Notes under the pieces: model-generated
What the model saw: only the letters and a program-made list of their open reading frames with translations
The model's database searches: none
What the model was told of the DNA's origin: nothing
NCBI GenBank assembly: GCA_964484655.1
Contig: CAZAFA010000001.1
Coordinates: 31,242 to 95,241 of the forward strand
Direction: 5' to 3'
Source: an uncultured Candidatus Saccharibacteria bacterium
Lineage (GTDB): Bacteria > Patescibacteriota > Minisyncoccia > UBA6257 > 2-01-FULL-56-20
DNA length: 64,000 nucleotides
Made by a program: the position numbers and the translations under genes
Shown here: positions 1 through 64,000 of the stretch, in pieces
Numbering within the stretch: the first letter of the stretch is position 1
How the letters are laid out: each line of letters starts with the position of its first letter

Positions 1-19
1 GACGTGATCCCGTCCGGCG

Positions 20-469
20 ATGCTGTCCGCTAGCGTCGGCATCCTCCTGCTCGCGCTGGCCGCTGCGCGCTTCCCTGAGGCGCCCCTGCTGGCGTTCCTG
101 CCTGCCGTCGCGGGAACCGCGCTCGCCGCGGTGACGCCGCGGGGACGCGGCGCCTGGCGAGCCGGCCTGCTCGCTGCCGGATTCCTCACCTGGCTCCCCG
201 GGAACCTGATCCTCGCTCTCGCGACGGCCCTCCTTCCGGCAGCCGTCTCGTTCGCGCGCGGAAGGCTGCCGGTGCGCACTGCGGGCTTCGCGCTGGCGAC
301 GCTGCCGGCGGCGACCTACCTGGCCGCCAGCGCGGCGGCGCGCAGCTTCGCGCTCCCGCTCCAGTATCCGCTGGACCTCTGTGCCGCCCTCGTCATCGGT
401 GCTACCCTCAGCTCGCTTGCCTATGCGCCGCTACAGAGAGAACGGTTTGGGACTCGAGGACGCGCTTGA
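20..469 (+). CDS. Polytopic membrane protein, possibly rod-shape protein MreD
   Basis: Complete 149-aa ORF that begins right after an in-frame stop. It is hydrophobic, Ala/Leu-rich and multi-TM, and its end overlaps the PBP2 start as in mreD-mrdA operons. No diagnostic motif. Confidence 0.35.
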   Translation: MLSASVGILLLALAAARFPEAPLLAFLPAVAGTALAAVTPRGRGAWRAGLLAAGFLTWLPGNLILALATALLPAAVSFARGRLPVRTAGFALATLPAATYLAASAAARSFALPLQYPLDLCAALVIGATLSSLAYAPLQRERFGTRGRA

Positions 470-2294
470 CCTCGGCTTCGGGAGCGGCGAGGTCCGCGAG
501 CTGCCCCTGCACCGGGGCAGTCTGGCGTTCGCGGGCTTCGTCGCGGTCCTGGTGGTCGCGGGGGTCGTCTCGCGCATGCTCTGGCTCGGGGTCGCCCAGG
601 GCGCCTACTACGGCGAGCTCGCCGAGGCGAACGTCAACTATGCCGTCACTACGGACGCGCCGCGCGGTCGTATCCTCGACGCGTACGGTGAGCTGCTCGC
701 GGATAACGCGCCGTCGTTCGCGCTGCAGCTGGACGTGCGCGCCTACCTCAAGGAAGGGGAAGAGGAGCGCGCTGCGGCGCTCGAGCTCATCCGCGCGCAG
801 ACCGGCCTCGAGCCCGCGACCGTGGAGGAGCGCATCCAGGCGCAGCTGAAGGCCAACCGCGGCGAGCCGCTCACCGTGTACCGCGGCCTGACGGAGGCGC
901 AGGTCGTCGCCGTCCGCGCCGCCAAGCGCGCGGACGTCACCGTCCGCGAGGGCTACCAGCGCGCCTATCCGCTCGGGGCGGCCGCGGCGCACGTGGTCGG
1001 CTACACCGGGCCCGTCTCCGCGGACGACCTCGAATCCGACCCGTCCCTGATCCCGACCGACGTCATCGGCAGGCAGGGCGTCGAGGCGTACTACGACGAC
1101 CGCCTGCGCGGCATCCTCGGCCGCACGCTCGTCAGCCGCGACGCCGCCGGCGCGCTGCTCGGCGACGAGCGGACCACGCCTGCCGAGCCGGGACAGGACC
1201 TGCATCTCACGATCGACGCGGAGCTGCAGAAGTACGCGTACGAGCGGCTCACGCAGGGGCTGCATTCGCTCGGGCGCACGCGCGGCGCCGTGGTCATCGT
1301 CGACCCGCGCGACGGCGCCGTGCGCGCGCTCGCGTCCGCGCCGAGCTTCGAGCCCGAGGCGTTCGTCCAGTCCAACCGGCGCGAGGAGCGCGCGCAGTAC
1401 CTCGAGAGCGCCGACCGCCCGCTCTACGACCGCGTCGTCTCCGGCGTCTACACGCCTGGATCGACGATCAAGCCGCTGCACGCGATCGCGGCGCTGAGCG
1501 AGAACGTCGTGAGCACGGACTGGAGCATATTCTCCCCGGGCTACCTGGACATCCCGAACCCGTACAACCCGAGCAAGCCGACGCGCTACGTGGACTGGCG
1601 CTACCAGGGCGTGGTCAACGCGCGCAGTGCGATCGCGCAGTCGTCGAACGTGTACTTCTACGCCGTCGGCGGCGGCACCGGATCGCTTAAGGGCCTGGGC
1701 ATCACGCGCCTGCGCGCGTGGTGGCAGCGCTTCCTCCTCGACCAGAAGACGGGCATCGACCTGCCGGGGGAAGGCGTCGGCTTCCTCCCGAGCCCGGAAT
1801 GGAAGAAGGACCGCACAGGCAAGGACTGGCTGCTCGGCGACACGTACAACGTCTCGATCGGGCAGGGCGACCTGACGCTCACGCCGCTGCGCCTCGCGAA
1901 CTACGTCGCGGCGGTAGCGAACGGCGGCACGGTCTGGAAGCCGTTCGTGAACGCGTCCTCGACGCCGCAGGTCGCGGCGGACCTCACCATGTACGCTCCC
2001 GCGATCGCGGAAGCGCAGAAGGGGATGCGGCAGACTATCACCTCCGACCTCGGTACGGCGCACACCATGGACGGCCTGCCGTTCGCGGTCGCGGGAAAGA
2101 CCGGCTCTGCTCAGATCCAGAACAACGCCAAGGAGAACGCCTTCTTCGTCGGCTACGCCCCGTACCAGAATCCCGAGATAGCCATCGCGCTGCTCGTGGA
2201 GGACGCCAAGCACGGCAGCCTCAACGCCGTGCCGATCGCGCAGGACATCTTCCGCTGGTGGTACGAACACCGGGGAGTAGGGAAGCCAAAATAA
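423..2294 (+). CDS. mrdA: Penicillin-binding protein 2 (peptidoglycan D,D-transpeptidase)
   Basis: N-terminal TM helix. Transpeptidase motifs STIK (SxxK), SSN and KTGS present. HVVGYTG dimerisation-domain signature. The start was moved to M at 423 to limit overlap with the upstream ORF; the track ORF starts at 381. Confidence 0.8.
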   Translation: MRRYRENGLGLEDALDLGFGSGEVRELPLHRGSLAFAGFVAVLVVAGVVSRMLWLGVAQGAYYGELAEANVNYAVTTDAPRGRILDAYGELLADNAPSFALQLDVRAYLKEGEEERAAALELIRAQTGLEPATVEERIQAQLKANRGEPLTVYRGLTEAQVVAVRAAKRADVTVREGYQRAYPLGAAAAHVVGYTGPVSADDLESDPSLIPTDVIGRQGVEAYYDDRLRGILGRTLVSRDAAGALLGDERTTPAEPGQDLHLTIDAELQKYAYERLTQGLHSLGRTRGAVVIVDPRDGAVRALASAPSFEPEAFVQSNRREERAQYLESADRPLYDRVVSGVYTPGSTIKPLHAIAALSENVVSTDWSIFSPGYLDIPNPYNPSKPTRYVDWRYQGVVNARSAIAQSSNVYFYAVGGGTGSLKGLGITRLRAWWQRFLLDQKTGIDLPGEGVGFLPSPEWKKDRTGKDWLLGDTYNVSIGQGDLTLTPLRLANYVAAVANGGTVWKPFVNASSTPQVAADLTMYAPAIAEAQKGMRQTITSDLGTAHTMDGLPFAVAGKTGSAQIQNNAKENAFFVGYAPYQNPEIAIALLVEDAKHGSLNAVPIAQDIFRWWYEHRGVGKPK

Positions 2295-2295
2295 T

Positions 2296-2323
2296 GAAGA
2301 AGCCCGCATCAGCGGGCTTCTTC
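2296..2323. terminator. Hairpin terminator shared by convergent mrdA and isochorismatase-family gene
   Basis: gaagaagcccgc-atca-gcgggcttcttc perfect 12-bp stem. The stop codon of the minus-strand gene lies in the loop. Confidence 0.5.
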
Positions 2324-2887
2324 GGCTAAAACGGTGCGTGCCCAGGACACGCGACGCGCGATGCGCATCGTCAGCGATCGCGGCGGCGCGAGCAGCTCGT
2401 CGAACGTGTCGACGATCCTTCCCTTGCTCGCGAACCAACCGATGTCGTCGTCGGCAGGGTGCGTCTCCTTCCCGGCAATCACGTTCGGGCTCGTGACGAC
2501 ACCGAACTTGCGCTGCAGCGCGCCGTGCGCGGTCCAGCGGACGCATGCCGTGGCGTTGATGCCCATCAGGAACAGCGTCTCGACGCCCCAGCGGTCCAGA
2601 TGCTCCTGGAGCCTGGTATCAGCGAAGGCGTTGTCCCATTGCTTCACGATCCGCTCCTGCCGCAACACGGATACCGCAGCGACGCGCAGCGTCTCGTGCG
2701 TCGGTTCCGCCGGGATCTGGGCGTACTCCACGACTACCAGGGGTATGTCGCGCTCGGCGCAGATGCGGATCGTCCGCAGCTGATGGGGGATGATGTGCGC
2801 TGCCGCGCCTGGACGGAGCTGCCGGATGAACACCGGCTGCATGTCTATCAGGAGGACGGCGAGACCCGTCCTCGGGTCTCGGGTCAT
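2309..2887 (-). CDS. Isochorismatase-family cysteine hydrolase
   Basis: 192 aa. LVLIDMQ..F N-terminal motif and GVETLFLMGINATACV catalytic-Cys region typical of the isochorismatase/YcaC fold. Confidence 0.6.
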   Translation of the reverse strand: MTRDPRTGLAVLLIDMQPVFIRQLRPGAAAHIIPHQLRTIRICAERDIPLVVVEYAQIPAEPTHETLRVAAVSVLRQERIVKQWDNAFADTRLQEHLDRWGVETLFLMGINATACVRWTAHGALQRKFGVVTSPNVIAGKETHPADDDIGWFASKGRIVDTFDELLAPPRSLTMRIARRVSWARTVLAEEAR

Positions 2888-3012
2888 ATGCGTTCACCTC
2901 GTCTTTCAAGAGTGCAGTTTCCGCTGCCTGGCGGAAGCTCACCACGGCTCGGGAGTGCCGTCAAACGCGGCTGTTGCCTTTTTCCGACCCGTTCCGTACT
3001 ATGCGCCCTGCT

Positions 3013-3324
3013 ATGGATTCCTTCGCGATCATCGCCACCGGCGGCAAGCAGTACCTCGTCGCCCCTGGCCAGAAGCTCAAGATCGAGAAGCTTGCCGGCG
3101 AGGCGGGCGACACGGTGACTTTCGACCAGGTCCTGCTGAGCACGGACGGCAAGAAGGTCAGCGTCGGCGCGCCCATCGTGGCCGGCGCGGGCGTGAAGGG
3201 GACGATCCTCCGCCAGGCGCGATCCAAGAAGGTGACGGTCTTCAAGTACCACTCGAAGAACCGCTACGACAAGAAGAAGGGCCACCGCCAGCACTTCACC
3301 GAGGTACGCATCGAGAGCCTGTAA
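3013..3324 (+). CDS. rplU: 50S ribosomal protein L21
   Basis: MDSFAIIATGGKQYLVAPGQKL...VFKYHSKNRYDKKKGHRQHFTEVRI is strong L21 family similarity. No rpmA downstream. Confidence 0.85.
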   Translation: MDSFAIIATGGKQYLVAPGQKLKIEKLAGEAGDTVTFDQVLLSTDGKKVSVGAPIVAGAGVKGTILRQARSKKVTVFKYHSKNRYDKKKGHRQHFTEVRIESL

Positions 3325-3598
3325 AAGGGCTCTCGTCCGTTATGCACCGGTTATCCAGGACGGCCGCTTGCCTGTTCCCGCCAGGGAGGTATGCTCGTCC
3401 TTGCGTCGGAACACAGCCAGCACGTGACTGGCCGACCTCCGGGCTCTATTACCGCGAAAGCATCGCCGCTGGATTCTGAGCCAGCATTCGTTTCCGGATC
3501 ACAGGAACCACCGCTTTCGTCTTACTGACCCAGCCTGACAGGCATCCACGCAACCAAGAGGCAGCCACGTGTGCTGCCTCATTTGTCGCTTGGAATAA

Positions 3599-3627
3599 TT
3601 GACATTTAGCATATTTAATGCTTAAAT
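3599..3627 (+). promoter_or_regulatory. Sigma70-like promoter (TTGACA-17-TTAAAT) in AT-rich spacer
   Basis: ttgaca at 3599-3604 and a TAAAT-type -10 17 nt downstream. It is followed by a 5'UTR with RBS aggaga and the ATG at 3694. Confidence 0.45.
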
Positions 3628-3693
3628 ATGGGCAGTAACAAGGCAGTCCCGCTGCCCGTTCGAATCTGAATACGTAATAAGGAGACAAATACT

Positions 3694-4008
3694 ATGGCTG
3701 AAAACAGCTTCCGCGTTCGCGTGATAGACGAACGCAACCTGCCGACGGTGGTCGGCGAAACTGGCACGGTGGACCTCCATCTGGAGCACACCGATGCCGA
3801 CGGCAAGTGGGCGAACGTGAGGATGCGCGTCCGCGTCACGAAGACCGACGGATCGCGCTCGAAAGCCGAGTTCGACGGAGCGATCCTCGTCTCGCGCGGC
3901 GCGTTCCACGAACGGCACCCGTTCGGAAAGTTCCGGCTTCGGCGCGGGGACCATCCCTTCTTCCTGCGCCATCAACTGCATTCTCAGAAGGTCTTCATGA
4001 CCATCTGA
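3694..4008 (+). CDS. Hypothetical small protein (104 aa)
   Basis: Strong promoter plus AGGAGA RBS 8 nt upstream of the ATG. No recognisable family. GC is slightly lower than the neighbours. Confidence 0.5.
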   Translation: MAENSFRVRVIDERNLPTVVGETGTVDLHLEHTDADGKWANVRMRVRVTKTDGSRSKAEFDGAILVSRGAFHERHPFGKFRLRRGDHPFFLRHQLHSQKVFMTI

Positions 4009-4045
4009 CCAATTCCCAGAGCCCCCGCACCCGCGGGGGCTCGCT

Positions 4046-5482
4046 TCATCTCAGGTCGTAGACCTGGGCGTCCGGCGGCACGCCGTCGGTGCTGGTCGCA
4101 TAGAAGACGCGCTCGCGCTGCTGCGCTTCCCGCGTCGCGGTTCCCGTGACGAACATCACGGTCTGCGCCGCTACCGGCATGCCGCCGATGCGCACGTCGC
4201 CGTCGGGGACGATCACGTACGCGTCGCGAGCTCGGTCCCGCTGCAGCAGCGCCCGTCCGGCCTCGAGGTAGCTCGTCGTGAACTCGTCGCGGACCTCGGG
4301 CTTCGCGGCATACGCCGGATACCGCACCGCGGTGCTCGCGAGCGCGCCGCCGCAGACTAGTACCGCAAGCGCGATTCCCGCCCGCGGCCAGCGCCGAGCC
4401 GCGCGGTCCAGCGCGAACGCCGAAAGCAGCATCACCGGCACGACGAGGAGTATCCCGCGCAGCGCGTGCGGCATACCCTCGTTGCTGAGCACGGCGGGGA
4501 GCGCGCCCGCGACCAGGAGCGCCCCGACGATCGCCGCGTCATGCTTCCGCCGCCACAGGAGCGCGGCTCCGACGAGCGTGCAGGCGAGGACCGGCAGCGC
4601 CACCGCCGGCGCGCCGCTGTCGTTATGGCGCCAGTTGCGATCGCCGTTCCAGGCGAGCATGCCGGCCATCAGCGCGACGTTGCGCGCGATCTCTCGCGCG
4701 GGTCGCTCCGTCTCCCATGCGGCGACCTGGTCCGCGCGCTCCCCGAAGCTTCCCGGATGCGTGGCGAAGTAGTGCGCGAGGGGAGCGGCGGCGATGGCGG
4801 CGCAGACGCCGGCGAGCGCGAGCGCCGCGGCGACGCGCCTCCGCGCATCGCGCGCGCAAGCGATAAGCGCGATGCCGATCGCGGCGAACGCGAGCCCTGC
4901 GGCGCGGAAGGCGATGTACGTATGCAGGCCGACGCCGGCTAGGAATCCTCCCAGCGCAGCGAGCGGCCATCCGTTCGCGCCTTCGCGCACGCGTCGCACG
5001 CCGGCGAGGAGCGCCCAGAGCGCGAAGACGAGCACGAGCGGCGCGAGGATCGCGCGGAACCCGACGCGCGAGAAGACGACGTGCCAGAAGCTTCCCGCGA
5101 GGAGCGCCGCTGCGATCAGGCCGGCGCGCCTGCCCCAGAGCTCGCGCCCGAGCAGGTACATGCCGGGGACGGTCAGGATGCCGGCGAGCGCGGAGACCAG
5201 GCGCAGGACCCACGGCTCGCGGACGCCCGCGACGGCGAGCGCGATGGACTGCAGGTTCGCGTACAGGCCCTCGCGGCCGTTGTTGCCCGGGTAGAACCAG
5301 TCCCACCGGCCTTCGAGCGCCGCGAGGGCGTCGTTGCCCTCGGTAGCCTCGTCGGGATAGAGGCCGGGCGGCAGGTCCGCGAGGCTCGCGAGCCGCAGGG
5401 ATGCCGCGGCGAGGACGATGCCGGCGAGGAGGAGGCGCGTCGGCGTGATCCACGTGGGCAAGCGCATGGGCGAAGTGTACAC
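4046..5482 (-). CDS. Glycosyltransferase family 39 (ArnT/PMT-like, phospholipid-carrier-dependent) membrane protein
   Basis: 478 aa and polytopic. N-terminal LPPGLYPDEATEGNDA region with the conserved DE of the GT-C PMT_2/ArnT family. Confidence 0.65.
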   Translation of the reverse strand: MYTSPMRLPTWITPTRLLLAGIVLAAASLRLASLADLPPGLYPDEATEGNDALAALEGRWDWFYPGNNGREGLYANLQSIALAVAGVREPWVLRLVSALAGILTVPGMYLLGRELWGRRAGLIAAALLAGSFWHVVFSRVGFRAILAPLVLVFALWALLAGVRRVREGANGWPLAALGGFLAGVGLHTYIAFRAAGLAFAAIGIALIACARDARRRVAAALALAGVCAAIAAAPLAHYFATHPGSFGERADQVAAWETERPAREIARNVALMAGMLAWNGDRNWRHNDSGAPAVALPVLACTLVGAALLWRRKHDAAIVGALLVAGALPAVLSNEGMPHALRGILLVVPVMLLSAFALDRAARRWPRAGIALAVLVCGGALASTAVRYPAYAAKPEVRDEFTTSYLEAGRALLQRDRARDAYVIVPDGDVRIGGMPVAAQTVMFVTGTATREAQQRERVFYATSTDGVPPDAQVYDLR

Positions 5483-5489
5483 TTATCGC

Positions 5490-5861
5490 ATGGAGACTCC
5501 CGAGCAGCCGCGCGTCGTCAACTTCAGCGAAGCTGACGTGGCGCGCGTGAAGACGGAGCTCGAGTCGCGGCCGGAGACGCGCGCCGAGGGCGCGCCCGCG
5601 AACCGCGAGGCCGTTCGGCAGGCGCTCGTCGCCGTCCTCCCGCAGCCGGTGCCCGCGACGGCAACCTCGACGCCGTCGCAGGTCGTCGAGACGGCCGGAA
5701 CGCAGCAGCGCGTGGAGGCGCTGGTCCGCCAAGCCGCCGAGCAGGGCATCGACGCGGCGCACGCCCGCGCCGCTGCGGACGAGCCCTACGTGCTCGACGC
5801 GTTCCACGACGCGCTCGCCGGCGCGATGCACGACGAGCTCGCTCGTCGCGGACTGCTCTGA
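5490..5861 (+). CDS. Hypothetical soluble protein translationally coupled to the downstream ATPase
   Basis: 123 aa from M at 5490 (the track ORF starts at 5418). Its stop TGA overlaps the ATG of the next gene (ctgATGc). Ala/Glu-rich with no known domain. Confidence 0.4.
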   Translation: METPEQPRVVNFSEADVARVKTELESRPETRAEGAPANREAVRQALVAVLPQPVPATATSTPSQVVETAGTQQRVEALVRQAAEQGIDAAHARAAADEPYVLDAFHDALAGAMHDELARRGLL

Positions 5862-8221
5862 TGCAGTATCTCGCGTACGGCCTCGTCATCGGCTTCCTCG
5901 CGCTGTGCGGGATCGGCGCGTTCCTCATCCGGCGCACGCTTCGGCACCGCGCCCTCATCGCGTCGCTCAGCTACGCGCTGCTGCTCGTGCGCGTGCCGCG
6001 CGAGGACAGCAAGCAGGGCGAGGACCTGAAGACGCAGACCGCGCGCGCCGAGCAGCTGTTCGCCGGCCTGCTCTCGCTCGGCGTGCCGGTGTCCTACGAG
6101 GTCGCCGTGCCGCACGTCGGCGAGGAGCTCCACTTCTACCTGTCCGTGCCGCGCACGATGATCGACGCGGCGACGCGCCAGGTCCAGGCCCTCTGGCCGT
6201 CCGCCTCCGTATCGCGCGAGGAGGGGGACTACAACATCTTCTCTCCCGGAGGCTCGGTCGCAGCCGCGTACGTCATCGCGAAGGATTCGCATGCGCTGCC
6301 GATCCGCACCTACCTCGAGCTGGGCACGGACACGACCGCGTCCATCCTGGGCGGCTTCGCGAAGCTCGCGAACATCGGCGAAGGAGCTTCCTTCCAGCTC
6401 GTCGTGCGTCCGGCTCCGAAGGACGCGGGGAAGGGGCTGCAGCGGATCCTCTCCGGACTCAAGGAAGGGAAGTCTCTCAAGGACCTGGTGCCGAGCCTGA
6501 GCCGATCGCTCAAGGACCTCGCGGGCTCCGCGGGGGACAGGAAGGAGGCAGGCGCCGCTCCGGGCCGCGTCGACGAAGAGCTCGTCCGCGCGCTCGAGGG
6601 CAAGCTCGCCAAGCCGCTCGCGTGGGCGGAGGTGCGCCTGGTCGCTTCGGCGCCGACGCAGGCCGCCGCGGACCAGATCCTCGAGAGCCTCGCCGCCGGC
6701 TTCGCGCAGTTCTCCGCGCCGCGTCGCAACGAGCTCAAGGTGAGCAGGCCGCGCTCCTGGCGGAGCATCGTGCACGAGTTCAGCTTCCGGGAATTCACGG
6801 GCAACGCGGCGTCGCTCCTCAACGTCGAGGAGCTCGCGAGCCTCTACCACTTCCCGCTGCCGGGCGCGGACCTCGCGCGCGTGAAGTGGCTCAAGTCCCG
6901 CGAGGCGCCGCCTCCGACCGACCTGCCGAAGGAAGGCCTGCTCCTCGGCGAGAGCGTGTACCGCGGCATGCGCACGCCTGTCTACCTCTCCGACGAGGAC
7001 CGCCGGCGCCACATCTACGTGATCGGACAGACCGGCACCGGTAAGTCGACGCTGCTGGGCAACCTCATCCTCGACGACATCAAGCGGGGAGCGGGCATCG
7101 CGGTCCTCGACCCGCACGGCGACCTCGTGGAGACGGCACTCGCGCATATCCCGCGGAACCGCATCGACGACGTCATCTACTTCGATCCGGGCGACCTCAT
7201 GCTCCCGATGGGGCTCAACATGCTCGAGTACAACCTCGCCAACCCCGAGGAGAAGACGTTCATCGTCAACGAGGTGCAGGGCATCTTCAACAAGCTCTTC
7301 CCGCCGGAGACGATGGGCCCGATGTTCGAGCAGTACATGAGGAACGCGCTCCTGCTGCTCATGGAGGACGCCGCCAACGAGCCGGCGACGCTCGTCGAGG
7401 TGCCGCGCATCTTCACGGACGCGGAATGGCGCAAGCGCAAGCTCGCGCGCATCGCTAACCCCGTGGTCCGCGACTTCTGGGAACAGGAGGCCTCGAAGGC
7501 GGGCGGGGACGCGTCCCTCGCGAACATGACGCCGTACATCACCTCGAAGTTCAGCAACTTCATCGCCAACGACTACGTGCGCCCCATCATCGGCCAGCCG
7601 CGCAGCAGCCTGAACTTCCGCGACGTCATGGACAGCGGGAAGATCCTCCTCGTGAACCTCGCGAAGGGGAAGATCGGCGACATCAACGCCAACCTGCTCG
7701 GCATGATCATCATGGGCCGCATCTCCATGTCCGCCTTCGCGCGCGCGGGTACGGCCAAGGAGTCGCGTCGCGACTTCCACGTCTACATCGACGAGTTCCA
7801 GAACTTCACGACCGACTCGATCTCCACGATCTTCTCCGAGGCCCGCAAGTACCGCCTGACCCTGACCGTGGCGCACCAGTTCATCGCGCAGCTGAGCGAC
7901 AAGATCCGCGACTCGGTCTTCGGGAACGTCGGCAACCAGCTCGCCATGCGCGTGGGTCCCGCCGACGCCGAGTTCCTCGTGAAGCAGTTCGAGCCCACCT
8001 TCACCGCCGCGGACCTGATCAACATCGACAACCTGAACGCGTACGCGAGCATCATGGTGAACGGGCAGACCACGACCGCGTTCAATCTCGAGGTGGGCCA
8101 CCAGTCCTGGGAGAAGGGCGATCCGGACTACACCGCGAAGCTGCGCGAGTACGCGCGCATCAAGCTCGGCACGCCGCGGCATCAGGTGGAGGCGGATATC
8201 ACAAGGCGTCTGCGGAACTAG
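5861..8221 (+). CDS. Membrane-anchored P-loop ATPase, type IV coupling protein-like (VirD4/TraD/TrwB family)
   Basis: 786 aa with one N-terminal TM. Walker A VIGQTGTGKST is followed by DPHGD, which resembles the DPKGE of TraD/TrwB. Walker B HVYIDEFQNF and an AHQ sensor are present. Confidence 0.55.
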   Translation: MQYLAYGLVIGFLALCGIGAFLIRRTLRHRALIASLSYALLLVRVPREDSKQGEDLKTQTARAEQLFAGLLSLGVPVSYEVAVPHVGEELHFYLSVPRTMIDAATRQVQALWPSASVSREEGDYNIFSPGGSVAAAYVIAKDSHALPIRTYLELGTDTTASILGGFAKLANIGEGASFQLVVRPAPKDAGKGLQRILSGLKEGKSLKDLVPSLSRSLKDLAGSAGDRKEAGAAPGRVDEELVRALEGKLAKPLAWAEVRLVASAPTQAAADQILESLAAGFAQFSAPRRNELKVSRPRSWRSIVHEFSFREFTGNAASLLNVEELASLYHFPLPGADLARVKWLKSREAPPPTDLPKEGLLLGESVYRGMRTPVYLSDEDRRRHIYVIGQTGTGKSTLLGNLILDDIKRGAGIAVLDPHGDLVETALAHIPRNRIDDVIYFDPGDLMLPMGLNMLEYNLANPEEKTFIVNEVQGIFNKLFPPETMGPMFEQYMRNALLLLMEDAANEPATLVEVPRIFTDAEWRKRKLARIANPVVRDFWEQEASKAGGDASLANMTPYITSKFSNFIANDYVRPIIGQPRSSLNFRDVMDSGKILLVNLAKGKIGDINANLLGMIIMGRISMSAFARAGTAKESRRDFHVYIDEFQNFTTDSISTIFSEARKYRLTLTVAHQFIAQLSDKIRDSVFGNVGNQLAMRVGPADAEFLVKQFEPTFTAADLINIDNLNAYASIMVNGQTTTAFNLEVGHQSWEKGDPDYTAKLREYARIKLGTPRHQVEADITRRLRN

Positions 8222-8280
8222 GTTTTTATAGAAATTTCATATCCTGTCCCCTAGGCTTGCCTCAGCTTGGAGGTGAAAAA

Positions 8281-8808
8281 ATGAATATTCGTATCGAAGA
8301 TGTACGCCATGAGCTTAGCGAGGTGTACCTTTTCTTAAATGAGCACGCGCAACAGGCACGCCAGTGCTTGCCGCCGCCGATGCTAGAAATCTTCGCTATC
8401 TGTGAAGATGACGGTGAAATAGTCGCTTGCTGCGGCGCTTCCGTAGCGAGCAAAGGAAGACTCCATATCGAGAAGATTTACCGTCTTGATGTTGAGACGG
8501 CACAATTTCTCGACAAGGAGCGCCAGAGGTTCTGCGAGATCGGGCGCTGGTTCTCGGTCGTTCCTGATGCAGCGACAGCAACCCTGAAGGCTCTGGTTAT
8601 GCATCTCGAGAAACAAGGAGTTGCGTTCGCTCTCTGCGAGCTCAAGGATGCAACGGTTCGCCGGGCAAAGCGCATGGGGCTCGCCTTTCATCAAACGGCT
8701 TCAACCTTAAATCTTGAGGCGATTGACGCAACGGAGATAGCTTACTACCAAGACGATCATCCGCCGAAGCTATACTGGCTGAATTTCGCTGAGATCCAGT
8801 GGAAGTAA
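8281..8808 (+). CDS. Hypothetical protein on a low-GC island, possible GNAT-fold acyltransferase
   Basis: 175 aa. GC ~50% against ~68% flanking. RBS ggaggtg 7 nt upstream. The C-terminal LKDATVRRAKRMGLAF resembles the GNAT motif (A/V)xxx(Y/A)xkxGF. No confident family assignment. Confidence 0.5.
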   Translation: MNIRIEDVRHELSEVYLFLNEHAQQARQCLPPPMLEIFAICEDDGEIVACCGASVASKGRLHIEKIYRLDVETAQFLDKERQRFCEIGRWFSVVPDAATATLKALVMHLEKQGVAFALCELKDATVRRAKRMGLAFHQTASTLNLEAIDATEIAYYQDDHPPKLYWLNFAEIQWK

Positions 8809-8842
8809 AAAAAGAAACCGAGGAGATCTCGGTTTCTTTTTA
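8809..8842. terminator. Bidirectional rho-independent terminator
   Basis: aaaaa-gaaaccgag-gagat-ctcggtttc-ttttt. A perfect 9-bp stem flanked by an A-tract and a T-tract, serving the convergent genes on both sides. Confidence 0.65.
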
Positions 8843-10041
8843 TAAACTCACGAACCGCTTCCGTAGGATGCGCCAGGCGTCCAGCGGCGAGAGCATGCTC
8901 AATAGATACCGTGCCTCGGCGAGGATGGAGAGTAGCTGCGCGAGTCGTCCTCGGCAGCGCACGCCCAGGTACTGGGCGACGCCTCCCCTGGTACCCAGCG
9001 GGACCACGAACACCGGCCAGCCAGGATGGAACGGCCGCTCCTTCTTCCCGGCGATGCGCCGCAGGATGTTGTCCGCGACGCGGTCCGCCTGGTCGAGCGC
9101 CATATGCGCGGTCCAGGGAAGCGGCTTGCCCTTGTAATGGAAGGACGCGGCGTCGCCGATCGCATACACGTGCGGCTCGACGCCGCCCTCCTGCGGCACG
9201 CACGTCAGAGGCGCATCCGCCGCGAGCCGTCCCTTCTCCTGCACGTAGGGGAGCGTGCTCAGGATCGCCGGCGGCTGGATGCCGCCGGTCCAGACGAGCA
9301 CGTCGTGCGGCAGCGCGGCGCCGTCCGCGAGCGTCACCGCATCCTTGTCCGCGCCGGTTATGGCGACGCCGGTGCGCACCTGCACGCCTCTGCGCGCGAG
9401 CTCTTCGGCGGCGTAGGTCCGGACGTGCTCCGGGTAATTGCCGAGAATGGAAGGCGAAGCTTCCACGAGGGTGACGTGAACGCCTGCCTGCCAGGCGCCG
9501 ATGCGCTCGGCGAGCATCGCCGCGAGCTCGACGCCGGTCGGACCGGCGCCGCCTATCGTCACGCGCAGCGGCTTGTCCCGTCCGCGCATGAGCGTCGCGA
9601 GCGTGCGGTTGATGCGGTCCGCGTCAGCGAGCGTCTTGAGCGTGACGGCGTGCTCCTTGAGGCCGGGGATGCCGTAATACGCAGGCTCGCTCCCGAGCGC
9701 GATCACGAGCGTGTCGTAGCCGACCTGCCGTCCGTCCGCGAGCCCCACGGTCCTTGCCTCGGCGTCGATCGACGCGACCTCGGCCTGCATGAACGAGATC
9801 GGGAGGCCGGCGATGAGGCGCCGGATGGAGAGGGCGAAGGCGCGGTCCATAACGCGACGCCGCGCCGCGTCGGTGACGGCGCCCGCGAGGAGGTAGAAGC
9901 CGGGCGTGTAGCCGTGCATGCCGTCGCGGTTGATCAGCGTCACCGCGAGGTGCCGCCGCTTCGCGTCCCGCGCGAGGTTCCGCGCGGCGCGGATCCCGGC
10001 GAATCCGCCGCCGACGATGACCACGCGATGCGGGGAGCTCA
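8840..10041 (-). CDS. ndh: Type II NADH dehydrogenase (NDH-2), FAD-dependent pyridine nucleotide-disulfide oxidoreductase
   Basis: VVIVGGGFAGIRAA dinucleotide-binding motif, a second GAGPTGVELAAML Rossmann motif, and AIGDAA near the C-terminus. The start was chosen at MSSPH; the track ORF extends to 10087. Confidence 0.7.
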
Positions 10042-10086
10042 TGCGCACATTGTACCGGGGGTCCCCGATGAGTAAACTCGAGGGCA

Positions 10087-12255
10087 ATGCTCAAGCCTCT
10101 CGCCGACGCCTCCGACCGCGCCCTCTCCGGCATCGCGCTCGTGCGCATCGACGTCAACGCGGCTGACGACTGGCGCCTCGAGGCGGTCGTGCCTACGATT
10201 CGCCATCTCGCGGAGCGCGCGCGGAAGGTGATCGTGATCAGCCACAAGGGACGTCCGTCGCCGGGACAGCGCCTCGGCCCGCTGAGCCTCTGGAGCGACG
10301 CGCAGAAGCTGCAGGAGCATCTGGAGCAGGACGTCTGGTTCGTCTCCGACACGAGCATTCCCGCGGTGCGCAAGGAGCTCGCCACGATTCCCGACGGCAC
10401 CGTGACGGTCCTCGAGAACATCCGCGCCTTCAAGGGCGAATCCTCGGACGCGGAGAGCTTCGCGGCCGCGCTCGCCTCGCTCGGGGACTACTACGTCTCC
10501 GACGCGTTCCCGGTCTTGCATCACCCGGCGGCTTCCGTGACCGGCCTGCCGCGCCTCCTGCCGAGCTACGCCGGCTTCCAGCTCACCGAGGAGCTCGAGC
10601 GGCTCGGCAAGCTCTCCAACCGCGTGCGCCGGCCGTACGTGGTGGTAATCGGCGGCGCGAAGGCGGGGGACAAGCTCGGCGTCCTCGAGGAGGTGATCGG
10701 GCGCGCGGACAAGGTGCTCGTCGGCGGCGCGTGCGCGAACGCGCTGCTCGCGCTCTCGGGCGTCGACGTCGGGAACTCCGTCTACGAGCGCGACCCGAAG
10801 CTGCTCGCCGCGCTCAAGCCGTACGTGGGGCATAAGAAGATCATCCTGCCGACGGACTACGTCAGGAGCGGCGGCCGGATCCTCGACATCGGCCCGAAGA
10901 CGGCGCGCGCCTTCGCGCGCGAGGTGGGCAAGGCGGGGACCGTGCTCTGGACGGGCCCGCTCGGCCTCATCGAGCAGAAGCGCTTCGCGAAGGGCACGCT
11001 CGCCGCGGCCGTCGCGGCGGCGCGCAACCGCAAGGCGTTCACGGTCACCGGCGGCGGCGAGACGGTCACGTTCCTCAAGCAGCACGGCCTCGACCGGAAG
11101 TTCTCCTTCATCTCGACCGGCGGCGGCGCGATGATCGACTTCGTCGCGGGGAAGAAGCTGCCCGGCCTCGAGGCGCTCGCCGGACGCAAGGCGCCCGCCC
11201 CGCGGAAGAAGGCGGCCACGACGAAGGAGCGCGTCGCCCAGGTCATCGCGCCGAAGATGCCGAAGCTCGCGCCGACCTATGACATCTTCTTCCACGACGA
11301 CTTCGACGGCCGCGCCTCGGCCGCGGTCTTCATGGACTTCCTGTCGTCGCGCAAGAGCAAGGTGGGCCGCCTGATCCCGGTGGAGCACGACCTTGCCGAC
11401 GTCTGGCTCAAGCGCGACGCGCTCAATCGCATCGCCGGCAGCAAGCGGATCAACCCGGCCGTAGTCGTGGATTTCCCGTACCACCCGCAGGCCGCCTTCT
11501 GGTATGACCATCATCCGGGCGCCATCCGCCTGCCGGAGTGGGAGGCGCGCTTCCAGCCGTCCGTGTTCCGCCGGCTCGACACGGACTACGCGTCGGCCTG
11601 CCATCTCGTCCTGGACATGCTCGTCGAGGGATTCGGGTACGCGCCGCCGCGCCGCATCAAGGAGCTCGCGCGCTGGGCGGACATCGTCGACAGCGCCCGC
11701 TGGACCAACCCGTATCAGACCTTCGCGCTTCGGGAGCCTGGCATGCAGGTGAGCTCCTTCATCAGCGACGAGGCTGCCGCCGCCGCGCGCCGCGGCGAGC
11801 GCACGGACGCGCTTCCCTGGCTCATCGAGCTCATGGCCAAGCACGGCGTCGAGCGCGCCTCGCGCGACAAGCGCGTGCAGGCGGCCGTCGCGCGCATCCG
11901 CGAGGAGAGCAAGCAGTCGCTCGCGTTCTACCGCCGCAACCTGGAGGAGCGGGGGATCGTCGCGGTCATCGACACGTCGGGCCTGCCGACGCGCAAGCTG
12001 CGGTACGCGCCGTACTACCTGTCTCCCGCAGCGATCTACGCGCTCGCCCTGTCCGAGCGCAAGGACGGCTCGTACGTCATCCAGGCAGGCGTCAGCCCCT
12101 GGAAACGGGAGCGCAACGCCTTCGACATCGGCGGCGTGCTCCGGCAGTTCGGGGGCGGCGGCCATCCCTTCGCGGGCGCCGTGCGGCTCGCCACCCGAGC
12201 CGAAGCCGACCGCGTCGTCGACTACCTCGTCTCGCTGTTCAATGGCACCAGCTAG
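10087..12255 (+). CDS. pgk: Fusion protein: phosphoglycerate kinase (N-terminal) plus DHH/DHHA1 phosphoesterase (NrnA-like, C-terminal)
   Basis: Residues 1-~372 form a complete PGK, ending with the PGK C-terminus FISTGGGAMIDFVAGKKLPGLEAL. A basic linker follows. The C-terminal ~350 aa carry DHH motifs FHDDFDG, VVVDFPYHP, WYDHHPG and the DHHA1 GGGGHPFAG. There is no stop between the two parts. Confidence 0.75.
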   Translation: MLKPLADASDRALSGIALVRIDVNAADDWRLEAVVPTIRHLAERARKVIVISHKGRPSPGQRLGPLSLWSDAQKLQEHLEQDVWFVSDTSIPAVRKELATIPDGTVTVLENIRAFKGESSDAESFAAALASLGDYYVSDAFPVLHHPAASVTGLPRLLPSYAGFQLTEELERLGKLSNRVRRPYVVVIGGAKAGDKLGVLEEVIGRADKVLVGGACANALLALSGVDVGNSVYERDPKLLAALKPYVGHKKIILPTDYVRSGGRILDIGPKTARAFAREVGKAGTVLWTGPLGLIEQKRFAKGTLAAAVAAARNRKAFTVTGGGETVTFLKQHGLDRKFSFISTGGGAMIDFVAGKKLPGLEALAGRKAPAPRKKAATTKERVAQVIAPKMPKLAPTYDIFFHDDFDGRASAAVFMDFLSSRKSKVGRLIPVEHDLADVWLKRDALNRIAGSKRINPAVVVDFPYHPQAAFWYDHHPGAIRLPEWEARFQPSVFRRLDTDYASACHLVLDMLVEGFGYAPPRRIKELARWADIVDSARWTNPYQTFALREPGMQVSSFISDEAAAAARRGERTDALPWLIELMAKHGVERASRDKRVQAAVARIREESKQSLAFYRRNLEERGIVAVIDTSGLPTRKLRYAPYYLSPAAIYALALSERKDGSYVIQAGVSPWKRERNAFDIGGVLRQFGGGGHPFAGAVRLATRAEADRVVDYLVSLFNGTS

Positions 12256-12676
12256 GCCCCAGCTCACCGACGGCGTCCTCGTCGTCTACACGGACGGGGG
12301 CTCGCGCGGCAACCCCGGCCCTGCCGCCGCCGGCTGGGTGGTCGGCGGGCTGAGCTTCGGAAAGTTCATCGGCGTCACCACGAACAACGACGCCGAGTAC
12401 CAGGCCATCATCAACGGACTGCGGACCGCGAAGGACCTGCTCGGGAAGGCGACGGCGAAGCGTACGCGCGTCGAGGTGCGCATGGACTCCGAGCTCGCCT
12501 GCAAGCAGCTCAATCACGAGTACCGGCTCAACGATCCCCAGATCCAGAGGCACTTCATCGAGATCTGGAACCTCATGCTCGACTTCGCGGAGGTGCGCTT
12601 CGTGCACGTGCGCCGCGAGTTCAACAAGGACGCGGACGCTGCTGCGAACCGGGCCCTGGACGAGGCGGGATACTAG
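12242..12676 (+). CDS. rnhA: Ribonuclease HI
   Basis: YTDGGSRGNPGPAAAGWV, TNNDAEYQAII, MDSELAC and HVRREFNKDADAAAN are the catalytic DEDD-region signatures of RNase H1. Confidence 0.8.
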   Translation: MAPARPQLTDGVLVVYTDGGSRGNPGPAAAGWVVGGLSFGKFIGVTTNNDAEYQAIINGLRTAKDLLGKATAKRTRVEVRMDSELACKQLNHEYRLNDPQIQRHFIEIWNLMLDFAEVRFVHVRREFNKDADAAANRALDEAGY

Positions 12677-12695
12677 GACCTGGTACACTTATCCC

Positions 12696-13223
12696 ATGCA
12701 CAAGACCGCCAAGATACTCATCGCCGTCCTGGCGCTCGTCCTCATCGCCTTCGTCGCGTATCGCGCGACGAAGAGCCGGACGGTCGTCGGGACGCCGTCG
12801 CCTGACAAGGTGACCTGGACGAGCTTCGCCGACCCGCAGGAGCGCTACGCGCTCGACCAGCCGCAGGGCTTCGACCCGCTGCCGAGCGTGGACGGGTCCA
12901 AGATGTCGTTCCGCAACGCGGCGCTGACCCGCGAGGGCCAACCCGCCACGGTCTCGGTCGAGCTCATGGACAATCCCGACGACCTCGACCTCCAGTCCTG
13001 GTTCGACCAGCAGATTCGCGACGGCATCCTGCCCGCCTACAGCACGTCGACGAAGATCACCCGCGACGGGCGCCTCGGCGGCAAGGAGGTCATCACGGTG
13101 CGCCCCGCCGTGGGATCGTCCTCGTACTTCTTCGTAGCCGGACCCAAGAAAATCGCGGTCATGCACGAGATCCTCGCCGAGGCGTACATGGACCGCTTCA
13201 TCCGCAGCTTCTCGCTGAAGTAG
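12696..13223 (+). CDS. Hypothetical membrane-anchored/secreted protein
   Basis: 175 aa with an N-terminal TM/signal anchor. No known domain. Confidence 0.4.
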   Translation: MHKTAKILIAVLALVLIAFVAYRATKSRTVVGTPSPDKVTWTSFADPQERYALDQPQGFDPLPSVDGSKMSFRNAALTREGQPATVSVELMDNPDDLDLQSWFDQQIRDGILPAYSTSTKITRDGRLGGKEVITVRPAVGSSSYFFVAGPKKIAVMHEILAEAYMDRFIRSFSLK

Positions 13224-15017
13224 CTAGTCGAGGCGGTACAGGAAGATGCTCGTGCCGGCGCGGGCGTCCGGCTCCGGGACGGTGCCGTGCGCCGCGCCGC
13301 GCAGCGCCTGGAGCCACCGGTACTCGTCGATGGTCAGGCGCGGCTCGAGGTTCGCGAGGCCCTGGGTCGCCGTGAGGAGGTAGCTGCTGGATACCGCGAG
13401 CCAGCGGATGCCGTATTCCGCGGGATTGCCGCGCGCTGACCACCAGGCGATCGCGCGCGGGCCGAGCAATGCTTGCGGATCGCTGCCGCCGAACAAGTCC
13501 ACCGCTATGAGCCCTTCTTCAGGGTGCTCGTCCATCCAGCGGCGGAGGCGCAGCGCGTCCTGCCCCCAGTCGTAGTTGCTGTCCGCGGCGACCAGGTAGC
13601 CGTGCGCGGTCCCGCCCGCGAGCGGGTTGTAGTACGCGAGCGGGTAGGGTAGGGACAGGATGCCGACCGCGCCATGCAGCGCGAGCGCGCCCGCGAGCGC
13701 GTAGCCGAAGCGGCGGTCGCGCCGCGCCGCCTCGCGCCAGCCGGCGAGCGCGACGAGGTAGCCTGCCAGGATGACCGGGAAGAGATGGCGGATGCCGATG
13801 TTCAGCGAGCTCCGGAAGGTCATCGCGAGGTAGAGGGCCGCGAAGACGGCGAGCACGAGCTCGGGACTGACGCGCCGGCCGATCGCCGCCTCCCCGCCGC
13901 GCTGCCGCTCGCGGCGGTACAGCCAGAGGCCGGCTATCAGGATGGCGAGCGCGGGGAGCGTCTCCTTCGCGGCGTAGACTACCGGGAAGTAGAGGCGCGA
14001 GCCCGCCGCGCTCACGCTGCCGAGGAAGTAGGCGGTGTTTCCGCCCGCGGACCGCTGCGCGACCATGAGGACGCCGAGGAGGTACGTCCCGGCGGGCTGC
14101 GTGAGCTTGCTGCCCGAGAGCGCGATGGCGAGATCGGCCGCGTAGCGCTGCGGCGGGCGCACCAGGCGGTCCGTCGGCCCGCCGGCGAAGGAGCTCAGCA
14201 GGAACGCCGCGTCGCGGCGGCTGATCTCCGGTTCGCCGCGCAGCGTCAGCGCGAGGTAGGCGGGATATACCACGAGCGAGTACGCGGCCACGATGACGAC
14301 CGCCGTCTGCTTGAGGAGGAGGCGCGCATGCGGCCACGAGCGCGCGCCGCGGTACCCATGCAGCGCCGCTACCGCGAGGAAGGCCGGCACGAGGAGCACG
14401 AGCGAGAACTTCGCGAGCTCGGCGACGCCGAGCGCGACGACGGCGAGCGCGCCGCTCCGGAGGCCCGGCCGGTTCAGGAACGCGGCGAAGGCGGCGCAGG
14501 CGAGCGCTCCCGCTCCCGCGGCCGCGACGTCGGTGGTGACCAGGTGCGCGTGGCCGAGGAAGAACGGCGAGAGCGCGACGAGCGCGACGAGCGCGACGCC
14601 CCAGGCCTCGCCCCAGCGCCGCGCGACGGCGCGCCAGCCGATCAGCAGCAGGCCGAGGTTGAGGAGGGCCACGCCGAGGCGGCCGAGCGCGAGCAGGGCG
14701 CCCGCGTCGCGGTCGCCGCCCCAGAGCACCGCGTCGCCTGCGCGCCACTGCTCGTTGATGCCGCCGTCCCACCACGGCGCGTCGGTCGGGAGGCGCGGCT
14801 GGACGACCTGCGCGAATGCGCCCGCGAAGACCTTGATCAGCGGGGGATGCTCCGGATTGAGCCGGTACGCCAGCTGCTGCACGTACCCGATGCCGGCAGC
14901 CAGGTGCGGCGTCTCGTCGACCGCAGGCGCGTCCGCGAAGAGGGCGTAGCCGCTCCAGAGCGCCGTGATGAGGACCAGCAGCGCGCCGAGCGCGCGGTAT
15001 CGGACGGCGGGGGACAC
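13224..15017 (-). CDS. Glycosyltransferase family 39 (ArnT/PMT-like) membrane protein, second copy
   Basis: 597 aa and polytopic. DETPHLAAGIGY and NPEHPPLIK motifs typical of GT-C mannosyl/arabinosyl transferases. Confidence 0.6.
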   Translation of the reverse strand: MSPAVRYRALGALLVLITALWSGYALFADAPAVDETPHLAAGIGYVQQLAYRLNPEHPPLIKVFAGAFAQVVQPRLPTDAPWWDGGINEQWRAGDAVLWGGDRDAGALLALGRLGVALLNLGLLLIGWRAVARRWGEAWGVALVALVALSPFFLGHAHLVTTDVAAAGAGALACAAFAAFLNRPGLRSGALAVVALGVAELAKFSLVLLVPAFLAVAALHGYRGARSWPHARLLLKQTAVVIVAAYSLVVYPAYLALTLRGEPEISRRDAAFLLSSFAGGPTDRLVRPPQRYAADLAIALSGSKLTQPAGTYLLGVLMVAQRSAGGNTAYFLGSVSAAGSRLYFPVVYAAKETLPALAILIAGLWLYRRERQRGGEAAIGRRVSPELVLAVFAALYLAMTFRSSLNIGIRHLFPVILAGYLVALAGWREAARRDRRFGYALAGALALHGAVGILSLPYPLAYYNPLAGGTAHGYLVAADSNYDWGQDALRLRRWMDEHPEEGLIAVDLFGGSDPQALLGPRAIAWWSARGNPAEYGIRWLAVSSSYLLTATQGLANLEPRLTIDEYRWLQALRGAAHGTVPEPDARAGTSIFLYRLD

Positions 15018-15059
15018 GGCGTCAGTCTACTGCATTGAGGAGGGCGGTCGAGTACGGCT

Positions 15060-16856
15060 ATGATGCAGCCGATGCGCGACATCGTCCCATACGCCGACGC
15101 CGATCCCACGCCGGACCGTCCCCCGCGGCCGCCGGTCCCGCGCGAGCCGCGGCGGAAGCTCCGTGCCGCCCTCCTCGCGTCCTTCCTCGGCCTTGCGCTC
15201 CTGGTCGCGAGCGTCGGGTCCATCGTCGTGGCGTTCGGCCGGATGGCCGACGCGACGCCGCTCTCGTTCCCGCTCGCATCCGTCCTCGAGACTATCTCGA
15301 GCGCGTACCGCCGCATAGCCGGATTTGCCGGCAGCAGCGTGGCGCTCGTACGGCTCGGCAACGAGGCCCTCGCCCTCGCCCCGGACCTCCTCAAGGGGAA
15401 GCGCGGCGACGAATTGATTGCACTCCTCGGCCGCGCGCAGGACGAGCTCGCCGCGCTCGGCAGCACGGGCCTCGTGCCCGAGCTCGGCGCCAAGGGGAGC
15501 GACCTGGCGACGGCGGCGGGCGCGTTCCGCGAATGGCTCGACAGCGCGGAGGAGCGCCGCGTCGCCGTGGTCTTCGGCAACTCCGCCGAGATGCGCGCCG
15601 GCGGCGGCTTCATCGGCAGCTACGCCGAGGTCACGCTGCGCCGCGGCGCCGTCGCGGGGATCGTCGTGCGCGACATCAACGACGCCGACAGCGGGAGCGG
15701 CGACCGCACGATCCCGCCACCGCAGCTCGAGCCCGTCGCCGCGCGCTGGCGAGCCGCCGACGCCAACTGGTTCCTCTCCGGGCCCGCGTCCGGCGCCGCG
15801 TTCCTGAACCTGCTCAACCGCTCGCCGCTCTATAAGGACAAGCCGGTCGACGCGGCTTTCTTCGTCGCGCCGCGCGTGGTCTCCGACTTCCTCGCGCTCA
15901 CCGGCCCGATCGAGGCGGGCGGCGTGACCGTCGACAAGGACAACTTCCTCCGCGTCATCCAGAACGAGGTCCAGGAGGGGCAGGCGTCCGGCGCGGAATC
16001 GCCCAAGGCCGTGCTCACCGCGCTCGTGCCGGCCTTCACCGACGCCCTCCTCTCGCAGGCGCGGAGCCAGCCGCTCGCCGTCGTCGAGACGCTCCGGAAC
16101 GGCGTCGCGCGGCGCGACATCGTCGCGTACGCAGACGACGCCGCCGTGGAGCGCGCGCTGGACCTGCTCGGCATGAGCGGCAGCCTCTACCCGACCGGGG
16201 ACCGCTTCGTCGGCGGCTACGTCGCCGTCGCCCCGAGCACGATCGGCGGGGACAAGACGGACGCCGTCACGGGCCAGGAGGTCCGCGTCAGGCAGCAGCT
16301 CTTCCCGAAGGGTCTCGTCGAGACCACCGTCGAGGTGGAGCGCGCCCATCGCGGCGCCGACGACGACCCGTGGTGGTACCGCGAGGAGCACCGCAGCTAC
16401 GTGAAGGTCTACGCGCCGCAGGATTCCACGCCGCTCGCCGCGACCGGCATCTGGCTGCGCGACCGCGCGCTCGCGACGTACGACGGCACGTTCTCCGCCT
16501 ACGAGCCGCTCGCGACGGTCCTGTCCACGCGGGCGTACTTCCCGGACGTGCCCGGCGTCGAGTCGTACCGCGAGGCGGACAAGACGGTGTTCGGCTTCTG
16601 GCAGCGCACGGCGCGCGGCGCCTCGACCGTGGCGCGCCTCTCCTACGCGACCCAGCTGCCGCGCGAGCTCCGGGACGGCGACGCGTATGCCTTCGTCCTC
16701 GAGCGCCAGCCGGCGAGCACCTCCTCGTACCGGGTCGACGTGTACGCGCCGCCCGGATTCCGCTTCGCCGAGAGCGGGACCGCGCGGTACCAGTGGTCCA
16801 GCGAAGATCCCGCGGGCCGCACCGTGACGGCGCTCACCCTGCAGGCCGCCCCGTGA
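15060..16856 (+). CDS. Hypothetical membrane-anchored extracellular protein (DUF4012-like)
   Basis: 598 aa with a Pro-rich N-terminus and one TM. The GGFIGSYAEV motif is remembered from DUF4012 family proteins. Low certainty on the family. Confidence 0.4.
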   Translation: MMQPMRDIVPYADADPTPDRPPRPPVPREPRRKLRAALLASFLGLALLVASVGSIVVAFGRMADATPLSFPLASVLETISSAYRRIAGFAGSSVALVRLGNEALALAPDLLKGKRGDELIALLGRAQDELAALGSTGLVPELGAKGSDLATAAGAFREWLDSAEERRVAVVFGNSAEMRAGGGFIGSYAEVTLRRGAVAGIVVRDINDADSGSGDRTIPPPQLEPVAARWRAADANWFLSGPASGAAFLNLLNRSPLYKDKPVDAAFFVAPRVVSDFLALTGPIEAGGVTVDKDNFLRVIQNEVQEGQASGAESPKAVLTALVPAFTDALLSQARSQPLAVVETLRNGVARRDIVAYADDAAVERALDLLGMSGSLYPTGDRFVGGYVAVAPSTIGGDKTDAVTGQEVRVRQQLFPKGLVETTVEVERAHRGADDDPWWYREEHRSYVKVYAPQDSTPLAATGIWLRDRALATYDGTFSAYEPLATVLSTRAYFPDVPGVESYREADKTVFGFWQRTARGASTVARLSYATQLPRELRDGDAYAFVLERQPASTSSYRVDVYAPPGFRFAESGTARYQWSSEDPAGRTVTALTLQAAP

Positions 16857-18607
16857 TGGACATCCGCAACTTCGTCATCATCGCGCACATCGACCACGGC
16901 AAGTCCACGCTCGCGGACCGCATGCTCGAGGTCACGGGCACCGTCGAGATGCGCAAGATGCGCGCGCAGTACCTCGACCAGCTCGAGCTCGAGCGCGAGC
17001 GCGGCATCACCATCAAGATGGCGCCGGTGCGCATGCAGTGGAAGGGCGTGACGCTCAACCTCATCGACACGCCGGGGCACAGCGACTTCAGCTACGAGGT
17101 CAGCCGCGCCCTGCAGGCGGTCGAGGGCGCCGTGCTCCTGGTCGACGCGACCAAGGGCATCCAGGCGCAGACGCTCTCCAACCTGCGCGCCGCCCGCGCG
17201 GCGGGTCTCACGATCATCGGCGCCGTGAACAAGGTGGACATGAACCCGCCCCACCTCGACGACACGATCCTCGCGCTCGCCCAGCTGCTGGACCAGAGCC
17301 CGGACGACATCCACCGCATCTCGGGCAAGGCCGGCACCGGCGTGCCGGAGCTCCTCGACATGGTCGTCGCGAAGGTCCCTCCCGCGGAGGCGGGGAGCGG
17401 CAAGCTTGCCGCCCTGATCTTCGACTCGCGCTACGACGACCATCGCGGCATCCTCGCCTTCGTGCGCGTCGAGGCCGGGCAGATCAGGCCCGGGGACGAG
17501 GTCGTGCTCGCCGCGACGGGCGCCCGGGTCAAGGTGAAGGAGGTCGGCTCGTTCGCGCCGCAGCTGACGCCGGGCAAGGCGCTCGAGACCGGGCAGATCG
17601 GCTACGTCGCCACCGGCCTCAAGGACACGGGCATCGTGCGCATCGGCGACACGGTCGTGCAGCAGGGCGGGGCTGACGCGGCGCTTCCGGGCTACCGCCA
17701 GCCGGAGCCGGTCGTCTTCATCGCGTTCTATCCGGACGAGAGCACGTCCTTCGACGACCTCGAGCGCGCGCTCGCCAAGCTCCGCCTCAACGACGCGGCG
17801 CTCGTGGTTTCCCCGGACGCCAACGAGGCGCTCGGACGCGGCCTGAAGGTGGGATTCCTCGGCCAGCTCCATTTCGAGATCACGGCCGGCCGCCTCCAGC
17901 GCGAGTTCGGCCTCTCGGTGGTCACGAGCTTCCCGTCCATCGCGTACCGCGTGCGGACCGGCGGCGTCGAGAAGATCGTCACCCAGGGCGACGAGTGGCC
18001 GAGCGAGGTGGACCAGGCCTGGCAGCCCATGATCAAGCTCGAGATCATCGCCCCGCCCGACTACGTCAACGCGGTCTCGCAGGTCGGCGCCCGGTACGAC
18101 ATGGAGACGCTCGCCTTCGAGAACATCGGCGAGTCCGTCCTCATCGAGGCGCGCATGCCGCTCTCCGAGCTCATCCGCGACTTCGACGACCAGCTGAAGT
18201 CCGCCACGGCCGGCTACGCGTCCTTCACGTACGAGCCGGACGGCGAGGAGGTCGCGAAGCTCGTGAAGCTGGAGATCCTGCTCGCGGGCGAGGTGGAGCC
18301 GGCGCTCACGCGCATCGTGCCGCGCAAGGACGCGGAGCGCGAAGGCCGCGGCATGTGCGAGAAGCTCAAGGAGCTCCTGCCGAAGCTGCAGTTCGCGCAG
18401 GCGATCCAGGCGCGCGTGGACAGCAAGATCATCGCGCGCGAGACGATCGCCGCCATGAAGAAGGACGTGACCGGGTACCTGTACGGCGGCGACCGCAGCC
18501 GCAAGATGAAGCTCTGGAAGAAGCAGCAGGAAGGCAAGAAGCGCCTCAAGGCGAGCGGCACGGTGTCGGTCCCGATCGAGGTATTCCGCGAGATCCTCAA
18601 GAAGTAG
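16856..18607 (+). CDS. lepA: Elongation factor 4 (LepA)
   Basis: NFVIIAHIDHGKSTLADR G1, DTPGH G3 and NKVD G4 motifs. The LepA-specific C-terminal domain is present. The track ORF has a spurious N-terminal extension from 16370. Confidence 0.85.
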   Translation: MDIRNFVIIAHIDHGKSTLADRMLEVTGTVEMRKMRAQYLDQLELERERGITIKMAPVRMQWKGVTLNLIDTPGHSDFSYEVSRALQAVEGAVLLVDATKGIQAQTLSNLRAARAAGLTIIGAVNKVDMNPPHLDDTILALAQLLDQSPDDIHRISGKAGTGVPELLDMVVAKVPPAEAGSGKLAALIFDSRYDDHRGILAFVRVEAGQIRPGDEVVLAATGARVKVKEVGSFAPQLTPGKALETGQIGYVATGLKDTGIVRIGDTVVQQGGADAALPGYRQPEPVVFIAFYPDESTSFDDLERALAKLRLNDAALVVSPDANEALGRGLKVGFLGQLHFEITAGRLQREFGLSVVTSFPSIAYRVRTGGVEKIVTQGDEWPSEVDQAWQPMIKLEIIAPPDYVNAVSQVGARYDMETLAFENIGESVLIEARMPLSELIRDFDDQLKSATAGYASFTYEPDGEEVAKLVKLEILLAGEVEPALTRIVPRKDAEREGRGMCEKLKELLPKLQFAQAIQARVDSKIIARETIAAMKKDVTGYLYGGDRSRKMKLWKKQQEGKKRLKASGTVSVPIEVFREILKK

Positions 18608-18619
18608 TAGGATAGCCGC

Positions 18620-18973
18620 ATGGCCCGCATGCGCACGCCTTCGCTGTCCGACCGCATCCGGTCGATGCCGCTCCCTTCCGCGCGCCAGGCCGGCATCCTC
18701 GCGGTGCTCGCGATCGTCGTGATACTCAGCGGAGTGCGCCTCGCCGGCCTCGCCGACGAGCTGCAGGACACGCGCGGCAAGCGCGCCGAGCTCGAGGAGA
18801 AGCGCGCCGAGCTCGAGCGGCGTCACCGCGACCTCGAGACGCAGTCCACCTTCGTCGCCGATCCCGACCACCTCGAGCAGGAGCTCCGCGCCCGCTACAA
18901 TTACAAGAAGCCGGGCGAGCAGGTGATCATCGTCGTGCCGCCCGCGACATCGACCACCTCCACCGCCCCATGA
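18620..18973 (+). CDS. ftsB: Septum formation initiator (FtsB/DivIC family)
   Basis: 117 aa with one TM, then a coiled coil (AELEEKRAELERRHRDLE) and the ARYNYKKPGEQVI motif typical of FtsB. Confidence 0.55.
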   Translation: MARMRTPSLSDRIRSMPLPSARQAGILAVLAIVVILSGVRLAGLADELQDTRGKRAELEEKRAELERRHRDLETQSTFVADPDHLEQELRARYNYKKPGEQVIIVVPPATSTTSTAP

Positions 18974-19554
18974 GCAGCCGCCGGCGCCGCGCCAAGCGCA
19001 ACCGCTACCTGATCGGCGCCGCCGTCGGCGCCTCGGCGCTCCTGCTCGCTATCGCCGCGGGCTGGTACCCGCTGGCGCTCGTGAACGGGAAGCCGATCTG
19101 GGCCTCGTCGTACCGCGCGTACGTCGCGTCGGCGATCGCGTATCAGCAGGCTGCTCGCGACACGTACGCGACCTCGTCACCGCTCCTGTCCGCGCAGGGC
19201 GAGCGCGCCCTCGGCGCGGTCGCGCTCGACGAGCTCGTCGAGCAGAAGCTCCTCCAGCAGGGCATGGCACAGCTCGTCGGCGACCATGCCGACCAGCTCG
19301 TCGAGAACAAGATGGCAGACCTCGCCAAGGAGCCTCAGCTGGTGGGCGCGAGCCGCGCGCTCTTCCAGCTCGACCCGCAGGCGTTCCGCCGCGTCGTGCT
19401 GCGCCCGCAGGCCATGCGCGAGGTGCTCTCCGGGCGCCTCTATCTCGATGGCACCACACTCGAGGCGTGGACGGAGGACGCCAGGAGGGGTGCGCGCGTG
19501 CGCCTGCTGACCGGCGCGTACGGCTGGCAGGACCGCAAGGTGCAGGCCCGGTAG
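18970..19554 (+). CDS. Hypothetical membrane-anchored protein
   Basis: 194 aa with an N-terminal TM. It overlaps the ftsB stop (ATGA). No domain assignment. Confidence 0.4.
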   Translation: MSSRRRRAKRNRYLIGAAVGASALLLAIAAGWYPLALVNGKPIWASSYRAYVASAIAYQQAARDTYATSSPLLSAQGERALGAVALDELVEQKLLQQGMAQLVGDHADQLVENKMADLAKEPQLVGASRALFQLDPQAFRRVVLRPQAMREVLSGRLYLDGTTLEAWTEDARRGARVRLLTGAYGWQDRKVQAR

Positions 19555-19577
19555 CCGGGTGCTACACTCTCACGCGC

Positions 19578-19648
19578 GCGGGATTAGTACATCGGTAGTA
19601 CGCTTGCTTCCCAAGCAAGAGAGACGGGTTCGATTCCCGTATCCCGCT
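19578..19648 (+). tRNA. tRNA-Gly (anticodon CCC)
   Basis: Cloverleaf read by hand: acceptor gcgggat/atcccgc, anticodon stem cttgc/gcaag with loop ttCCCaa, T-arm acggg-ttcgattc-ccgt. No encoded CCA. Confidence 0.75.
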
Positions 19649-20835
19649 CAGAAGGAGAGCGTCTCGCGCTCGCGGATCAGCTCGGCGATGCCCGGGCGCA
19701 GCAGCGCTTCCGCAGGACGCGGCCGCGCGTTGTACGTCGACGCCATGGAGTATCCGTACGCTCCCGCGGTGAGGATGCCGAGGACGTCGCCCTCCTGCGG
19801 CAGGGGAAGCTCGCGGCCCTCGGCGAAGACGTCGCCGGACTCGCAGACGTTCCCCGCGACCGTGACGGTCTCGCGCGACGCGTCCGGGCTCGTGAGGTTC
19901 AGGACGTGGTGGTAGCTGCCGTACATGGCGGGGCGCGCGAGCTGGTTGAAGCCGCTGTCCACGCCGACGAACACCCGGTCCGGGGTGCGCTTCACGTCGG
20001 TCACGGTGACGAGGAGCGTCCCGCTCTCGGCCACGAGGTAGCGGCCTGCCTCGAAGCGCATCGTCAGCTGCCTGCCGTACTCTCCGCAGAAGCGCTGGAA
20101 GCGCTCGCCGATCCGCGCGCCGAGGGACGCGATGTCCAGCGCCTCCTCCTCAGGCCGGTACGGCACGCCGAACCCGCCGCCGAAGTCGACGTAGGTGAGG
20201 TCGGGGAGCGTCGCCGCGGTCGCGAGGAGCGCCTCGACGGCGGCCATGAAGACCTCCTGGTCGAGGACGTTGGAGCCGATATGCTGGTGCACCCCGACGA
20301 TGCGCAGGCCGAGCTCCTGCGCCCATGCCGCGGCCTGGTCCACCTGCTCGTGATGGATGCCGAACTTGCTGCGCGGCCCGCCCGTGATGACGTGGTCGTG
20401 GTGCCCGGCGCCGATGCCTTGGTTGACGCGGATGCCGATGCCGCCGCCGGGGATGATGCGGGCGAGCTTCTCGATCTGCCCGAACGAGTCCGCGTTGACG
20501 CGCACGCCGCGCTCAGCGACCGCGCGGAGCTCCGCCTCGGAGACGTTGCTGCAGGTGTAGAGAATGTCCGCAGGCGCGAAGCCCGCCGCGAGCGCGGCGC
20601 GCACCTCGCCCTCGGATACCGTCTCGACGCCGGCGCCGAGCTCGCGCAGGAGCTTGAGGATCGCGGGATTGGTGTTCGCCTTGCACGCGAAGTGGATCCG
20701 CGTGTCGTGCCAGGAGATGCCCGAAGCGAGCGCGCGGTACCGCTCGGCGATCGTCGACTCGTCGTACGCGTAGAGCGGCGAGCCGAAGCGCGCGAGGAGC
20801 GCGCGCGGGTCGTGGCCGGCAAGGCGGGGTTCCAT
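19648..20835 (-). CDS. lysA: Diaminopimelate decarboxylase
   Basis: PLP fold-III decarboxylase signatures: the HFACKAN PLP lysine, GGGFGVPY, and the C-terminal CESGD region. Confidence 0.8.
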   Translation of the reverse strand: MEPRLAGHDPRALLARFGSPLYAYDESTIAERYRALASGISWHDTRIHFACKANTNPAILKLLRELGAGVETVSEGEVRAALAAGFAPADILYTCSNVSEAELRAVAERGVRVNADSFGQIEKLARIIPGGGIGIRVNQGIGAGHHDHVITGGPRSKFGIHHEQVDQAAAWAQELGLRIVGVHQHIGSNVLDQEVFMAAVEALLATAATLPDLTYVDFGGGFGVPYRPEEEALDIASLGARIGERFQRFCGEYGRQLTMRFEAGRYLVAESGTLLVTVTDVKRTPDRVFVGVDSGFNQLARPAMYGSYHHVLNLTSPDASRETVTVAGNVCESGDVFAEGRELPLPQEGDVLGILTAGAYGYSMASTYNARPRPAEALLRPGIAELIRERETLSF

Positions 20836-20883
20836 GCGCGGAAGTATAGCGAAGCCCCGCGTCATATGCGGGGCTTCGCGAGT

Positions 20884-20961
20884 TGGTAGCGCGTACGGGA
20901 TTCGAACCCGTGTTTTCGCCGTGAGAGGGCGACGTCCTGGACCGGGCTAGACGAACGCGCC
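20884..20961 (-). tRNA. tRNA-Glu (anticodon CTC), CCA encoded
   Basis: Reverse complement gives ggcgcgt-tc-gtctagcccggtccaggac...gccCTCtcacggcg...gggttcgaatcccgt-acgcgct-a-cca. Resembles bacterial tRNA-Glu. Confidence 0.75.
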
Positions 20962-21000
20962 AGGCGGAGGTGAGTGTAGCAAGTAGCGACCGTGAGGCAA

Positions 21001-22449
21001 CTAGGCCTCCTCGTATCTGATTCCCAGCGCGAGCACGCGCGCGTCGTCGAAGCGCGTTCCCTGGAGCTGGAAGGAGACCGGGAGGCTCTCCGGGCCGTAC
21101 GCGGCATCGTTCCACGGCGTCACCGGCACCGAGATCGCGGGCAGCCCGGCGAGGTTCGCCGGGATCGTGAAGACGTCCGAGAGGTACATCGCGACCGGAT
21201 CGTCGGCCTTCTCGCCTGCCTTGAAGGCGGTCGTCGGGGTCGTGGGGGAGAGGATCGCGTCCACCTTCCCGAACGCCTCGTCGAAGTCGCGGGAGACGAG
21301 CGTGCGCGCGGCCTGCGCCTTCCCGTAGTAGGCGTCGTAGTAGCCCGAGGAGAGGACGAACGTGCCGAGGATGAGGCGCCGCTTCACCTCGGCGCCGAAG
21401 CCGGTGCCGCGCGCGTTGAGATAGCGCTCGAGGAGCGTGCCGTCGCTGCCGTGGACGGGCGCATAGCGGAGGCCGTCGTAGCGCGCGAGGTTCGAGCTCG
21501 CCTCGGCCGGCTGTATGACGTAGTAGCAGGCGAGCGCGAGGTCGGTATGCGGCAGCGAGATCTCCACGACCTCATGCCCGAGCGACTCGAAGCGCTTGCG
21601 CGCCTGCTCGAACCCGGCAGCGATCTCAGGCGCGAGGTCGCCGGAGAGGTACTCCTTCGGGATGCCAATGCGCATGCCCTGCGCGGACGACGCGTCGACG
21701 TGCGCGAGGCCTTCGGCGAGGTCGCGGTGCGCGGTGGTCGCGTCGAGCGGATCCGGACCGGCGATCGCGGCGAAGACGGTCGCGGCGTCGCGGACGGTCT
21801 TCGCGAACGGGCCGATCTGATCCAGGCTGCTCGCGAGCGCGATCGCGCCGGAGCGCGAGACGGCTCCATAGGTCGGCTTGAAGCCGACCGCGCCGCAGAA
21901 GGCGGCGGGCTGGCGGATGCTGCCTCCGGTGTCCGTCCCGAGCGCCGCGAGCGCCTCGCTGTCGGCGACGGCAGCCGCCGAGCCGCCGGAGCTGCCGCCC
22001 GGCACGCGCTCGAGGTCCCACGGGTTGCGCGTGACGCCGAGCGCCGAGTTCTCGGTGGAGGAGCCCATCGCGAACTCGTCCAGGTTCGTCTTCCCGACGA
22101 GCACGGCGCCGGCGTCCTTGAGGCGCGCCACGGCGGTCGCGTCGTAGCTCGCCTCGTAGCTCTCGAGGATCCGGGAGGCGGCGGTAGCCGGCGCTCCCTG
22201 CACGAGCAGGTTGTCCTTGATCGCGACCGGGATGCCGTCCAGGTCGCCCTTGGTCGCGCCCTTCGCGCGGCGCTCGTCCGAAGCGGCCGCGGTCGCGAGC
22301 ATCTCGTCGGTCATCACGTGCAGGTACGCGCCGACCTCCTCCCGCTCCTGGATGCGCGCGAGGGTCGCGCGCGCGAGATCGGTCGCGGTGTACGTCCCCG
22401 CGGCGAGTTCCCGGGCGGCGTCGGCGATGGTGAGCTTGGCGAGGTCCAT
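21001..22449 (-). CDS. gatA: Glu-tRNA(Gln)/Asp-tRNA(Asn) amidotransferase subunit A
   Basis: Amidase signature GGSSGGSAAAVA plus the conserved KDN and Ser-cisSer-Lys regions. The true start MDLAKL is at 22449; the track ORF is artefactually extended to 23097. Confidence 0.85.
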   Translation of the reverse strand: MDLAKLTIADAARELAAGTYTATDLARATLARIQEREEVGAYLHVMTDEMLATAAASDERRAKGATKGDLDGIPVAIKDNLLVQGAPATAASRILESYEASYDATAVARLKDAGAVLVGKTNLDEFAMGSSTENSALGVTRNPWDLERVPGGSSGGSAAAVADSEALAALGTDTGGSIRQPAAFCGAVGFKPTYGAVSRSGAIALASSLDQIGPFAKTVRDAATVFAAIAGPDPLDATTAHRDLAEGLAHVDASSAQGMRIGIPKEYLSGDLAPEIAAGFEQARKRFESLGHEVVEISLPHTDLALACYYVIQPAEASSNLARYDGLRYAPVHGSDGTLLERYLNARGTGFGAEVKRRLILGTFVLSSGYYDAYYGKAQAARTLVSRDFDEAFGKVDAILSPTTPTTAFKAGEKADDPVAMYLSDVFTIPANLAGLPAISVPVTPWNDAAYGPESLPVSFQLQGTRFDDARVLALGIRYEEA

Positions 22450-22451
22450 GG

Positions 22452-22727
22452 TCAGAATACGCGGGGCACCTTGAGGAAGCCGTCCTCGGACTCGGGGAAG
22501 GCGCGCTTCGCGTCCTCGCCGATACGGGCGCTCTCGCCGTCCTCGCGGAAGACGCCGCGCTCCGGAGCGGCATGCGTCGCCGGCGCCTGCTTGGCCGCCT
22601 CGAGCCGGCTCACGTGCCCGAGGATGTTTCCGAGGTCCGCGGCGAGGCGCTCCGTCTCGACGGCTTCGAGGCGGATGCGCGCGAGGCCGGCAAGGCGGGA
22701 TACCTCCTCGGGAGATACGTCGGGCAT
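22452..22727 (-). CDS. gatC: Glu-tRNA(Gln) amidotransferase subunit C
   Basis: 92 aa immediately upstream of gatA. MPDVSPEEVSRLAGLARIRL is a typical GatC N-terminus. Confidence 0.7.
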   Translation of the reverse strand: MPDVSPEEVSRLAGLARIRLEAVETERLAADLGNILGHVSRLEAAKQAPATHAAPERGVFREDGESARIGEDAKRAFPESEDGFLKVPRVF

Positions 22728-22759
22728 GCGGAGAGTGTAGGCCGAATCCGCGGGCGCTG

Positions 22760-23272
22760 CTACCGCTTCGGGTGCACGCAGATGATGCGCTGCGTCCAGT
22801 GCTCGCGCAGCGTCGCGAGCGGCACCTCGTAGCGGACCCCCTCGCGCGTGTCGCGGAACGGGTCGTAGACGGTGGCGGAGCCGCCCTCGAGGCCGCAGAC
22901 GACGATGAGGTGGCTGCTCTCGCTCGGCGAGAACGCTGGCGCCACGGACGCGACCACCGGGCCGCGCGCGACCGCGTCCTCGAGGTGCTCCCACGCATCC
23001 TCAGGGAGATCGCCGCTCCAGTCCTCGGGGTGAGCGCGCACGCCGAAGCTTCGCGCGACCGCGGCAAGCTCGCGATGGAGCCAGCCGTTCCCCTCATGAT
23101 ACGCGCCGGTCTCGAGGCCGCGCGCGAGCACCTCCTCGACGGACGGGGGGTTCTCGATGCCCGAGGCGCCGAGGACCATGGCGAGCGCAGCGGCGCCGCA
23201 GGAGCGGCGACGGTACGCAGGATCGCTGACGTCCAGGAGCTGCGAGTAGGCGGGGAGGGTGCGGTCGGTCAT
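22760..23272 (-). CDS. Papain-like cysteine peptidase, C39-like (Peptidase_C39_2/BtrH-like)
   Basis: SCGAAALAMVL catalytic-Cys motif and a downstream SHLIVVCGLEGG His region. Confidence 0.5.
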   Translation of the reverse strand: MTDRTLPAYSQLLDVSDPAYRRRSCGAAALAMVLGASGIENPPSVEEVLARGLETGAYHEGNGWLHRELAAVARSFGVRAHPEDWSGDLPEDAWEHLEDAVARGPVVASVAPAFSPSESSHLIVVCGLEGGSATVYDPFRDTREGVRYEVPLATLREHWTQRIICVHPKR

Positions 23273-23835
23273 TTGTTCGGCTGCCAGAAGACGCCAGCGG
23301 GATGCTTCGGCGCCTGCTTCTTCCTGCCGGCGAATCCCTTGTCGAGCGCGTCGTGCCACCAGTAGCTCTCCACCGGCCGGTACTTCAGGGGGGCGCGCAC
23401 GGGGGCCATGGTCTTGTCGCCGTCGTTGTGCACGGCCTCGCCGCCGCCGACGTAGAAGCCGCAGTGGCTGACGAGCGGCTGGTACACGCCTGTGTCCTTC
23501 CTCATGCGCGACGCGTCAGCGGGCTTGGGGAGCCAGAAGACGACGCACCCGACGCGGGGCCGGGGGATCTCGTGCCACCCGGATTCCTTCATGTCGCGCT
23601 TGAGGCGGTTGATCGTGACCTGCACCTCCTGCACGAGGTTGAAGAGCTTGAGGATGCTCGCGGTATAGAAGGAGCAGCTCACGCGTCCGTCGCGGACGAT
23701 GTTCGTCCTCTTCCCGTTGACCTTCGCCCAGAAGCTCCGGAACAGGGGAGTGCCGACGCTCGCGCCGATCATCGCGAGGTAGGTGTCCAGCAGGAGCGGC
23801 TCGACGACCACGCCCTTCAGCTTCTTCAGCGCCAT
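23269..23835 (-). CDS. NlpC/P60-like cysteine hydrolase
   Basis: Cys in SCSFYTASIL and His in SHCGFYVGGGEAVHN follow the C...H...H pattern of NlpC/P60/CHAP. It overlaps the downstream C39-like gene by 4 nt. Confidence 0.45.
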   Translation of the reverse strand: MALKKLKGVVVEPLLLDTYLAMIGASVGTPLFRSFWAKVNGKRTNIVRDGRVSCSFYTASILKLFNLVQEVQVTINRLKRDMKESGWHEIPRPRVGCVVFWLPKPADASRMRKDTGVYQPLVSHCGFYVGGGEAVHNDGDKTMAPVRAPLKYRPVESYWWHDALDKGFAGRKKQAPKHPAGVFWQPNK

Positions 23836-23900
23836 GGCGCGAGTGTACCACGTACGCCAAGCGGCGCCTCGTGGGCGCCGCTTGGCTGGGGATCCGCTTG

Positions 23901-23972
23901 TTGCGGGGACAGGAGTCGAACCTGCTACCTTGAGCTTATGGGGCTCACATGCAACCGTTACACTTCCCCGCG
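23901..23972 (-). tRNA. Initiator tRNA-fMet (anticodon CAT)
   Basis: 5' cgcgggg and 3' ccccgca-a give the C1:A72 mismatch diagnostic of bacterial initiator tRNA. Anticodon loop ccCATaa. No encoded CCA. The D-arm is atypical. Confidence 0.65.
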
Positions 23973-24097
23973 GAACAGAAGGTAGCCCGTGCGGTGGGGA
24001 AAGGCAAGCTTGCCGACCCTGTCAAGGCGCGCTACTATCCGCCTTAGCTCTGCAGTCCCGAAAGGGTGAGCACATCAAAAAAGAGAGGACAGCGAAA

Positions 24098-24505
24098 ATG
24101 AAATTTACCTTCGCGATCGCAGCTATCATGCTGCTCGCGTTCGTATCGTTCGCTTCGTCGAGCTCACCGCCGACCGGCACGGTCGTCGCCTTGACCAAGA
24201 AGGCAACGCTGCCGACGGCGGCCGCAGTACCTGGCGCGCTCGCCTCGGTTCCCCTCGTATCGGAACCGGCATCAGCATCGCGTCCGGTCCTCGAGTCCGA
24301 CGTTCCATTCCAACCCGAAAGTATGAGGCATGTCGCGCTGCTAACAACCAGCGAACGTGTCGGCTCTGACGCCGAAGGTGAACCCGCCGTGGGAGTAATC
24401 GAAGCAAGCGTCGTCCGCGAGGACGCGCTCGCCGCAACCTACGATGGCATCCACCGGATCACGCAGGGAGGTCGTATCACTCCCGCATCGAATGGTGCAG
24501 CGTAA
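24098..24505 (+). CDS. Hypothetical small secreted protein
   Basis: 135 aa. RBS agagagga upstream and a signal peptide MKFTFAIAAIMLLAFVSFASS. No known domain. Confidence 0.35.
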   Translation: MKFTFAIAAIMLLAFVSFASSSSPPTGTVVALTKKATLPTAAAVPGALASVPLVSEPASASRPVLESDVPFQPESMRHVALLTTSERVGSDAEGEPAVGVIEASVVREDALAATYDGIHRITQGGRITPASNGAA

Positions 24506-24552
24506 GCTGCCCAACCCGCTGCTGGAAGTCAGACACCTGTTTTTCTCAAAGA

Positions 24553-24585
24553 TCGAAGGGCCCGCATTGCGGGTCCTTTCGTTTC
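24553..24585 (+). terminator. Rho-independent terminator
   Basis: gaagggcccgc-attg-cgggtcctttc followed by gtttct. Confidence 0.45.
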
Positions 24586-24613
24586 TAAACGGACTCCTAT
24601 ATAAAGAGCGCAC

Positions 24614-24688
24614 GCCAGGGTAGCTCAGCTGGTTGAGAGCGCGCGACTCATAATCGCGAGGTCGAGGGTTCGAGTCCCTCCCCTGGTA
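24614..24688 (+). tRNA. Elongator tRNA-Met or tRNA-Ile2 (anticodon CAT)
   Basis: gccaggg-ta-gctcagctggttgagagc...cgcga-ctCATaa-tcgcg...gaggg-ttcgagt-ccctc-ccctggt-a, with a G1:U72 wobble. No encoded CCA. Confidence 0.75.
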
Positions 24689-24729
24689 CACTCAATGCAT
24701 CCCGCCTGAGATCGTCAGGCACCACAGCC

Positions 24730-26181
24730 ATGCGTCTTTCCGTCCCGCGCGAGGTCCAGGACGTCGTCGCGCTCCTGACCTATAACGGCCACGAAGCCTT
24801 CCTCGTCGGAGGCTGCGTTCGCGACGCGCTCCGCGGCGTCCCCGCGCACGACTGGGATGTCGCGACCAACGCAGAGCCCGAGCAGGTGCAGGCGCTGTTC
24901 CCGGACTCCGTGTACGAGAACCGCTTCGGCACGGTCGGGGTGAAGACGGGGAGCGAGGACCCGACGCTCGCCATCGTCGAGGTCACCACGTACCGCGTGG
25001 ACGGCCCGTACCTCGACGGGCGCCATCCGGAGACGGTTTCGCGCGCGCGGACGATCGAGGAGGACCTCTCGCGCCGCGACTTCACCGTCAACGCCATGGC
25101 GTACGGCGACGGCGCGCTCGTGGACCCGTTCAACGGCGAGGACGACCTCAAGGCGAAGCTCGTCCGTGCGGTCGGGGATCCGCACGAGCGCTTCGGCGAG
25201 GACGCGCTCCGCCTGATGCGCGCGGTGCGCTTCTGCGCGCAGCTCGGCTTCGAGCTCGAGCCGCGCACGCGGCAGGCGGTGGCCGACCTCGCGAGCACGA
25301 TCGCCAACGTCAGCGAGGAGCGCGTGCGGGACGAGCTCGTCAAGCTCGTCATGAGCCCCGGCGCCGAGCAGGGGATGGAGCTCATGCGCGAGCTCGGGCT
25401 CTTGCAGCACGTCGTCCCCGAGCTCATGGAAGGCGTCGGCGTGACGCAGAACAAGCACCACGTCTTCACGGTATACGAGCACAACCTGAAGGCGATGGCG
25501 TTCGCCGTCTCGCAGGGCTACGACCTCAACGTCCGCCTCGCCTCGCTGCTCCACGACGTCGGCAAGCCGCGCGTGAAGCGCGGCGAGGGGCCGGACTCGA
25601 CCTTCTACAACCACGAGGTCGTCGGTGCGCGGCAGACGCGGGACATACTGAACCGCCTGCGCTTTCCGAAGGAGACGGTCCAGACCGTCTCGCATCTCGT
25701 GCGTCATCACATGTTCTACTACAACGTCGACGAGGTCTCTCCCGCGGGCGTGCGCCGCTTCGTGCGGCGCGTCGGTCCGGAGCACATCGACGACTTGTTC
25801 CGCCTCCGCGAGGCGGACCGCATCGGATCGGGCGTGCCCAAGGCGGTCCCGTACAAGCTGCGTCATCTGCGCTACATGATCGACAGCGTGAAGGCCGACC
25901 CGATCGACGCGAAGATGCTCAAGGTCACGGGCACCGACCTCATGGAGCAGCTCGGGCTGCAGCCGGGGCCTATCCTCGGCCAGATACTCGCCATCCTCCT
26001 CGAGGAGGTGATCGAGGATCCGGGGAAGAACGCGAAGGAGGCACTGCTGGCGCGCGCCAAGGAGGTCATGGCGCTATCGGCGGAGGAGCGCGCCGCGCTC
26101 ACCGAGGCCGCGCGACGGCGCGCGCAGGAGGAAGAGGAGGAGCAGGACGCGGCGATCCGTCGCGCGCACCGGGTGCGCTAG
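24730..26181 (+). CDS. cca: CCA-adding tRNA nucleotidyltransferase with HD domain
   Basis: Pol-beta NTase head GGCVRD...DWD, the RRDFTVNAMA motif, and a C-terminal HD domain with LLHDVGKP. Confidence 0.8.
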   Translation: MRLSVPREVQDVVALLTYNGHEAFLVGGCVRDALRGVPAHDWDVATNAEPEQVQALFPDSVYENRFGTVGVKTGSEDPTLAIVEVTTYRVDGPYLDGRHPETVSRARTIEEDLSRRDFTVNAMAYGDGALVDPFNGEDDLKAKLVRAVGDPHERFGEDALRLMRAVRFCAQLGFELEPRTRQAVADLASTIANVSEERVRDELVKLVMSPGAEQGMELMRELGLLQHVVPELMEGVGVTQNKHHVFTVYEHNLKAMAFAVSQGYDLNVRLASLLHDVGKPRVKRGEGPDSTFYNHEVVGARQTRDILNRLRFPKETVQTVSHLVRHHMFYYNVDEVSPAGVRRFVRRVGPEHIDDLFRLREADRIGSGVPKAVPYKLRHLRYMIDSVKADPIDAKMLKVTGTDLMEQLGLQPGPILGQILAILLEEVIEDPGKNAKEALLARAKEVMALSAEERAALTEAARRRAQEEEEEQDAAIRRAHRVR

Positions 26182-26233
26182 CCGACGCTGTCCACGCATT
26201 CCCACTCATGAGCGCGCCTCGTATACTTGGGGC

Positions 26234-26662
26234 ATGTTCCGCGGCGACCGGCTCTTACGCCTAGTCCTCAATACCTGGACCGCCCTCATCCTGCCGTTCG
26301 TCATCTTCAACTTCTTCACGCACGAGGTGCTCGAGTACCTCGCGGTGCCCGTAGCCGTGCTCTACGTCGGCCTGCTGACGCTCTACGTCGGCACCAAGGA
26401 GTTCGAGCGCTGGTACGACCTCCATCACGGGAGGCATCCCGGCGAGTGGTTCGTGATCGCCTGGACGCTGGTCATGATCTTCCTCTTCGGCTGCTCGATC
26501 GCGCTCGGACCCGAGCACACCATCCACTCGGATCTCGTCGCCGTCTACGTGGCGGTCCTCACTCTTTACGCCTTCACGCATCATTCCAAGGAGCTTCACC
26601 GGAGGAAGCGGGCTCTGGACCGCCGCGAGCAGGCCGTTGAACGGCGGGAGGGGACCGTATAG
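26234..26662 (+). CDS. Hypothetical 4-TM membrane protein
   Basis: 142 aa with four hydrophobic helices and a basic C-terminal tail. Confidence 0.4.
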   Translation: MFRGDRLLRLVLNTWTALILPFVIFNFFTHEVLEYLAVPVAVLYVGLLTLYVGTKEFERWYDLHHGRHPGEWFVIAWTLVMIFLFGCSIALGPEHTIHSDLVAVYVAVLTLYAFTHHSKELHRRKRALDRREQAVERREGTV

Positions 26663-26681
26663 GATAGGCGGGTTCCGAAAA

Positions 26682-26755
26682 CGGGCCGTAGTATACCGGT
26701 AGTACGTGCGCTTCGGGTGCGTAAAGACCGAGTTCGATTCTCGGCGGCCCGACCA
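26682..26755 (+). tRNA. tRNA-Pro (anticodon CGG), CCA encoded
   Basis: cgggccg-ta-gtataccggtagtac-g-tgcgc-ttCGGgt-gcgta-aagac-cgag-ttcgatt-ctcgg-cggcccg-a-cca. Confidence 0.7.
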
Positions 26756-26851
26756 GGAGTCAACGAGCATCCCTAGGGATGCTCGTTGACCATTTATCTA
26801 AAATTCCTTATAATATGAGGCGCCGAAAGGCGTGTTCCAAGAAAACAGAAT

Positions 26852-28273
26852 ATGGAGAATTTTATGAACAAACATCAGGCACACAGAGGAAGGGGGAGCG
26901 CCGTCACGTTGGCGATCCTGCTCCTCTCGATGGTCGCGTTACTCGCGACGCCGCTGGTGCGTTCTATCGGCGCGAAGTACGAATACTCCGCGCGCGAGGA
27001 CGCTGCCAGCAACGAGATCCTGCCGACGATGACCGCAGCCCAGTTCGTGGCCGAGGTCGAGCGTCTGCGGGAGCGGAGCGCTACGATACGCGCTCCGGAC
27101 TACGAGGCATACTTCGCCTTCCTGAGCGAAGCGCGGACGCTCGAACGCGTCGGCGCCAAGCTCGATCAAGCGGGGAGCATCGAGGTCCGCGGCAGACTCC
27201 TGTCGCTGAACGGCATCCAGATGAATCTGGCGAACACGTTCATGGAGGAATTCAGGCTTAACCCCCTGTTCAACGTCATGACCGCTTCGCCTGGCTTCAA
27301 GGAGGCGCAGCAGAATGCCGACGCCACCGAGCGCGCCATACGCGCGAGGATCGAGATGCCGCCCGAGTACCAGCTCGGCACCGTCTTCTCGCTCTGGCTG
27401 ACCGCCCTGCTGTGCTGCATCCCCTTCGGGGTCGGCACGGTCGCGCTGCAGCTGCGTCGCATGCATGGCGAGTCCTACGGCTCGATCATGCTGGCGTTCT
27501 TCAGCGACTGGCGCCTGGCAGCCGCGTCCCTCACGGGTCCGGCGTCGCCGGTGGTCCTGCGGATCCTGTTCTGCGATCGCGACCAGCTTCGCGTGGACGT
27601 GCGCTACCTGGCGTACGCCCTGAGCAGCTTCCTTTCCGTCTTCGTCGGCGGGGGAGCGGTCGCGGTCAAGGCGCAGACGCCGAACGCGCCGAGCAAGAAG
27701 CTTTCCGGCTCGGTGACCGAGCGCGTAGAAGCGGACGAGTCAGGGATCGTCTCCACCACCATGGCGGGCGTGACCTACGATCCGACCGGCTCGAGCCTCG
27801 AAGGCATCGCGGTGAAGGGCGACGGCTTCACGCGCACGTACGCCCTGTACGTGCAGCGCATCAAGAAGTGGTCCACGCCCCGCATCAAGGCGAGCGTTTC
27901 CAGCGTGACCGGCCTGATGACGTTCAAGGCCCGTTCCAGCAGCACGAACGTGTATGCGGTGACGGGCGCGCGAGCGAGCATCGCCTCGGGCAGGTTCTTC
28001 TGGAACACGCCACATGCGGCGATCGAGACGCCGCTGACGCGGGACGCGCGTATCACCTCCGCGATCATCACCCGGCCGGGATGGAAACTGACCGACCGCG
28101 TTTCGATCGTCGGGGAGCAGTTCGCGCGATTCACCGCAGGCAGCAAGCCGAAGCTGACGAGCTACGCGCTCGTCAACGTGAAGCTCGGCTCGCGTGCGAC
28201 CTTGGAGGCGGGCGGCTACCGCACCAACTCCGGACTGACTGGCCTGCGCGTCCAGTTCGGTCTCAGCTTCTAG
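26852..28273 (+). CDS. Hypothetical secreted/membrane protein with C-terminal beta-rich domain ending in Phe
   Basis: 473 aa with a signal peptide, a central hydrophobic segment, and a C-terminal ~190 aa of alternating hydrophobic pattern ending ...LRVQFGLSF. Preceded by an AT-rich promoter-like region. Confidence 0.45.
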   Translation: MENFMNKHQAHRGRGSAVTLAILLLSMVALLATPLVRSIGAKYEYSAREDAASNEILPTMTAAQFVAEVERLRERSATIRAPDYEAYFAFLSEARTLERVGAKLDQAGSIEVRGRLLSLNGIQMNLANTFMEEFRLNPLFNVMTASPGFKEAQQNADATERAIRARIEMPPEYQLGTVFSLWLTALLCCIPFGVGTVALQLRRMHGESYGSIMLAFFSDWRLAAASLTGPASPVVLRILFCDRDQLRVDVRYLAYALSSFLSVFVGGGAVAVKAQTPNAPSKKLSGSVTERVEADESGIVSTTMAGVTYDPTGSSLEGIAVKGDGFTRTYALYVQRIKKWSTPRIKASVSSVTGLMTFKARSSSTNVYAVTGARASIASGRFFWNTPHAAIETPLTRDARITSAIITRPGWKLTDRVSIVGEQFARFTAGSKPKLTSYALVNVKLGSRATLEAGGYRTNSGLTGLRVQFGLSF

Positions 28274-28434
28274 CGCAACGAGAGAGTCCGCCGCATGGCG
28301 GGCTCTTTTTGTCATGCCGAGGCATCGCGTGCTATACTTCTCCTTCGATTAGCGGAGGAGTCCGCGAAGGCGTAACCTTTGAGTAGAAAGGCCGTTTCCG
28401 TTTTCCCAAGGCCTTCACCAACCCCTCTTCCCTC

Positions 28435-30264
28435 ATGAGCAAGGAACGGACAAAGAAGCGGACCTCAATCTTCCTGGATACGCTCCGATACACCTTCCGC
28501 CTGTTCGGCATGGTGCGCAGCGAGATCCCGCTCTCGCTCGCGGTCGTGTTCGTGATGTCCGGGCTCGACGCACTCTGGCCGCTCGTCCGCGGCAAGTCGC
28601 AGGAATGGTTGATCGACGCGCTGACGGAGGCGGCGGGCTCGGGTGCCGTGACGCCGCACCTCGAGCTTGTTTTCGGCGTGTTCGCGTTGCTGACCATTTA
28701 CGCGGGCGTCGACGGCTACGTCATCAACTATTTCCGCACCGTGGTCTTCGAGCGCGTCACGGCCAAGACGGATCTCGTGCTGCGCGGCGCCATGGCCCGG
28801 CTCGATGTGGCGCACCTCGAGGATCCGGCCTTCATGGACACGGTGGACAAGGCGTCGGGACAGGGCATCGGCCGCGTCCGGCAGTTCCTGGACAACCAGA
28901 TGAACGTCCTCATCTTCGGCGTGACTGTGATCGCCTCCGCGCTCGCCATCGGGTACCAGAAGTGGTGGCTGCTCCCGGTCCTGGTGGTCGCCACGATTCC
29001 GGAGCTGGCAGTCCGCGGCCGTTTCGCGCGCGAGATCTGGGACCTCCGCACGCGTCAGGCCGAGGTCCAGCGCAAGCTCGGTTTCACCAAGGGCTTCTTC
29101 GGCGGCGTCGCGGGCCTCGTGGAGCTCAAGCTCAACGGCCTGGCGAGGTACATGCTCGACCGCATGCGCGACATGCTCGCGCTGCTGCTCCGCAACGAGC
29201 TGGAGTACACCGGCCGGCAGTCCCGCTCGCTCACGGTCGCCGGCCTGATCGGCTATCTCGGCGTCATCATCGCCCTTGCCGTGTTCGCGCTCGACGTGAT
29301 CAGCGGAGCCATCACGGTCGGCCGACTCGTATTCCTCCTCAGCACCATGGTGGCGTTCCGCGGCACGCTCGCGCAGCTCTTCCGCGCGCTCTCGGCGAAC
29401 TACGAGCATACGCTTTTCCTGCATGACGTCTTCGCCCTGCTCGATGCCGCCCCGCGCGTCCCGCGTCCCGAGCATCCGGTCTCGCTCTCGGGAGACGAGG
29501 TGCCCGAGGTCCGCTTCGAGCAGGTGGGCTTCACTTATCCGGGCAGCGCGAAGCCCGTACTCGAGGACGTGAGCTTCGTCATCAGGCCGGGTGAGAAGGT
29601 CGCGCTCGTCGGCGTGAATGGGGCGGGCAAGACCACGGTCATCAAGCTGCTGTGCCGCTTCTACGACCCGACGTCGGGACGCATCACGGTAGGCGGGACC
29701 GACCTGCGCGAGATCGACCTCGAGTCGTGGTACCGGATGCTCGGAATCCTCTTCCAGGATTTCATCACGTACCGCTCCTTCTCCGTCCGCGAGGCGATCG
29801 GGATAGGGGACGTGAACCGGACCGATCCAGATGCGGTCGCGGGAGCCGCGCGTGCCGCAGAGGCGGACGCATTCATCGAGCGACTTCCCAACCAGTACGG
29901 CCAGATCCTGGGACGCATGTTCAAGGGAGGCACGGAGCTCTCCGGCGGCCAGCAGCAGAAGCTCGCGCTCGCGCGGGTCTTCTACCGCGACCCGGCGATC
30001 TGGGTGCTCGACGAGCCGACGGCGGCCATCGACGCGGAGGCGGAGGCGCATATCTTCGACCGCATCGAGCAGACGCTGGCGGGGAAGTCGGCCATCATCA
30101 TCAGCCACCGGTTCTCGACGGTCCGGAACGCAGACCGTATCCTCGTGCTCAAGGACGGGACGGTCGCGGAGCAGGGGACCCATGAGGAGCTCATGGCCGC
30201 GCCGAGCGACTACGCGCGCCTGTTCACCCTCCAGGCGCGCCGGTACCAGGGGTCGGAAAGCTAG
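28435..30264 (+). CDS. ABC transporter, fused permease/ATP-binding protein (type I exporter, MsbA-like)
   Basis: Six TM helices. Walker A GVNGAGKTT, signature LSGGQQQKLALAR, Walker B IWVLDEPTAAID. Confidence 0.85.
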   Translation: MSKERTKKRTSIFLDTLRYTFRLFGMVRSEIPLSLAVVFVMSGLDALWPLVRGKSQEWLIDALTEAAGSGAVTPHLELVFGVFALLTIYAGVDGYVINYFRTVVFERVTAKTDLVLRGAMARLDVAHLEDPAFMDTVDKASGQGIGRVRQFLDNQMNVLIFGVTVIASALAIGYQKWWLLPVLVVATIPELAVRGRFAREIWDLRTRQAEVQRKLGFTKGFFGGVAGLVELKLNGLARYMLDRMRDMLALLLRNELEYTGRQSRSLTVAGLIGYLGVIIALAVFALDVISGAITVGRLVFLLSTMVAFRGTLAQLFRALSANYEHTLFLHDVFALLDAAPRVPRPEHPVSLSGDEVPEVRFEQVGFTYPGSAKPVLEDVSFVIRPGEKVALVGVNGAGKTTVIKLLCRFYDPTSGRITVGGTDLREIDLESWYRMLGILFQDFITYRSFSVREAIGIGDVNRTDPDAVAGAARAAEADAFIERLPNQYGQILGRMFKGGTELSGGQQQKLALARVFYRDPAIWVLDEPTAAIDAEAEAHIFDRIEQTLAGKSAIIISHRFSTVRNADRILVLKDGTVAEQGTHEELMAAPSDYARLFTLQARRYQGSES

Positions 30265-30331
30265 CGTTTCCTGCCTCCTGGCCCGGTCCGTCATGCGCAT
30301 GTAACCTTAGGCAACCTCTCACGTCACACTA

Positions 30332-30832
30332 ATGAAGGAAAAGACCAGACAAGCCTTCCTCGCCGCTTACGACGAGCACGCGGACGCCCTCTACCGGCAC
30401 ATCTACTTCCGCCTGCTCGACAAGGGCCAGGCCGAGGAGCTCGTTCAGGAGACCTTCCTCAAGACGTGGCAGTACCTTGAAGCGGGAAACCCGATCGACA
30501 ACCTCCGCCCCTTCCTGTACCGGGTCGCGACCAACCTGATCATCGACTACGTACGGAAGAAGAAGGAGGCCTCGCTCGACGCCGTGCTCGAGGCGAACCC
30601 GCTGGCCGAGCCGGCAGGGACCGACGAGCGCGACGTGGAGCGCCAGGCGCTCCTCCGGGCGGTCAAGGACGCGTTCAGCATCCTCTCGCAGGACGACCGC
30701 GACCTCGTGACCATGCGGTACGTCGACGACATGGACCCGCGCGAGATCGCGCAGATCCTCGATATCACGCCAAACCACGTCTCCGTGAAACTCAACCGCG
30801 CCGTCGCCAAGCTCAAGCAGCATCTCACCTGA
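30332..30832 (+). CDS. RNA polymerase sigma factor, ECF subfamily
   Basis: 166 aa. Region 2 (ELVQETFLKTWQ) and region 4 (EIAQILDITPNHVSVKLNRA) are sigma-70 ECF signatures. Confidence 0.8.
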   Translation: MKEKTRQAFLAAYDEHADALYRHIYFRLLDKGQAEELVQETFLKTWQYLEAGNPIDNLRPFLYRVATNLIIDYVRKKKEASLDAVLEANPLAEPAGTDERDVERQALLRAVKDAFSILSQDDRDLVTMRYVDDMDPREIAQILDITPNHVSVKLNRAVAKLKQHLT

Positions 30833-30836
30833 ACCA

Positions 30837-31796
30837 ATGGACAAGCTCCGCTCAACCATCCACGAGGCCTCACGGGCCGTGCATCTCGACCCTCACGTGA
30901 AGGACGGCTTCCGCCGCACCCTCGAGGCGCTCACCGAGACGCCCGCAGTCGCCGCTGCGCCGGCGAGCTTCCGCCTGCCGCGCGCGCTGGCCTGGTCGCT
31001 CGCGGCGTTCGTCGTCGCGAGCACCGGCGCGACCGCGACGTACGCGAGCACGCGCGCGCTGCCCGGCGACGCGCTCTACGCCATGAAGATCGCCGTGGTC
31101 GAGCCGGCCGAGTCCGCGCTCGCGTTCTCCGCAGACGCCAAGGCCGAGGTCGCAGTCGCTCATCTCGAGCGCCGCTTCCAGGAGGCCGCGGCGCTCTCCG
31201 CGCAGGGGACGCTCGACGAGCACGACGAGAGCCTCGCGGAGCTCGCGGCGCGCGACGTCGCCGCCGTGGACCGCGACGACCAGCCGGTAGCCCGGGCCCG
31301 CTTCGAGGCGCTCGCGGCCGCGTACGGCCCTTCGCTGAGCCTGAGTAACAAGACCAAGTCCCGCTTCGCGGTGGCGGTCAGGATCGAGAGCGAGGACGAG
31401 GTCCCGGTTCCCGACTACGTGGCCAAGGCGACGGCCGAGGAGCAGATCGCGATCGCGAAGCAGAAGGGGGACGCCGCGAAGAAGGGCAAGGTTTCGGCCG
31501 CGGTCTCGCTTCGCCTGAAGACCGCAGGCCGGCTCTCCGAGGCCGCGGAGGACCAGCTCGAGAAGGGCTCGTACCAGTCCGCGCTCAAGCTCTCCGGAGC
31601 CGCGGCGCAGGCGGCGCTCGAGGCGCAGCTCTTCTCCCAGGTCTCCTCGAGCACCACGTCGACGGCAGCTACCTCGACGGCGACCACCACCGCGTCCTCG
31701 ACGACCGGCGGCTCCGGCAACGGGGGCGGGAGCTCCAACGCTGGCGGCGGCGCCGGAGGCGGCGTCGGCTCCGTGCTTCGCGGCCTCCTTCACTAG
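30837..31796 (+). CDS. Putative anti-sigma factor (membrane-anchored, DUF5667-like, Gly/Ser/Thr-rich tail)
   Basis: It overlaps the sigma gene stop by 4 nt. Short cytoplasmic N-terminus, one TM, and an extracytoplasmic LPGDALYAMK domain. Confidence 0.5.
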   Translation: MDKLRSTIHEASRAVHLDPHVKDGFRRTLEALTETPAVAAAPASFRLPRALAWSLAAFVVASTGATATYASTRALPGDALYAMKIAVVEPAESALAFSADAKAEVAVAHLERRFQEAAALSAQGTLDEHDESLAELAARDVAAVDRDDQPVARARFEALAAAYGPSLSLSNKTKSRFAVAVRIESEDEVPVPDYVAKATAEEQIAIAKQKGDAAKKGKVSAAVSLRLKTAGRLSEAAEDQLEKGSYQSALKLSGAAAQAALEAQLFSQVSSSTTSTAATSTATTTASSTTGGSGNGGGSSNAGGGAGGGVGSVLRGLLH

Positions 31797-31906
31797 GAAC
31801 GGCATCGCGGGTATCCTGAGCTCATGCAGCCGCGCCCGCTGGCCACGGTCCTGGTCATCTTCCTCATCCTCGCCTTCCTGGCGCCGCTCCTCCTGCTGGC
31901 ATTCTC

Positions 31907-32539
31907 ATGAGCCTGCTTCACGCGGACCTGCCGCAGCTGATCCAGTGGCTCGGGTACGCCGGCGTCACGTTCATCGTCTTCGCCGAGTCCGGGTTGCTGA
32001 TAGGGTTCATGTTCCCGGGAGACAGCCTGCTGGTGACCGCAGGCCTCCTCGCGTCGCAGGGGTATTTCTCGTATCCGCTGCTCGCGGCGCTCGTCTTCGT
32101 GGCCGCGGTCGCGGGCGACGCGGTGGGCTACACCTTCGGTAGGCGCGTCGGCCGGAGGCTCTTCCGCAGGAAGGGCTCGCTCTTCTTCGATCCCGAGCAT
32201 CTCCGCCGCGCCGAGGAGTTCTACGAGCGGCACGGCGGCAAGGCCATCATCCTCGCGCGCTTCCTGCCGTTCGTGCGCACGTTCGCGCCGATCGTGGCGG
32301 GAATCGGGAAGATGAGCTATCCGCGCTTCGCGTTCTTCAACGTCATCGGGGCCATGCTCTGGGGCGTCGGCCTCTCGTTCCTCGGCTATGTGCTCGGCAA
32401 CACCGTCCCGGGCATCGACCGCTACATCCTGCCGCTGGTCCTCGGCATCATCGTCATCTCCGCCGCGCCGGTGTTCTGGCGCCTGCTCGCAGATCCGCAG
32501 GAGCGGGCGCGCATCTGGGGCCTGATCCGCCGTCGCTAG
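31907..32539 (+). CDS. DedA family (VTT domain) membrane protein
   Basis: FAESGLLIGFMFPGDSLL and ARFLPFVRTFAPIVAG motifs of the DedA/SNARE-associated family. Confidence 0.8.
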   Translation: MSLLHADLPQLIQWLGYAGVTFIVFAESGLLIGFMFPGDSLLVTAGLLASQGYFSYPLLAALVFVAAVAGDAVGYTFGRRVGRRLFRRKGSLFFDPEHLRRAEEFYERHGGKAIILARFLPFVRTFAPIVAGIGKMSYPRFAFFNVIGAMLWGVGLSFLGYVLGNTVPGIDRYILPLVLGIIVISAAPVFWRLLADPQERARIWGLIRRR

Positions 32540-32580
32540 TTGCCGGGAGGGGAGCGCTTCGGTACCATCTGGCGCGTACC

Positions 32581-32651
32581 GGGCCTGTAGTTAAGTGGTA
32601 TAACGCGGCATTCGCATTGCTGAGGCGGGAGTTCGATTCTCCCCAGGTCCA
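32581..32651 (+). tRNA. tRNA-Ala (anticodon CGC)
   Basis: gggcctg-ta-gtta...cggca-ttCGCat-tgctg...gggag-ttcgatt-ctccc-caggtcc-a. Has G:U pairs. No encoded CCA (followed by ccc). Confidence 0.7.
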
Positions 32652-32777
32652 CCCGACGTTGCTCGCTGCATCGAGGAGCGGCTGTACACAGGCGAGGAGG
32701 GCAGGCCTGATATACTTATTCCGAGGGGCGGTCCAGCGCGACCTCCCGGTCAACACTCAGAAATCCCTTCTATCCTT

Positions 32778-33461
32778 ATGTTCTTCACTTCACTCGCCGA
32801 CGGGCTGGCGAACTCCCTCGCGAGCCTCTGGCTGGGAATCGCGTCATTCCTCCCGAGCCTCTTCGGGGCGATCCTCATCCTCATCGTCGGCCTCATCGTG
32901 GCCGCAGCTCTCGGCTCGATCGTGGAGCGCGTCCTCGACGCACTCAAGATCGACCGCGCGCTCGGCCGCGCAGGCGTTGACACGCACGTGACCCGCGGCG
33001 GCCTCCGCCTCCGCGCCGCGTACCTCTGCGGACAGATCGTGCGCTGGTTCTTCATCGTCGTCTTCGTGCTCGCCGCGGCTGACACGCTCGGCATGTACGC
33101 CCTGACAGCGTTCCTCCGCGACGTGCTCGCGTACATCCCGAACGTCATCGTCGCCGCGCTCATCCTCGTGGCCTCGCTCGCGATCGCGAACATCCTCGCG
33201 CGCCTCGTCGCCGCCTCGACGACCGCAGCCCGCCTCTCCGGCGCCGGCGTCCTGAGCACGATCACCTGGTGGTCCATCGTGCTGTTCGGCATCTTCGCCG
33301 CGCTGCTGCAGCTGAACGTTGCCGCCGCGATCATCCAGACCCTCGTCACCGGCGTGATCGCGATGCTCGCGCTCGCCGGCGGCCTCGCCTTCGGCCTGGG
33401 CGGCCGCAGCTACGCCGAGCACCTGCTCGACAAGCTCCGCCGCCGCACGGAGGGCCAGTAG
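32778..33461 (+). CDS. Membrane protein with conserved TM-helix repeats (mechanosensitive-channel-like)
   Basis: 227 aa with four long hydrophobic helices. The pattern resembles the TM_helix (MscS-associated) family. Confidence 0.45.
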   Translation: MFFTSLADGLANSLASLWLGIASFLPSLFGAILILIVGLIVAAALGSIVERVLDALKIDRALGRAGVDTHVTRGGLRLRAAYLCGQIVRWFFIVVFVLAAADTLGMYALTAFLRDVLAYIPNVIVAALILVASLAIANILARLVAASTTAARLSGAGVLSTITWWSIVLFGIFAALLQLNVAAAIIQTLVTGVIAMLALAGGLAFGLGGRSYAEHLLDKLRRRTEGQ

Positions 33462-33586
33462 TCGGCTCCTCCGCCACGCAACGCGCCGCCTCGGGCGGCG
33501 CGTTGCGTTTGACGGCGTGCCGCTCGCTGGCGCACTCTTTATGCAGCGGATTCGTCCGTTGATATCAGATGAAGGAGGTGACGGCT

Positions 33587-34135
33587 ATGATCCGTCCACT
33601 GCTCGCGTGCATCGCGCTCTGCATTGGAGCGCAGCACTCATGGGCTTTCTGCCCGACGCCGGATTCCTACGGAACCGACGAGAACCCGCCGACGGTGTCG
33701 CTCGCCGCCACCGAACGGTCCAATGCGTTCGCGATCGTCGTGCGCACGGACAAGCCGGTCTGCCTGGTCACGCTCGAGGTGGTGACGCAAGGGTCGCGCT
33801 CGCCCTTCGCGCTCCTCTCCGGCGCCCCGACCGAGACGTCGAACGCGCGCGCCCGGACCGTTGCCGGCATATCCCGGTACTCGTTCCTGGTGCTTTCCTG
33901 GCTGCCCGCCGGCGAGACCCGTTACCAGCTCTGGTTCGGCAACGGGCAGACGTACGTCGCCCTGGACGGCCAGCAGCTTCTCTGGAAGCGCGAGGGGAGC
34001 CTCGCCCTTCCGGCGAAGCTCGCTGGCGGCACCTGGGGCGTACTCCAGACTCCCGTGCGCCGGAAGGCCACGAAGTCCAGGAACAAGCCCGCGCAGGCCA
34101 CCAAAGCGACGAAAGCCAAGAAACGACGCCCCTGA
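33587..34135 (+). CDS. Hypothetical secreted protein with Lys-rich C-terminus
   Basis: Signal peptide MIRPLLACIALCIGAQHSWA. No domain. Confidence 0.35.
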   Translation: MIRPLLACIALCIGAQHSWAFCPTPDSYGTDENPPTVSLAATERSNAFAIVVRTDKPVCLVTLEVVTQGSRSPFALLSGAPTETSNARARTVAGISRYSFLVLSWLPAGETRYQLWFGNGQTYVALDGQQLLWKREGSLALPAKLAGGTWGVLQTPVRRKATKSRNKPAQATKATKAKKRRP

Positions 34136-34247
34136 CCGGGCGTCGTTCGCGTAATGCGAGGCGGCGCGGCCCGTCATATATCACGTGGACCCGTCCTCGG
34201 GATCAGTCCCCCGAGGCTCTCCACAGCATCCAGCGCTAATCGAGTCC

Positions 34248-34499
34248 ATGAAGCATTTTCTCGTATCTCTACTCGCTGCGCTCGGCATCGTGGCACTTCC
34301 GGTGCTCGCTGCAGCGGCGACGTACAAGTATGTCGATTGCACGGGCAACGTGCGCATGGTGAACGCGGACAACGAGATGGCCGCGCTCGCACTTGCGCCC
34401 GATATCGCCATCAACTCCGGCGTCATCCTCGCTGATGCCGCGGAGGAGATTCCGGTAGGTACGGACGTCTCTGGCGTGCCTGCGGTCTGCGTGCGATAG
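34248..34499 (+). CDS. Hypothetical small secreted protein (83 aa)
   Basis: Signal peptide MKHFLVSLLAALGIVALPVLAAA with two Cys. Followed by a terminator. Confidence 0.3.
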   Translation: MKHFLVSLLAALGIVALPVLAAAATYKYVDCTGNVRMVNADNEMAALALAPDIAINSGVILADAAEEIPVGTDVSGVPAVCVR

Positions 34500-34518
34500 C
34501 ATCCAGGCCCGACATACG

Positions 34519-34552
34519 AAAGGACCCCGCTTGGTGCGGGGTCCTTTCGTTA
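34519..34552 (+). terminator. Rho-independent terminator
   Basis: aaaggaccccgc-ttgg-tgcggggtcctttcgtt. Confidence 0.5.
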
Positions 34553-34911
34553 GGCGGCGTCCTGGTAAGCGGGATTCTGTCGCGCGAGCGCGGGCAGCAA
34601 TCTGTCTGGGATCATCGTCGCCGATGACCTCAAGCGGCACTCCGGCTTGCGCCGGCACGGCCTTGCACCCGGTAAGGATTTAGCCGTTTCACCCCGGCGG
34701 TCTCCCGCCGGACTGTCCCCGAGGGGACCCGGAGGCATTTCTGCTCCGGCGTCTCTGTTCGCACCTCTCGCGTTGCCGCGGCGGGCCGTTAGCCCGTACC
34801 TTTTTGACTCGATGAAGAGTGGGTGTCCCGACTTTCCTCTGGAGCGGAACTCCAGCTGCTGCCTCGGACGCCGCGCTGGCAGTCTGTCAGCTTTGGCTCG
34901 CGATGCAAGGC

Positions 34912-35406
34912 TCAGGCCTTCTCCTCCAGGTCGTTGCGGAGCGCGTGATTGCTCAGGCCGGTCACGCGCAGCAGGTAGATCGTCAGCGACATGAGGAGCG
35001 CCGCGAGCGTCGCGAACTGCCAGAGGCCGAGGCCCGCGAGGATGCCGATGCCGGCGGTGCTCCAGATGAGCGCCGCGGTGGTGAGGCCCTGCACATGGTG
35101 GTTCTCCTTCATGATGATGCCGCCGCCGATGAAGCCGATGCCGACGACGATGTTGGCGATGAGGTTGAAGGCCGTCGACTCAGCCGCGAAGTTCGCAGCG
35201 GCCGCGGCGGAGTCGGTCATGAGGTAGGGGATGGAGATCGCGACGAGCGTGAACAGACACGCGCCGCCGGCCACGAGCATGGACGTCTTGATGCCCGCGT
35301 CCTTGCGGATGACCTCGCGCTCGAAGCCCATGACGACGCCGAGCGCGAGCGCCACCATGAGGCGCACCAGCATTTGCGAGACCGTGAGCAGTTCCATAGA
35401 CTGCAT
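34912..35406 (-). CDS. mgtC: MgtC/SapB family membrane protein
   Basis: VALALGVVMGFEREVIRKDAGIKT and GLTTAALIWSTAGIGILAGLG are MgtC-family signatures. The rest of the 683-aa track ORF (to 36963) is antisense to aspS and rejected. Confidence 0.6.
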   Translation of the reverse strand: MQSMELLTVSQMLVRLMVALALGVVMGFEREVIRKDAGIKTSMLVAGGACLFTLVAISIPYLMTDSAAAAANFAAESTAFNLIANIVVGIGFIGGGIIMKENHHVQGLTTAALIWSTAGIGILAGLGLWQFATLAALLMSLTIYLLRVTGLSNHALRNDLEEKA

Positions 35407-35418
35407 TGTACCAAAGGC

Positions 35419-36807
35419 ATGCGCACGCTCATAAAGGCTGCTCCCGGCAAGGTGGGCGAGGACGTGCTCCTCCAGGGCTGGGTGGATACCCGGCGGGACC
35501 ACGGCAAGGTCTCCTTCATCGACCTCCGGGACCGCACGGGCATCGTGCAGGTCGTGCTCACGCCCGACATCGCGGGCGCGGACGAGCTCCGGACGGAGAG
35601 CGCCGTGGAGATCCAGGGGCACGTGAAGGCCCGTCCGGAGAAGCTCGTCAACGACAAGATGCCGGACCGCCTCGGCACGATCGAGATCGAGGCGCGTGCG
35701 GTGCGCGTCCTCGGTCCAGCCGAGGTCATGCCGATCGCCGTCACCACGGACGGCTACGAGATCGGCGAGGAGAGCAGGATGAAGTTCCGCTACCTCGACC
35801 TGCGCCGTCCGCGCCTGCAGCGGAACCTGCGCATGCGCCACGCGGTCATCAAGGGCATCCGCGACTTCCTCAGCGAGCGCGACTTCATCGAGGTGGAGAC
35901 GCCGAATCTCACGAACCCCACGCCGGAGGGCGCGCGCGACTACCTCGTGCCGAGCCGCCTGCAGCCCGGCTCCTTCTACGCGCTGCCGCAGTCCCCGCAA
36001 CAGTTCAAGCAGCTCCTCATGGTCGCCGGGCTCGAGCGCTACTTCCAGATCGCGCGCTGCTTCCGCGACGAGGACACGCGCGGCGACCGCCAGGCCGAGT
36101 TCACGCAGCTCGACCTCGAGATGAGCTTCGTCGACCAGGAGGACGTCATGAACCTCAACGAGGCGCTCCTGATCCATCTCGTCGAGACGCTCTTCCCCGA
36201 GAAGCGCATCCAGGAGACCCCGTTTCCGCGCCTGACCTACGCCGAAGCGATGGACCAGTACGGCTCGGACCGTCCGGACCTGCGCACGGACAAGAGCGAC
36301 CCGGACCTGCTCGCGTTCTGCTGGATCGTGGACTTCCCGATGTTCGAGAAGGACGACGCGGGCGGCTGGACCTTCACGCATAACCCGTTCTCTGCCGCGC
36401 AGCCCGCGTACCAGCAGAACCTCGCCAACGGCGCCGACGTCGGGCAGATCCTCGCCGCGCAGTACGACGTGGTGCTCAACGGCTACGAGATCGGCGGCGG
36501 CAGCGTCCGTAACCACAAGCCGGAGCTCCTCCGTGCCGTCCTGCGCATCATGGGCTACGAGGACGAGCGCATCGACGCCGACTTCGGCCACATGCTCGAG
36601 GCGCTCGGGTACGGCGCGCCGCCGCACGGCGGCATCGCGTGGGGCCTGGACCGCCTCGTCATGCTCCTGCTCGGCGAGCCGAACATCCGCGAGGTCATGG
36701 CGTTCCCGAAGACGGGGGACGGCCGCGACCTCATGGCCGGCGCTCCGGTCCCGGTGCCGAAGGAGCGCCTCGACGACCTCGGCCTCAAGCTCGTGGACAA
36801 GAAGTAG
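35419..36807 (+). CDS. aspS: Aspartyl-tRNA synthetase (probably non-discriminating)
   Basis: Class II aaRS motifs FRDEDTR and GGGSVRNH, an OB-fold N-terminus, and the C-terminal GLDRLVMLL. gatCA is present in the window. Confidence 0.85.
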   Translation: MRTLIKAAPGKVGEDVLLQGWVDTRRDHGKVSFIDLRDRTGIVQVVLTPDIAGADELRTESAVEIQGHVKARPEKLVNDKMPDRLGTIEIEARAVRVLGPAEVMPIAVTTDGYEIGEESRMKFRYLDLRRPRLQRNLRMRHAVIKGIRDFLSERDFIEVETPNLTNPTPEGARDYLVPSRLQPGSFYALPQSPQQFKQLLMVAGLERYFQIARCFRDEDTRGDRQAEFTQLDLEMSFVDQEDVMNLNEALLIHLVETLFPEKRIQETPFPRLTYAEAMDQYGSDRPDLRTDKSDPDLLAFCWIVDFPMFEKDDAGGWTFTHNPFSAAQPAYQQNLANGADVGQILAAQYDVVLNGYEIGGGSVRNHKPELLRAVLRIMGYEDERIDADFGHMLEALGYGAPPHGGIAWGLDRLVMLLLGEPNIREVMAFPKTGDGRDLMAGAPVPVPKERLDDLGLKLVDKK

Positions 36808-37344
36808 ATGCTCCGGTTCGTCACCGGCAACCGCAACAAGCTCGAGGAGGCGCGCAGCGTCATCCCGGACCTCGAGCAGCTCGACCTGGACCTGCCCGAG
36901 ATCCAGGAGGTCGACCCGCAGGCGGTGATCGAGGCGAAGCTCCAGGCTGCGCTCGCGCAGCACCAGGCCGGAATCGTCGTCGAGGACACGTCGCTGTTTG
37001 TCGACTCGCTGAAGGGCTTGCCCGGGCCCTTGATCAAGTGGTTCGAGAAGACCGTCGGGTACGACGGTCTCGCGCGCATGGCCGCAGCCTCCGGCGACGC
37101 CGCTGCAGAGGCGCGCGTCACGCTCGGTTACGCCGATGAGTCAGGCAACATCTCGTACTTCTCGGGTTCGATTCGCGGCACGATCGTGCCGTCGCGCGGC
37201 GAGGGCTTCGGCTGGGACGTCATCTTCCAGCCCGAAGGGGAGACCCGCACCTTCGCCGAGATGCCTATCGAGGAGAAGAACGCTATGAGCATGCGGAAGA
37301 TCGCATTCGAGAAGCTGAAGGAGGCATTGGGTAGACGGAGCTGA
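36808..37344 (+). CDS. rdgB: Non-canonical purine NTP pyrophosphatase (RdgB/Ham1)
   Basis: FVTGNRNKLEEA N-terminal motif. The gene is translationally coupled to aspS (tagATG). Confidence 0.8.
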   Translation: MLRFVTGNRNKLEEARSVIPDLEQLDLDLPEIQEVDPQAVIEAKLQAALAQHQAGIVVEDTSLFVDSLKGLPGPLIKWFEKTVGYDGLARMAAASGDAAAEARVTLGYADESGNISYFSGSIRGTIVPSRGEGFGWDVIFQPEGETRTFAEMPIEEKNAMSMRKIAFEKLKEALGRRS

Positions 37345-37391
37345 CAATCTTGGGTCGTCCGCTATACTCGCTAGGCTCAATAACGAAAACT

Positions 37392-37904
37392 ATGCACAAG
37401 CCACAACGCACCCTCATCCTTCTCAAGCCCGATGCCGTCCAGCGCGGCATCGTTGGCGAGGTCCTGACGCGCTTCGAGCGCGTCGGCGCATCCATGATCG
37501 GCATGAAGCTTCTCGTATCCGACAAGGACACTGCGATGAAGCATTACACGGACGATCTTGCGCAGCGTCGCGGCGAAGCGGTGCGTAACCAAATGATCGA
37601 GATGCTGACATCCGGTCCGGTCGTCGCGCTAGCGCTCGAGGGCATCGACATCGTCGAGGTAGTGCGGAAGATGGTAGGCGCGACCGAGCCGAAGTCGGCA
37701 GCACCGGGAACCATCCGCGGCGATTTCGCTCACGTCTCGTACGCGCAGGCGGACGCAAGCGGCAAAGGTATATTCAACCTGATCCATGCTTCAGGAACGC
37801 CCGATGAAGCAGAGATCGAGATCGGAGTCTGGTTCAAGCCGGAAGAGCTTGTCAGCCATAAGCCTGGATACGCTCAGCATACTATCCATCAGTACTACTC
37901 GTGA
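37392..37904 (+). CDS. ndk: Nucleoside diphosphate kinase
   Basis: RTLILLKPDAVQRGIVGEV, the catalytic-His region NLIHASGT, and GTIRGDF. Confidence 0.8.
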   Translation: MHKPQRTLILLKPDAVQRGIVGEVLTRFERVGASMIGMKLLVSDKDTAMKHYTDDLAQRRGEAVRNQMIEMLTSGPVVALALEGIDIVEVVRKMVGATEPKSAAPGTIRGDFAHVSYAQADASGKGIFNLIHASGTPDEAEIEIGVWFKPEELVSHKPGYAQHTIHQYYS

Positions 37905-37907
37905 TAA

Positions 37908-37938
37908 GAAAAGACCCGGGGGAGCCGGGTCTTTTCTT
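37908..37938. terminator. Bidirectional terminator between ndk and release-factor gene
   Basis: aagacccgggggagccgggtctt with a T/A-rich flank on both sides. Confidence 0.5.
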
Positions 37939-37943
37939 ATGTC

Positions 37944-38663
37944 TTATGCCGCCTTCATCGCTTCCGCGATCTTTCCGAAGTCTCCCTCGAGGATCTTCTC
38001 GATGTTGCTCCACTTCTTGCCGATGCGGTGATCGGTGATGCGGTCGTCGGGGAAGTTGTACGTGCGGATCTTCTCGGAGCGGTCGCCGGTGCCGATGGCC
38101 TGGCGTCCCGCGGCGGTCTGCGCCGCGTCTTTCTCGCGCTGGATGTCATAGAGCTTCGAGCGGAGGATGCCCATCGCGAGCTCGCGGTTCGCGGCCTGCG
38201 TGCGCTCGACGCGAGACGAGACGACGATTCCCGTCGGCTTGTGGAGGATGCGGACGGCGGACTCGATCTTGTTCACGTTCTGGCCGCCGGGCCCGCCGGC
38301 GCGCGAGAAGGTCACCTCGAGGTCGCGGTCGTTGATGACCACCTCAGTCGGCGGGACCACGGGGAACGCGGCCACGGTTGCCGTAGAGGTGTGGATGCGG
38401 CCGCTGCGCTCGGTCTTCGGGACGCGCTGGACCCGGTGGACGCCGGACTCGTGCCGGAAGGCGTCCCAGGCGCCCTCGCCAGAGACCTCGGCCACGAGGG
38501 TCTTGTAGCCCCCGAGGTCGTTCTCGGAGGCGTCGAGGACCGTGAATTTCCAGCCCTGGCTCGAAGCGTAGCGCTGGTACATGTTGGCCAGGTTCGCGGC
38601 GAAAAGAGCCGCCTCGTCGCCGCCGGCGCCAGCCCGGATCTCCATGATGAGCTTCTTGCCCAT
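37944..38663 (-). CDS. prfA: Class I peptide chain release factor, RF1-like, lacking N-terminal domain 1
   Basis: About 240 aa. It begins at the equivalent of E. coli RF1 residue ~105 ([16 protein letters not shown]). PKT tripeptide ([13 protein letters not shown]), GGQ motif [10 protein letters not shown]. There is no room upstream for domain 1, as only 77 bp separate it from a divergent gene. Confidence 0.7.
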
Positions 38664-38740
38664 AGTGGGCACATGGTACCGGCGAGGCGGGGGAGCCGGC
38701 AACCTTTGCTTGACGGGCCGTTCATGTATACTTCGGAATC

Positions 38741-39166
38741 ATGAACAAGCGAATCCTCGTCGTAGACGACGATCCGGATTTCCGCGAGATATTCTCCACG
38801 CACCTCCGCATGAAGGGGTATGACGTGGACACGGCGATGAACGCCGACGACGGCCTGGCCAAGGTCCGTACCGACGCTCCCGACCTGGTGCTCATGGACG
38901 TGCAGATGCCGCCCGGCAAGACGGGCATCGAGGCGTTCTTCGAGCTGAAGAACGATCCGGCGACCAAGGACGTGCCGATCATGTTCCTCACGAACCTCGG
39001 CGCGACCGAGGTGGAGGCGCAGCAGATCAACGTGCAGTACGCCAAGGAGCTCGGCGCGATCGGCGTGCTGAAGAAGACCGAGGACCTCAAGAGCCTCAGC
39101 GAGGCCGTTGCCGCGCAGTTCGCGCAGGAGGTCGGGACGAGCACGCCGCCAGCGCCGGTAGCGTAA
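38741..39166 (+). CDS. Single-domain response regulator (CheY-like receiver)
   Basis: ILVVDDDPDF, the LVLMDVQMP phospho-acceptor Asp, and the conserved Lys region. Confidence 0.75.
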   Translation: MNKRILVVDDDPDFREIFSTHLRMKGYDVDTAMNADDGLAKVRTDAPDLVLMDVQMPPGKTGIEAFFELKNDPATKDVPIMFLTNLGATEVEAQQINVQYAKELGAIGVLKKTEDLKSLSEAVAAQFAQEVGTSTPPAPVA

Positions 39167-39200
39167 AAAATCGAGCCCGCGGTTTTCCGCGGGCTCTGCA
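39167..39200 (+). terminator. Rho-independent terminator
   Basis: aaaaatcgagcccgcggttttccgcgggctc. Confidence 0.45.
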
Positions 39201-39203
39201 TTC

Positions 39204-39737
39204 TCACATCTCGAGCAGGTATTCGGCGATGACGCCGCCTTCCTCCAAGTATCTCGCCTTCGCGTCGTCAGGCAGGTCCTTGAACCCGCCGATGGCGCCG
39301 CGGCAGATGCCGCTGCCGCACAGGCAGGGGACCCCTGCCGCGGTGACGTCGTACTCGAGGGTGGCGTAGTCGAACGCCAGTTCTTCCCCGACCGCGATGT
39401 CGCGACGGGCGACGACCGCGATGACCGCGACCGTGCCTTCCCAGCTCGGACGGACGATCACGGTAGGATCGCACGAATGGTTGAGGAAGTGTCCCGGATT
39501 GAAGGTGCCGTTCAGGCGTTCCGGCTCGATGTGCCGGTCCCGGTCGAACGCGAACGAATACTTCGTCGGCGCGTTCACAAGCATACCTTTCACCGGGAAG
39601 ATCATCTCACCCTTGCGGAACGATCGCGTTGCGATCACGCCCGCCTGTCCGCTCACGGACGGGCTCAGCCCGATGGCTATGCCCCAGTAGTCCATGAAAT
39701 ATATTGCGCCGTCGATGACGGGCGTATTGCTGTCCAT
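39204..39737 (-). CDS. SET-domain protein-lysine methyltransferase
   Basis: FLNHSCDPT (NHSCxPN motif), EELAFDY (ELxFDY), and the post-SET Cys cluster CLCGSGICRG. Confidence 0.7.
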   Translation of the reverse strand: MDSNTPVIDGAIYFMDYWGIAIGLSPSVSGQAGVIATRSFRKGEMIFPVKGMLVNAPTKYSFAFDRDRHIEPERLNGTFNPGHFLNHSCDPTVIVRPSWEGTVAVIAVVARRDIAVGEELAFDYATLEYDVTAAGVPCLCGSGICRGAIGGFKDLPDDAKARYLEEGGVIAEYLLEM

Positions 39738-39754
39738 ATGGTTCGTCGTCTCCT

Positions 39755-39834
39755 GATTTTTCGAAAAATCGAACTGCTCCTATTTTACATACAAAATCAG
39801 ATTTTTGTCAATCGTAGCCTATGTAAAAAGGAGC
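39755..39834 (-). promoter_or_regulatory. Promoter (TTGACA-N17-TAAAAT on minus strand) plus perfect 16-bp palindrome in the 5'UTR of the SET gene
   Basis: The minus strand reads ttgacaaaaatctgattttgtatgTAAAAT, and the palindrome is gatttttcgaaaaatc at 39755-39770. A second inverted repeat is ctcctattttacata/tatgtaaaaaggag. Confidence 0.4.
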
Positions 39835-39858
39835 ATCTCTCCGATGCTCCTTTTCGCC
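39828..39858. terminator. Bidirectional terminator insulating SAM decarboxylase from SET gene
   Basis: aaaaaggagcatc-tctcc-gatgctcctttt. Confidence 0.5.
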
Positions 39859-39871
39859 GAACGGTCCCTTC

Positions 39872-40252
39872 CTAGACGCGGGTGACCACGCTGTGGTTCT
39901 CGTCGCCCGCCTTCCAGTACTCCATGCAGAACTTCACCGCGTCCTCGGGGTCGAACTCGCGGCACGAGAAGAGGTTGAGGTACATGGTCTTGGTGATCGT
40001 GAGGGCATGGCACACGACGTTGCTGGTCTCGATGAACTGGATCGCCGAGATGCCGTCGAGGTGGGGGATGCCGGAGTGGTCCTCCCACATCATCGGCTCG
40101 CCGTGGCGCACCATCTTAACGTGGTCGACGAGCTTGACGAGGAATTCGCCCAGCGTTTCCTGCGTGAGGCCGCTGAAGTCGCATCCGCGCATGTCGAGGA
40201 TCAGCTCGAGGCCGTAATTGCCCCGGTATCCGTATTGCTCCTGTTCTGCCAT
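39872..40252 (-). CDS. speH: S-adenosylmethionine decarboxylase proenzyme (SpeH-like, class 1)
   Basis: LELILDMRGCD and ETSNVVCHALTITK...LFSC parallel the ESH...HTWPE...FTCG layout of small bacterial/archaeal AdoMetDC. The start at M(AEQEQ) is uncertain. Confidence 0.5.
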   Translation of the reverse strand: MAEQEQYGYRGNYGLELILDMRGCDFSGLTQETLGEFLVKLVDHVKMVRHGEPMMWEDHSGIPHLDGISAIQFIETSNVVCHALTITKTMYLNLFSCREFDPEDAVKFCMEYWKAGDENHSVVTRV

Positions 40253-40395
40253 TGAAATGAGATGATGATTTGAGAGTTCGGCTCTTGACCGCATTCTAGA
40301 CCTCTGGGGATGTGGGCTCAAGTGTCCCCGCGGGTTTTCCCCAGGGGCTGATTCCCGGTGCGCTACACTATCCCTATCGGGTCCTATCTGTCCCC

Positions 40396-41223
40396 ATGCC
40401 CCTCATCCTCTCCATAGTCTACGCGGCCACCCTGGTCTTCTGGCTCGCCGTCGCGCGCGATCCGGCAAATGTCTCGGCAGGGCTCAACATGCAGCTCCTG
40501 CTGTTCGCGGTCCCGTTCATCGGGGCGCTCGTGGGCCTGTATAACGCGCGCCAGTGGGGCGGCCTGAAGAGCTCCGTCGGCAAGGCCGTCGGGTTCATCG
40601 CCGGCGGCGTGCTCGCCTGGTCCGTCGGCATGCTCATCTGGTGCTACTACATCTTCGTCGCTCAGGTGGAGATCCCGTACCCGTCGCTCGCCGACGCCTC
40701 CTTCATCCTGAGCTGGCCCCTCTGGACGATCGGCATCTACTGGCTCTCCAAGGCCACGGGCGTCCGCTACGCCATCCGCGAGGGCAAGGGCAAGGCGCTC
40801 CTGGTGGTCGTGCCCCTCGTCGCGCTCGCCATCGCGTACTACCTCCTGGTCGTCGTCGCGCGCGGCGGCGTCATCGAGCTCGAGGCGCTCGATCCCTGGA
40901 AGTCGTTCTTCGACCTCTTCTACCCGATCGGCAGCGCGATCATCCTCGCGTTCACGCTCACGTTCTTCAGCCTCTCCAGCTCATTCCTCGGCGGGCGGTA
41001 CCGCAAGCCGATCACCATCCTGGTCCTCGCGCTCCTCGTGAACTTCGCGGCAGACATCGTGTTCTCGTACACCACGACCAACGAGACCTACTACAACGGC
41101 GCGATCGCCGACATGCTCTTCGTGACGGGCATGTTCCTGTTCTCGCTCAGCCTGAGCCTGATGCGCCCGCCCGTGCAGTCGCCGCAGCCACAGTCGCAGC
41201 CGCTTCCCGCCGCAACGTCATGA
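40396..41223 (+). CDS. Hypothetical polytopic membrane protein
   Basis: About 275 aa with 7-8 hydrophobic helices and a C-terminal PQPQSQP tail. Confidence 0.4.
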   Translation: MPLILSIVYAATLVFWLAVARDPANVSAGLNMQLLLFAVPFIGALVGLYNARQWGGLKSSVGKAVGFIAGGVLAWSVGMLIWCYYIFVAQVEIPYPSLADASFILSWPLWTIGIYWLSKATGVRYAIREGKGKALLVVVPLVALAIAYYLLVVVARGGVIELEALDPWKSFFDLFYPIGSAIILAFTLTFFSLSSSFLGGRYRKPITILVLALLVNFAADIVFSYTTTNETYYNGAIADMLFVTGMFLFSLSLSLMRPPVQSPQPQSQPLPAATS

Positions 41224-41513
41224 TCATGAGCACGCTCGACCAGATCGCTGGGAGGATCATCAAGGAGCAGGAGCTCATCCTCGGGCCTCTCGCCTGGGAC
41301 GAGGCGGCGAACGTTCCTCATCTCCAGATCCTCGACCGCGCGAACGGCTCGGTCGACATCCCCGAGGGTCCCGAGGGCAGCCGGGTGATCGACGAGCTCG
41401 TGAACCGCTACGTCGACCTCTTCGGACGCGCCGCGCGCGAGGCCTGCCGCGAGGCGGCGCATGCGCTCGTCGCCGACCTGCCGCCCGGAGAGGTCCCCGA
41501 GAGTCTCCGCTAG
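41220..41513 (+). CDS. Hypothetical small soluble protein
   Basis: 97 aa. Its start overlaps the upstream stop (ATGA). Acidic. Confidence 0.3.
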   Translation: MIMSTLDQIAGRIIKEQELILGPLAWDEAANVPHLQILDRANGSVDIPEGPEGSRVIDELVNRYVDLFGRAAREACREAAHALVADLPPGEVPESLR

Positions 41514-41556
41514 GGGAAACGAAAAGACGCCGCGATTGCGCGGCGTCTTCGTTGTC
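41514..41556. terminator. Bidirectional terminator
   Basis: gaaaagacgccgcg-attg-cgcggcgtcttcgtt. Confidence 0.5.
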
Positions 41557-42187
41557 AGGTCTGCAGGATCTGCACGAGCACGATCACTGCGATGAGTAGG
41601 TGCCAGAACCAATAGTTCGTAGGAGTTATCAGTTCTCGCCACCAGAGCTTGTCGCTCCTGCGCATCATCACGCAGAGCATCTGCATGAAGAATCCGGCCG
41701 CCCACATCGCCCAAGGCAGGAGCGGCTCGATTCCCGGGTTCTCGTACGCGGATCGCGCGATGGGAAGCGCGCTGAAGACCAGCAGGACCTGGAACGCGAC
41801 CGTGGCCGGCCACACCTCATCTTTCTTCAGCGCTCGCCGGTATATCGCGAGGACGATCAGCGCGAGGATCGCGCTGATCACGTCCTTCCCTTCCACTACT
41901 GCGAGCAGGGGAATGCCGGTGACGAGCGAACGACCTATCAGGATGAGCGTGATCGCCACGCATCCGGCGGCTGCTGCGACCTCCTCCGCGTATTTCGCGA
42001 GGTCGCCGCGGACCTGCCGCTTGTATATGTGATAGCTGAGCACGGTCTCAATCGACCAGAGCGCCCAGCCGATCACGTTCGTATCCGTCTGCGCGAGCAG
42101 CAGATACCCACCGTAGATCAGGTACGCGATCGCGCTTATCAGCGCGCCTGCATAGCCGAGCACTTTGCCGATTGTTCTCATATTCAT
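41555..42187 (-). CDS. Hypothetical membrane protein
   Basis: About 210 aa with 6 TM helices. The start is placed at MNMRT. Confidence 0.4.
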   Translation of the reverse strand: MNMRTIGKVLGYAGALISAIAYLIYGGYLLLAQTDTNVIGWALWSIETVLSYHIYKRQVRGDLAKYAEEVAAAAGCVAITLILIGRSLVTGIPLLAVVEGKDVISAILALIVLAIYRRALKKDEVWPATVAFQVLLVFSALPIARSAYENPGIEPLLPWAMWAAGFFMQMLCVMMRRSDKLWWRELITPTNYWFWHLLIAVIVLVQILQT

Positions 42188-42308
42188 TTTCAACGCGGAC
42201 CTCCAGCCGCTTCTCAACTGCCCATATTATAGCATAAAAATCTCATTCAGGCAATTGTCGGTGCCACTTCGTCATTCCTGGCCGGCGCCGGTGCTGTAGA
42301 ATGAGCTC

Positions 42309-43718
42309 ATGGATCCTCAGTCGAAGGCCGCGGAAGAGGCCGCCTCCGTTCCGGGCATGCCCGCGAAGGACAGCGCCCAGGCGCTGGCGCAGGGCCTGTA
42401 CGCCCGCACGGTCGAGATGGGGATCAAGAACAAGATCCTCTCGCTCCTCGAGCAGCTCTACGGCATCAGCATCCAGCAGCAGTCCACGAAGGATCTCGCG
42501 AGCAAGCTGGCGCCTGTCCTCTGTAACGACCTGTCCTGCGAGTTCGTGTCGCTCCAGCGCTATCTCGACGGCGAAGACAAGCGGCTCGAGACGCTCGCGG
42601 TCGCGGGCTCGGAGCGGTACGCCGAGGCGGCGCGCTCGCTCGGCGTCGACCTGTCGGCGGCCGTCGTGCCGCTCGCCTCGACGCAGGCGCTCGTGGAATG
42701 CGTCACCGAGCATCGGTTCGTAGAGCGCGATTCGCTGTCGTCGGTTTGGGGAGACCTGATCCGCGCGTCGGAGCAGGAGCTTGCCGAGAAGGCGCATGCG
42801 CGCTACGTGATGCTCTACCCGCTCGCCGGCGGCGGGCAGGTCATCGGCGTCCTCGCGCTCGTGCTCAACCGCTCGCGCGCGCAGCTGTCCAGCCTCGAGC
42901 GCGTCCTCTTCGACAACGCGGCCAACGTCGTCGGCATCGCGTTCGAGAAGACGCACCTTTACGAGGCGCTCCAGGACGCGAACACGCAGCTCGGGGATGT
43001 CAGCCACTTCAAGAGCCAGCTCCTGAGCCTCGCCTCGCACCAGATCAAGGCGCCGCTCGCGGCCATGAAGGGGTACATCTCGCTCATCCTCGAGGGCGGC
43101 TACGGCGAGGTTCCGGAGAATCTCATGAAGCCGATCACCGCGATGCAGCGTTCCGCGGACGGCCTCGTCGAGCTGGTCACCTCGCTCCTCGATCTCCGCA
43201 AGATCGAGGAGGGGAAGATGGACTACTCGTTCGACCAGGTCGACCTCGCCGCCATGGTCCGCGACGTGGTCGAGGAGCTCGGCATGCTCGCCCGCGAGAA
43301 GCATCTCGACCTCACCCTCGCCGGCGCGCAGAGCCCGGTCTTCGTCCGCGCGGACAAGACCAAGCTCCGCCAGGTCGCCCAGAACCTCGTGGACAACGCG
43401 ATCAAGTACACCCCCAGCGGCTCGGTGAACGTCTCGCTCATCGTCCAGGACCGGTTCGTCACGTGCACGGTCGCAGACACGGGCCTCGGCATGGCCCCGC
43501 TCCTGCTACCGCGCCTCTTCGACGAGTTCACGCGCGACCAGCGCGTGCAGCACACCATCCGCGGCACGGGTCTCGGCCTCTACATCGCGAAGCGCATCAT
43601 GGAGGCGCACGGCGGCGGCATCTACGCGGACAGCGCCGGCGAGGGCCTCGGCTCGCGCTTCTGGTTCACGCTGCCGATCGACCAGGACCTGCCGGTCCCG
43701 GTGCCGCCGGCGGCGTAG
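42309..43718 (+). CDS. Cytoplasmic GAF-domain sensor histidine kinase
   Basis: No TM. A central GAF-like region, the HisKA H-box LASHQIKAPL, and HATPase_c N/G1/G2 boxes (NLVDNAIKYT, DTGLGM, GTGLGL). Confidence 0.75.
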   Translation: MDPQSKAAEEAASVPGMPAKDSAQALAQGLYARTVEMGIKNKILSLLEQLYGISIQQQSTKDLASKLAPVLCNDLSCEFVSLQRYLDGEDKRLETLAVAGSERYAEAARSLGVDLSAAVVPLASTQALVECVTEHRFVERDSLSSVWGDLIRASEQELAEKAHARYVMLYPLAGGGQVIGVLALVLNRSRAQLSSLERVLFDNAANVVGIAFEKTHLYEALQDANTQLGDVSHFKSQLLSLASHQIKAPLAAMKGYISLILEGGYGEVPENLMKPITAMQRSADGLVELVTSLLDLRKIEEGKMDYSFDQVDLAAMVRDVVEELGMLAREKHLDLTLAGAQSPVFVRADKTKLRQVAQNLVDNAIKYTPSGSVNVSLIVQDRFVTCTVADTGLGMAPLLLPRLFDEFTRDQRVQHTIRGTGLGLYIAKRIMEAHGGGIYADSAGEGLGSRFWFTLPIDQDLPVPVPPAA

Positions 43719-43752
43719 CCGGAAACGGCAGGGGAGGAGTACACTGGGCTCC

Positions 43753-45042
43753 ATGACGCCCATCCAGACACCGCATCGCGGCGTGCGCACGAAGCTCGAC
43801 ACCTCGGTCTTCGACCGGCACGAGCTGACCAACGGCGTCACGGTCTGGGTGCAGCGGACGCCGGTGGACCTCTCCGACGAGGGCGTGCTGGTCGCGTACT
43901 TCGTAAACGCCGGCAGCATCCTCGACCCGGAAGGGAAGGAGCACACGGCGCACTTCCTCGAGCACCTGCCGTTCAAGGGCACGCGCTCGTACCCGAACAC
44001 CGAGGCGCTCACCGGCGCCATCAACGACGCCGGCGGCAGCGACAACGCCACGACGTCCCGGTACTGGACCAACTACCGCGTCTTCCTGCCCCGCGAGTCC
44101 TTCGACCTCGCGCTCGACGTGCTGCGCGAGCTCCTGCTCGAGCCGCTCCTGCGACCCGAGGACTTCGAGGTGGAGCGCGGCATCATCCTCAGCGAGCACG
44201 AGCGGAAGTTCGAGAACGTGGACGTCCAGCGCACCCGCGACCTGGCGAAGCTGCTCTACGGGGACCATCCGATCGCGCGCTGGGCGGGATCGCCGGAGAC
44301 CATCAACGCGATCACGCTCGAGGACGTCCGCGCCTTCCGCGACGCGCACTACCACGCCGGCAACCTGCACGTCGCGGTCGGGGGAGCGTTCAGCGACGTC
44401 CCCGGCCTGCTGGCCAAGCTCGAGATGGCCTTCGGCGCCATGCCTGCGGCCGCGCCGACGCAGCTCGCGCTGCCGCCGCTGCCCGCCTTCCCCGAGGGCC
44501 CGCATCAGATGCTGCATCCGCGTTTCGCTCGTTCCCGCTTCCACCTGTTCTGGCAGAAGCGCGAGCCGGTCTCCCGCGAATCGCACCTCGCGCTCTCGCT
44601 CCTGACCAACGCCTTCTCGGCGGGCATGGACTCGCCGCTCGCGCTCGAGCTGCGGGACCGGCGCGGCCTCGTCTACGAGAGCGGCCTCATGGGCGAGGCG
44701 CGCGTCCTCGGCCTCGGCGAGGAGATCGAGCTGGAGCTGCCGATCCGCCGGGACCAGTTCGCCGACGTCTATGCCGCCGTCACGGGGCTGCTCGCGAACC
44801 TCAGCGACGCGCGCATCGCGCAGGCGCTGGACCGCTGGCAGGTGGACCGCCTCTCCTCCTTCTCGTTCCCGACCAAGATGTGCGCGCGCCTGGGCGGCGA
44901 GCTCGTGGAGCTCGGCAGGACCGAGAGCATCCACGAGACGGAGACGCTCGTGGACGACATCGACCTCGATCTCGTGCATGCGTGGAAGGAATTCCTCCTG
45001 AGCACGCCGCCGACGATCGTCGAGACAGGACCGGCCGCGTAG
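43753..45042 (+). CDS. M16-family zinc metallopeptidase (pitrilysin/insulinase-like)
   Basis: The inverted zinc-binding motif HFLEHLPFKGT (HxxEH) and the downstream Glu region. Confidence 0.75.
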   Translation: MTPIQTPHRGVRTKLDTSVFDRHELTNGVTVWVQRTPVDLSDEGVLVAYFVNAGSILDPEGKEHTAHFLEHLPFKGTRSYPNTEALTGAINDAGGSDNATTSRYWTNYRVFLPRESFDLALDVLRELLLEPLLRPEDFEVERGIILSEHERKFENVDVQRTRDLAKLLYGDHPIARWAGSPETINAITLEDVRAFRDAHYHAGNLHVAVGGAFSDVPGLLAKLEMAFGAMPAAAPTQLALPPLPAFPEGPHQMLHPRFARSRFHLFWQKREPVSRESHLALSLLTNAFSAGMDSPLALELRDRRGLVYESGLMGEARVLGLGEEIELELPIRRDQFADVYAAVTGLLANLSDARIAQALDRWQVDRLSSFSFPTKMCARLGGELVELGRTESIHETETLVDDIDLDLVHAWKEFLLSTPPTIVETGPAA

Positions 45043-45080
45043 CGAAAGGACCCGGCATTGCCGGGTTCTTTCTTGCCGGA
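45043..45080. terminator. Bidirectional terminator between the M16 peptidase gene and rpmE
   Basis: gaaaggacccggc-attg-ccgggttctttc. Confidence 0.5.
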
Positions 45081-45086
45081 AGGGGA

Positions 45087-45338
45087 TTACGCCTCCTCCT
45101 TCTTGGCGCGTACCTTCTTGGCCTTCTTCTCAACCGGCGCCGCCGCCTGGCGGGAGCGGAAGCGCTCGACGCGCCCGGCGGTGTCGATGAGCTTCTGCTC
45201 GCCGGTGAAGAACGGATGGCACTTCGAGCAGATCTCGATGTCGTAGGATTCGCGGGTTCCGCCGACGGTGAACTTGGTGCCGCAGCCGCAGGTAGCGGTC
45301 GCGGACGCGTGATAGACGGGGTGCAGGTCTGCCTTCAT
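45087..45338 (-). CDS. rpmE: 50S ribosomal protein L31 (Zn-ribbon type)
   Basis: MKADLHPVYH...CGCGTKF...CSKCHPFFTGEQK..DTAGRVERF is the L31 signature with C-x2-C pairs. Confidence 0.85.
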   Translation of the reverse strand: MKADLHPVYHASATATCGCGTKFTVGGTRESYDIEICSKCHPFFTGEQKLIDTAGRVERFRSRQAAAPVEKKAKKVRAKKEEA

Positions 45339-45369
45339 GGTGCCGGCATCCTATCCCTCCTTATTAGGT

Positions 45370-45397
45370 TTGACAAGGCGTGCCCGGTCCGTATACT
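45370..45397 (+). promoter_or_regulatory. Consensus sigma70 promoter for the 16S rRNA gene
   Basis: TTGACA at 45370-45375, a 16-nt spacer, and TATACT at 45392-45397, about 320 nt upstream of the mature 16S 5' end. Confidence 0.55.
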
Positions 45398-45714
45398 CCA
45401 ACCCGCACTCTGCTTGAGCCTCACCGGCCCCTTGCGGGCCGCTTCGCTTGAACGGGGCGCACCTTGAAAGCGCGATCACAAGGACAGTAATGACGGACGC
45501 ACCGATCGCGTCCGAACAAACCAGAAAAGTTTAGTAGTTGCTCCAATAGCGTCTGGCTCCCTGTAATGGGGCGCACGGCGTTAAACAAGAACAACTACTC
45601 AACAAGAGTGAACTCTGTTCATTCAATTTGAGTGACCCAAAGAAAAGTGAGCTCTACGTGCCCGAAACCCGACCGCTACGGCGGAGGCGAGTACTGCGCG
45701 ATATCTCATTCTTC

Positions 45715-47311
<1,597 letters not shown>

Positions 47312-47511
47312 AGCCCTGTAACGGGGACAGGCTAGAGAGTAGGTCGGTCACGGTAGAGCCTCCGGGCACCGTCCGCGGGGGACCAATAGGCCCTTCGGAA
47401 TGGCTATCGTGGATCGCTACAGTCGTAGCACCTATTGGGGCAACTACTAAGCTTTTCTGTCATTACTGCCGCCGGTACCGCATACTATACTTGTGGTACT
47501 ATCTCTACCCC

Positions 47512-47925
47512 ATGGTCGAAGCTCCTAATCTCGCCCTCATCGTCGAGGACCAGAAATTCCTCTCTGCGATCCTCAAGGCCCGCCTCGAGCGGGAGGGCGT
47601 GCAGGTCGCTCAGGCCTTCGACGGTGAGGAAGCCATCCAGTTCCTCACCCAGACGAAGCCGGGCGTCGTGATCCTCGACCTTGTGATGCCGAAGACCTCG
47701 GGATTCGAGGTCCTGGAGGCAATCGCCCTCAACCCGATGCTGAAGTCGCTCCCGGTCCTGGTTCTCAGCAACCTGGCCCAGGACGAGGACATCGCGAAGG
47801 TGAAGCGCCTGGGCGCGAAGGAATACTTCGTGAAGGTGCAGAACCCGGTAGAGACGCTCGTGACGCGCATCAAGGCGTACCTCCCGCAGGCCACGGTACC
47901 CATACCCACCCCACCGAACCCATGA
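47512..47925 (+). CDS. Single-domain response regulator (CheY-like)
   Basis: ALIVEDQ, the VVILDLVMP phospho-acceptor Asp, and the conserved Lys. The start was chosen at MVEAPN; the track ORF starts at 47491. Confidence 0.7.
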   Translation: MVEAPNLALIVEDQKFLSAILKARLEREGVQVAQAFDGEEAIQFLTQTKPGVVILDLVMPKTSGFEVLEAIALNPMLKSLPVLVLSNLAQDEDIAKVKRLGAKEYFVKVQNPVETLVTRIKAYLPQATVPIPTPPNP

Positions 47926-48233
47926 TCGCCGACGACATCCGCTCCCAGATCCTCCCTGGCGCCAAGGTGCGCGTCTTCGAGGGCAAGGCGAAGAGCCCGT
48001 TCACGGGCATGGTCATCGCAGCCAAGCACGGCGCCGAGGCCGGCGCGACCTTCACGGTCCGCTCCATGGTCGCCGGCGTCGGCGTCGAGAAGGTCCTGCC
48101 GTTCAACAGCCCGAACATCACCAAGGTGGAGATCGCGAGCAGCCCGAAGAACGTGCACAAGAGCAAGCTCTACTACGTCCGCGACATGTCCGGCAGCACG
48201 ATCCGCAAGCGCCTCGGCGTCTCGCTCTCCTAG
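47922..48233 (+). CDS. rplS: 50S ribosomal protein L19
   Basis: TFTVRSMVAGVGVEKVLPFNSPNITKVEI...KSKLYYVRD matches the L19 core. It overlaps the upstream stop (ATGA). Confidence 0.85.
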   Translation: MIADDIRSQILPGAKVRVFEGKAKSPFTGMVIAAKHGAEAGATFTVRSMVAGVGVEKVLPFNSPNITKVEIASSPKNVHKSKLYYVRDMSGSTIRKRLGVSLS

Positions 48234-48289
48234 GATACCCGCCGTATTGCACCGCGTCAGAAGGGCCCGTACACTGTGCGGGCCCTTCT

Positions 48290-48371
48290 GCGCAGGTGGT
48301 GAAACTGGTAGACACGCCATCTTGAGGGGGTGGTCCCGAAAGGGGTGGAGGTTCAAGTCCTCTCCTGCGCA
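48290..48371 (+). tRNA. tRNA-Leu (anticodon GAG), type II with long variable arm
   Basis: gcgcagg-tg-gtgaaactggtagacac-gccat-cttGAGgg-ggtgg-tcccgaaagggg-tggag-gttcaagt-cctct-cctgcgc-a. No encoded CCA. Confidence 0.8.
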
Positions 48372-48377
48372 CATCCC

Positions 48378-48408
48378 GGAAAAGGCGGCCCGAAAGGCCG
48401 CCTTTTCC
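48378..48408 (+). terminator. Rho-independent terminator after tRNA-Leu
   Basis: ggaaaaggcggcc-cgaaa-ggccgccttttcc. Confidence 0.55.
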
Positions 48409-48423
48409 TCGTCTCCCCATACT

Positions 48424-48451
48424 TGCTATTTATAGAGATTATTGTATAATA
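48424..48451 (+). promoter_or_regulatory. Sigma70 promoter TTGCTA-16-TATAAT
   Basis: Perfect -10 TATAAT at 48446-48451, in an AT-rich spacer before the gene at 48497 (RBS aggaaaagg). Confidence 0.5.
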
Positions 48452-48496
48452 TATGCAGCCCGAAAGGGAATATCTTGAAAACAGGAAAAGGAAAAT

Positions 48497-49789
48497 ATGA
48501 TCAAAAATCTGTCGCTGAGCATCGCCGTGATGCTTACGCTTTTCATCGGATCCGTCTGCGCGCAGACGGTTGGCAGCAACCCGGCCTTCGACGGCTGGAA
48601 TTGCAATGACCCGTCGGCGGAGCCGGGATTCTGCACGCGCACGCTTTCCAAGTCGGAGACGGCTTGGGACTTCGCCGGAACCCTCTTCAACAACCATTCC
48701 CTGTGGAACCGGTTCGTGGAAGACAATCCCGACAAGACCATTGTCCGGAAGGATGCGAAGGGGAATCCCATTCTCATCTGGAAGGAAGGTGCGACGGTCC
48801 GCATCCGCAAGACCGACCTGACCAACATCCAGAACGGAACGGTCGTCCCGGACGCGAAAGCGCCCGTGACCGTGACCATCCAGGAAGAGTCCTGGTGGGC
48901 GTTCCCGGGGATCTTCGGTCCGATCGCGCTCATCGTCCTAACGTTTCTCGCCGGTCTGGCGTTCGCGTATTGGCTCATCAGGAGACTCACGCGTTCCGCG
49001 CGCCTGCGCGAGAACCCGCGGGATCCCGAGTTCTTCGGGCGCCCGATGCGGAGCGACTTCGACCACACGCTGAACGTCGCGCCCACGCGTCGAGAGATGC
49101 AGCGCACGCTCAGTCGCGTCCGCGAAAGCGGCGGCGGCATCCACCAGCGTCCGTTCACGCGTCGTAAGCGCACCATCTCGGCGCGCATCACACTCCCGGA
49201 AGGTGCGACCGTCCCCGTCGAGTTCCGCAACGGAACCTTCGACGCGCGACCGATCAACAACCTCGCCTACTTCGACATCTACCACGATGGAGAAGGCGCG
49301 ATCGTGAACCTGGTCGGCGCGTTCAGCCGGTGCTCCAACGGGCTCCTGCTGGGATCGATGACCCCCGCCGAGCTCGCCCGCTTCGCGCAGGCGACGCTCA
49401 CGGACGCGAAGGTGATCGTGGAAGACCCCAATCTTCCCGCGTTCAGCCTCGATGCCGTCCACGCGTTCCTCCGCGGCCTCGCTTCCTCGGAAGCGCCCGC
49501 GCAGGAAACGCAGTCCGCGACGACCGAAGCTGCCCCGACCGGCGAAGCCGCTCAGACGCAGCCCGCGCAGGACTCCTCGCAGGCGCTCAGCCAGCAGGAG
49601 ATCCACTTCGGACGCGACGGCTGGGTGATCCGCGGCGGCAAGATCAACCTTGCCGGCGGCGCGAAGCTCGACCTCACCGAAGGCGGCGAGGTCAGCATCA
49701 AGCCGGACGGCAAAGCGTCGGTCGGCGACCTGCCGCTCAACCTCACGCCGGACGTCACCGACGTCAGCGACGAGACCCGCGAAAGCTAA
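48497..49789 (+). CDS. Hypothetical bitopic membrane protein (signal peptide, ~130-aa extracellular domain, TM, ~270-aa cytoplasmic domain)
   Basis: 430 aa. The 5' third has noticeably lower GC (~55%). No known domain. Confidence 0.5.
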   Translation: MIKNLSLSIAVMLTLFIGSVCAQTVGSNPAFDGWNCNDPSAEPGFCTRTLSKSETAWDFAGTLFNNHSLWNRFVEDNPDKTIVRKDAKGNPILIWKEGATVRIRKTDLTNIQNGTVVPDAKAPVTVTIQEESWWAFPGIFGPIALIVLTFLAGLAFAYWLIRRLTRSARLRENPRDPEFFGRPMRSDFDHTLNVAPTRREMQRTLSRVRESGGGIHQRPFTRRKRTISARITLPEGATVPVEFRNGTFDARPINNLAYFDIYHDGEGAIVNLVGAFSRCSNGLLLGSMTPAELARFAQATLTDAKVIVEDPNLPAFSLDAVHAFLRGLASSEAPAQETQSATTEAAPTGEAAQTQPAQDSSQALSQQEIHFGRDGWVIRGGKINLAGGAKLDLTEGGEVSIKPDGKASVGDLPLNLTPDVTDVSDETRES

Positions 49790-49820
49790 ACGTCCGCCGG
49801 CGCGTCAGCCCGGTAAAGAG

Positions 49821-49845
49821 AAGGACCCCATCACGGGGTCCTTTC
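49821..49845. terminator. Bidirectional terminator
   Basis: aaggacccc-atca-cggggtcctttcc. Confidence 0.5.
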
Positions 49846-50685
49846 CTATTTCGCGATCCGTACCTCGGTCACCGGGTAGGTGATGGCCATGTCCTTCCTG
49901 CTTCGGATAGCCTCGAGTATCCGGAGGTTGATGTCGCTGGCGACGCGGTTGGCATCGGCGACGGAGACCTGGTACCTGAGCTCGATCCGCACGCCGGAAG
50001 GGTCGAGCTTCGCGCGCGTGTGCGGCTTCGCGGGCGCGCCGGCGACCTCTGCGGCGATGCCCTCGAGCAGGGGGATCGCCGCGGCGACGTCGCTGTCGTA
50101 GGAGAGCGTGACCTCGACCTCGCCGAGGATGCGGTCACGCGCGCCGCCGTACCGGACGACCGGCTGGTCGAAGATGATGCTGTTGGGCAGCATGACGCGC
50201 CTGCCGGAGACGTCCTCGGCGCCGTACCGGCCGACCTCCTCGAGGTAGAGGTGCGTGAAGGTGATCGCGAGCACGTTGCCGCGCGCGAGCGTGCCGACCT
50301 CGATGCGGTCTCCGATGCGGAACGGCCGCTTGAGGAGGATGGTCATCCACGCCGCGACCGAGGCCGCGGGGCGCTGCAGGGCGAAGCCCGCCGCGGCGAC
50401 GATGACGCCGAGGCTCACGCCGAAGCCCTTCCAGGACCCCGCGTACGTGAAGACCGCGAGGATCACCACCACGACGAACAGCAGCCAGCGGAGGAGGTAG
50501 AGCGCGGGCGCGACGCGTGCGTCGCTCTTCACGCCACTCCGGGCGAGCGCCCGTCCGGCGACCGAGATGGCCACGTTGCCGATCAGGAGCGCGAGCAGGA
50601 AGGGGACGGCGACGCTCGCGACGTGGACGGCGGTATCGAGGGGGAGCGCCTGTTCGAAGCGGTCGCGCAACGCGTTGAGCATGTC
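49846..50685 (-). CDS. mscS: Small-conductance mechanosensitive channel (MscS family)
   Basis: 279 aa from MLNALRD. Three TM helices followed by the MscS beta-domain signature (TILLKRPFRIGDRIEVG...G.V..I....T.L). Confidence 0.7.
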   Translation of the reverse strand, partial: DMLNALRDRFEQALPLDTAVHVASVAVPFLLALLIGNVAISVAGRALARSGVKSDARVAPALYLLRWLLFVVVVILAVFTYAGSWKGFGVSLGVIVAAAGFALQRPAASVAAWMTILLKRPFRIGDRIEVGTLARGNVLAITFTHLYLEEVGRYGAEDVSGRRVMLPNSIIFDQPVVRYGGARDRILGEVEVTLSYDSDVAAAIPLLEGIAAEVAGAPAKPHTRAKLDPSGVRIELRYQVSVADANRVASDINLRILEAIRSRKDMAITYPVTEVRIAK

Positions 50686-50725
50686 CCCAGTGTACCAGGC
50701 CGGACCGCCTGCTACACTCGCGGCA

Positions 50726-51324
50726 TGTACCGCATCGGCATCGACGAGGTCGGGCGCGGCCCTCTCGCGGGACCGGTCGTGGTCGCGGCAGTCGCCCTGC
50801 CGAAGGGTAAGCGCTTGCCGCTCTGGCTCGGGGAGCTGCGCGATTCCAAGAAGCTCACGCGCAACGCACGGGAGGCCTGGGCCGACTGGATAAGGGCCGC
50901 GCTGCCGCATGCGCTCGCCCGCAGCGCGCCGGCGTCCGTGGATCGGCGCAACATCAGCGCCTGCGCGAACGCCTGCGCGGCACGCTGCTGGGCGCGAATC
51001 ACGCTCCAGGTCGGGGTGCACCCCGCCGCGCTCGACGGCGGGCTCTATCTCGGCTCGAAGGAGCGCCAGACCTCGTTGCCGGCGGTCACGGAGCCGAAGG
51101 CGGACGAGCGGTACCGCGAGGTCGCGCTCGCTTCCATCCTCGCCAAGGCCCACCGCGACGCGGCCATGGCACGCTACCACCGGCGGTGGCCGCGGTACGC
51201 CTTCGACCGCAACGCCGGATACGGAACCCGGGCCCACTACGCGGCGCTCCGCGAGGCCGGCCCGTGCCCCATCCATCGGTTGACCTTCCTGGGCGCTCTC
51301 GGTACTATGGGCCCACTTCCATGA
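50726..51324 (+). CDS. rnhB: Ribonuclease HII
   Basis: GIDEVGRGPLAGPVV, DSKKLT and ASILAK motifs. The track ORF (from 49330) carries a long spurious N-terminal extension. Confidence 0.8.
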
Positions 51325-51524
51325 GCGTTCCCGTCAAGCACCACACCCGCGGCAAGGTAGGCCGCCGCCGCTCGCATCACGCCCTCAAGGCGACGGCGCT
51401 GATGCCCTGCAGCGAGTGCAAGGCGCCCCTGCTGCCGCATCGCGTCTGCGCCAACTGCGGCGCCGTGCACACGCGCTCGGTCCGCAAGGCCCGCGCCGCT
51501 TCTGCGCAGCAGAAAGCATCCTGA
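51321..51524 (+). CDS. rpmF: 50S ribosomal protein L32
   Basis: 67 aa: [22 protein letters not shown]...[16 protein letters not shown], with the L32 RRSH motif and a Zn-ribbon. Its start overlaps the rnhB stop. Confidence 0.7.
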
Positions 51525-51570
51525 GCTCATTAACCGCTCTCGCGAGCGACCCGCACCTTCCACAACGACC

Positions 51571-52032
51571 ATGGCGACCCGACACCTCATCCGGAGCGTG
51601 ATCCTCCAGTCCCTCTACGAGTGGGACTTCTACAACCAGAAAGGGGACATCGCGAAGATCCTCGAGCGCAACCTCGAGGAGTTCGCGCCGGGCATCGACG
51701 AGCCCGAGTTCGCGTGGAAGATTCTCCAGCGGATCGTCGAGCATCTCGCGGAGCTCGACGCCATGATCGTGCAGCTCGCTCCCGAGTGGCCGCTCGACAA
51801 GATCGCGATCATCGACCGCAACATCCTGCGCATCGGCCTCTCCGAGCTGCTCTACGCCGACCACAACGAGGTGCCGCCCAAGGTCGCCATCAACGAGGCC
51901 ATCGAGATGGCCAAGGGCTTCGGCGGGCAGTCCTCGCCCCGCTTCGTCAACGGCGTGCTCGGCACGGTCTACCGCGAGCGCATCGCGCCGCACGAGCCCG
52001 TGCACGCGGCGGCAGATCACCAGGATCGCTGA
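51571..52032 (+). CDS. nusB: Transcription antitermination factor NusB
   Basis: R(S/A)..LQ.LY N-terminus and [26 protein letters not shown]. Confidence 0.8.
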
Positions 52033-52035
52033 GCC

Positions 52036-52734
52036 GTGCCGGAGACCTCGCGCCTCGAATCATTAGAGACGTCGCTCGGCGTCCTCTTCCGCGACCGCGC
52101 GCTCCTTAAGGAGGCGCTCACGCACCGCTCGTACCTCAACGAGCACCCGCACTGGTCCCCGCGCCATAACGAGCGTCTCGAGTATCTTGGCGATGCGGTC
52201 CTCGAGCTCGCGGTGTCGGACTCCCTCTACCGCACGCTGCCCGAGGCGAGCGAGGGCGAGCTCACCGCGGTGCGCGCCGCGCTGGTGAACTTCCAGTCCC
52301 TGGCGCGCCTCGCGGGCGCCATCGGCCTCGGCCCGTACATCCGCATGAGCAAGGGGGAGGCGCGCGACCAGGGCCGCGCGCGCGAGGTGATCCTCGCCAA
52401 CGCGATGGAGGCGGTGGTCGGCGCGATCTACCTGGACGCCGGGATGGCGCCGGTGCAGACGCTCGTGGACGCCCACCTCATGCCGCTCGCCAGCGACATC
52501 CTCGCCACGAAGTCGTACAAGGACCCTAAGAGCGCCCTGCAGGAGTTCGTGCAGGAGCGCTACCGCGTCACGCCCTCGTACCGCGTCCTCGCCGAGGACG
52601 GGCCGCCGCACCAGCGCACCTTCACGGTGGGCGTCTACGTCGACGGCGCGATCGTCGGGCAGGGGACCGGCCCGAGCAAGCAGGAGGCTGAGGTCGACGC
52701 GGCCAAGCAGGCGATGAGCCAGTACGCGGGCTGA
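52036..52734 (+). CDS. rnc: Ribonuclease III
   Basis: ALTHRSY, ERLEYLGDAVLEL (RNase III signature) and a C-terminal dsRBD. Confidence 0.85.
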   Translation: MPETSRLESLETSLGVLFRDRALLKEALTHRSYLNEHPHWSPRHNERLEYLGDAVLELAVSDSLYRTLPEASEGELTAVRAALVNFQSLARLAGAIGLGPYIRMSKGEARDQGRAREVILANAMEAVVGAIYLDAGMAPVQTLVDAHLMPLASDILATKSYKDPKSALQEFVQERYRVTPSYRVLAEDGPPHQRTFTVGVYVDGAIVGQGTGPSKQEAEVDAAKQAMSQYAG

Positions 52735-52735
52735 C

Positions 52736-54871
52736 ATGGCACACCTGCTCCGTCGCATCGAGCTCCAGGGATTCAAGTCGTTCGCCAGCCGCACGGTACT
52801 CGACGTCCCTGCCGGCATCACGGCCGTCGTCGGGCCGAACGGCTCGGGAAAGAGCAACGTCGTCGACGCGGTCCGCTGGCTCCTCGGCGAGCGCGACGCC
52901 AAGCACCTCCGCGGCGGCACCGTCGACGACCTCATCTTCGCCGGCACCCCGCAGCGCGCCCGCGTCGGACAGGCGACGGCCTCCTTCACCTTCGACAACG
53001 CGTCGGGGTCGTTCCCGGTGGACGCGCCCGAGGTCGTGCTCAGCCGGCAGGTGAGCCGCGACGGGACGAGCAAGTACTTCATCAACAAGCAGGAGGTCCT
53101 GCTCCGCGACCTCGTGGACCTGCTCGCCCGGGCGCGCCTCGGCTCGCGCGGCCTCACGGTCGTGACGCAGGGCAACAGCGACGTGTTCGTGCAGGCGAGC
53201 CCCGCGCGCCGGCGCGAGATGATCGAGGAGGTCCTCGGTCTCAAGGAGTTCCAGCTCAAGAAGCGCGACGCGGAGCGCCGCCTCAAGGCTGCGGACGCGA
53301 ACCTCGCGCAGGCGCACGCCGTGGCTGCCGAGCTCGAGCCGCAGCTGCGCATGCTGCGCCGGCAGATCGGCCGCTTCGAGAAGCGCGACGCCCTCGCCGC
53401 GGAGCTCACCGCCTCCGAGGACGAGCTGTACGGCTCGCAGCTGACGGCAGCGCGCAAGGAGCGCGGCCGGCTCGAGGGCGAGCTCGCGGCGCACCGGACG
53501 ACGCTGCCCGCGCTCGAGGCCGCCCGCAACGAGGCCGCCGCCGCGCGCCAGCGCGTGGAGGACCAGGCTCCCGCCGAGCGCGAGGAGCTCGCCGAGACCA
53601 AGCGCCAGCTGCTCGCCGCGCTCTCCGCCCAGAACGAGATCCAGAAGGCGACCGGACGCCTCGAGGCGCAGATCGAGATGCTCGCGCGCCGGCAGTCCGA
53701 GCCGGAGGCGCCCGACCAGGCGACGCTTCTCGGGCTCGTGCGCGAGATCGAGCGCGAGGTCGCCGAGCTCTCCGGCATGGACGAGCTCCCGACGCTCCGG
53801 CAACGCCTCGCGAGCCTCTCGTCGCGCATCCGCGCGATCTTCGCCAAGCAGCCTGCGGCACCGGCGCCCGAGTCGGACGCGCTGCAGGACCAGCTCCAGG
53901 AGCAGCGCGCGCGCCTGCACGAGCAGACCCGGCTCGTGGAGCGCCTCGCCGCGCGCAGCGAGGAGCTCGAGGCGGGCCAGGCCGGGTTCTACGACGCCTT
54001 CAAGGCGGCGTCCGTGGCGCTCGACGACGCGCACCGCGCGCTCGAGGCGTGGCGGGCGAAGGAGCAGCAGCTCCGGTCCCTGCTCGAGCGATACCAGCTT
54101 CAGGAGGAGTCCGTCCTCCAGCAGCTCGCGCATGCCGGCCGCGGCGCCGATTCGCTCCCGGAGGTCGCGCACACGCTCGGGCACGAGGACGTCGCGCGGC
54201 TCGAGCGGCAGGTGTACCGCCTGCGCGGCGAGCTCGCTGCCATCGGCGACGTGGACGAGCAGATGCTCGCCGACGCGCGCGCGACCGAGGAGCGGCACGC
54301 GCAGCTGACCGCCGAGGCAGCTGACCTCGAGGCGGCGCGCGAGGACCTCGTCGGCCTCGTCGCCGACCTGGACCGGCGCATCACGCGCGAGTTCAGCGAC
54401 GCGATCGCCTCCATCTCCGCCGAGTTCGGGAAGCTGTTCGCCGCGATGTTCGGCGGCGGCACGGCGCGTCTCGTGCCGGTATCCGCGCGCGCAGCTTCAG
54501 AGGAGGAGGGGAGCGAGGACGAGGAGTCCGGCGCTACCGGCCTCGAGATCGAGGTGCAGCTGCCGAAGAAGCGCGCGAGCAGCCTCGAGGTGCTCTCCGG
54601 AGGCGAGCGCAGCCTCGTGGGCCTCGCCGCGCTCTTCGCGCTGGTCTCCGTCTCGCCGCCACCGTTCCTGGTCCTCGACGAGGTGGACGCGCCGCTGGAC
54701 GAGCGCAACGCGAAGCGCTTCGGCGAGCTACTCCGCAGCTTCGCGCACGAGAGCCAGTTCGTGATCGTCACGCACAATCGCGCCACGATGGAGGCGGCCG
54801 ACGTGCTCTACGGCGTCACGCTCGAGGCGGACGGCACGAGCAAGGTAGTGAGCCTGAAGGTCGCTCAGTGA
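52736..54871 (+). CDS. smc: SMC-family chromosome segregation ATPase, short (711 aa), no recognisable hinge
   Basis: N-terminal IELQGFKSF...VVGPNGSGKSNVVDAVRWLLGE. The C-terminus has the ABC signature LSGGERSLVGLAALFAL and Walker B LVLDEVDAPLD. The middle ~450 aa are coiled coil only. It follows rnc as in the rnc-smc-ftsY synteny. Confidence 0.7.
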   Translation: MAHLLRRIELQGFKSFASRTVLDVPAGITAVVGPNGSGKSNVVDAVRWLLGERDAKHLRGGTVDDLIFAGTPQRARVGQATASFTFDNASGSFPVDAPEVVLSRQVSRDGTSKYFINKQEVLLRDLVDLLARARLGSRGLTVVTQGNSDVFVQASPARRREMIEEVLGLKEFQLKKRDAERRLKAADANLAQAHAVAAELEPQLRMLRRQIGRFEKRDALAAELTASEDELYGSQLTAARKERGRLEGELAAHRTTLPALEAARNEAAAARQRVEDQAPAEREELAETKRQLLAALSAQNEIQKATGRLEAQIEMLARRQSEPEAPDQATLLGLVREIEREVAELSGMDELPTLRQRLASLSSRIRAIFAKQPAAPAPESDALQDQLQEQRARLHEQTRLVERLAARSEELEAGQAGFYDAFKAASVALDDAHRALEAWRAKEQQLRSLLERYQLQEESVLQQLAHAGRGADSLPEVAHTLGHEDVARLERQVYRLRGELAAIGDVDEQMLADARATEERHAQLTAEAADLEAAREDLVGLVADLDRRITREFSDAIASISAEFGKLFAAMFGGGTARLVPVSARAASEEEGSEDEESGATGLEIEVQLPKKRASSLEVLSGGERSLVGLAALFALVSVSPPPFLVLDEVDAPLDERNAKRFGELLRSFAHESQFVIVTHNRATMEAADVLYGVTLEADGTSKVVSLKVAQ

Positions 54872-55388
54872 AAGCCGGGAGCATGAAAATGGGCCGGCTT
54901 GTTCGCCGGCCCTCTCGTGGTTGCTGTATGTGAACGCCTTTGGCCGCAACCCGCCTCGGGCATCTCTTGTTACGGAGATCAATATTGGACTTTGGCGCCT
55001 CGTCGTAATCGCCGCGTCCTCACCGCCATTCGCTCAGACCAGGATATGGATCGCGCCTGCGGACCAGCGCTTCACCTCATTCCTGATGCGGCTATATTAA
55101 ATGAATATATCAAAGTGTCAAGTCCTAGGATTTGACAGCGTCATGGGGAAATTTCATGATTTCCCCATGTCAAAGTATTGGCACAACCCGGCCGACAGCC
55201 GCCGCGCCTGCCTTACGCAGTCCGGCGTCGTCATCAATCCCGCCTTCATGCGCGGGCCTGACCGGGTTGCTGCTCGTACGAGGTAACTGCCTCCAGCTAC
55301 GACGAGGAACGCCCCGGCTAGGCCCGGGGCGTTCCTCGTCCTTGTCCTAGAACCGCACTCTTAAAAAACGAATAAGGAGGATTCAATC

Positions 55389-56603
55389 ATGGAAAACATT
55401 CGCAGGGATCCCGCGCGGGCATTCCTGATCATCTCGACGCTCAACGCGTTCTGCGTGGGGCTCACGTTCGGGACGTACGTCCTGTTCCTGTACCACCTCG
55501 GGCTGACGCCCGTGCAGGTCAACCTGACCAACTTCGCCTTCTATCTCGGCAGGTTCTTCCTCGAGATACCGACCGGCGCCGTTGCTGACACGTACGGGAG
55601 GCGCGTCTCGTCGCTAATCGCGTTCGCGCTCTACGGCGCTGGCCTGCTGGCCTACTGGCAGGCGACCACCTTCCTCGGCTGCATCGCCGCCGAGCTCGTG
55701 CTCGCTACCGGCGCGACGTGCCTGAGCGGAGCGTTCGAGGCATGGGTCGTGGACGAGCTGAAGGCATGCGATCGGCCGGACGAGATCCGGACGCTCTTCG
55801 TGCGCGAGGCGATCTACGACCGCGTCGCCACGATCGTGGGCGCGCCGATCGGCGGGCTGCTCGCGACGGCGTACGGCATGGCAGCGCCCTGGTTCGCAGC
55901 CGCGGCAGGCATGTTCCTGCTGCTGGCGCTCGCCGCGCTGATCATGCGCGAGAGCCGCGTCGTCATGCGTCACGAGGGCCACTCCTTCGGAGAACTCGTA
56001 CGCACGGCGCAGCGCAGCGTACGCTACGCCGCTTCTCCTGGACCGGTGCGCGCCTTCCTGCTCGTCTCAGCGTGCTTCACGTTCGCGAGCATGGCGCCGA
56101 ACATGCAATGGGCGCCGTACTTCCAGGGCATGGTCGGCGGGTCGTCGGGAACGGGCATCCTGTTCTCCGTCCTCGCGCTGCTGGTCCTGGCCGGATCCTG
56201 GCTCGCGCCGCGCATGCGGCGGTGGGCAGGGGAGGACTGGGCCGGACTCGGTGCCACGCTCGTGCTCGCCGGCATCGGCATCGCCGCTGTGCCGCTGCTG
56301 CCTCTGCCGTTCTCGCTGGCGCCCCTGGCGCTCTACGAGATCGCTAATGGCATGTTCAACCCGCTCAAGAAGGCGAGCCTGAACATGGCGATCGAGACGG
56401 ACGACCGCGCTACGGTGCTCTCCTGCGAGGAGATGACCTCGAAGCTCGGCGGCGCGCTCGGCCTGTTCGCGACCGGCGTCCTGGCACAGGGCGTATCGAT
56501 CGGCGCGGCGTGGATCTGCGGCGGACTCTCCTGCCTCCTGGCAGCCTGGACTGTGTGGCACGTCCGCATCCGCCCGATACGGGCATCGAAGGACCTTTCT
56601 TAG
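55389..56603 (+). CDS. MFS transporter
   Basis: 12 predicted TM helices, with the MFS motif-A-like G.VADTYGRR between TM2 and TM3. Confidence 0.75.
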   Translation: MENIRRDPARAFLIISTLNAFCVGLTFGTYVLFLYHLGLTPVQVNLTNFAFYLGRFFLEIPTGAVADTYGRRVSSLIAFALYGAGLLAYWQATTFLGCIAAELVLATGATCLSGAFEAWVVDELKACDRPDEIRTLFVREAIYDRVATIVGAPIGGLLATAYGMAAPWFAAAAGMFLLLALAALIMRESRVVMRHEGHSFGELVRTAQRSVRYAASPGPVRAFLLVSACFTFASMAPNMQWAPYFQGMVGGSSGTGILFSVLALLVLAGSWLAPRMRRWAGEDWAGLGATLVLAGIGIAAVPLLPLPFSLAPLALYEIANGMFNPLKKASLNMAIETDDRATVLSCEEMTSKLGGALGLFATGVLAQGVSIGAAWICGGLSCLLAAWTVWHVRIRPIRASKDLS

Positions 56604-56620
56604 GAAAGGTCCTTTTTATC
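56583..56620 (+). terminator. Terminator overlapping the MFS stop codon
   Basis: gaaggacctttc-ttag-gaaaggtcctttttatc, with the TAG stop in the loop. Confidence 0.5.
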
Positions 56621-56787
56621 AGGTGGGGAATCAGGATTCAGGCGCAGGATGCCGCCCGTGTGGATAACGAGTGCGTATCCGAGGAGCTGTTGCGCAAATG
56701 CCTCAATAAAATCAAGGATTTCAAACTGTAACTTTCCGTCCACTCGTACATTTTGTGCTTCCATCCAGGTGGCGTATGATGAATGCC

Positions 56788-56816
56788 AAGTGGGGAAATG
56801 TGGATGATTCTGGGGA
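56788..56816 (+). promoter_or_regulatory. Putative MraZ operator: three direct GTGGG-like repeats at exact 10-bp spacing
   Basis: aaGTGGGGaaatGTGGATgattcTGGGGaaaac at 56790, 56800 and 56810, ~85 bp upstream of the mraZ ATG. This matches the known MraZ box architecture. Confidence 0.45.
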
Positions 56817-56899
56817 AAACGAGGCTTTTCTGGGTATAACTCCGAAACCTCGTTCCTCCAGAAGCATTCCGTTCCACGCTTGCCAATAACGATTCGTAC

Positions 56900-57331
56900 A
56901 TGTTGCTCGGAGAATATCGCCACAGCGTCGACGCGAAAGGCAGGGTAGCCATCCCGGCCAAGTTTCGCGACGAGCTCGGCACCGGAGCGATCGTGACGCG
57001 GGGCCTCGACAACTGCCTGTTCATCTTCGGACGGCACGAGTGGGAAGCCCTCGCCGCGAAGCTTATGGCGCTGCCGCTGGCCCAGGCGAATTCGCGCGCA
57101 TTCGTACGCCTCATGCTCTCCGGCGCTACTGACGTGGAACTGGACGGCCAGGGACGGGCGCTCGTTCCCGAATACCTGCGTTCCTACGCGGGGATCGAGA
57201 AGGATGCGGTCATCACGGGCCTCTACAACCGCGTCGAACTGTGGGACACGCGACGCTGGGACGAGTACAAGGCGAAGACGGAGCACGCATCCGAGGAGAT
57301 CGCGGAGCACCTCGGCGCTCTCGGGATCTGA
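56900..57331 (+). CDS. mraZ: Division/cell-wall cluster transcriptional regulator MraZ
   Basis: Two MraZ repeats with DxxxR motifs (SVDAKGRVAIP, ELDGQGRALVP). Confidence 0.85.
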   Translation: MLLGEYRHSVDAKGRVAIPAKFRDELGTGAIVTRGLDNCLFIFGRHEWEALAAKLMALPLAQANSRAFVRLMLSGATDVELDGQGRALVPEYLRSYAGIEKDAVITGLYNRVELWDTRRWDEYKAKTEHASEEIAEHLGALGI

Positions 57332-57334
57332 CGC

Positions 57335-58219
57335 ATGCACGAACCCGTACTTTTACACGAAACGATCGCACACCTGGATCCGCGCCCCGGCGACCTCGTC
57401 GTCGACGGCACGCTCGGCCTCGGCGGTCACAGCAAGGAGATCCTCCCGCGCCTCGCGCCGGGCGGCACGCTCCTCGGGCTGGACCTCGACCCGACGCGGC
57501 TCGGACGTGTGCAGGCGGCACTCGACGACGATGCAAGCAGGCTCGGCGTCACGGTGTCCGTACGGCACGCGAGCTACGACACGCTACCCGCCATCCTCGC
57601 CGACATCGGCCGCAGGGCTGACGGGCTCCTCCTGGATCTCGGCTTCGCGTCGGACCAGCTCGTTCCCGAGAGGGGATTCAGCTTCCGCGAGAAGGGTCCT
57701 CTCACGATGACCTACGACCCGGACGCGACACCTCTTTCGGACCTCCTCGCCTCGGCGAGCGAGGGCGAGATCGGCCGCGTCATCCGCGAGTACGGCGAAG
57801 AGCGGTACTGGCGGCGGATCAGCCGCTCGCTGTACCAGCGCGCGCGCTCCGGCGAGCTCCGGACCACGCTGGACCTCCGCGACGCCGTCGTCTCCGTGAT
57901 CCCGCGCGCCGCAGGACACGGCGCCACCGATCCGGCGACCCGTACCTTCCAGGCGCTCCGCATCTGGGCCAACGGCGAGCTCGAGCGGCTCGACCGCATC
58001 CTCGCGGCGCTGCCCGAGGTCATGGCTCCCGGCGGACGCGTCGCGATCATCAGCTTCCACGCCCTCGAGGACGCCCGCGTCCGACAGGCGTTCCAGGACC
58101 TCCGCAAGGACAAGCGCGGCACGACGGACAAGAAGTTCGTCGCCGCGGGCCTCGCCGAGGTCGTCCGCAACCCCCGCGCCCGCTCCGCGCGACTCCGGAG
58201 CTTCACCTTCAATCCCTGA
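57335..58219 (+). CDS. rsmH: 16S rRNA (cytosine1402-N4)-methyltransferase
   Basis: HEPVLLHETI, the VVDGTLGLGGHS SAM-binding motif, and the C-terminal ISFHALEDARV. Confidence 0.85.
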   Translation: MHEPVLLHETIAHLDPRPGDLVVDGTLGLGGHSKEILPRLAPGGTLLGLDLDPTRLGRVQAALDDDASRLGVTVSVRHASYDTLPAILADIGRRADGLLLDLGFASDQLVPERGFSFREKGPLTMTYDPDATPLSDLLASASEGEIGRVIREYGEERYWRRISRSLYQRARSGELRTTLDLRDAVVSVIPRAAGHGATDPATRTFQALRIWANGELERLDRILAALPEVMAPGGRVAIISFHALEDARVRQAFQDLRKDKRGTTDKKFVAAGLAEVVRNPRARSARLRSFTFNP

Positions 58220-58313
58220 CCCATGCGCACCCGCTTCCCGTACCAGATCCTCGCCGGCGCGCTCGTCGCGCTCCCGCTCATCCACCTCGCACTCCTCCGC
58301 TACACCTCCTGAC

Positions 58314-58646
58314 ATGACCTACCTCCAGCCGCACGCGCAAGCTACGACCTCAATCTACCGCCTTCTCATCATCGGCTTCGCCGTCGCGGCGACCGTATCC
58401 ATACTCGGCCTCATCGGCCTCTACAACGCGGTGGTGAGCGAGCGGCATGCGGCGCAGGAGGCAGGCAAGGCGATCATCACGCTCCAGACGGGCAACGTCG
58501 ATCTCGAGCAGCGGCTGCTCCTCGCGTTCGACGTGAACGCCGTCGACGCGTTCGCGGCGTCGCGCGGCCTTGTGAAGGAGCGCGATCCCCGATACCTTGA
58601 GGGCACTCCGGCGTCATGGGCTCTCGCTTCCGTTTCTCACTTCTGA
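58314..58646 (+). CDS. ftsL: Cell division protein FtsL-like
   Basis: 110 aa with one TM and a coiled coil. It sits between rsmH and ftsI in dcw-cluster synteny. Confidence 0.5.
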   Translation: MTYLQPHAQATTSIYRLLIIGFAVAATVSILGLIGLYNAVVSERHAAQEAGKAIITLQTGNVDLEQRLLLAFDVNAVDAFAASRGLVKERDPRYLEGTPASWALASVSHF

Positions 58647-60256
58647 TCGCCGCAGCGTTCGTCGCCTACGGAGCCCTGCTCCTCAGGCTCTACGACCTCC
58701 AGATCGACAAGGGGGACACGTACGCGGCGAAGGCGAGCCAGCAGCTCGAGGCGGGCCAGCGCCTCGACGCGCCGCGCGGCGTCATCTACTTCACGGACAA
58801 GAACGGCAACCGCACGCCGGTCGCGGTCAACCGCGACCTGCCGGTCGTCTACGCCGTGCCGAAGGAGGTCGAGGACCCCGCAGCGCTCATCGAGGCGCTG
58901 CTGCCGTACTTCCCGGACATGGATCAGGGGAAGATGCTCACGCGCCTGCAGAACAAGGAGAGCCTCTACACGCTCTTCGGGAAGCGTCTCCCCCAGGAGA
59001 CCGCGGACCGCATCAAGGAGCTCGGCCTTACGGGCCTCTACGTCAACAACCAGCCCTTCCGTTATTACACCCTCGGCCCTTCGGCCGGTCACCTGCTCGG
59101 CTTCGTCGGCCCGAACCAGAACGGCCTCGGCGACGCGGGCCGCTACGGCGTCGAGGAAGCGTACGACACGCACCTGACCGGCGCGCCCGGCATCCTCGAG
59201 AACGGGCGCCTGACCTTCCCGACGCCGGGCGAGGACCTCGTGCTCACCATCGACCCGAACGTGCAGGCCGAGGCGCAGACGCTCCTGACGAACCTCGTCG
59301 CCAAGTACCGCAGCAAGGGCGGCACGATCATCGTGCAGGAACCCAAGAGCGGGAAGCTGCTCGCGCTCGTCGGCGCGCCGACGTTCGACCCGAACAGCTA
59401 CAGCAAGGCGCCGCTCGAGGCGTTCGTCAACGGCGCGACGCAGCAGCAGTACGAGCCGGGCTCGGTCGTGAAGGTGCTGACCATGGCGGCCGGACTCGAC
59501 GCGGGCAAGTTCACGCCGCAGACCACGGTCTACGACAACGGCGACTTCGAGGTCAGCGGCTTCCACATCCATAACTGGGACCTGAAGGCGTACGGCACCG
59601 TGACGATGACCAACATCATCGAGCACTCGCTCAACGTCGGCACCTCGCTCGCCCAGCGCATGGTCGGGCGCGACACCTTCCTGAAGTACATGAAGGCATT
59701 CGGCTACGGCGAGCGCACGGGCATCGACCTGCCCGGCGAGATCCGCGGCGACCTCGGCGAGATCACGCGGTCGGGCGCGAGCGACATCGCCTGGGCGACC
59801 GCGTCCTTCGGGCAGGGCGTCGTCGCGACGCCGATCCAGGTGATCAACGCGGTCTCGGCGATCGCCAACGGCGGGAAGCTCATGCGCCCGTACGTGAACG
59901 CCGAGCTCGAGCCGGAGGTGCGGCGCACGGTCATCAAGCCGGAGACCGCGCGCCAGGTGGCGCAGATGATGAGCACCGCCGTCGTCACCAACAAGATCGC
60001 GGCCATCCAGGGCTACGACGTCGCCGGCAAGACGGGCACGGCGCAGCTGGCGGTCGGCGGCAAGTACGGGGACAACGTCATCAACACGTACGTCGGCTTC
60101 GCGCCGGCGTTCGATCCCAAGTTCGTGATCCTCGTGAAGCTCGACCAGCCTGCCGGCGCGCCGCTCGCGGGACAGACCATCGTGCCGGTGTTCCGCGAGC
60201 TCGCGCAGTTCCTGCTCACGTACTACGAGGTACCGCCGTCCCGCTCCGCGCAATGA
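58616..60256 (+). CDS. ftsI: Penicillin-binding protein (FtsI/PBP3-type transpeptidase)
   Basis: N-terminal TM, SVVK (SxxK), HSLN region and KTGTAQ (KTG). Confidence 0.8.
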   Translation: MGSRFRFSLLIAAAFVAYGALLLRLYDLQIDKGDTYAAKASQQLEAGQRLDAPRGVIYFTDKNGNRTPVAVNRDLPVVYAVPKEVEDPAALIEALLPYFPDMDQGKMLTRLQNKESLYTLFGKRLPQETADRIKELGLTGLYVNNQPFRYYTLGPSAGHLLGFVGPNQNGLGDAGRYGVEEAYDTHLTGAPGILENGRLTFPTPGEDLVLTIDPNVQAEAQTLLTNLVAKYRSKGGTIIVQEPKSGKLLALVGAPTFDPNSYSKAPLEAFVNGATQQQYEPGSVVKVLTMAAGLDAGKFTPQTTVYDNGDFEVSGFHIHNWDLKAYGTVTMTNIIEHSLNVGTSLAQRMVGRDTFLKYMKAFGYGERTGIDLPGEIRGDLGEITRSGASDIAWATASFGQGVVATPIQVINAVSAIANGGKLMRPYVNAELEPEVRRTVIKPETARQVAQMMSTAVVTNKIAAIQGYDVAGKTGTAQLAVGGKYGDNVINTYVGFAPAFDPKFVILVKLDQPAGAPLAGQTIVPVFRELAQFLLTYYEVPPSRSAQ

Positions 60257-61554
60257 GGTCCGTGCCAGGCTTCGCGCACTGGGCAGCAGTGCGCCTCGTG
60301 CGGGCTTCGCTCTGGCGCTTCAAGCCGAGCGTGGTCTCAGTGACGGGGACGGTAGGGAAGACGACGACGAAAGCGGCGATCGCGGCGGTGCTCTCGCCGA
60401 TGCGCCGCGTGCGCATCGCGCCCGACGGCGTGCCGCCCTACGCGGCGCTCGCGCTCACCGTGCTCGCCACGGACGAGCACCTCGCGGAGGCGCCGAGCCA
60501 GTACCAGGACGACGGCTACAACCACGACCTGAAGCGGAGCTGGTTCTGGATCCGCGTCCTCGCGTTCGCCTCGTTGCGGCTGGTCCGGACCCGGCGCAAG
60601 GAAGCGCCAGACGTCTGCGTCGCCGAGTACGGCCGCGCCGAGAACGTGCGCCAGCTCCTGCGCCTCGTGCGCCCGACGGTCGCGGTCCTGACGCCGATCG
60701 GCGAGGTCGCGCCCGGCGGCCGCGGCGAGGAGGACCCGATCCGCGACTACGCGCGCACCGTCGAGCAGCTGCCTGCCGCCGCGTTCGCAGTCATCCCGTG
60801 CGAGGACGCGGCGCTCGCGGTGCGCCAGCGCACGCGCGCGCACGTGCTCACGTACGGCGCGGGCAGCGCCGCGCACGTGCAGGTGCAGCAGGTGCTCCAG
60901 GAGATCGACGCGGACGGGCATCCTGCCGTCTCGGCCGACATCAGCTACGGCGGATCGGTGGTGCCCATCGTCCTCCGCGGGGCGGTCGGGCCGTACCACA
61001 CCAACGCCGCAGCCGCCGCGATGTGCGTCGGCATCGTCTTCGGCGCCACGCTGCCCGACCTCGCGAGCGCGCTTTCCGCGTACCGCCCGCCGCAGGGATC
61101 CGTGCGCGTGATCCCGGCCGTGAAGGAGGCGACGCTCATCGCCGACGAGTACGACGCGCACCTGCTGACGGCCGTCGCCGGGCTGGAGCTCCTCGACGCG
61201 TACCCGGGCAAGCGGAAGATCGTGGTGCTCGGCGACCTCGTGGACCTCGGCAGCAAGAGCATGGAGGTGCACGAGTACCTCGGCCGGATCGTGAAGGAAG
61301 TCGCTGACGCGTTCATCGTCGTGGGCAGCCGCGCCCGCATCGCCGCCGAGTCGGCGCTGCGCGCGCGCATGGCCAAGAAGAACGTGCAGGCGTTCGAGCG
61401 CGCCGAGGACGCCGCGCCGGCGCTGCAGGCTTTGCTGAAGAAGGGCGACGTGGTGCTCGTCGCCGGCTCGCGCGTGATGCGCCTCGACAAGGTCGTGGAG
61501 GAGGTGCGCCTTCCCGACGCCGAGGATGTCCGGCGCGCGCAGGAAGGGGAGTAG
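60253..61554 (+). CDS. murF: Mur ligase family protein, probably UDP-MurNAc-pentapeptide synthetase MurF
   Basis: VTGTVGKTTTK P-loop and ADEYDAH (DxYNANP-like). Its position after ftsI in dcw synteny fits. It is shorter than a typical MurF. Confidence 0.5.
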   Translation: MRSVPGFAHWAAVRLVRASLWRFKPSVVSVTGTVGKTTTKAAIAAVLSPMRRVRIAPDGVPPYAALALTVLATDEHLAEAPSQYQDDGYNHDLKRSWFWIRVLAFASLRLVRTRRKEAPDVCVAEYGRAENVRQLLRLVRPTVAVLTPIGEVAPGGRGEEDPIRDYARTVEQLPAAAFAVIPCEDAALAVRQRTRAHVLTYGAGSAAHVQVQQVLQEIDADGHPAVSADISYGGSVVPIVLRGAVGPYHTNAAAAAMCVGIVFGATLPDLASALSAYRPPQGSVRVIPAVKEATLIADEYDAHLLTAVAGLELLDAYPGKRKIVVLGDLVDLGSKSMEVHEYLGRIVKEVADAFIVVGSRARIAAESALRARMAKKNVQAFERAEDAAPALQALLKKGDVVLVAGSRVMRLDKVVEEVRLPDAEDVRRAQEGE

Positions 61555-61556
61555 CC

Positions 61557-62171
61557 ATGGCCAAGCGTCCTTCCAAGGCGGCGACCCGCATCAGCGACGA
61601 GGCGACGGTCCGCGCGACCGGCAAGACCTCCGCGGAATGGTACGCGCTTCTCGACGCGGACCATGCCGAGCTCTGGAGCCATAGGGAGCGCGTCAGCTTC
61701 CTGCGCCGTCACGGCGTCGCGCCCTGGTGGCAGCAGATGATCGCGGTCAACTACGAGCGCGCCCGGGGCCTGCGCCTCCTCGGCGAGACGAAGGCCGGCT
61801 TCGAGTTCGGGATCTCGCGCACGCTCGCGGTCGCGCCGGAGCGCGCCTGGGAGCTCCTGACCGCGGGCGTCGGCCTCGAGGCGTGGGCGGGCGACGGCAC
61901 GGACGTCGAGCTGCGGAAAGGGGCCAGCCAGCAGCTGCGCGGCAAGCGCGTCGAGGTCCGCGGCCTCACGCCCGGCGTCCGCCTGCGCCTCGCGGTGACC
62001 GAGCCCGGAGTGCCGCAGCGGATCATCCAGATGAGCGTCGCGCCCGCGGCGAACGGGCGCTCGAGCATCCGTTTCCACGAGGAGCACCTGCCCGGCATCG
62101 CCGCGCGCAAGCGCGCGGAGCGCCGCTGGCACGACGTCATGGACGAGGTGGAGGATATCCTCGGCGCCTGA
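61557..62171 (+). CDS. DUF4287-domain protein with C-terminal SRPBCC/AHSA1-like region
   Basis: N-terminal ATGKTSAEWYALLDA...HGVAPWWQQMIAVNYE matches the remembered DUF4287 pattern. Confidence 0.4.
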   Translation: MAKRPSKAATRISDEATVRATGKTSAEWYALLDADHAELWSHRERVSFLRRHGVAPWWQQMIAVNYERARGLRLLGETKAGFEFGISRTLAVAPERAWELLTAGVGLEAWAGDGTDVELRKGASQQLRGKRVEVRGLTPGVRLRLAVTEPGVPQRIIQMSVAPAANGRSSIRFHEEHLPGIAARKRAERRWHDVMDEVEDILGA

Positions 62172-62192
62172 CCGGTCTGCTACACTGGGGGC

Positions 62193-62597
62193 ATGTCAAC
62201 GCACGCCTCCCGTCCCTCCTACACCTATCTCTACATCGCGATAGCCATCGTCGCGGTCGCGCTCGTGGGATGGGGGATCCTGGCGCTCGACCAGCAGAGC
62301 ACGAAGCTCGACGGCTTCGCGTCCTGCCTGAAGGAGAAGGGCGCCACCTTCTACGGCGCCTTCTGGTGCCCGCACTGCCAGGAGCAGAAGGCCATGTTCA
62401 AGAAGTCGTCGCGCCTGCTCGCGTACGAGGAGTGCTCGACGCCGGACGGCAAGGGGCAGACGCAGGACTGCACGGACAAGGGCATCAAGTCGTACCCGAC
62501 CTGGACCTTCGCAGACGGCAGCACCGAGGAGGGCGTGCTCTCGCTGGGCAAGCTCGCCGAGAAGACCGGCTGCGAGGTTCCCGAGGAAGCCAAGTAG
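62193..62597 (+). CDS. Membrane-anchored thioredoxin-like protein (CxxC)
   Basis: One TM. The WCPHCQ active site and a second Cys pair, in the style of DsbA/VKOR-associated Trx. Confidence 0.55.
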   Translation: MSTHASRPSYTYLYIAIAIVAVALVGWGILALDQQSTKLDGFASCLKEKGATFYGAFWCPHCQEQKAMFKKSSRLLAYEECSTPDGKGQTQDCTDKGIKSYPTWTFADGSTEEGVLSLGKLAEKTGCEVPEEAK

Positions 62598-62601
62598 CGC
62601 C

Positions 62602-63135
62602 ATGGACGCAGCCCTGTTCACCGGGATCGTCAGCGTGATGGTGGTCATCGGCCAGATCGCTGCGGTCGGGCTCGCGCTCCTGCTCATGCGGGACGTGCGC
62701 CAGCGCCGCCGCGACGGCCTCACGGCATGGGTGCACCGCTACGGGCTCACGCTCGCCTTCGTCATCGCGCTCGGCGCCGTGGCCGCGAGCTTCGTGTACT
62801 CGGACGTGATCGGGTACGCGCCGTGCACTCTCTGCTGGTACCAGCGCGCCTTCATGATCCCGCTCGCGGTCGTCCTCGGCATCGCGGCGTGGCGCAATGA
62901 CCGGAGCATCATCCCGTACGCGCTCGCGCTGACCGCCTTCGGCGGCCTGGTCGCGCTCAACCACGTCTGGCTCCAGACGATGGGCGTCTCCCTCATCCCG
63001 TGCGACGCCAGCGGCCCGAGCTGCGACCAGCGCTTCGTCTACGAGTTCGGCTACGTGACGATCCCGGTGATGTCGCTCACCGGATTCGCGCTCATCGGCG
63101 CCCTGCTCGGTCACGCGCAGGTACGCAAGCACTAG
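62602..63135 (+). CDS. Disulfide bond formation protein B (DsbB/BdbC family)
   Basis: 4 TM. The first periplasmic loop has CTLCWYQR, like B. subtilis BdbC. The second Cys pair is CDASGPSC. Confidence 0.6.
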   Translation: MDAALFTGIVSVMVVIGQIAAVGLALLLMRDVRQRRRDGLTAWVHRYGLTLAFVIALGAVAASFVYSDVIGYAPCTLCWYQRAFMIPLAVVLGIAAWRNDRSIIPYALALTAFGGLVALNHVWLQTMGVSLIPCDASGPSCDQRFVYEFGYVTIPVMSLTGFALIGALLGHAQVRKH

Positions 63136-63136
63136 C

Positions 63137-63940
63137 ATGGCCACCGCGCTCGTCACCGGCGCGTCATCCGGGATCGGCATGGAGTTCGCCGGCGTGCTCG
63201 CGCGCGAGGGATACGACCTCTTCCTAGTAGCGCGGGACGGCGAGCGGCTCGCGAAGGTCTGCGACGCGCTGAAAGTCGCGTACGGCATCCAGGCGCACTA
63301 CCTGGCGCAGGACCTGTCCGTGATCGGGGCGCCCGAGGCGCTCGTCGACGCGCTCGACGCGCAGGGCATGGTCATCGACGTGCTCGTGAACAACGCGGGC
63401 GTCGGCGACTACGGGAAGTTCATGGAGGCGGACGTCGCGAGGATCCGCGCGATGCTCCGCATCAACGTCATGGTGCCGACGCTCCTCGCGCGCCTGATCG
63501 GCGCGCGCATGATTGAGCGCGGCAGCGGCAGGATCCTCAACGTCGCCTCGTTCGCGAGCTTCGTGCCCGGCCCGTGGATGGCCGCCTACTACGCATCCAA
63601 GGCGTACCTCCTCTCGTTCTCGGAGGCGCTCGCGACCGAGCTTCAGGGGACCGGCGTCACGGTCACGGCGCTCTGCCCCGGCCCGACCGACACCGACTTC
63701 ATGCAGGTCTCCGGCATGAGCCGGTCGCGCCTGGTCTCCGGCAAGAAGCTCGCCGACCCGAAGCGCGTCGCCGAGTTCGGCTACCGCGCGATGATCCGCG
63801 GGAAGCGCGCCGCCGTGACCGGGCCGCGGTACCGGCTGTTCGCGTTCCTCACGGGCCTCGCGCCGCGGAGCCTCGTCGCGCGCATCGTGGAGCGCTTGCA
63901 GGCGCCGGTCTCCGGCGAGCCGAAGCCGGCACGGCACTAG
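63137..63940 (+). CDS. Short-chain dehydrogenase/reductase (SDR) family oxidoreductase
   Basis: TGASSGIG cofactor motif, NNAG, and the YxxxK catalytic region (YYASKAY). Confidence 0.8.
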   Translation: MATALVTGASSGIGMEFAGVLAREGYDLFLVARDGERLAKVCDALKVAYGIQAHYLAQDLSVIGAPEALVDALDAQGMVIDVLVNNAGVGDYGKFMEADVARIRAMLRINVMVPTLLARLIGARMIERGSGRILNVASFASFVPGPWMAAYYASKAYLLSFSEALATELQGTGVTVTALCPGPTDTDFMQVSGMSRSRLVSGKKLADPKRVAEFGYRAMIRGKRAAVTGPRYRLFAFLTGLAPRSLVARIVERLQAPVSGEPKPARH

Positions 63941-64000
63941 AGGGGATTGCGTCCTCCGGCGAGGTTGCTAGGATGGCCATGAAATCCCATGACCGCAGGC

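Follow-up and report, generated by a model that had tools for sequence, protein, structure and literature searches.

The window analysed here is a contiguous stretch of 64,000 nucleotides, in which a short AT-rich segment carrying a single small gene stands out from GC-rich surroundings. This raises the question of whether the segment arrived recently from a low-GC donor, so that its gene has not yet ameliorated, or whether it is an old resident, and of what its product does. The first-pass annotation had described a compact low-GC island at 8222-8845 and had taken its composition as a sign of recent horizontal acquisition. The island itself is real. Its GC content is 0.498 as compared to a window mean of 0.672 (624-bp windows, sd 0.049; z = -3.55), and the minimum among all 63,377 sliding 624-bp windows starts at position 8223; no other protein-coding stretch in the window is as rich in AT. 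Codon usage and tetranucleotide composition are likewise atypical of the flanks. The GC3 of the gene is 0.58, while it reaches 0.94 in the ATPase gene on its left, 0.885 in the Pyr_redox_2 gene on its right, and 0.90 in a small gene further upstream, and an index similar to CAI, with the neighbours' codon usage as reference, is 0.283 as compared to 0.65-0.79 for seven neighbouring genes. The tetranucleotide L1 distance of 8222-8845 to the window profile has a z of 3.65; only 4 of 610 windows deviate more, and all four lie in the 16S rRNA gene.

The island carries one open reading frame of 175 codons on the forward strand (8281..8808; ATG at 8281, TAA ending at 8808), as had been noted, with its own Shine-Dalgarno sequence, ggaggtg, at 8269-8275, 5 nt 5' of the ATG (the GGAGG core at 8269-8273 lies 7 nt before it). 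The spacers on both sides are short, with 59 bp upstream and 31 bp downstream, and we found no antitoxin-sized open reading frame beside the gene. Directly 3' of the stop codon of the upstream gene lies an AT-rich element, TTTATAGAAATTTCATATC (8225..8243, forward strand), which contains the palindrome GAAATTTC. This element is conserved at the same position in all cassette-bearing loci, whereas the remainder of the spacer varies, and it is absent after the corresponding stop codon in 79 of 79 loci that lack the gene. It occurs once in the 64-kb window, where no match is expected by chance. It is a candidate promoter or operator. A scan for sigma-70 promoters returned no match, and because the motif has a single copy in the window, the idea that it is a promoter of wider use or the site of a regulon was dropped. 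The element is followed by a predicted leader hairpin (8247..8276, forward strand, -11 kcal/mol), whose 3' arm pairs with the GGAGG at 8269-8273 in the source genome. The corresponding hairpin of relatives has a T-run behind it, as in a terminator, and lies apart from the ribosome-binding site.

At its 3' end the island closes with a hairpin resembling a bidirectional intrinsic terminator (8809..8841), located where the stop codons of the gene and of its convergent downstream neighbour face each other. The sequence GAAACCGAG-gagat-CTCGGTTTC at 8814-8836 forms a stem of 8814-8822 and 8828-8836 around the loop GAGAT, with A7 and T5 on its sides, and folds at -18.6 kcal/mol (z = -5.26 against shuffled sequences). 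The bidirectional terminator that had been proposed is thus confirmed, with an A-run measured at seven, although a simple terminator scanner did not flag 8814-8836. A hairpin of different sequence occupies the equivalent 3' position in 10 of the 10 relatives examined. We also considered an integron-type cassette and dropped it, as an integrase is lacking and the hairpins at the 3' ends are ordinary-looking terminators with unrelated sequences. Together, the conserved 5' element, leader hairpin, ribosome-binding site, reading frame, and shared bidirectional terminator may be regarded as the parts of a one-gene cassette.

The left border of the slot is formed by an ATPase of 786 aa with a membrane anchor (5861..8221, forward strand), which belongs to the HerA/FtsK/T4CP superfamily and has the domains DUF8128, DUF87, and TraG-D_C. 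It is preceded by a 123-aa gene (5490..5861, forward strand), without a family in Pfam or NCBIfam, whose stop overlaps the ATPase start by one nucleotide (TGATG). This overlap agrees with the coupling that had been suggested for this pair, and the pairing is kept in relatives (L001, L003, L005, L011, and L096). The ATPase had been called VirD4/TraD-like. As a statement on domains this is correct, since DUF87 (38.5 bits), T4SS-DNA_transf (22.8; gathering cut-off 20.1), and TraG-D_C (23.3; cut-off 22) all clear their thresholds; a conjugation system, however, is not borne out. All NCBIfam T4CP models scored far below their cut-offs (for TraD, 47 as compared to 366), and we did not find the combination of such a match with a conjugative or type IV secretion context, for example a relaxase or VirB4, that marks a type IV coupling protein. 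Instead, GTDB species representatives contain at least 484 relatives of the ATPase, which lies amid the core genes MreB/C, PBP2, L21, PGK, RNase H, and LepA. The ATPase gene itself belongs to the core of the Paceibacteria and borders the slot from outside the cassette. The right border is a convergent 400-aa flavoprotein of the Pyr_redox_2 type, NADH-dehydrogenase-like (8840..10042, reverse strand; PF07992, E 9.7e-46), with its start at 10042 set by alignment with relatives. In the outgroup loci L018 and L029 it is present without the cassette.

The neighbourhood allowed us to ask how old the cassette is. In 13 of the 13 relatives whose context was read, with proteins 36-52% identical to that of the window, the gene is again found between the ATPase and the convergent Pyr_redox_2 gene, and the ATPase is 71-82% identical to that of the window where measurable. 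The distances of the gene match those of the flanks (Mantel r 0.92, p 2e-4), and both recover identical clades, and the dN/dS of the gene is about 0.05. Among 5.8 billion proteins the nearest homologue is only 52% identical, and thus no recent donor is visible. The GC deficit is also common to all lineages: in 11 of 11 loci, with GC contents of their own between 0.45 and 0.67, the GC3 of the cassette lies 0.125-0.40 below that of its flanks. The cassette is an old gene that a narrow group of ultra-small Paceibacteria keeps in one slot and that is always richer in AT than its neighbours.

Recent acquisition of a not yet ameliorated gene would agree with the AT-richness and the foreign codon usage, and also with a patchy distribution, as most Paceibacteria lack the gene and the slot is variable. 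The cassette is missing from 79 of the 80 best ATPase loci in GTDB, and these 79 belong to more distant Paceibacteria; there, the ATPase and Pyr_redox_2 genes are either 29 or 59 bp apart or separated by genes of other kinds. The association with the ATPase that was to be checked in related genomes is hence purely positional. Nevertheless, the shared slot, the congruent trees, the distant nearest homologue, and the universal GC deficit contradict recent acquisition, which we regard as scarcely credible, and the first-pass annotation cannot be followed on this point. The composition is atypical, yet the slot is shared throughout the subclade and the gene tree agrees with that of the flanks, so the segment does not qualify as a genomic island from recent transfer; its homologues are syntenic in every related lineage found and diverge along with the flanks, and by the refuting condition that the first-pass annotation had itself set, recent acquisition fails. 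A sharp anomaly in GC and codon usage is by itself no evidence of recent transfer, and here it has lasted for as long as the clade has diversified, across genomic GC contents of about 0.45-0.67. The closest outgroup homologue of the protein lies in an unrelated genomic context. A scan of JGI metagenomes with the family profile gave 207 pattern matches, none of which was confirmed. In a scan of IMG/VR viral sequences none of 33 was confirmed, and there is thus no evidence of a phage vehicle.

Comparisons between close relatives bear on how the cassette diverges. In the pair L001/L008, the dS of the cassette is about 2.1 while that of the flanks is 0.25-0.43, and identity falls sharply at the cassette borders from 95-100% to 70-78%. 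Both dN and dS exceed those of the flanks about 7- to 14-fold with dN/dS unchanged. Such a pattern, together with a cassette GC below that of the flanks in every lineage, is what a locally raised, AT-biased mutation rate, caused for instance by transcription-associated deamination, would produce. However, no such excess is seen in four other pairs. The micro-diverged pairs L004/L006 and L011/L012 have no differences in the cassette as compared to 0.2-2.7% in the flanks, which rules out local hypermutation; in L003/L095 the dS of the cassette (0.08) is below that of the flanks (0.20-0.38), and in L015/L096 the two are equal. Hypermutation was therefore rejected as the cause of the L001/L008 divergence. 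In addition, at third codon positions the cassette does not differ consistently in GC or AT skew from the co-oriented ATPase. With its mutation-rate part contradicted, this account of the low GC and the divergence is very improbable. The divergent cassette alleles between near-identical flanks, seen in one strongly discordant pair of metagenome assemblies, rather suggest allele exchange. Pooling of alleles among lineages was considered as a cause of the low GC and rejected, since hosts with the lowest GC still carry a cassette that is richer in AT than its flanks.

These data, with the cassette-less loci as evidence of an insertion, indicate that the cassette entered a variable junction between the core HerA/T4CP-superfamily ATPase and the Pyr_redox_2 gene when the common ancestor of a narrow group within the Paceibacteria (Patescibacteria/CPR) lived. 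Thereafter it has passed on mostly by vertical descent and under purifying selection; now and then, as the discordant pair suggests, recombination in the conserved flanks has exchanged the entire cassette for a divergent allele. Low GC is a long-standing trait of the cassette in every lineage and no sign of recent arrival.

The product had been left without a confident family, which proved incorrect. Residues 31-142 match PF12261 (T_hemolysin) at 37.5 bits, above the gathering cut-off of 27 (E 2.8e-9; profile positions 28-143 of 174). The protein is thus a new member of an already known family, although from an isolated subfamily: six representatives of the subfamily reach E <= 1e-54 while the next best match lies at 2.6e-20, and identity to other PF12261 members does not exceed 28%. 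Of its wider relatives, 49 of 67 match PF12261 and 17 of 67 match the FeeM family PF21926 (best E 1.9e-6). Searches of NCBIfam, PADLOC, and PHROGs with the protein returned no match, nor did the PDB yield a significant sequence match to the single protein or to a 67-sequence profile. Its AlphaFold model (pLDDT 91.7, pTM 0.86) contains the core of the GNAT fold, β4-α3-β5-α4-β6, and the best fold matches are long-chain acyl transferases of the LuxI/FeeM group. Residues conserved across the family are G88, R89, and W90 on β4 and E120 on β5, as well as G133 and Y156. The β4 and β5 positions line what we take to be the active-site cleft, as in GNAT enzymes.

The fold agrees with the earlier suggestion of an acyl- or acetyltransferase, and the C-terminal GNAT-like motif on which it was based indeed lies on α4-β6 of the model. 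This segment, R-R-A-x-x-x-G-L-x-F, resembles motif B of classical GNATs such as AAC(6')-Ib, RimI, and PaiA, and aligns weakly with HAYRRMGF of nourseothricin acetyltransferase (E 0.13). The fold or weak sequence matches also include AAC(6')-Ib and the bialaphos/phosphinothricin and streptothricin acetyltransferases, as would be expected if the protein were a short-chain acetyltransferase modifying an antibiotic, or the GNAT toxin of a toxin-antitoxin pair. Several observations argue against this more specific part of the suggestion. The structural scores of classical acetyltransferases are below those of the LuxI/FeeM group, and PF00583 stays under its cut-off (14.7 as compared to 20.7 bits). 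The Q/RxxGxG/A loop for the acetyl-CoA pyrophosphate, canonical in classical GNATs, is missing after the EIGRW strand in 12 of 12 members of the subfamily. In contrast to the TacT and AtaT toxins, the gene is not adjoined by a small antitoxin gene, for which the spacers leave no room, and PADLOC and NCBIfam gave no hit. We therefore consider an antibiotic-modifying or toxin function very unlikely.

To our knowledge, FeeM likewise lacks the acetyl-CoA loop motif. The likeness to FeeM, an N-acyl-tyrosine synthase from soil eDNA (PDB 2G0B; PF21926), extends to the weak PF21926 matches among the wider relatives. However, the cassette protein itself has no PF21926 match at E <= 1, shares 11% identity with FeeM, and is not adjoined by an acyl carrier protein or a fee-type cluster. 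The LuxI-type AHL synthases compared were TofI (3P2H), LasI (1RO5), RpaI (6WN0), MesI (6WNS), and BjaI (5W8A). The invariant E-I-G-R-W on β4 may correspond to the E-x-S-R-F strand of LuxI. An hhalign comparison of the family profile with an approximate LasI sequence was not significant (probability 0.8%), so this correspondence stays a lead. The protein has no match to PF00765 (Autoind_synth) at E <= 1, the N-terminal R..F..W SAM-binding signature of LuxI is not apparent, and no LuxR-type receptor gene adjoins the cassette, whose neighbours are the ATPase and the Pyr_redox_2 gene in all loci.

Membership in PF12261 invites a different, non-enzymatic function. The family includes delta-VPH and delta-VFH of Vibrio, which at about 180-210 aa are similar in length to the 175-aa cassette protein, and whose founding member is treated as a secreted, lipid-binding cytolysin (PMC11033176). 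For recombinant delta-VFH, cytotoxicity and binding to PS, PA, and phosphoinositides have been reported (PMC11033176), and hemolysins have been proposed as host-attack factors in CPR papers (PMC8080830, PMC11974145). By analogy, the cassette protein would be released, bind anionic lipids, and permeabilise the membrane of a host on which the episymbiont feeds, and its divergent alleles could reflect an arms race. The cassette protein comes from a CPR bacterium and not from a proteobacterium, and neither a signal peptide nor a transmembrane segment is predicted in it. It is acidic (pI 5.5), globular, and predicted to be cytosolic. Its conserved residues fall in the GNAT catalytic cleft, and a dN/dS of about 0.05 leaves no sign of diversifying selection. 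Moreover, relatives are fused to or lie beside methyltransferases, ThiF, aminotransferases, and amidinotransferases, a context of small-molecule biosynthesis. On balance, a cytolysin is unlikely.

We thus favour, as the probable overall explanation, a one-gene accessory cassette that is kept mainly by vertical descent and encodes a LuxI/FeeM-like acyltransferase. Its evolutionary part is shown by the data on the loci, while its chemistry is read from fold and family. The product would be a cytosolic PF12261 enzyme of GNAT fold, built like FeeM and the AHL synthases of LuxI type. Most likely, such an enzyme would draw on acyl-ACP or acyl-CoA as the thioester donor of a longer acyl chain and acylate the amino group of a small acceptor derived from an amino acid, and the predicted product is an amphiphilic N-acyl amide, a membrane-active lipid or signal. 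Several points count against this chemistry. We found no enzymology for any PF12261 member in the literature, published work treats the founding member as a cytolysin, the protein has no link to LuxI or FeeM at the level of sequence, and CPR bacteria are, as far as we know, generally reported to lack fatty-acid synthesis, which puts the acyl donor in doubt. Lipid recycling has been mentioned for CPR (PMC8080830). That this episymbiont subclade makes an N-acyl amide from scavenged acyl chains, as a diffusible signal or a host-directed membrane-active lipid, is a doubtful proposal. If it holds, the AT-richness, the 5' control element, and the swapping of alleles would amount to tight regulation and host-driven diversification.

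The analysis shows that Paceibacteria carry a putative acyltransferase of LuxI/FeeM shape from a Pfam family that is still uncharacterised. Being small and easy to express, it is a concrete candidate for a factor, of lipid or signal type, by which CPR bacteria interact with their hosts. The name "thermostable hemolysin", which NCBI already applies to a parcubacterial relative of the cassette protein (MBI2451319.1), deserves a second look, as the proteins that bear it may be enzymes instead of pore formers.

The first-pass annotation had claimed a drop in GC at 8222-8845 and proposed windowed GC, tetranucleotide and codon-adaptation statistics as checks; we found the region to be deviant by all three. 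Its GC is 0.498 as compared to 0.672 across the whole window and marks the minimum among sliding 624-bp windows in the 64 kb (starting at 8223; z = -3.55). At the 100-bp scale, GC falls from about 0.66 at 8100 to 0.42-0.58 in the island and returns to 0.63-0.71 from 8850. The tetranucleotide distance of the island (z = 3.65) is exceeded only by windows within the 16S rRNA gene. The codon-adaptation index of the cassette ORF, with the codon usage of the neighbouring genes as a reference, is 0.283 as compared to 0.65-0.79 for seven nearby genes, and its GC3 of 0.58 lies below the values of the ATPase (0.94), Pyr_redox_2 (0.885) and the small 123-aa gene (0.90). The described gene layout was also found in the sequence: the ORF runs from ATG at 8281 to TAA at 8808 (175 aa), with its own Shine-Dalgarno sequence ggaggtg at 8269-8275 and a terminator-like hairpin at 8814-8836 flanked by A7 and T5 (-18.6 kcal/mol, z = -5.26). 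Upstream lies the ATPase gene (5861-8221), and its proposed close coupling to the 123-aa gene (5490-5861) agrees with a one-base overlap between the stop of the latter and the ATPase start. Other low-GC stretches in the window are the AT-rich leader of the 16S rRNA gene (45178-45700) and a third, milder patch at 39600-40200 (GC 0.545-0.568), which overlaps minus-strand ORFs at 39204-39737 and 39872-40321.

We compared the cassette with its flanks in 11 loci, whose overall GC spans 0.45 to 0.67. Cassette GC3 was under flank GC3 in all 11, by 0.125-0.40, and rose with it (slope 0.49, r = 0.79). The contrast is greatest in the window solely because its genome is the most GC-rich. Deviant composition is thus a lasting property of the cassette, common to all lineages analysed. 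Allele sharing among lineages was rejected as the cause of the AT shift, since cassettes of low-GC hosts also have GC under that of their flanks. Possible causes are weak expression, selection on codon choice or the escape of a divergent segment from GC-biased gene conversion.

Every homologue on a readable contig occupies one slot, 3' of the 123-aa gene and a DUF8128/DUF87 ATPase and convergent with Pyr_redox_2 (8840-10042, minus strand, in the window). Beyond Pyr_redox_2 follow PGK, RNase H, PMT_2, DUF4012 and LepA, with MreB/MreC/PBP2 and ribosomal protein L21 on the upstream side. Cassette proteins and Pyr_redox_2 proteins show congruent distances (Mantel r = 0.92, p = 2e-4), the two neighbour-joining trees yield the same clades, and a dN/dS of about 0.05 indicates purifying selection on the cassette gene. 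The shared slot, the congruent trees and the GC3 deficit in all 11 loci contradict the recent horizontal acquisition originally proposed. The island is genuine but of long standing, and the case cautions against taking GC islands as signs of recent transfer. The data support an old, clade-specific insertion, made once at the base of a narrow subclade.

Judged by the organisms whose ATPases are most similar to that of the window, the genome belongs to a lineage of Paceibacteria (Patescibacteria/CPR). Of the 80 GTDB species representatives ranking highest in ATPase similarity, one has the cassette, namely L015, which is also the closest (71% identity). In two cassette-less loci the slot is empty, and Pyr_redox_2 follows the ATPase directly after 29 bp (L018) or 59 bp (L029); in others, PGK or unrelated genes come directly after the ATPase. 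The slot holds an APH-type kinase in L016, an FAD-linked oxidase and one ORF of no named family in L026, an ASCH-domain protein in L061 and ORFs of no named family in L028 and L042. The junction 3' of the ATPase thus takes up different accessory genes in different Paceibacteria. The ATPase itself is a core gene, found in at least 484 relatives and without conjugation context, and the chromosomal context of the cassette gene is ordinary. In the outgroup, the acyltransferase's closest homologue is located elsewhere, adjoining a UbiE-type methyltransferase gene. Together with the single occurrence among 80 ATPase loci, this indicates that the cassette gene and the T4CP-like ATPase are not functionally linked. 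The ATPase also matches PADLOC model mad8 (E 1.4e-15) and, nearly full length, phrog_5156, a PHROG of unknown function (E 2.5e-67); either the ATPase is also present in phages that infect these bacteria or the phage set includes CPR contigs.

Directly after the ATPase stop lies an AT-rich 19-nt element, TTTATAGAAATTTCATATC (8225-8243), with the palindrome GAAATTTC. It is found at this position in all cassette-bearing lineages (degenerate in L015), was not found in 79 cassette-less loci and occurs once within the window, and is therefore part of the cassette. A sigma-70 scan gave no match for this candidate promoter or operator. In cassette loci the element is followed by a hairpin of variable sequence, with a T-run at its 3' side in most lineages (terminator- or attenuator-like); in the window, the leader spacer is shorter and the leader hairpin pairs with the Shine-Dalgarno sequence. 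A strong hairpin also separates the convergent stop codons in every lineage, with sequences unrelated between lineages. In the P0009 lineage (L011, 9975-10003), a GTG start located 7 nt past an AAGGAG site would lengthen the protein by six residues relative to the called ATG, and the gene as annotated may be too short.

Pairs of related loci differ in how far the cassette follows its flanks. Between L001 and L008, flanking genes have a dS of 0.25-0.43 and a protein identity of 98-99%, while the cassette proteins are 82% identical with saturated synonymous sites (pS 0.70); nucleotide identity drops from 95-100% to 70-78% exactly across spacer, gene and spacer. Four further pairs rule out a locally raised mutation rate: the cassettes show no differences in L004/L006 and L011/L012 as compared to 0.2-2.7% in the flanks, cassette dS in L003/L095 (0.08) is below that of the flanks (0.20-0.38), and in L015/L096 the two are equal. 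Thus, the cassette genealogy is sometimes decoupled from that of the flanks, which, for these few pairs, all from metagenome assemblies, fits replacement via recombination in the conserved neighbours. Divergence between L004 and L006 (1-4954) is mosaic, with no differences in 1-662 and 4086-4954, 1.4% in Pyr_redox_2 and 2.7% in PGK; its source is either recombination among strains living together or a chimeric, strain-mixed assembly.

The cassette protein is rare. Among 5.8 billion proteins searched, 6 were relatives at 45-52% identity, and a profile search added 5 at 35-47%. When 1.84 billion cluster representatives were searched exhaustively with an HMM, 6 had E <= 1e-54, followed by a gap to 2.6e-20, and only 218 reached E <= 1e-3. 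The outgroup sequences nearest to it again come from CPR: one from Parcubacteria, which already bears the name "thermostable hemolysin", and one from Terrybacteria. Described at first as having no confident family, the protein matches Pfam PF12261 T_hemolysin at 37.5 bits (cut-off 27); NCBIfam, PADLOC and PHROGs gave no match, and no solved structure is related to it by sequence. It is a new member of this known, biochemically uncharacterised family and belongs to an isolated subfamily of it. An AlphaFold model built with 12 homologues is confident (pLDDT 91.7, pTM 0.86). The C-terminal GNAT-like motif noted earlier does map to alpha4-beta6 of this model and shows weak alignment to the equivalent motif in nourseothricin acetyltransferase. 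Throughout the wider family, G88, R89 and W90 (beta4), E120 (beta5), G133 and Y156 are kept; in GNAT enzymes, this part of the fold is the catalytic cleft. The canonical acetyl-CoA loop Q/RxxGxG/A was not found after beta4 in any of the 12 subfamily members.

Family, fold, conserved cleft residues, the missing acetyl-CoA loop, a predicted cytosolic location and purifying selection characterise the product. We infer that it is probably a LuxI/FeeM-like enzyme, which would take an acyl chain off an acyl-thioester and pass it to an amine acceptor, yielding an N-acyl amide. This is supported by distant PF12261/FeeM-like relatives fused to SAM methyltransferases (P0036, P0136) or carrying an N-terminal ThiF domain (P0038), and by the nearest outgroup locus (L097, 7079-9576), where the gene is divergent from the UbiE-type methyltransferase gene and adjoins a DDAH/ADI-like (amidinotransferase-like) gene and an aminotransferase. 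Such enzyme links hint at biosynthesis of N-acyl amino acids, perhaps as methyl esters. A cytolysin, as read from work on Vibrio delta-VFH (PMC11033176), would agree with ideas on host attack by CPR (PMC8080830, PMC11974145); it fits less well, as it matches the conservation pattern more poorly and the protein lacks an export signal, with no signal peptide or TM helix predicted. The protein is a tractable candidate for CPR-host chemistry.

Elsewhere in the window, a complete 16S rRNA gene (45715-47292) has no 23S or 5S match in the 16.7 kb downstream or at any other position in the window, so the rRNA genes seem unlinked. A bacterial RNase P class A RNA at 34550-34874 (minus strand) matches the full model length but scores barely over the Rfam gathering score (107.9 and 100 bits), and may be a CPR form that is reduced or divergent. 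The PGK gene (10087-12255, plus strand) encodes a 722-aa product, about twice the usual PGK length (718-739 aa in relatives); PF00162 is the only family recorded for it, and a further domain is probably fused to PGK.

Follow-up and report, generated by a model that had tools for sequence, protein, structure and literature searches.

A phosphoglycerate kinase fused to a probable PggH/NrnB-like phosphodiesterase in a small clade of Patescibacteria

Why would a glycolytic kinase and a DHH/DHHA1 phosphoesterase be encoded as a single polypeptide? The question is raised by one open reading frame (ORF) in the window analyzed here, by which we mean the whole 64-kb stretch of DNA. A sequence-only reading had described a 722-aa ORF in which a complete phosphoglycerate kinase (PGK) runs in frame, through a basic linker, into a complete DHH/DHHA1 phosphoesterase, and the ORF is found exactly where that reading had placed it, with an ATG start (Table 1). 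The same reading knew of no described PGK-DHH fusion, and our literature search agrees: no paper in the collection searched contained both “phosphoglycerate kinase” and “DHHA1,” and nothing relevant to a PGK-DHH link was returned, the matches to “DHH” being mostly to yeast Dhh1. Is the fusion real? If so, how did it arise, and do its two halves have any business with each other?

Table 1. Features of the fusion locus and its flanking genes (window coordinates)
Feature	Coordinates	Strand	Basis and remarks
Pyr_redox_2 flavoprotein gene, divergent upstream neighbor	8840..10087	-	Pfam E=1e-45
Sigma-70-like promoter match for the Pyr_redox_2 gene	10076-10049	-	Promoter scan
Fusion ORF	10087..12255	+	ATG start, 722 codons + TAG stop
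PGK domain, residues 1-364	10087..11178	+	PF00162; full-length alignment to 1vpe and 1php; ends ...GKKLPGLEAL
Altered 3-PG basic-patch motif DAFPVLHHPAAS	10501..10536	+	H146 (10522-10524) in place of the arginine equivalent to pig/human R170
Basic linker, Ala/Pro/Lys/Arg-rich, residues 365-397	11179..11277	+	pI 11.8; GC3 0.97-1.0, coding-like
Internal in-frame ATG, Met391	11257..11259	+	Not a conserved start
DHH/DHHA1 phosphodiesterase domain, residues 398-722	11278..12252	+	Motifs, AF2, Foldseek, family profile
DHH motif I, H403/D405/D407 (FHDDFDG)	11290-11310	+	
DHH motif II, D462	11470-11472	+	
DHH motif III, D474-H475-H476 (DHH)	11506-11514	+	
DHH motif IV, D535	11689-11691	+	
GGGH, residues 690-693	12154-12165	+	
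RNase H-like gene, 144 aa	12242..12676	+	RVT_3 E=5e-16, RNase_H E=6e-10 (Pfam); start overlaps fusion ORF end by 14 nt

Authenticity of the fusion and identity of its halves

At a genome GC content of 67%, and with a 742-aa ORF on the antisense strand over the same span, an open frame alone is weak evidence, and the decisive evidence is comparative. A search with the full-length protein across NCBI, JGI, ENA, and Logan assemblies returned 13 distinct fused proteins of 717 to 739 aa, each covering 100% of the query at 59 to 100% identity; the search of related genomes that the sequence-only reading had proposed as a check thus finds the same fusion in independent assemblies. NCBI (on a 235,560-bp contig) and Logan (SRR11845633) both contain the identical protein, and the Logan contig, an independent assembly, is 100% identical to window positions 5087-15292 over 10.2 kb. 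One fused genome (L084) has a GC content of only 53%, which indicates that the open fused frame does not depend on high GC. The idea that a stop codon or frameshift was missed in this metagenome-assembled genome draws on the rarity of stop codons at 67% GC and on the antisense ORF, and it is refuted for practical purposes by the identical Logan sequence, by 12 other fused orthologues from other samples and assemblers, and by the linker's in-frame GC3 of 0.97 to 1.0. No GC dip was seen at the PGK-DHH junction. Comparison at the sequence level confirms that the ORF is a genuine fusion and not an artifact, and the in-frame joining of a complete PGK to a complete DHH/DHHA1 unit is borne out.

The fused relatives surfaced by way of a genome scan (L054), an exhaustive search of representatives (P0122), and the full-length query (all 13 fusions). 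A first search with the DHH half had returned only standalone proteins of 308 to 333 aa at no more than 44% identity, as if the fusion were unique to the window; that word-index search had missed the fused relatives. Candidates were also set aside. The tblastn HSP that suggested a fusion at L006 ran through a stop codon (LK*PRGT...), leaving that locus one in-frame stop codon short of fusion, and the long matches P0123 and P0126 are PGK-PGK tandem duplications.

The N-terminal half is a full PGK, as had been claimed. PF00162 matches residues 24-356 (E=2e-91), with 307 bits where the cut-off is 27 and with 18-379 of the 379 model positions covered; the alignment with Thermotoga maritima PGK (1vpe) runs from one end of the half to the other, and 46 solved PGKs match at E<=1e-20. 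The motifs of the nucleotide/Mg site (GGAKxxDK, which includes the D218 equivalent, GPxGxxE, and GGG[D/E]T) are present as IGGAKAGDKLGV, TGPLGLIE, and TGGGETV, invariant in the 13 fusions; the Asp-to-Glu change in GGGET is also common to unfused CPR PGKs. In the pig and human enzymes, R65, R122, and R170 of the basic patch bind the 3-phosphate together with H62, D23, N25, and R38, and R170, in contact with that phosphate, also forms a closure salt bridge that helps lock the closed state (PMC7729029). In the window, six of these seven residues are kept (R56, R113, H53, D22, N24, and R30), and the R170 equivalent is His146. This position is His in 13/13 fused proteins versus Arg in 52/52 unfused relatives, and it is one of 12 differences between fused and unfused PGKs at 80 conserved columns. 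Given that the substitution (R170H) hits a residue that binds the 3-phosphate and helps lock closure, the activity of the PGK half may be altered or low. Yeast R168K/M mutants reportedly keep Vmax with a raised Km. The substitution was absent from the sequence-only reading, and the PGK half is not fully canonical.

The C-terminal half is harder to place. Its four DHH motifs and its GGGH motif are all in the sequence where they had been reported, and their residues are invariant in 21 homologues as well as in the 13 fusions. Pfam scores fall below the gathering thresholds (DHHA1, PF02272, 18.4 to 19.1 bits against 25.9; DHH, PF01368, 14.4 against 28.1), most homologues have no precomputed Pfam match, the family being too divergent for the Pfam models, and an NCBIfam scan of the full fusion protein matched only the PGK/TIM model NF010569. 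With Pfam below threshold, the DHH/DHHA1 identity rests on motif conservation, an AF2 model, Foldseek matches, and a profile match to PggH. The AF2 model of this half (pLDDT 95.2, pTM 0.90) predicts a two-lobe DHH plus DHHA1 fold. Foldseek returned 75 PDB matches at E<=0.001, the top 50 of them all DHH/DHHA1 proteins, including PggH, DhhP, NrnA, and GdpP; the best was PggH (7d62, E=3.7e-16, TM 0.73/0.82), and all others had TM <=0.58. Searched against the PDB, the family profile matched PggH only (E=1.6e-16). NrnA was not matched by the profile at E<=0.001, and phmmer aligned it at E=0.11 over only 35 residues around GGGH. Thus, of the earlier label “NrnA-like,” the DHH/DHHA1 phosphoesterase part stands and the reference to NrnA is imprecise. 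At JGI, several standalone homologues carry the label “oligoribonuclease NrnB/cAMP/cGMP phosphodiesterase” (COG2404), and we place this half, with the same confidence as the overall reading given below, as a probable member of the PggH/NrnB-like (COG2404) branch and a predicted two-lobed, metal-dependent phosphodiesterase.

How far can the comparison with characterized relatives be taken? PggH (VCA0593) of Vibrio cholerae, which is specific for pGpG, shares with the DHH half a length of about 320 aa, the DHH motif, the motif IV Asp, the GGGH His, and lobes joined by long helices (here predicted at residues 577-618 of the full-length AF2 model); mutagenesis found its Mn2+ ligands and GGGH histidine essential for activity (PMC8861645), and these essential residues are conserved in the DHH half. 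In contrast, identity to PggH is only 16 to 18%, the Mn ligand Asn55 of PggH is Asp here (VVVDF), the guanine-contacting Arg146 aligns with a nonconserved position, and PggH is a standalone protein tied to c-di-GMP signaling, whereas the present family is associated with pgk and RNase H genes. On these alignments, the substrate specificity of PggH cannot be transferred to the DHH half. The nanoRNases NrnA and NrnB belong to the same superfamily and share the two-lobe architecture and the catalytic motifs; NrnA differs in its marginal sequence match and in a TM of 0.52 to 0.57. NrnB proteins (COG2404, with DHH, GGGH, and a helical inter-lobe linker) fall into clades distinguished by their helical linker, and a basic extension is what permits activity on long RNA (PMC12709177), a feature that recalls the basic tether seen here. 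Unlike the present family, the characterized NrnB clades come from Bacillota and Campylobacterota, and none is fused or linked to pgk.

Gene order and the origin of the fusion

Among 67 assessable Patescibacteria loci, 53 (~80%) have pgk on the same strand and no more than 900 nt upstream of the DHH gene. In 13 of these 53 the stop and start codons overlap, in 18 the gap is 0 to 30 nt, and 3 are fused. In 32 related loci the DHH gene is followed by an RNase H homologue, and this gene is the third member of a conserved block; its overlap with the end of the fusion recurs in two other fused loci (L084 and L092), and in L085 an ORF that begins with GTG (3747..4181) likewise overlaps by 14 nt. The Pyr_redox_2 gene is upstream of the fusion in all four fused loci whose upstream region was examined (L054, L084, L085, and L092). 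The pgk-DHH adjacency persists down to a DHH identity of 27 to 30%. Outside the CPR, no pgk was found beside the DHH homologues, and the distant homologues there (in Acidobacteria and others) have no recurring neighbors and offer no functional clue. Given that pgk immediately precedes the DHH gene in most unfused Patescibacteria, often with overlapping codons, the fusion made permanent a long-standing operon whose genes were translationally coupled. Genes that stay adjacent in very small, compact genomes can also reflect inherited synteny without a functional link.

The fusions themselves have diverged considerably. Five fused loci were read at the DNA level (the window, L054, L084, L085, and L092). 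A neighbor-joining tree that included four of the fused PGKs places them in one clade, which arises on a long stem from among the unfused PGKs. The linkers of the 13 fusions come in ten different lengths, from 27 to 45 aa, all in frame, and all catalytic residues of both halves are invariant except R170. Between the window and its closest orthologue, L092, dN/dS is 0.116 for the PGK half, 0.166 for the DHH half, and 0.59 for the linker at a dS of ~0.5, a comparison restricted to this one pair because, with pS>0.75 in several segments, more distant orthologues are saturated. These values place both halves under purifying selection. We conclude from these comparisons that a small Patescibacteria/CPR clade holds the PGK-DHH fusion as a genuine, evolutionarily fixed state. 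The sequence-only reading had offered, as an alternative to a functional fusion, two genes with a lost stop codon. That describes the evolutionary history well, given that the genes are separate and adjacent in most Patescibacteria, but not the present state, given 13 divergent fused sequences. It had also named an outcome that would count against a fusion, namely, orthologues that are always separate together with an internal promoter and ribosome-binding site at this locus; what we find instead is fused orthologues, no promoter-like or terminator-like site on the plus strand within the ORF in our scan, and no Shine-Dalgarno (SD)-like motif at the junction.

Gene order across these relatives shows an operon-to-fusion origin. 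Most Patescibacteria of the Paceibacteria/Parcubacteria type carry pgk immediately ahead of the DHH gene in the same orientation, the DHH stop codon being overlapped in turn by an RNase H gene. In one subclade, loss of the pgk stop codon merged the two reading frames, after which the start codon of the DHH part decayed, such that the DHH domain would be made only within the fusion.

Possible functions of the fused protein

The reading we favor, with a probability of about 0.72, is that of a fixed bifunctional protein of operon origin, in which a PGK is joined by a disordered basic tether of 27 to 45 aa to a PggH/NrnB-like DHH/DHHA1 phosphodiesterase. We posit that the DHH half hydrolyzes di- or oligoribonucleotides (nanoRNA and possibly pGpG-like dinucleotides) to NMPs, finishing the work of RNase H or other RNases, and that the PGK half still interconverts 1,3-BPG plus ADP and 3-PG plus ATP through a remodeled 3-PG phosphate site. 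Fusion would hard-wire the 1:1 production and co-localization of an already co-translated pair, and the basic tether may hold RNA. The likely logic would be that organisms dependent on salvage thereby link their scavenging of RNA and nucleotides to substrate-level phosphorylation. We infer this functional coupling of RNA salvage to substrate-level phosphorylation, and the broader proposal of the sequence-only reading, a coupling of PGK to nanoRNA, pAp, or c-di-NMP turnover, is a hypothesis.

There are precedents for parts of this arrangement. The PGK-TIM “fus” proteins of T. maritima and Thermotoga neapolitana likewise combine a complete N-terminal PGK with the product of an adjacent operon gene that is made within the fusion, and they illustrate that the fusion partners of PGK need not catalyze consecutive reactions (PMC7729029). 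In contrast, the partner here is a nonglycolytic DHH/DHHA1 phosphodiesterase, the linker is long and basic, and the PGK carries R170H; the PGK-TIM model NF010569 scores 282 bits against its 883-bit cut-off, matches only the PGK part, and finds no TIM barrel. Enolase occurs in the RNase E degradosome of Escherichia coli, and enolase and PFK associate with RNase Y in Bacillus subtilis. In those assemblies, too, a glycolytic enzyme is physically joined to RNA-degrading enzymes; they differ in being noncovalent and built on endoribonucleases, whereas the present protein, known from sequence, would be a covalent union of PGK with a phosphodiesterase of the terminal step.

Do the two enzymes act together at all? 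The loss of a stop codon between co-translated housekeeping genes may simply have been tolerated, leaving a real fusion of enzymes that work independently of each other. This is quite possible, although we would not bet on it. The tight packing of the pair, with overlaps or gaps of <=30 nt in 31 loci, and the near-fusion at L006 suggest that fusion is mechanistically easy; the linker sequence looks unconstrained, with a dN/dS of 0.59 and no conserved residues, and in PGK-TIM a PGK fusion without consecutive chemistry is already known. Against independence, adjacency is kept over greater DHH divergence than drift alone usually permits, the basic composition of the linker is kept in 13/13 fusions (pI 10.2 to 12), and the fused clade is also where a PGK substrate residue that is otherwise invariant has undergone a fixed change.

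At the other extreme, the pgk-DHH-rnhA block, with the fusion as its most extreme form, might constitute a dedicated CPR module, a covalent “mini-degradosome” in which RNA held by the tether would be taken to NMPs by RNase H and the DHH half, while the PGK half, whose 3-PG site R170H would have retuned, would act as a local source or sensor of ATP/ADP or come under the control of nucleotides or oligoRNA. We offer this extension as speculation and think it unlikely to hold in full.

A related thought is that the PGK half has been repurposed as a weakened or “dead” kinase, serving as a nucleotide-sensing or RNA-binding scaffold or a regulatory module, with a canonical PGK encoded elsewhere. The split at R170 (13/13 against 52/52), the 12 differences at conserved columns, and the long stem branch are what such a change might leave behind, R170 being the residue that contacts the 3-phosphate and forms the closure salt bridge (PMC7729029). 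Kinetoplastid PGK-like proteins offer a parallel: they too carry an extra fused domain, some have substitutions at substrate residues, and several are predicted to be catalytically dead (PMC7729029); they differ in being eukaryotic and in having regulatory partners, whereas here only R170 is changed and selection is strong. The other substrate and nucleotide residues (D22/N24, R30, H53, R56, R113, GGAKxxDK, and GGGET) are invariant, a dN/dS of 0.116 is what an active enzyme typically shows, a His residue remains capable of binding phosphate, and no second pgk was found within the 64-kb window. We regard repurposing as improbable.

Could two proteins still be made, either because translation also starts at Met391 or because the linker is cut by a protease? 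The basic linker is present where it had been described; across the 13 orthologues, linkers share no sequence conservation, with pI values of 10.2 to 12.0, and in the full-length AF2 model the linker has pLDDT <50, which predicts a disordered, exposed segment. That model (alignment A4) has a pTM of 0.52 and a PGK half backed by only 2 sequences, and it thus says nothing about domain packing or contacts. The internal methionine proposed earlier (MPKLAPTY, at ~11254) exists in frame, with its codon at 11257-11259 (residue 391); the suggestion that it might be a start with its own ribosome-binding site fares less well. Met391 precedes by 7 codons the point at which DHH homology sets in and standalone homologues begin, the window and P0268 keep a linker Met, and the L084 linker has an in-frame GTG. 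Yet the 12 other fused proteins have a non-Met residue in the Met391 column, and 11/13 linkers have no Met at all. In two of the five loci read at the DNA level, L054 and L085, the junction has no in-frame ATG, GTG, or TTG, which implies that the DHH half there can be made only as part of the fusion. No SD-like motif occurs within 20 nt upstream of Met391 (the only AAGGAG is 27 nt upstream), and no promoter-like site is present, arguments that are weak alone because other genes in the window also lack a clear SD. Altogether, the production of two proteins seems decidedly doubtful. Posttranslational cleavage may still occur in the exposed linker.

Finally, is the DHH half a nuclease? The DHH superfamily includes pyrophosphatases and exopolyphosphatases, and one may ask whether this half acts on 1,3-BPG, 2,3-BPG, 3-PG, or PPi/polyP, making the fusion a two-step metabolic module. 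A persistent link to pgk, and not to RNA metabolism genes alone, and a PGK 3-PG site that changed together with the fusion would fit such a role. It is very unlikely, given that the C-terminal lobe is predicted to be DHHA1 with an invariant GGGH nucleotide-binding motif and not the DHHA2 lobe of PPases, that the best fold matches are all nucleotide or oligonucleotide phosphodiesterases, and that the gene is coupled just as tightly to RNase H.

Implications for Patescibacteria

Most biosynthetic pathways are missing in Patescibacteria, which are believed to subsist on nucleic acids that they scavenge. The preferred reading of the locus, a bifunctional PGK-phosphodiesterase, offers a concrete and testable hypothesis of a physical link between glycolysis and RNA turnover in such organisms. 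The locus brings to light a divergent DHH/DHHA1 family that is missed by Pfam and is unnamed or called “hypothetical protein” in its sources, together with an association in gene order with pgk and RNase H that is kept across many sampled Patescibacteria species genomes. It adds a new domain architecture for PGK beyond PGK-TIM: a “Rosetta-stone” fusion, fixed in 13 lineages and under purifying selection, in which the PGK no longer has a substrate-binding arginine found in 52/52 unfused relatives examined. If the two enzymes are only neutrally tethered, the locus would still be a clean case of an operon becoming a fusion, followed by decay of the internal start codon. If the mini-degradosome is real, a glycolytic enzyme would be integral to nucleotide recycling in salvage-dependent, ultra-small bacteria.

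Two enzymes in one reading frame

Both the ORF listing and the raw sequence give 10087..12255(+) as a single ORF of 722 codons with an ATG start, as the sequence-only reading had it, and this ORF encodes one polypeptide in which a basic, disordered tether connects a phosphoglycerate kinase (PGK) to a DHH/DHHA1 phosphodiesterase. The N-terminal PGK is indeed full length: Pfam places the domain at residues 24-356 (E=2e-91), and phmmer aligns residues 25-368 along the entire PGKs of T. maritima and G. stearothermophilus. Given that the window has a GC content of 67% and that an antisense ORF of 742 aa, 10039-12267(-), covers the whole fusion gene, the length of an open frame is not evidence by itself, and a comparative case is needed. 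The antisense ORF matches no family, and the scarcity of stop codons at 67% GC is its best explanation.

In Pfam, the C-terminal half scores below threshold for both DHHA1 (18-19 bits; cut-off, 25.9) and DHH (14.4 bits; cut-off, 28.1). Despite these scores, the DHH motifs picked out from the sequence are present: numbered within window:11254-12252, residues H14/D16/D18, D73, H86/H87, D146, and G302-G303-H304 are invariant in an alignment with 20 standalone homologues, and D85 is nearly so. An AF2 model of this half, built on a 21-sequence alignment, reached a pLDDT of 95.2 and a pTM of 0.90. Foldseek against the PDB ranked first PggH, the pGpG-specific phosphodiesterase of Vibrio cholerae (7d62; E=3.7e-16, TM 0.73/0.82), followed by DhhP, an archaeal pAp phosphatase, TM1595, GdpP, NrnA, and RecJ-type proteins at TM scores of at most 0.58. 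In PggH, Mn2+ is bound by D15, N55, H68, H69, and D121, and activity is abolished by mutation of H68, D121, D13, D67, or His282 of the GGGH motif (PMC8861645). The equivalents here (D407, D462, H475, H476, D535, D405, D474, and H693) are all invariant, with the difference that the ligand N55 of PggH is an Asp, D462, in the fusion. Several standalone homologues are labelled by JGI as [quoted passage not shown] that is, COG2404; the NrnB family is defined by DHH, GGGH, and a variable helical linker, and a basic extension lets NrnB act on long RNA (PMC12709177). Based on the fold, profile, and motif matches to PggH together with the JGI labels, the C-terminal half is a complete DHH/DHHA1 phosphodiesterase of a PggH/NrnB-like branch, which probably acts on nucleotides or oligonucleotides. 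Thus, the earlier description of a complete DHH/DHHA1 phosphoesterase stands, but the epithet "NrnA-like" is imprecise: NrnA matches this half only at E=0.11 (phmmer), and PggH is the sole match of the family profile in the whole PDB (E=1.6e-16).

Fused relatives and the older gene pair

The identical 722-aa protein is recorded on a 235,560-bp NCBI contig and in the Logan assembly of SRR11845633, whose contig matches the window over 10,206 bp at 100% identity. A word-index search with the DHH half returned standalone proteins only (308-333 aa, at most 44% identity), implying a fusion confined to the window. That picture was incomplete, as other searches found fused relatives; the DHH-half search had missed all 12 other fused proteins (53-86% identical over the DHH half), which a full-length query found, and a negative outcome of a word-index search is not readable as absence. 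A scan of GTDB species genomes yielded a 718-aa fused ORF (PGK, 75% identity; DHH, 53%) at locus L054 (JALHNY010000002.1, Ca. Paceibacterota); the top match of an exhaustive search through 1.84 billion representatives was the 729-aa protein P0122 (full-length identity, 67%), encoded on contig L084; and a DNA pattern coding for the clade-specific peptide YYVSDAFPVLHH matched JGI metagenomes just once, at L085, a 698-kb contig with a 735-aa fused ORF. Two other long matches of the representative search, the database proteins P0123 and P0126 (~796 aa each, from outside the window), proved to be two complete PGK domains in tandem.

The full-length word-index search brought together 13 distinct fused proteins, 717-739 aa long, at 59-100% identity and 100% query coverage, from NCBI, JGI, ENA, and Logan, whose database entries carry PF00162 only and no name. 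The closest orthologue, P0268 on contig L092, is 86% identical. When all 13 are aligned, the domains are collinear, and no catalytic motif varies. Because L084 has a GC content of 53%, its open fused frame is independent of high-GC stop scarcity. Between the window and L092, the closest pair (dS about 0.45-0.57), dN/dS is 0.116 in PGK, 0.166 in DHH, and 0.59 in the linker; purifying selection thus acts on both enzymes in their fused form. A neighbor-joining tree of PGK domains, covering the four fused sequences then available, placed these in one clade that sits on a long stem within the unfused PGKs, which indicates that the fusion arose once. The search among related genomes thus bears out a true in-frame fusion, and an assembly or sequencing artefact is excluded for practical purposes.

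Where the genes are separate, they are commonly neighbors. In the relative P0002 (L002 and L003), the order is a T4-coupling-protein-like DUF87 ATPase, PGK (375 aa, ending ...LPGIESLKR and a stop), a 188-nt spacer, DHH (320 aa, starting MTYDIYFHNDFDG), and RNase H. In a survey of 72 Patescibacteria loci (Patescibacteria, Paceibacterota, or Parcubacteria by record title), pgk lies directly upstream of the DHH gene on the same strand in 53 of the 67 that were assessable.

Arrangement of pgk and the DHH gene in the surveyed loci
Arrangement	Loci
Fused	3
Overlapping stop/start codons (mostly 4 nt)	13
Gap 0-30 nt	18
Gap 31-100 nt	9
Gap 101-300 nt	3
Gap 301-900 nt	7
Other gene between	6
No pgk within 3-4 kb upstream of DHH gene	8
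Not assessable	5

The adjacency reaches as far as Yanofskybacteria-like genomes with DHH proteins of only 27-30% identity; for homologues in Acidobacteriota, Myxococcota, and other phyla, no pgk neighbor or recurrent context was found. Downstream of the DHH gene, 32 loci have an RNase H homologue, which shares its first 14 nt with the end of the fusion ORF in the window, L084, and L092; the ORF listing for L085 has an equivalent GTG-start ORF in this position. A counterpart of the ATPase upstream of the fusion precedes pgk in about 30 related Patescibacteria loci, making it a member of the same conserved block. Given the widespread adjacency and overlap of the unfused genes, the fusion descends from a conserved, co-translated gene pair and locked in a pgk-DHH(-rnhA) unit that already existed and was translationally coupled. 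At locus L006 (~3985-4013), PGK and DHH lie in the same frame one stop codon apart (...LK, stop, PRGTPPPSAMTYD...), and this genome is a single point mutation short of an independent fusion.

Linker and substrate site

Could the DHH half also be made separately? The sequence-only reading had pointed to an internal Met at ~11254, possibly with its own ribosome binding site or promoter. The codon is at 11257-11259 (residue 391), and its column holds another residue in 12/12 other fused proteins; 11/13 linkers are without any Met. At the DNA level, neither L054 nor L085 has an in-frame ATG, GTG, or TTG in its junction, and GTG is the only in-frame start codon in that of L084. On the + strand, no promoter-like or terminator-like site was found in 9700-13300, nor is there a GC dip at the window junction, where linker GC3 (0.97-1.0) is the same as in flanking coding sequence (nearby intergenic spacers, 37-60% GC). 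The sole Shine-Dalgarno-like AAGGAG is 27 nt upstream of the internal ATG, a point of little weight because such motifs are weak at other genes in the window too. The internal start is thus not conserved, and in several fused lineages the DHH half, as read from these junctions, cannot be made separately.

Among the 13 proteins, linker length takes ten values (27-45 aa), none of which breaks the frame; the linkers are all basic (pI 10.2-12.0), with an abundance of Ala, Pro, Lys, and Arg, but share no conserved sequence. Basic tails of 7-20 aa follow ...LPGIxAL in about a dozen of the unfused PGKs (among L004-L082; e.g., L011, L016, L059, L082, and L050); these tails, such as GKQRMRPRTKKRNARSVA and RRESFRRRRILPRRKNMNLSR, each ending in a stop, are unusual for a glycolytic enzyme and are a plausible precursor of the linker. 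The full-length AF2 model has a pTM of 0.52 and a linker pLDDT of <50, and its PGK half rested on two sequences, so that it gives no reading on inter-domain contacts.

All 13 fused PGKs read DAFPVLHH[P/G/A]AAS, versus DAF..HR..AS in other PGKs: the Arg of the HR motif, found in 52/52 unfused relatives, is His in 13/13 fused proteins, of which that of L085 was found via the HH signature and is not independent for this association, the others having been found without it. Aligned with T. maritima PGK (1vpe), the position is R170 of pig and human PGK. R65, R122, and R170 hydrogen-bond the substrate 3-phosphate, and salt bridges of R65 and R170 with D218 stabilize the catalytically closed conformation (PMC7729029). 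The remaining substrate- and nucleotide-site residues are invariant across the fused proteins, and the window and L054 differ at 12/80 PGK columns conserved at ≥90% among unfused PGKs. R170H could have retuned affinity or regulation rather than abolished activity; yeast PGK R168K/M mutants reportedly have a raised Km and keep their Vmax. The low PGK dN/dS speaks against decay of the domain. The 64-kb window holds no second pgk.

Neighborhood and possible function

Other features of the window
Feature	Position	Strand	Remarks
Type IV coupling protein-like ATPase	5861-8221	+	786 aa; HerA/DUF87, T4SS-DNA_transf, TraG-D_C, TrwB matches; N-terminal hydrophobic segment
T_hemolysin (PF12261) ORF	8257-8808	+	TTG start; 183 aa; E=3e-9
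tRNA	23901-23972	-	Rfam call, absent from ARAGORN output
RNase P RNA, bacterial class A	34550-34874	-	107.9 bits (gathering score, 100); 325 nt (367-position model)
16S rRNA gene, complete	45715-47292	+	1578 nt (1533-position model); about 45 extra bases
tRNA-Leu(gag)	48290-48372	+	ARAGORN call, absent from Rfam list

Positions 8200-8900 form a low-GC island (51-55%, versus about 70% in the flanks; spacer 8222-8256, 37%). In L054, the same place is taken by a homologue of the T_hemolysin ORF (41% identity), and in L084 and L092 by a ThiF gene; the island looks like a variable slot between the DUF87 ATPase and Pyr_redox_2 genes, possibly horizontally acquired. The 16S rRNA gene is followed by no 23S match, and the next RNA gene, about 1 kb downstream, is the tRNA-Leu; an rRNA gene that is unlinked and carries an insertion would be CPR-typical, and the RNase P RNA may be of a reduced CPR type.

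PGK fusions are already known (PGK-TIM and the kinetoplastid PGK-like proteins), and both domains here belong to known superfamilies. The sequence-only reading knew of no described PGK-DHH fusion, and our literature search likewise came across neither a PGK-DHH/DHHA1 architecture nor a pgk-nanoRNase linkage; among the papers searched, none joins "phosphoglycerate kinase" with "DHHA1." What is new here is this domain architecture and a previously unnoticed conserved gene association.

We posit that the DHH half would be a Mn2+/Mg2+-dependent di- or oligoribonucleotide (or pAp-type) phosphodiesterase yielding NMPs, working downstream of RNase H and other RNases, and that the PGK half would carry out ADP/ATP-linked phosphoryl transfer. 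The fusion would keep the two enzymes close together at a 1:1 ratio, and its basic tether may bind RNA. That the tether is purely neutral competes seriously with this view and is a distinct possibility, given that, as PGK-TIM in Thermotoga illustrates, the reactions brought together in a PGK fusion need not be consecutive (PMC7729029). That the PGK half has turned scaffold is unlikely, the other substrate- and nucleotide-site residues being invariant and dN/dS low, and a DHH half serving as a metabolite phosphatase is more improbable still. The rationale that we favor, as a hypothesis only, is that salvage-dependent CPR cells tie nucleic-acid scavenging to substrate-level phosphorylation. A nucleic-acid transport role for the upstream ATPase would suit this scavenging theme, and the architecture and the gene association together carry a testable functional hypothesis.

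Follow-up and report, generated by a model that had tools for sequence, protein, structure and literature searches.

A predicted release factor 1 without domain 1 in the Parcubacteria/Paceibacteria lineage

Organisation of the locus

[quoted passage not shown] The genes and features around it are:

37905..37940, no strand assigned: G+C-rich hairpin with A- and T-run flanks, between the convergent ndk and RF1 genes
37944..38663, minus strand: prfA orthologue, a 239-aa RF1 with domains 2, 3 and 4 only
38661-38663 and 37944-37946, minus strand: ATG start and TAA stop of the short RF1 gene (ORF and translation)
38664..38740, no strand assigned: divergent intergenic region of 77 bp between RF1 and the response-regulator ATG at 38741
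38741..39166, plus strand: single-domain CheY-like response regulator of 141 aa (PF00072, 1.5e-21)
42309..43718, plus strand: HisKA/HATPase_c sensor kinase that may pair with the response regulator
45087..45338, minus strand: rpmE, encoding ribosomal protein L31 (tblastn, ORF)
45715..47292, plus strand: 16S rRNA gene, with no 23S gene adjoining

The hairpin (AAAAGACCCGGGGGAGCCGGGTCTTTTCTT) lies between the end of ndk at 37904 and the end of RF1 at 37944 and includes a terminator-like match on the minus strand. It is probably a bidirectional terminator of ndk and RF1, and as such it would make RF1 monocistronic. On the opposite side, the response regulator (with residues D9-D11, D53 and T84) is a recurrent neighbour of short RF1 genes in relatives, where it is either directly divergent or separated from them by the 16S rRNA gene and rpmE. 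The preliminary description called this regulator an orphan, which is not clearly so: the sensor kinase gene is also found in the relatives L085 and L086, and in relatives kinase and regulator share this neighbourhood. The gene rpmE is the ancestral upstream partner of prfA, moved here about 6.4 kb from the window RF1 by a rearrangement that is common to L005/L085. The 16S rRNA gene is part of the ancestral block regulator-16S-rpmE-prfA.

Domain content and family assignment

The short RF1 is identical to a 239-aa protein in NCBI (P0001). Its match to the PCRF family of Pfam (PF03462, 1.4e-44) spans model positions 99-194 of 194, that is, the second half only, while the RF-1 domain (PF00472, 7.6e-37) is covered entirely. 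Two NCBIfam RF1 models are matched up to their ends, one starting at position 103 of 347 and the other at 112 of 361, and the RF1 of T. thermophilus can be aligned with the window protein from residue 107 of 354 onward. These matches bear out the initial view of a release factor consisting of domains 2-4; the N-terminal 100-105 residues or so, i.e., all of domain 1, are absent. In an AF2 model of the protein (pLDDT 82.7), the first element is strand 1 of domain 2, and the model resembles free compact RF1 structures with TM scores of 0.84-0.86.

Profile comparisons against NCBIfam place the protein with RF1: it scores 350 bits with NF001859, 335 with TIGR00019, 220 with prfB, 84 with PrfH and 48 with ArfB, which confirms the order RF1 >> RF2 >> PrfH > ArfB. 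Matches to PDB chains reach 225-257 bits for RF1 as against 134-156 bits for RF2. The RF1 scores stay below the curated equivalog cut-offs (350 < 400 and 335 < 423) because a quarter of the model, its first 102-111 positions, is unmatched. Membership in RF2 is contradicted by the tripeptide, which is PKT instead of SPF, and by a score of 220 bits where the cut-off is 370. The PrfH score of 84 bits compares with a cut-off of 167, the RF1 motifs are kept, and no RtcB gene occurs in the neighbourhoods. For ArfB/ICT1, 48 bits (cut-off 100) come from residues 120-153 only, and a PCRF domain is present. As to the features expected of an RF1, the N-terminal helical domain 1 is missing, with neither coding room 5′ of the gene nor a match to a domain-1 HMM, and the position downstream of rpmE is found in most relatives, the window rpmE having been parted from RF1 by the rearrangement.

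Decoding and catalytic motifs

The elements used in decoding and catalysis lie at the following positions:

38610..38630, minus strand: GAGGDEA, residues 12-18, at the tip of the first helix of domain 2
38421-38435, minus strand: RVQRV containing Q79, partner of HTST in stop-codon reading
38412..38420, minus strand: PKT, residues 82-84, the RF1 'PxT' tripeptide anticodon
38382..38393, minus strand: HTST, residues 91-94, reader of stop-codon positions 2 and 3 jointly with Q79
38280..38288, minus strand: GGQ catalytic motif, residues 126-128
38025..38060, minus strand: conserved segment after the domain 3 helix, residues 202-213 (switch-loop region)

Across 37 homologues, five positions of GAGGDEA are invariant (G12, G14, G15, E17 and A18); in solved RF1 complexes, U1 of the stop codon is read by this element. 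Also invariant in the same set are Q79, H91, T92 and S93, all of which are found as the same residues in the aligned T. thermophilus RF1, as well as P82 and T84 of the PxT tripeptide. The middle residue of the latter varies (K, E, D, V, S, A, I or T), so that PKT, singled out earlier as an anomaly, is not unusual. The GGQ motif had been described as intact, and G126, G127 and Q128 are indeed invariant in the 37 homologues. The RF1 decoding and catalytic residues are thus all kept in the window protein.

Start codon and upstream room

The protein starts 7 residues before the EIRAG block rather than the 13 first reported, which is also 7 residues ahead of the first strand of domain 2. An alternative, longer reading from a TTG at 38702 is not conserved, and in the 98%-identical relative L086 an in-frame TAG lies five codons 5′ of the ATG. 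The ORF map upholds the earlier statement that only about 77 bp separate the gene from the divergent response-regulator gene, with no upstream space for domain 1. This gap must hold both promoters and 5′ UTRs and is too small for domain 1; a simple scan of 38664..38740 gave no match to the sigma-70 consensus. An antisense ORF over the regulator gene (38722-39207) is unlike domain 1 in helicity and charge and has no match to the domain-1 HMM. Relatives of the short RF1 have an in-frame stop or rpmE directly 5′ of the gene. In 56 related loci, a stop codon bounds the reading frame 5′ of the conserved core, usually after 0-35 open codons, although single loci have as many as 131; no first ATG is more than 45 codons away from the core.

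Short RF1s across Parcubacteria/Paceibacteria

The absence of domain 1 is not the oddity of a single genome, as it might have seemed, but a trait across the Parcubacteria/Paceibacteria lineage. The best 120 database matches are 237-256 aa long with a single exception of 290 aa, carry names such as Parcubacteria, Paceibacterota, Liptonbacteria and Patescibacteria, and include no full-length RF1. More than 200 independent Parcubacteria/Paceibacteria homologues measure 235-256 aa, and the architecture recurs in hundreds of independent assemblies (NCBI, JGI, ENA, Logan). NCBI names the short proteins only 'PCRF domain-containing protein'. There is a second cluster of short RF1s of 234-251 aa (Portnoybacteria and others); a neighbour-joining tree, which is not robust, suggests at least two such clusters.

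RF1 lengths in Patescibacteria are graded, from 369/345 aa through 287 aa to about 242 aa, and so are the N-termini that precede the RF1 core at individual loci (about 74, 54, 30 and 0 aa). Some odd representatives (P0121, P0127 and others) have the RF1 core at the N-terminus followed by extra C-terminal sequence, which in some of them matches PrmC_N or ABC_tran weakly. Their appearance is that of truncated genes or of fusions by read-through, and they were rejected as relatives of the short RF1.

Orthology, selection and use of UAG

In most relatives, rpmE lies directly 5′ of the short RF1 gene, with a start that precedes the RF core by 203-345 nt. Parcubacteria forms with N-termini of about 75 aa show this gene order too, as does the full-length RF1 of Elusimicrobia and Omnitrophota. 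By this rpmE-prfA synteny, the short RF1 is the orthologue of canonical prfA. It is under strong purifying selection: comparison with L086 gives dS 0.54, dN 0.010 and dN/dS 0.019.

Among the stop codons, UAG is read by RF1 only. TAG terminates 25-27 of the approximately 50-55 confidently framed ORFs of the window, about half, and 21-29% of the ORFs in short-RF1 loci.

The charge of the domain 2-4 core differs between short forms (+6.6 ± 3.6, n=229) and diverse full-length RF1s (+0.6 ± 4.1, n=76). A basic core as compensation for domain 1 was considered and rejected, as the nearest full-length RF1s of Patescibacteria already have charges of 0 to +11; the more basic core is thus at least partly a lineage trait.

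Alternative explanations

We considered three other accounts of the short gene. The one that survives best, though we regard it as improbable, is an extra, specialised RF1-like paralogue that acts beside a full-length RF1, for example in rescuing stalled or damaged ribosomes. It draws on the fact that PrfH also lacks domain 1, and on the extent of the RF search, which covered the 64-kb window and ±10 kb around RF1. Within these bounds, no second RF homologue was found, either in the window (tblastn) or around RF1 in 84 loci. Against a paralogue stand the PrfH and ArfB scores, both below their cut-offs, and the strict retention of the PxT and decoding residues of RF1, unlike in PrfH. Moreover, neither RtcB nor any other repair gene is found nearby in any annotated relative, the short RF1 occupies the canonical rpmE-prfA slot, and full-length RF1 is missing from the 120 closest database relatives. 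The specialised rescue factor of the preliminary description, if PrfH- or ArfB-like, is therefore disfavoured by profile scores, motifs and synteny alike. A second RF copy is likewise unlikely, given the synteny and the graded N-terminal lengths at the same locus.

Considerably less probable is a split gene, with domain 1 made as a separate polypeptide that meets the short RF1 at the ribosome. Such an arrangement would suit domain 1, which forms a helical bundle on its own and moves flexibly in solution (PMC1586002), and the local search spanned ±10 kb of the gene. However, the N-termini of 31 full-length and intermediate RF1s were made into a domain-1 HMM, which recovered every full or intermediate RF1 ORF (1e-11 to 1e-49) but has no match in any of the short-RF1 loci or in the window. 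A Patescibacteria domain-1 profile run against 5.8 billion proteins returned only five fragments of ordinary RF1s on tiny contigs, in a search so insensitive that the profile's own source proteins were not recovered. In addition, some N-termini are partly eroded, to 45, 30 or 54 aa, which points to decay and not to relocation.

Finally, an artefact or pseudogene, in which a frameshift, a mis-assembly or a wrong start hides an N-terminal extension, is effectively refuted. The high G+C content of the genome does produce numerous long spurious ORFs and starts called too far 5′, and frameshifted RF genes are real in metagenomes (e.g., RF2 in L188), but the same architecture occurs in all those independent assemblies, rpmE or a divergent gene abuts the start with in-frame stops just 5′, dN/dS is 0.02, and no frame nearby has coding potential for domain 1.

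A minimal RF1 and its proposed action

We favour the reading that the gene encodes the canonical, general-purpose RF1 of a Parcubacteria/Paceibacteria bacterium from which the coding region of domain 1 has been deleted in place, and put its probability at roughly three in four. The genuinely minimal RF1, one of the options originally listed, is thus preferred on account of the RF1 profile, the retained decoding elements and the rpmE-prfA slot in relatives. From the sequences, we infer that the short protein would serve as the sole RF1, would act independently of RF3 and would proceed through the following biochemical steps. With UAA or UAG in the A site of the ribosome, it would enter there and read the stop codon through elements of domains 2/4, namely the GAGGDEA helix tip, PxT, Q79 and H91-T94. 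Opening from a compact to an extended form would then set GGQ in the peptidyl-transferase centre, where peptidyl-tRNA would be hydrolysed. A protein without domain 1 cannot make the contacts that this domain has in E. coli with the N-terminal domain of L11, the 30S beak and domain 3 of RF3. With these contacts missing, its departure from the ribosome would have to be RF3-independent, occurring either by spontaneous dissociation or through subunit rotation driven by RRF/EF-G.

What is understood of the role of domain 1, which docks to the L11 stalk and couples RF1 to RF3, comes mainly from E. coli mutants and structures, and to our knowledge nearly every RF1 and RF2 described so far has the domain. 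It is taken as part of the canonical class-I RF architecture (PMC6514570), and its contacts are set out in Pallesen et al, 2013 (PMC3677378). According to the account of Mora et al, 2003 given in PMC1586002, E. coli RF1 deprived of its N-terminal domain keeps codon specificity, in vitro release and in vivo function, and does not stimulate nucleotide exchange on RF3. RF3 itself is dispensable, and no RF3 was seen in small genomes (Baranov et al, 2006; PMC1586002). On the other hand, RF1 is inactive on E. coli ribosomes that lack L11 (W. Tate, reviewer comment, PMC1586002), so a factor that has lost its contact domain for L11 could be expected to work less well. No L11 gene was found in the DNA of the retrieved loci.

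That the short protein is the only RF1, with RF3 absent, across much of Parcubacteria/Paceibacteria is a more tentative proposal, to which we give slightly less than even odds. There may also be an asymmetry with RF2, which would keep domain 1: E. coli truncation data, with RF1 tolerant and RF2 not, would predict that RF2 retains it. A metagenome scan with the RF2-specific pattern SPFDxxGRRHTSF yielded 120 RF2 loci, none of them assignable to Paceibacteria, in which every uncut RF2 but two has a full N-terminal region. The exceptions are L188, where a frameshift leaves domain 1 in a different frame, and L141, a chimera with 0.49x coverage.

Significance

In full-text searches of the literature, we found neither an account of an RF1 without domain 1 from CPR, Patescibacteria or Parcubacteria nor a survey of their prfC genes. 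If the short protein is indeed the sole RF1 and RF3 is absent, a very large radiation would terminate at UAG/UAA without contact between RF and the L11 stalk. It would do so without GTPase-driven recycling as well, a natural, genome-wide confirmation of domain 1 as an accessory module. With its lineage-fixed loss and heavy use of UAG, this natural system would bear on the purpose of domain 1, the exit of RF1 without RF3 and compensation for the loss. The existence of a cultured member of the class (Minisyncoccus archaeiphilus, AP038758) makes experiments possible. There may also be a practical consequence, since GTDB uses TIGR00019 (prfA) among its bacterial marker proteins (PMC12281837): the short RF1 lies below the NCBIfam cut-off, so prfA would tend to be scored as missing if marker pipelines use a comparable threshold, which would affect completeness estimates and marker-based phylogenies.

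Comparison with known systems

Canonical RF1s (T. thermophilus, 4V63; E. coli, 2B3T) are 52-60% identical to the window protein over domains 2, 3 and 4 and have in common with it the PxT, GGQ, helix-tip and switch-region motifs, as well as the predicted compact fold. They possess domain 1, the contact surface for L11, the 30S beak and RF3, whereas the window RF1 does not. The engineered E. coli RF1 without its N-terminal domain consists, like the window protein, of domains 2-4 only. However, that truncation is a laboratory construct in a host with RF3, whereas the form described here is natural, lineage-fixed and under purifying selection.

PrfH (RFH), a release-factor homologue paired with RtcB2, is without domain 1 as well, while its codon-recognition-type domain and GGQ are retained. 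It differs in having conserved decoding residues of its own, an SxY motif for the tripeptide and an invariable position downstream of an rtcB-like gene (PMC1586002). Its spread is sporadic, via horizontal transfer (PMC6514570), whereas the short RF1 is vertically conserved. ArfB, ICT1 and C12orf65 share the GGQ (RF-1) domain with the window RF1, but they have no domain for codon recognition and end in a basic C-terminal tail, whereas the window protein has a full PCRF recognition domain.

The closest intermediate designs are RF1s with a compact domain 1, such as those of T. maritima (1RQ0, matched from residue 86) and Kaiserbacteria-type Parcubacteria (about 310-330 aa). In L044, L052, L060 and L070, the core match begins at about residue 75-81 and the N-terminal domain is shortened. 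The domain-1 HMM finds the helical N-terminal domain of such compact forms (42-55 bits), and finds none in the window protein. These compact forms show domain 1 to be evolutionarily plastic in length.

An RF1 without domain 1

The gene and its surroundings comprise the following features:

~37905–37940: G+C-rich hairpin between RF1 and the convergent ndk
37944–38663, minus strand: RF1 ORF, 239 codons, TAA stop
from 38741: divergent response-regulator gene, starting 77 bp upstream of RF1
39204–39737 and 39872–40321, minus strand: SET-domain protein (lysine methyltransferase fold) and S-adenosylmethionine decarboxylase, in this order
42309–43718: HisKA kinase
45087–45338: rpmE, separated from RF1 by ~6.4 kb
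45715–47292: 16S rRNA, with no 23S or 5S adjoining
47491–47925 and 47922–48233: ORFs near the 16S rRNA
48290–48372: tRNA-Leu

The preliminary description was correct in regarding this gene as an RF1-type factor with domains 2–4 only. In Pfam, the protein matches just the second half of PCRF (positions 99–194 of 194) and the complete RF-1/GGQ domain. NCBIfam RF1 models match from positions 103 of 347 and 112 of 361 to the model ends, with 350 and 335 bits, whereas RF2 (220 bits), PrfH (84 bits) and ArfB (48 bits) profiles score far lower. Among solved structures, residues 107–342 (of 354) of T. thermophilus RF1 and 123–357 of S. mutans RF1 align to the protein, and PrfH chains reach only 45–63 bits. 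All RF1 functional elements are kept, namely the GAGGDEA helix tip, Q79, the PxT tripeptide (here PKT), H91–T94, GGQ (126–128) and a conserved 12-residue segment (residues 202–213), and they are invariant across 37 aligned homologues. The AlphaFold model (mean pLDDT 82.7) opens with a beta-strand (residues 4–11), followed by the long domain 2 helix. It superimposes on free, compact RF1 (1RQ0, 1ZBT, 6ORL) with TM 0.84–0.86 and on open, ribosome-bound RF1 with TM 0.6, the latter being expected because domain 3 is positioned differently.

The proposed lack of upstream room for domain 1, with a divergent regulator gene ~77 bp away, also holds. A TTG at 38702 is a possible longer start in the window sequence; in the 98% identical relative L086, an in-frame TAG lies five codons ahead of the RF1 ATG, and the identical protein in the NCBI record has 239 aa. 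An antisense ORF over the regulator gene gave no domain 1 profile match and is a G+C-rich shadow frame. Given the hairpin that separates it from ndk, the RF1 gene looks monocistronic.

Distribution of N-terminal lengths

A search of 5.8 billion proteins returned matches from NCBI, JGI, ENA and Logan assemblies. The best 120 measure 237–256 aa, bar one of 290 aa; their named sources are Parcubacteria, Paceibacterota, Liptonbacteria and "Patescibacteria group", and NCBI labels them just "PCRF domain-containing protein". Scanning a single genome per GTDB species yielded 80 loci, including 56 short loci of the Patescibacteria type. In these 56, the frame mostly stays open for 0–35 codons 5′ of the conserved core, with individual loci reaching 131, and no first ATG is more than 45 codons ahead of the core. 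RF1s of Bacteroidia, Elusimicrobia and Omnitrophota carry the usual extension of ~105 aa. The missing domain 1 is thus a lineage trait, not a single-genome defect.

A second short cluster, which includes Portnoybacteria, shares ~55% identity with the window protein. Its short members have 234–251 aa, and its nearest relatives (64–68% identity) are full-length Patescibacteria RF1s of 369 aa (Doudnabacteria) or 344–368 aa. The two short clusters stand apart in a rough, non-robust neighbor-joining (NJ) tree, which suggests that domain 1 was lost more than once. Between these extremes, the JGI protein P0365 (287 aa) keeps just the first ~45 residues of domain 1, and other Parcubacteria loci have N-terminal regions of ~74–81 aa (Kaiserbacteria type), 54 aa and 30 aa. 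The partly eroded domains of P0365 (~45 aa) and of loci L048 and L066 (~30 and ~54 aa) look like snapshots of stepwise loss within Patescibacteria. Compact forms of domain 1 also occur outside Parcubacteria, since the match to T. maritima RF1 begins at residue 86 of the latter.

Some source labels disagree with these groupings. A contig with a Parcubacteria-type short bacterial RF1 (L018, JAUYPG010000027.1) belongs to a MAG labelled "Nanoarchaeota archaeon", and a full-length RF1 labelled "uncultured Bifidobacteriaceae" (L056, CAYSBE010000118.1) neighbors the Bacteroidia RF1 of L058 in the NJ tree; both labels are likely binning or labelling errors. RF1s of many "uncultured Candidatus Saccharibacteria" TPA MAGs also cluster with those of Parcubacteria.

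Gene neighborhood and orthology with prfA

In the complete AP024682.1 (561,860 bp) and many other relatives, the end of rpmE (L31) directly precedes the short RF1. The rpmE start lies 203–345 nt upstream of the RF core in short forms, ~470–680 nt in forms with shortened N-termini and 545–870 nt in full-length Elusimicrobia and Omnitrophota genes. One slot therefore houses full, shortened and domain-1-less genes, as expected if the 5′ part of prfA was deleted in place, which argues against a paralogue.

The ancestral order appears to be regulator (−), 16S rRNA (−), rpmE (+), prfA (+), and this block recurs across many Parcubacteria loci. In L005/L085 and L086, the closest relatives, as in the window itself, ~6.4 kb has moved between rpmE and RF1, which placed a response regulator next to RF1. 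The regulator is indeed divergent from RF1; its description as an orphan is doubtful given the HisKA kinase nearby, and there is no sign of a functional link to RF1 beyond the conserved neighborhood. The SET-domain and S-adenosylmethionine decarboxylase genes adjoin the regulator–RF1 pair and are conserved in L086. The 16S rRNA lies between rpmE and a pair of genes for a second response regulator and L19 (rplS).

Alternative explanations

A second, full-length prfA elsewhere in the same genomes is a less likely possibility. A split gene with a separately encoded domain 1 is not supported: a domain 1 HMM recognized all full-length and intermediate RF1 ORFs of the DNA analyzed, yet gave no hit in the window or within ±10 kb of the gene in short-RF1 loci, and an insensitive profile search of a large database recovered nothing but fragments of ordinary RF1 genes. 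The suggestion of a specialized rescue factor, akin to PrfH or ArfB, conflicts with the profile scores and with the vertical conservation of the short RF1, which has kept the RF1 motifs and has no rtcB neighbors. The same form recurs across a broad set of independent assemblies and is under purifying constraint relative to L086 (dN 0.010, dS 0.54, ratio 0.019), which excludes an artefact or pseudogene.

Stop codons and RF2

Among window ORFs picked by third-position G+C, 27 of 55 end in TAG (25 of 49 with a second filter), 20–23 in TGA and 4–5 in TAA; TAG is thus commonest, TGA second and TAA rare in a genome of 63–73% G+C. At such G+C, TGA usually dominates. In related short-RF1 loci, TAG accounts for 21–29% of ORFs. 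A balance between RF1 and RF2 activity particular to this lineage may underlie such TAG-rich usage. As UAG is read by RF1 only, these organisms need efficient RF1. The frequent TGA stops point to an RF2 encoded elsewhere; none was found in the 64-kb window or near RF1 in any locus examined.

A metagenome scan with an RF2 motif yielded 120 RF2 loci, with no genuine domain-1-less RF2 among them and none attributable to Paceibacteria. Two apparently N-terminally short candidates were rejected, L188 (OCPY01007445.1) as frameshifted and L141 as a chimeric assembly with 0.49× coverage; lone short RF genes thus require comparative support. About 15 of the loci (L113, L131, L145, L148, L162 and others) encode a large protein homologous to a ~900-aa ORF, presumably SecA, of the Parcubacteria locus L041. 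No RF2 lies near this ORF in L041, where the linkage appears to have been lost.

Other features of the window

Further features were noted outside the RF1 region:

5861–8221, plus strand: 786-aa protein with HerA/DUF87, VirD4/TraG-type coupling-protein and TraG-D_C matches
10087–12255, plus strand: 722-aa ORF, phosphoglycerate kinase domain only in residues 24–356
34819–36807, 16370–18607 and 21001–23097: longest ORFs of AspRS, LepA and a GatA-like amidase, in this order
34550–34874: RNase P RNA gene, overlapped by the AspRS ORF

The first could be left over from a conjugative or type IV secretion element, in a genome that is reduced. The second continues in frame for 366 C-terminal aa, where the sole match is a weak one to DHHA1 (E = 0.002); it may represent either a fusion or an overlooked gene boundary. 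The AspRS, LepA and GatA-like ORFs have N-terminal extensions of 160–240 aa without domain matches, which probably arise from starts placed too far upstream in G+C-rich DNA.

Functional implications

We propose that the Paceibacteria short RF1 would be a fully competent UAA/UAG release factor, with decoding and hydrolysis expected because the motifs are strictly conserved, and that its turnover would not depend on RF3 because the RF3 interface is missing; RF3 is predicted to be absent from these genomes. Compared with diverse full-length RF1s, the short cores are more basic; we do not claim charge compensation for domain 1, as the closest full-length Patescibacteria RF1s are also more basic.

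One would not expect a universal translation factor to lack domain 1, and this absence spans a very large lineage. Its significance rests on two genome-wide facts, if true: that this is the sole RF1 and that RF3 is lacking. Our full-text searches found no report of a domain-1-less RF1 in CPR, Patescibacteria or Parcubacteria, and PMC6514570, which treats domain 1 as canonical and lists PrfH, ArfB, ICT1, C12orf65 and MRPS35 as forms without it, does not mention CPR RF1. Mechanistically, the short RF1 is anticipated by truncation work in E. coli. As outlined in PMC1586002, in a passage summarizing Mora et al (2003), removal of the N-terminal domain left codon specificity and in vitro release unaffected, and the truncated RF1 was functional in vivo but no longer stimulated nucleotide exchange on RF3; the same paper describes RF3 as dispensable and not found in small genomes. 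The short RF1 offers a natural test of domain 1 function.
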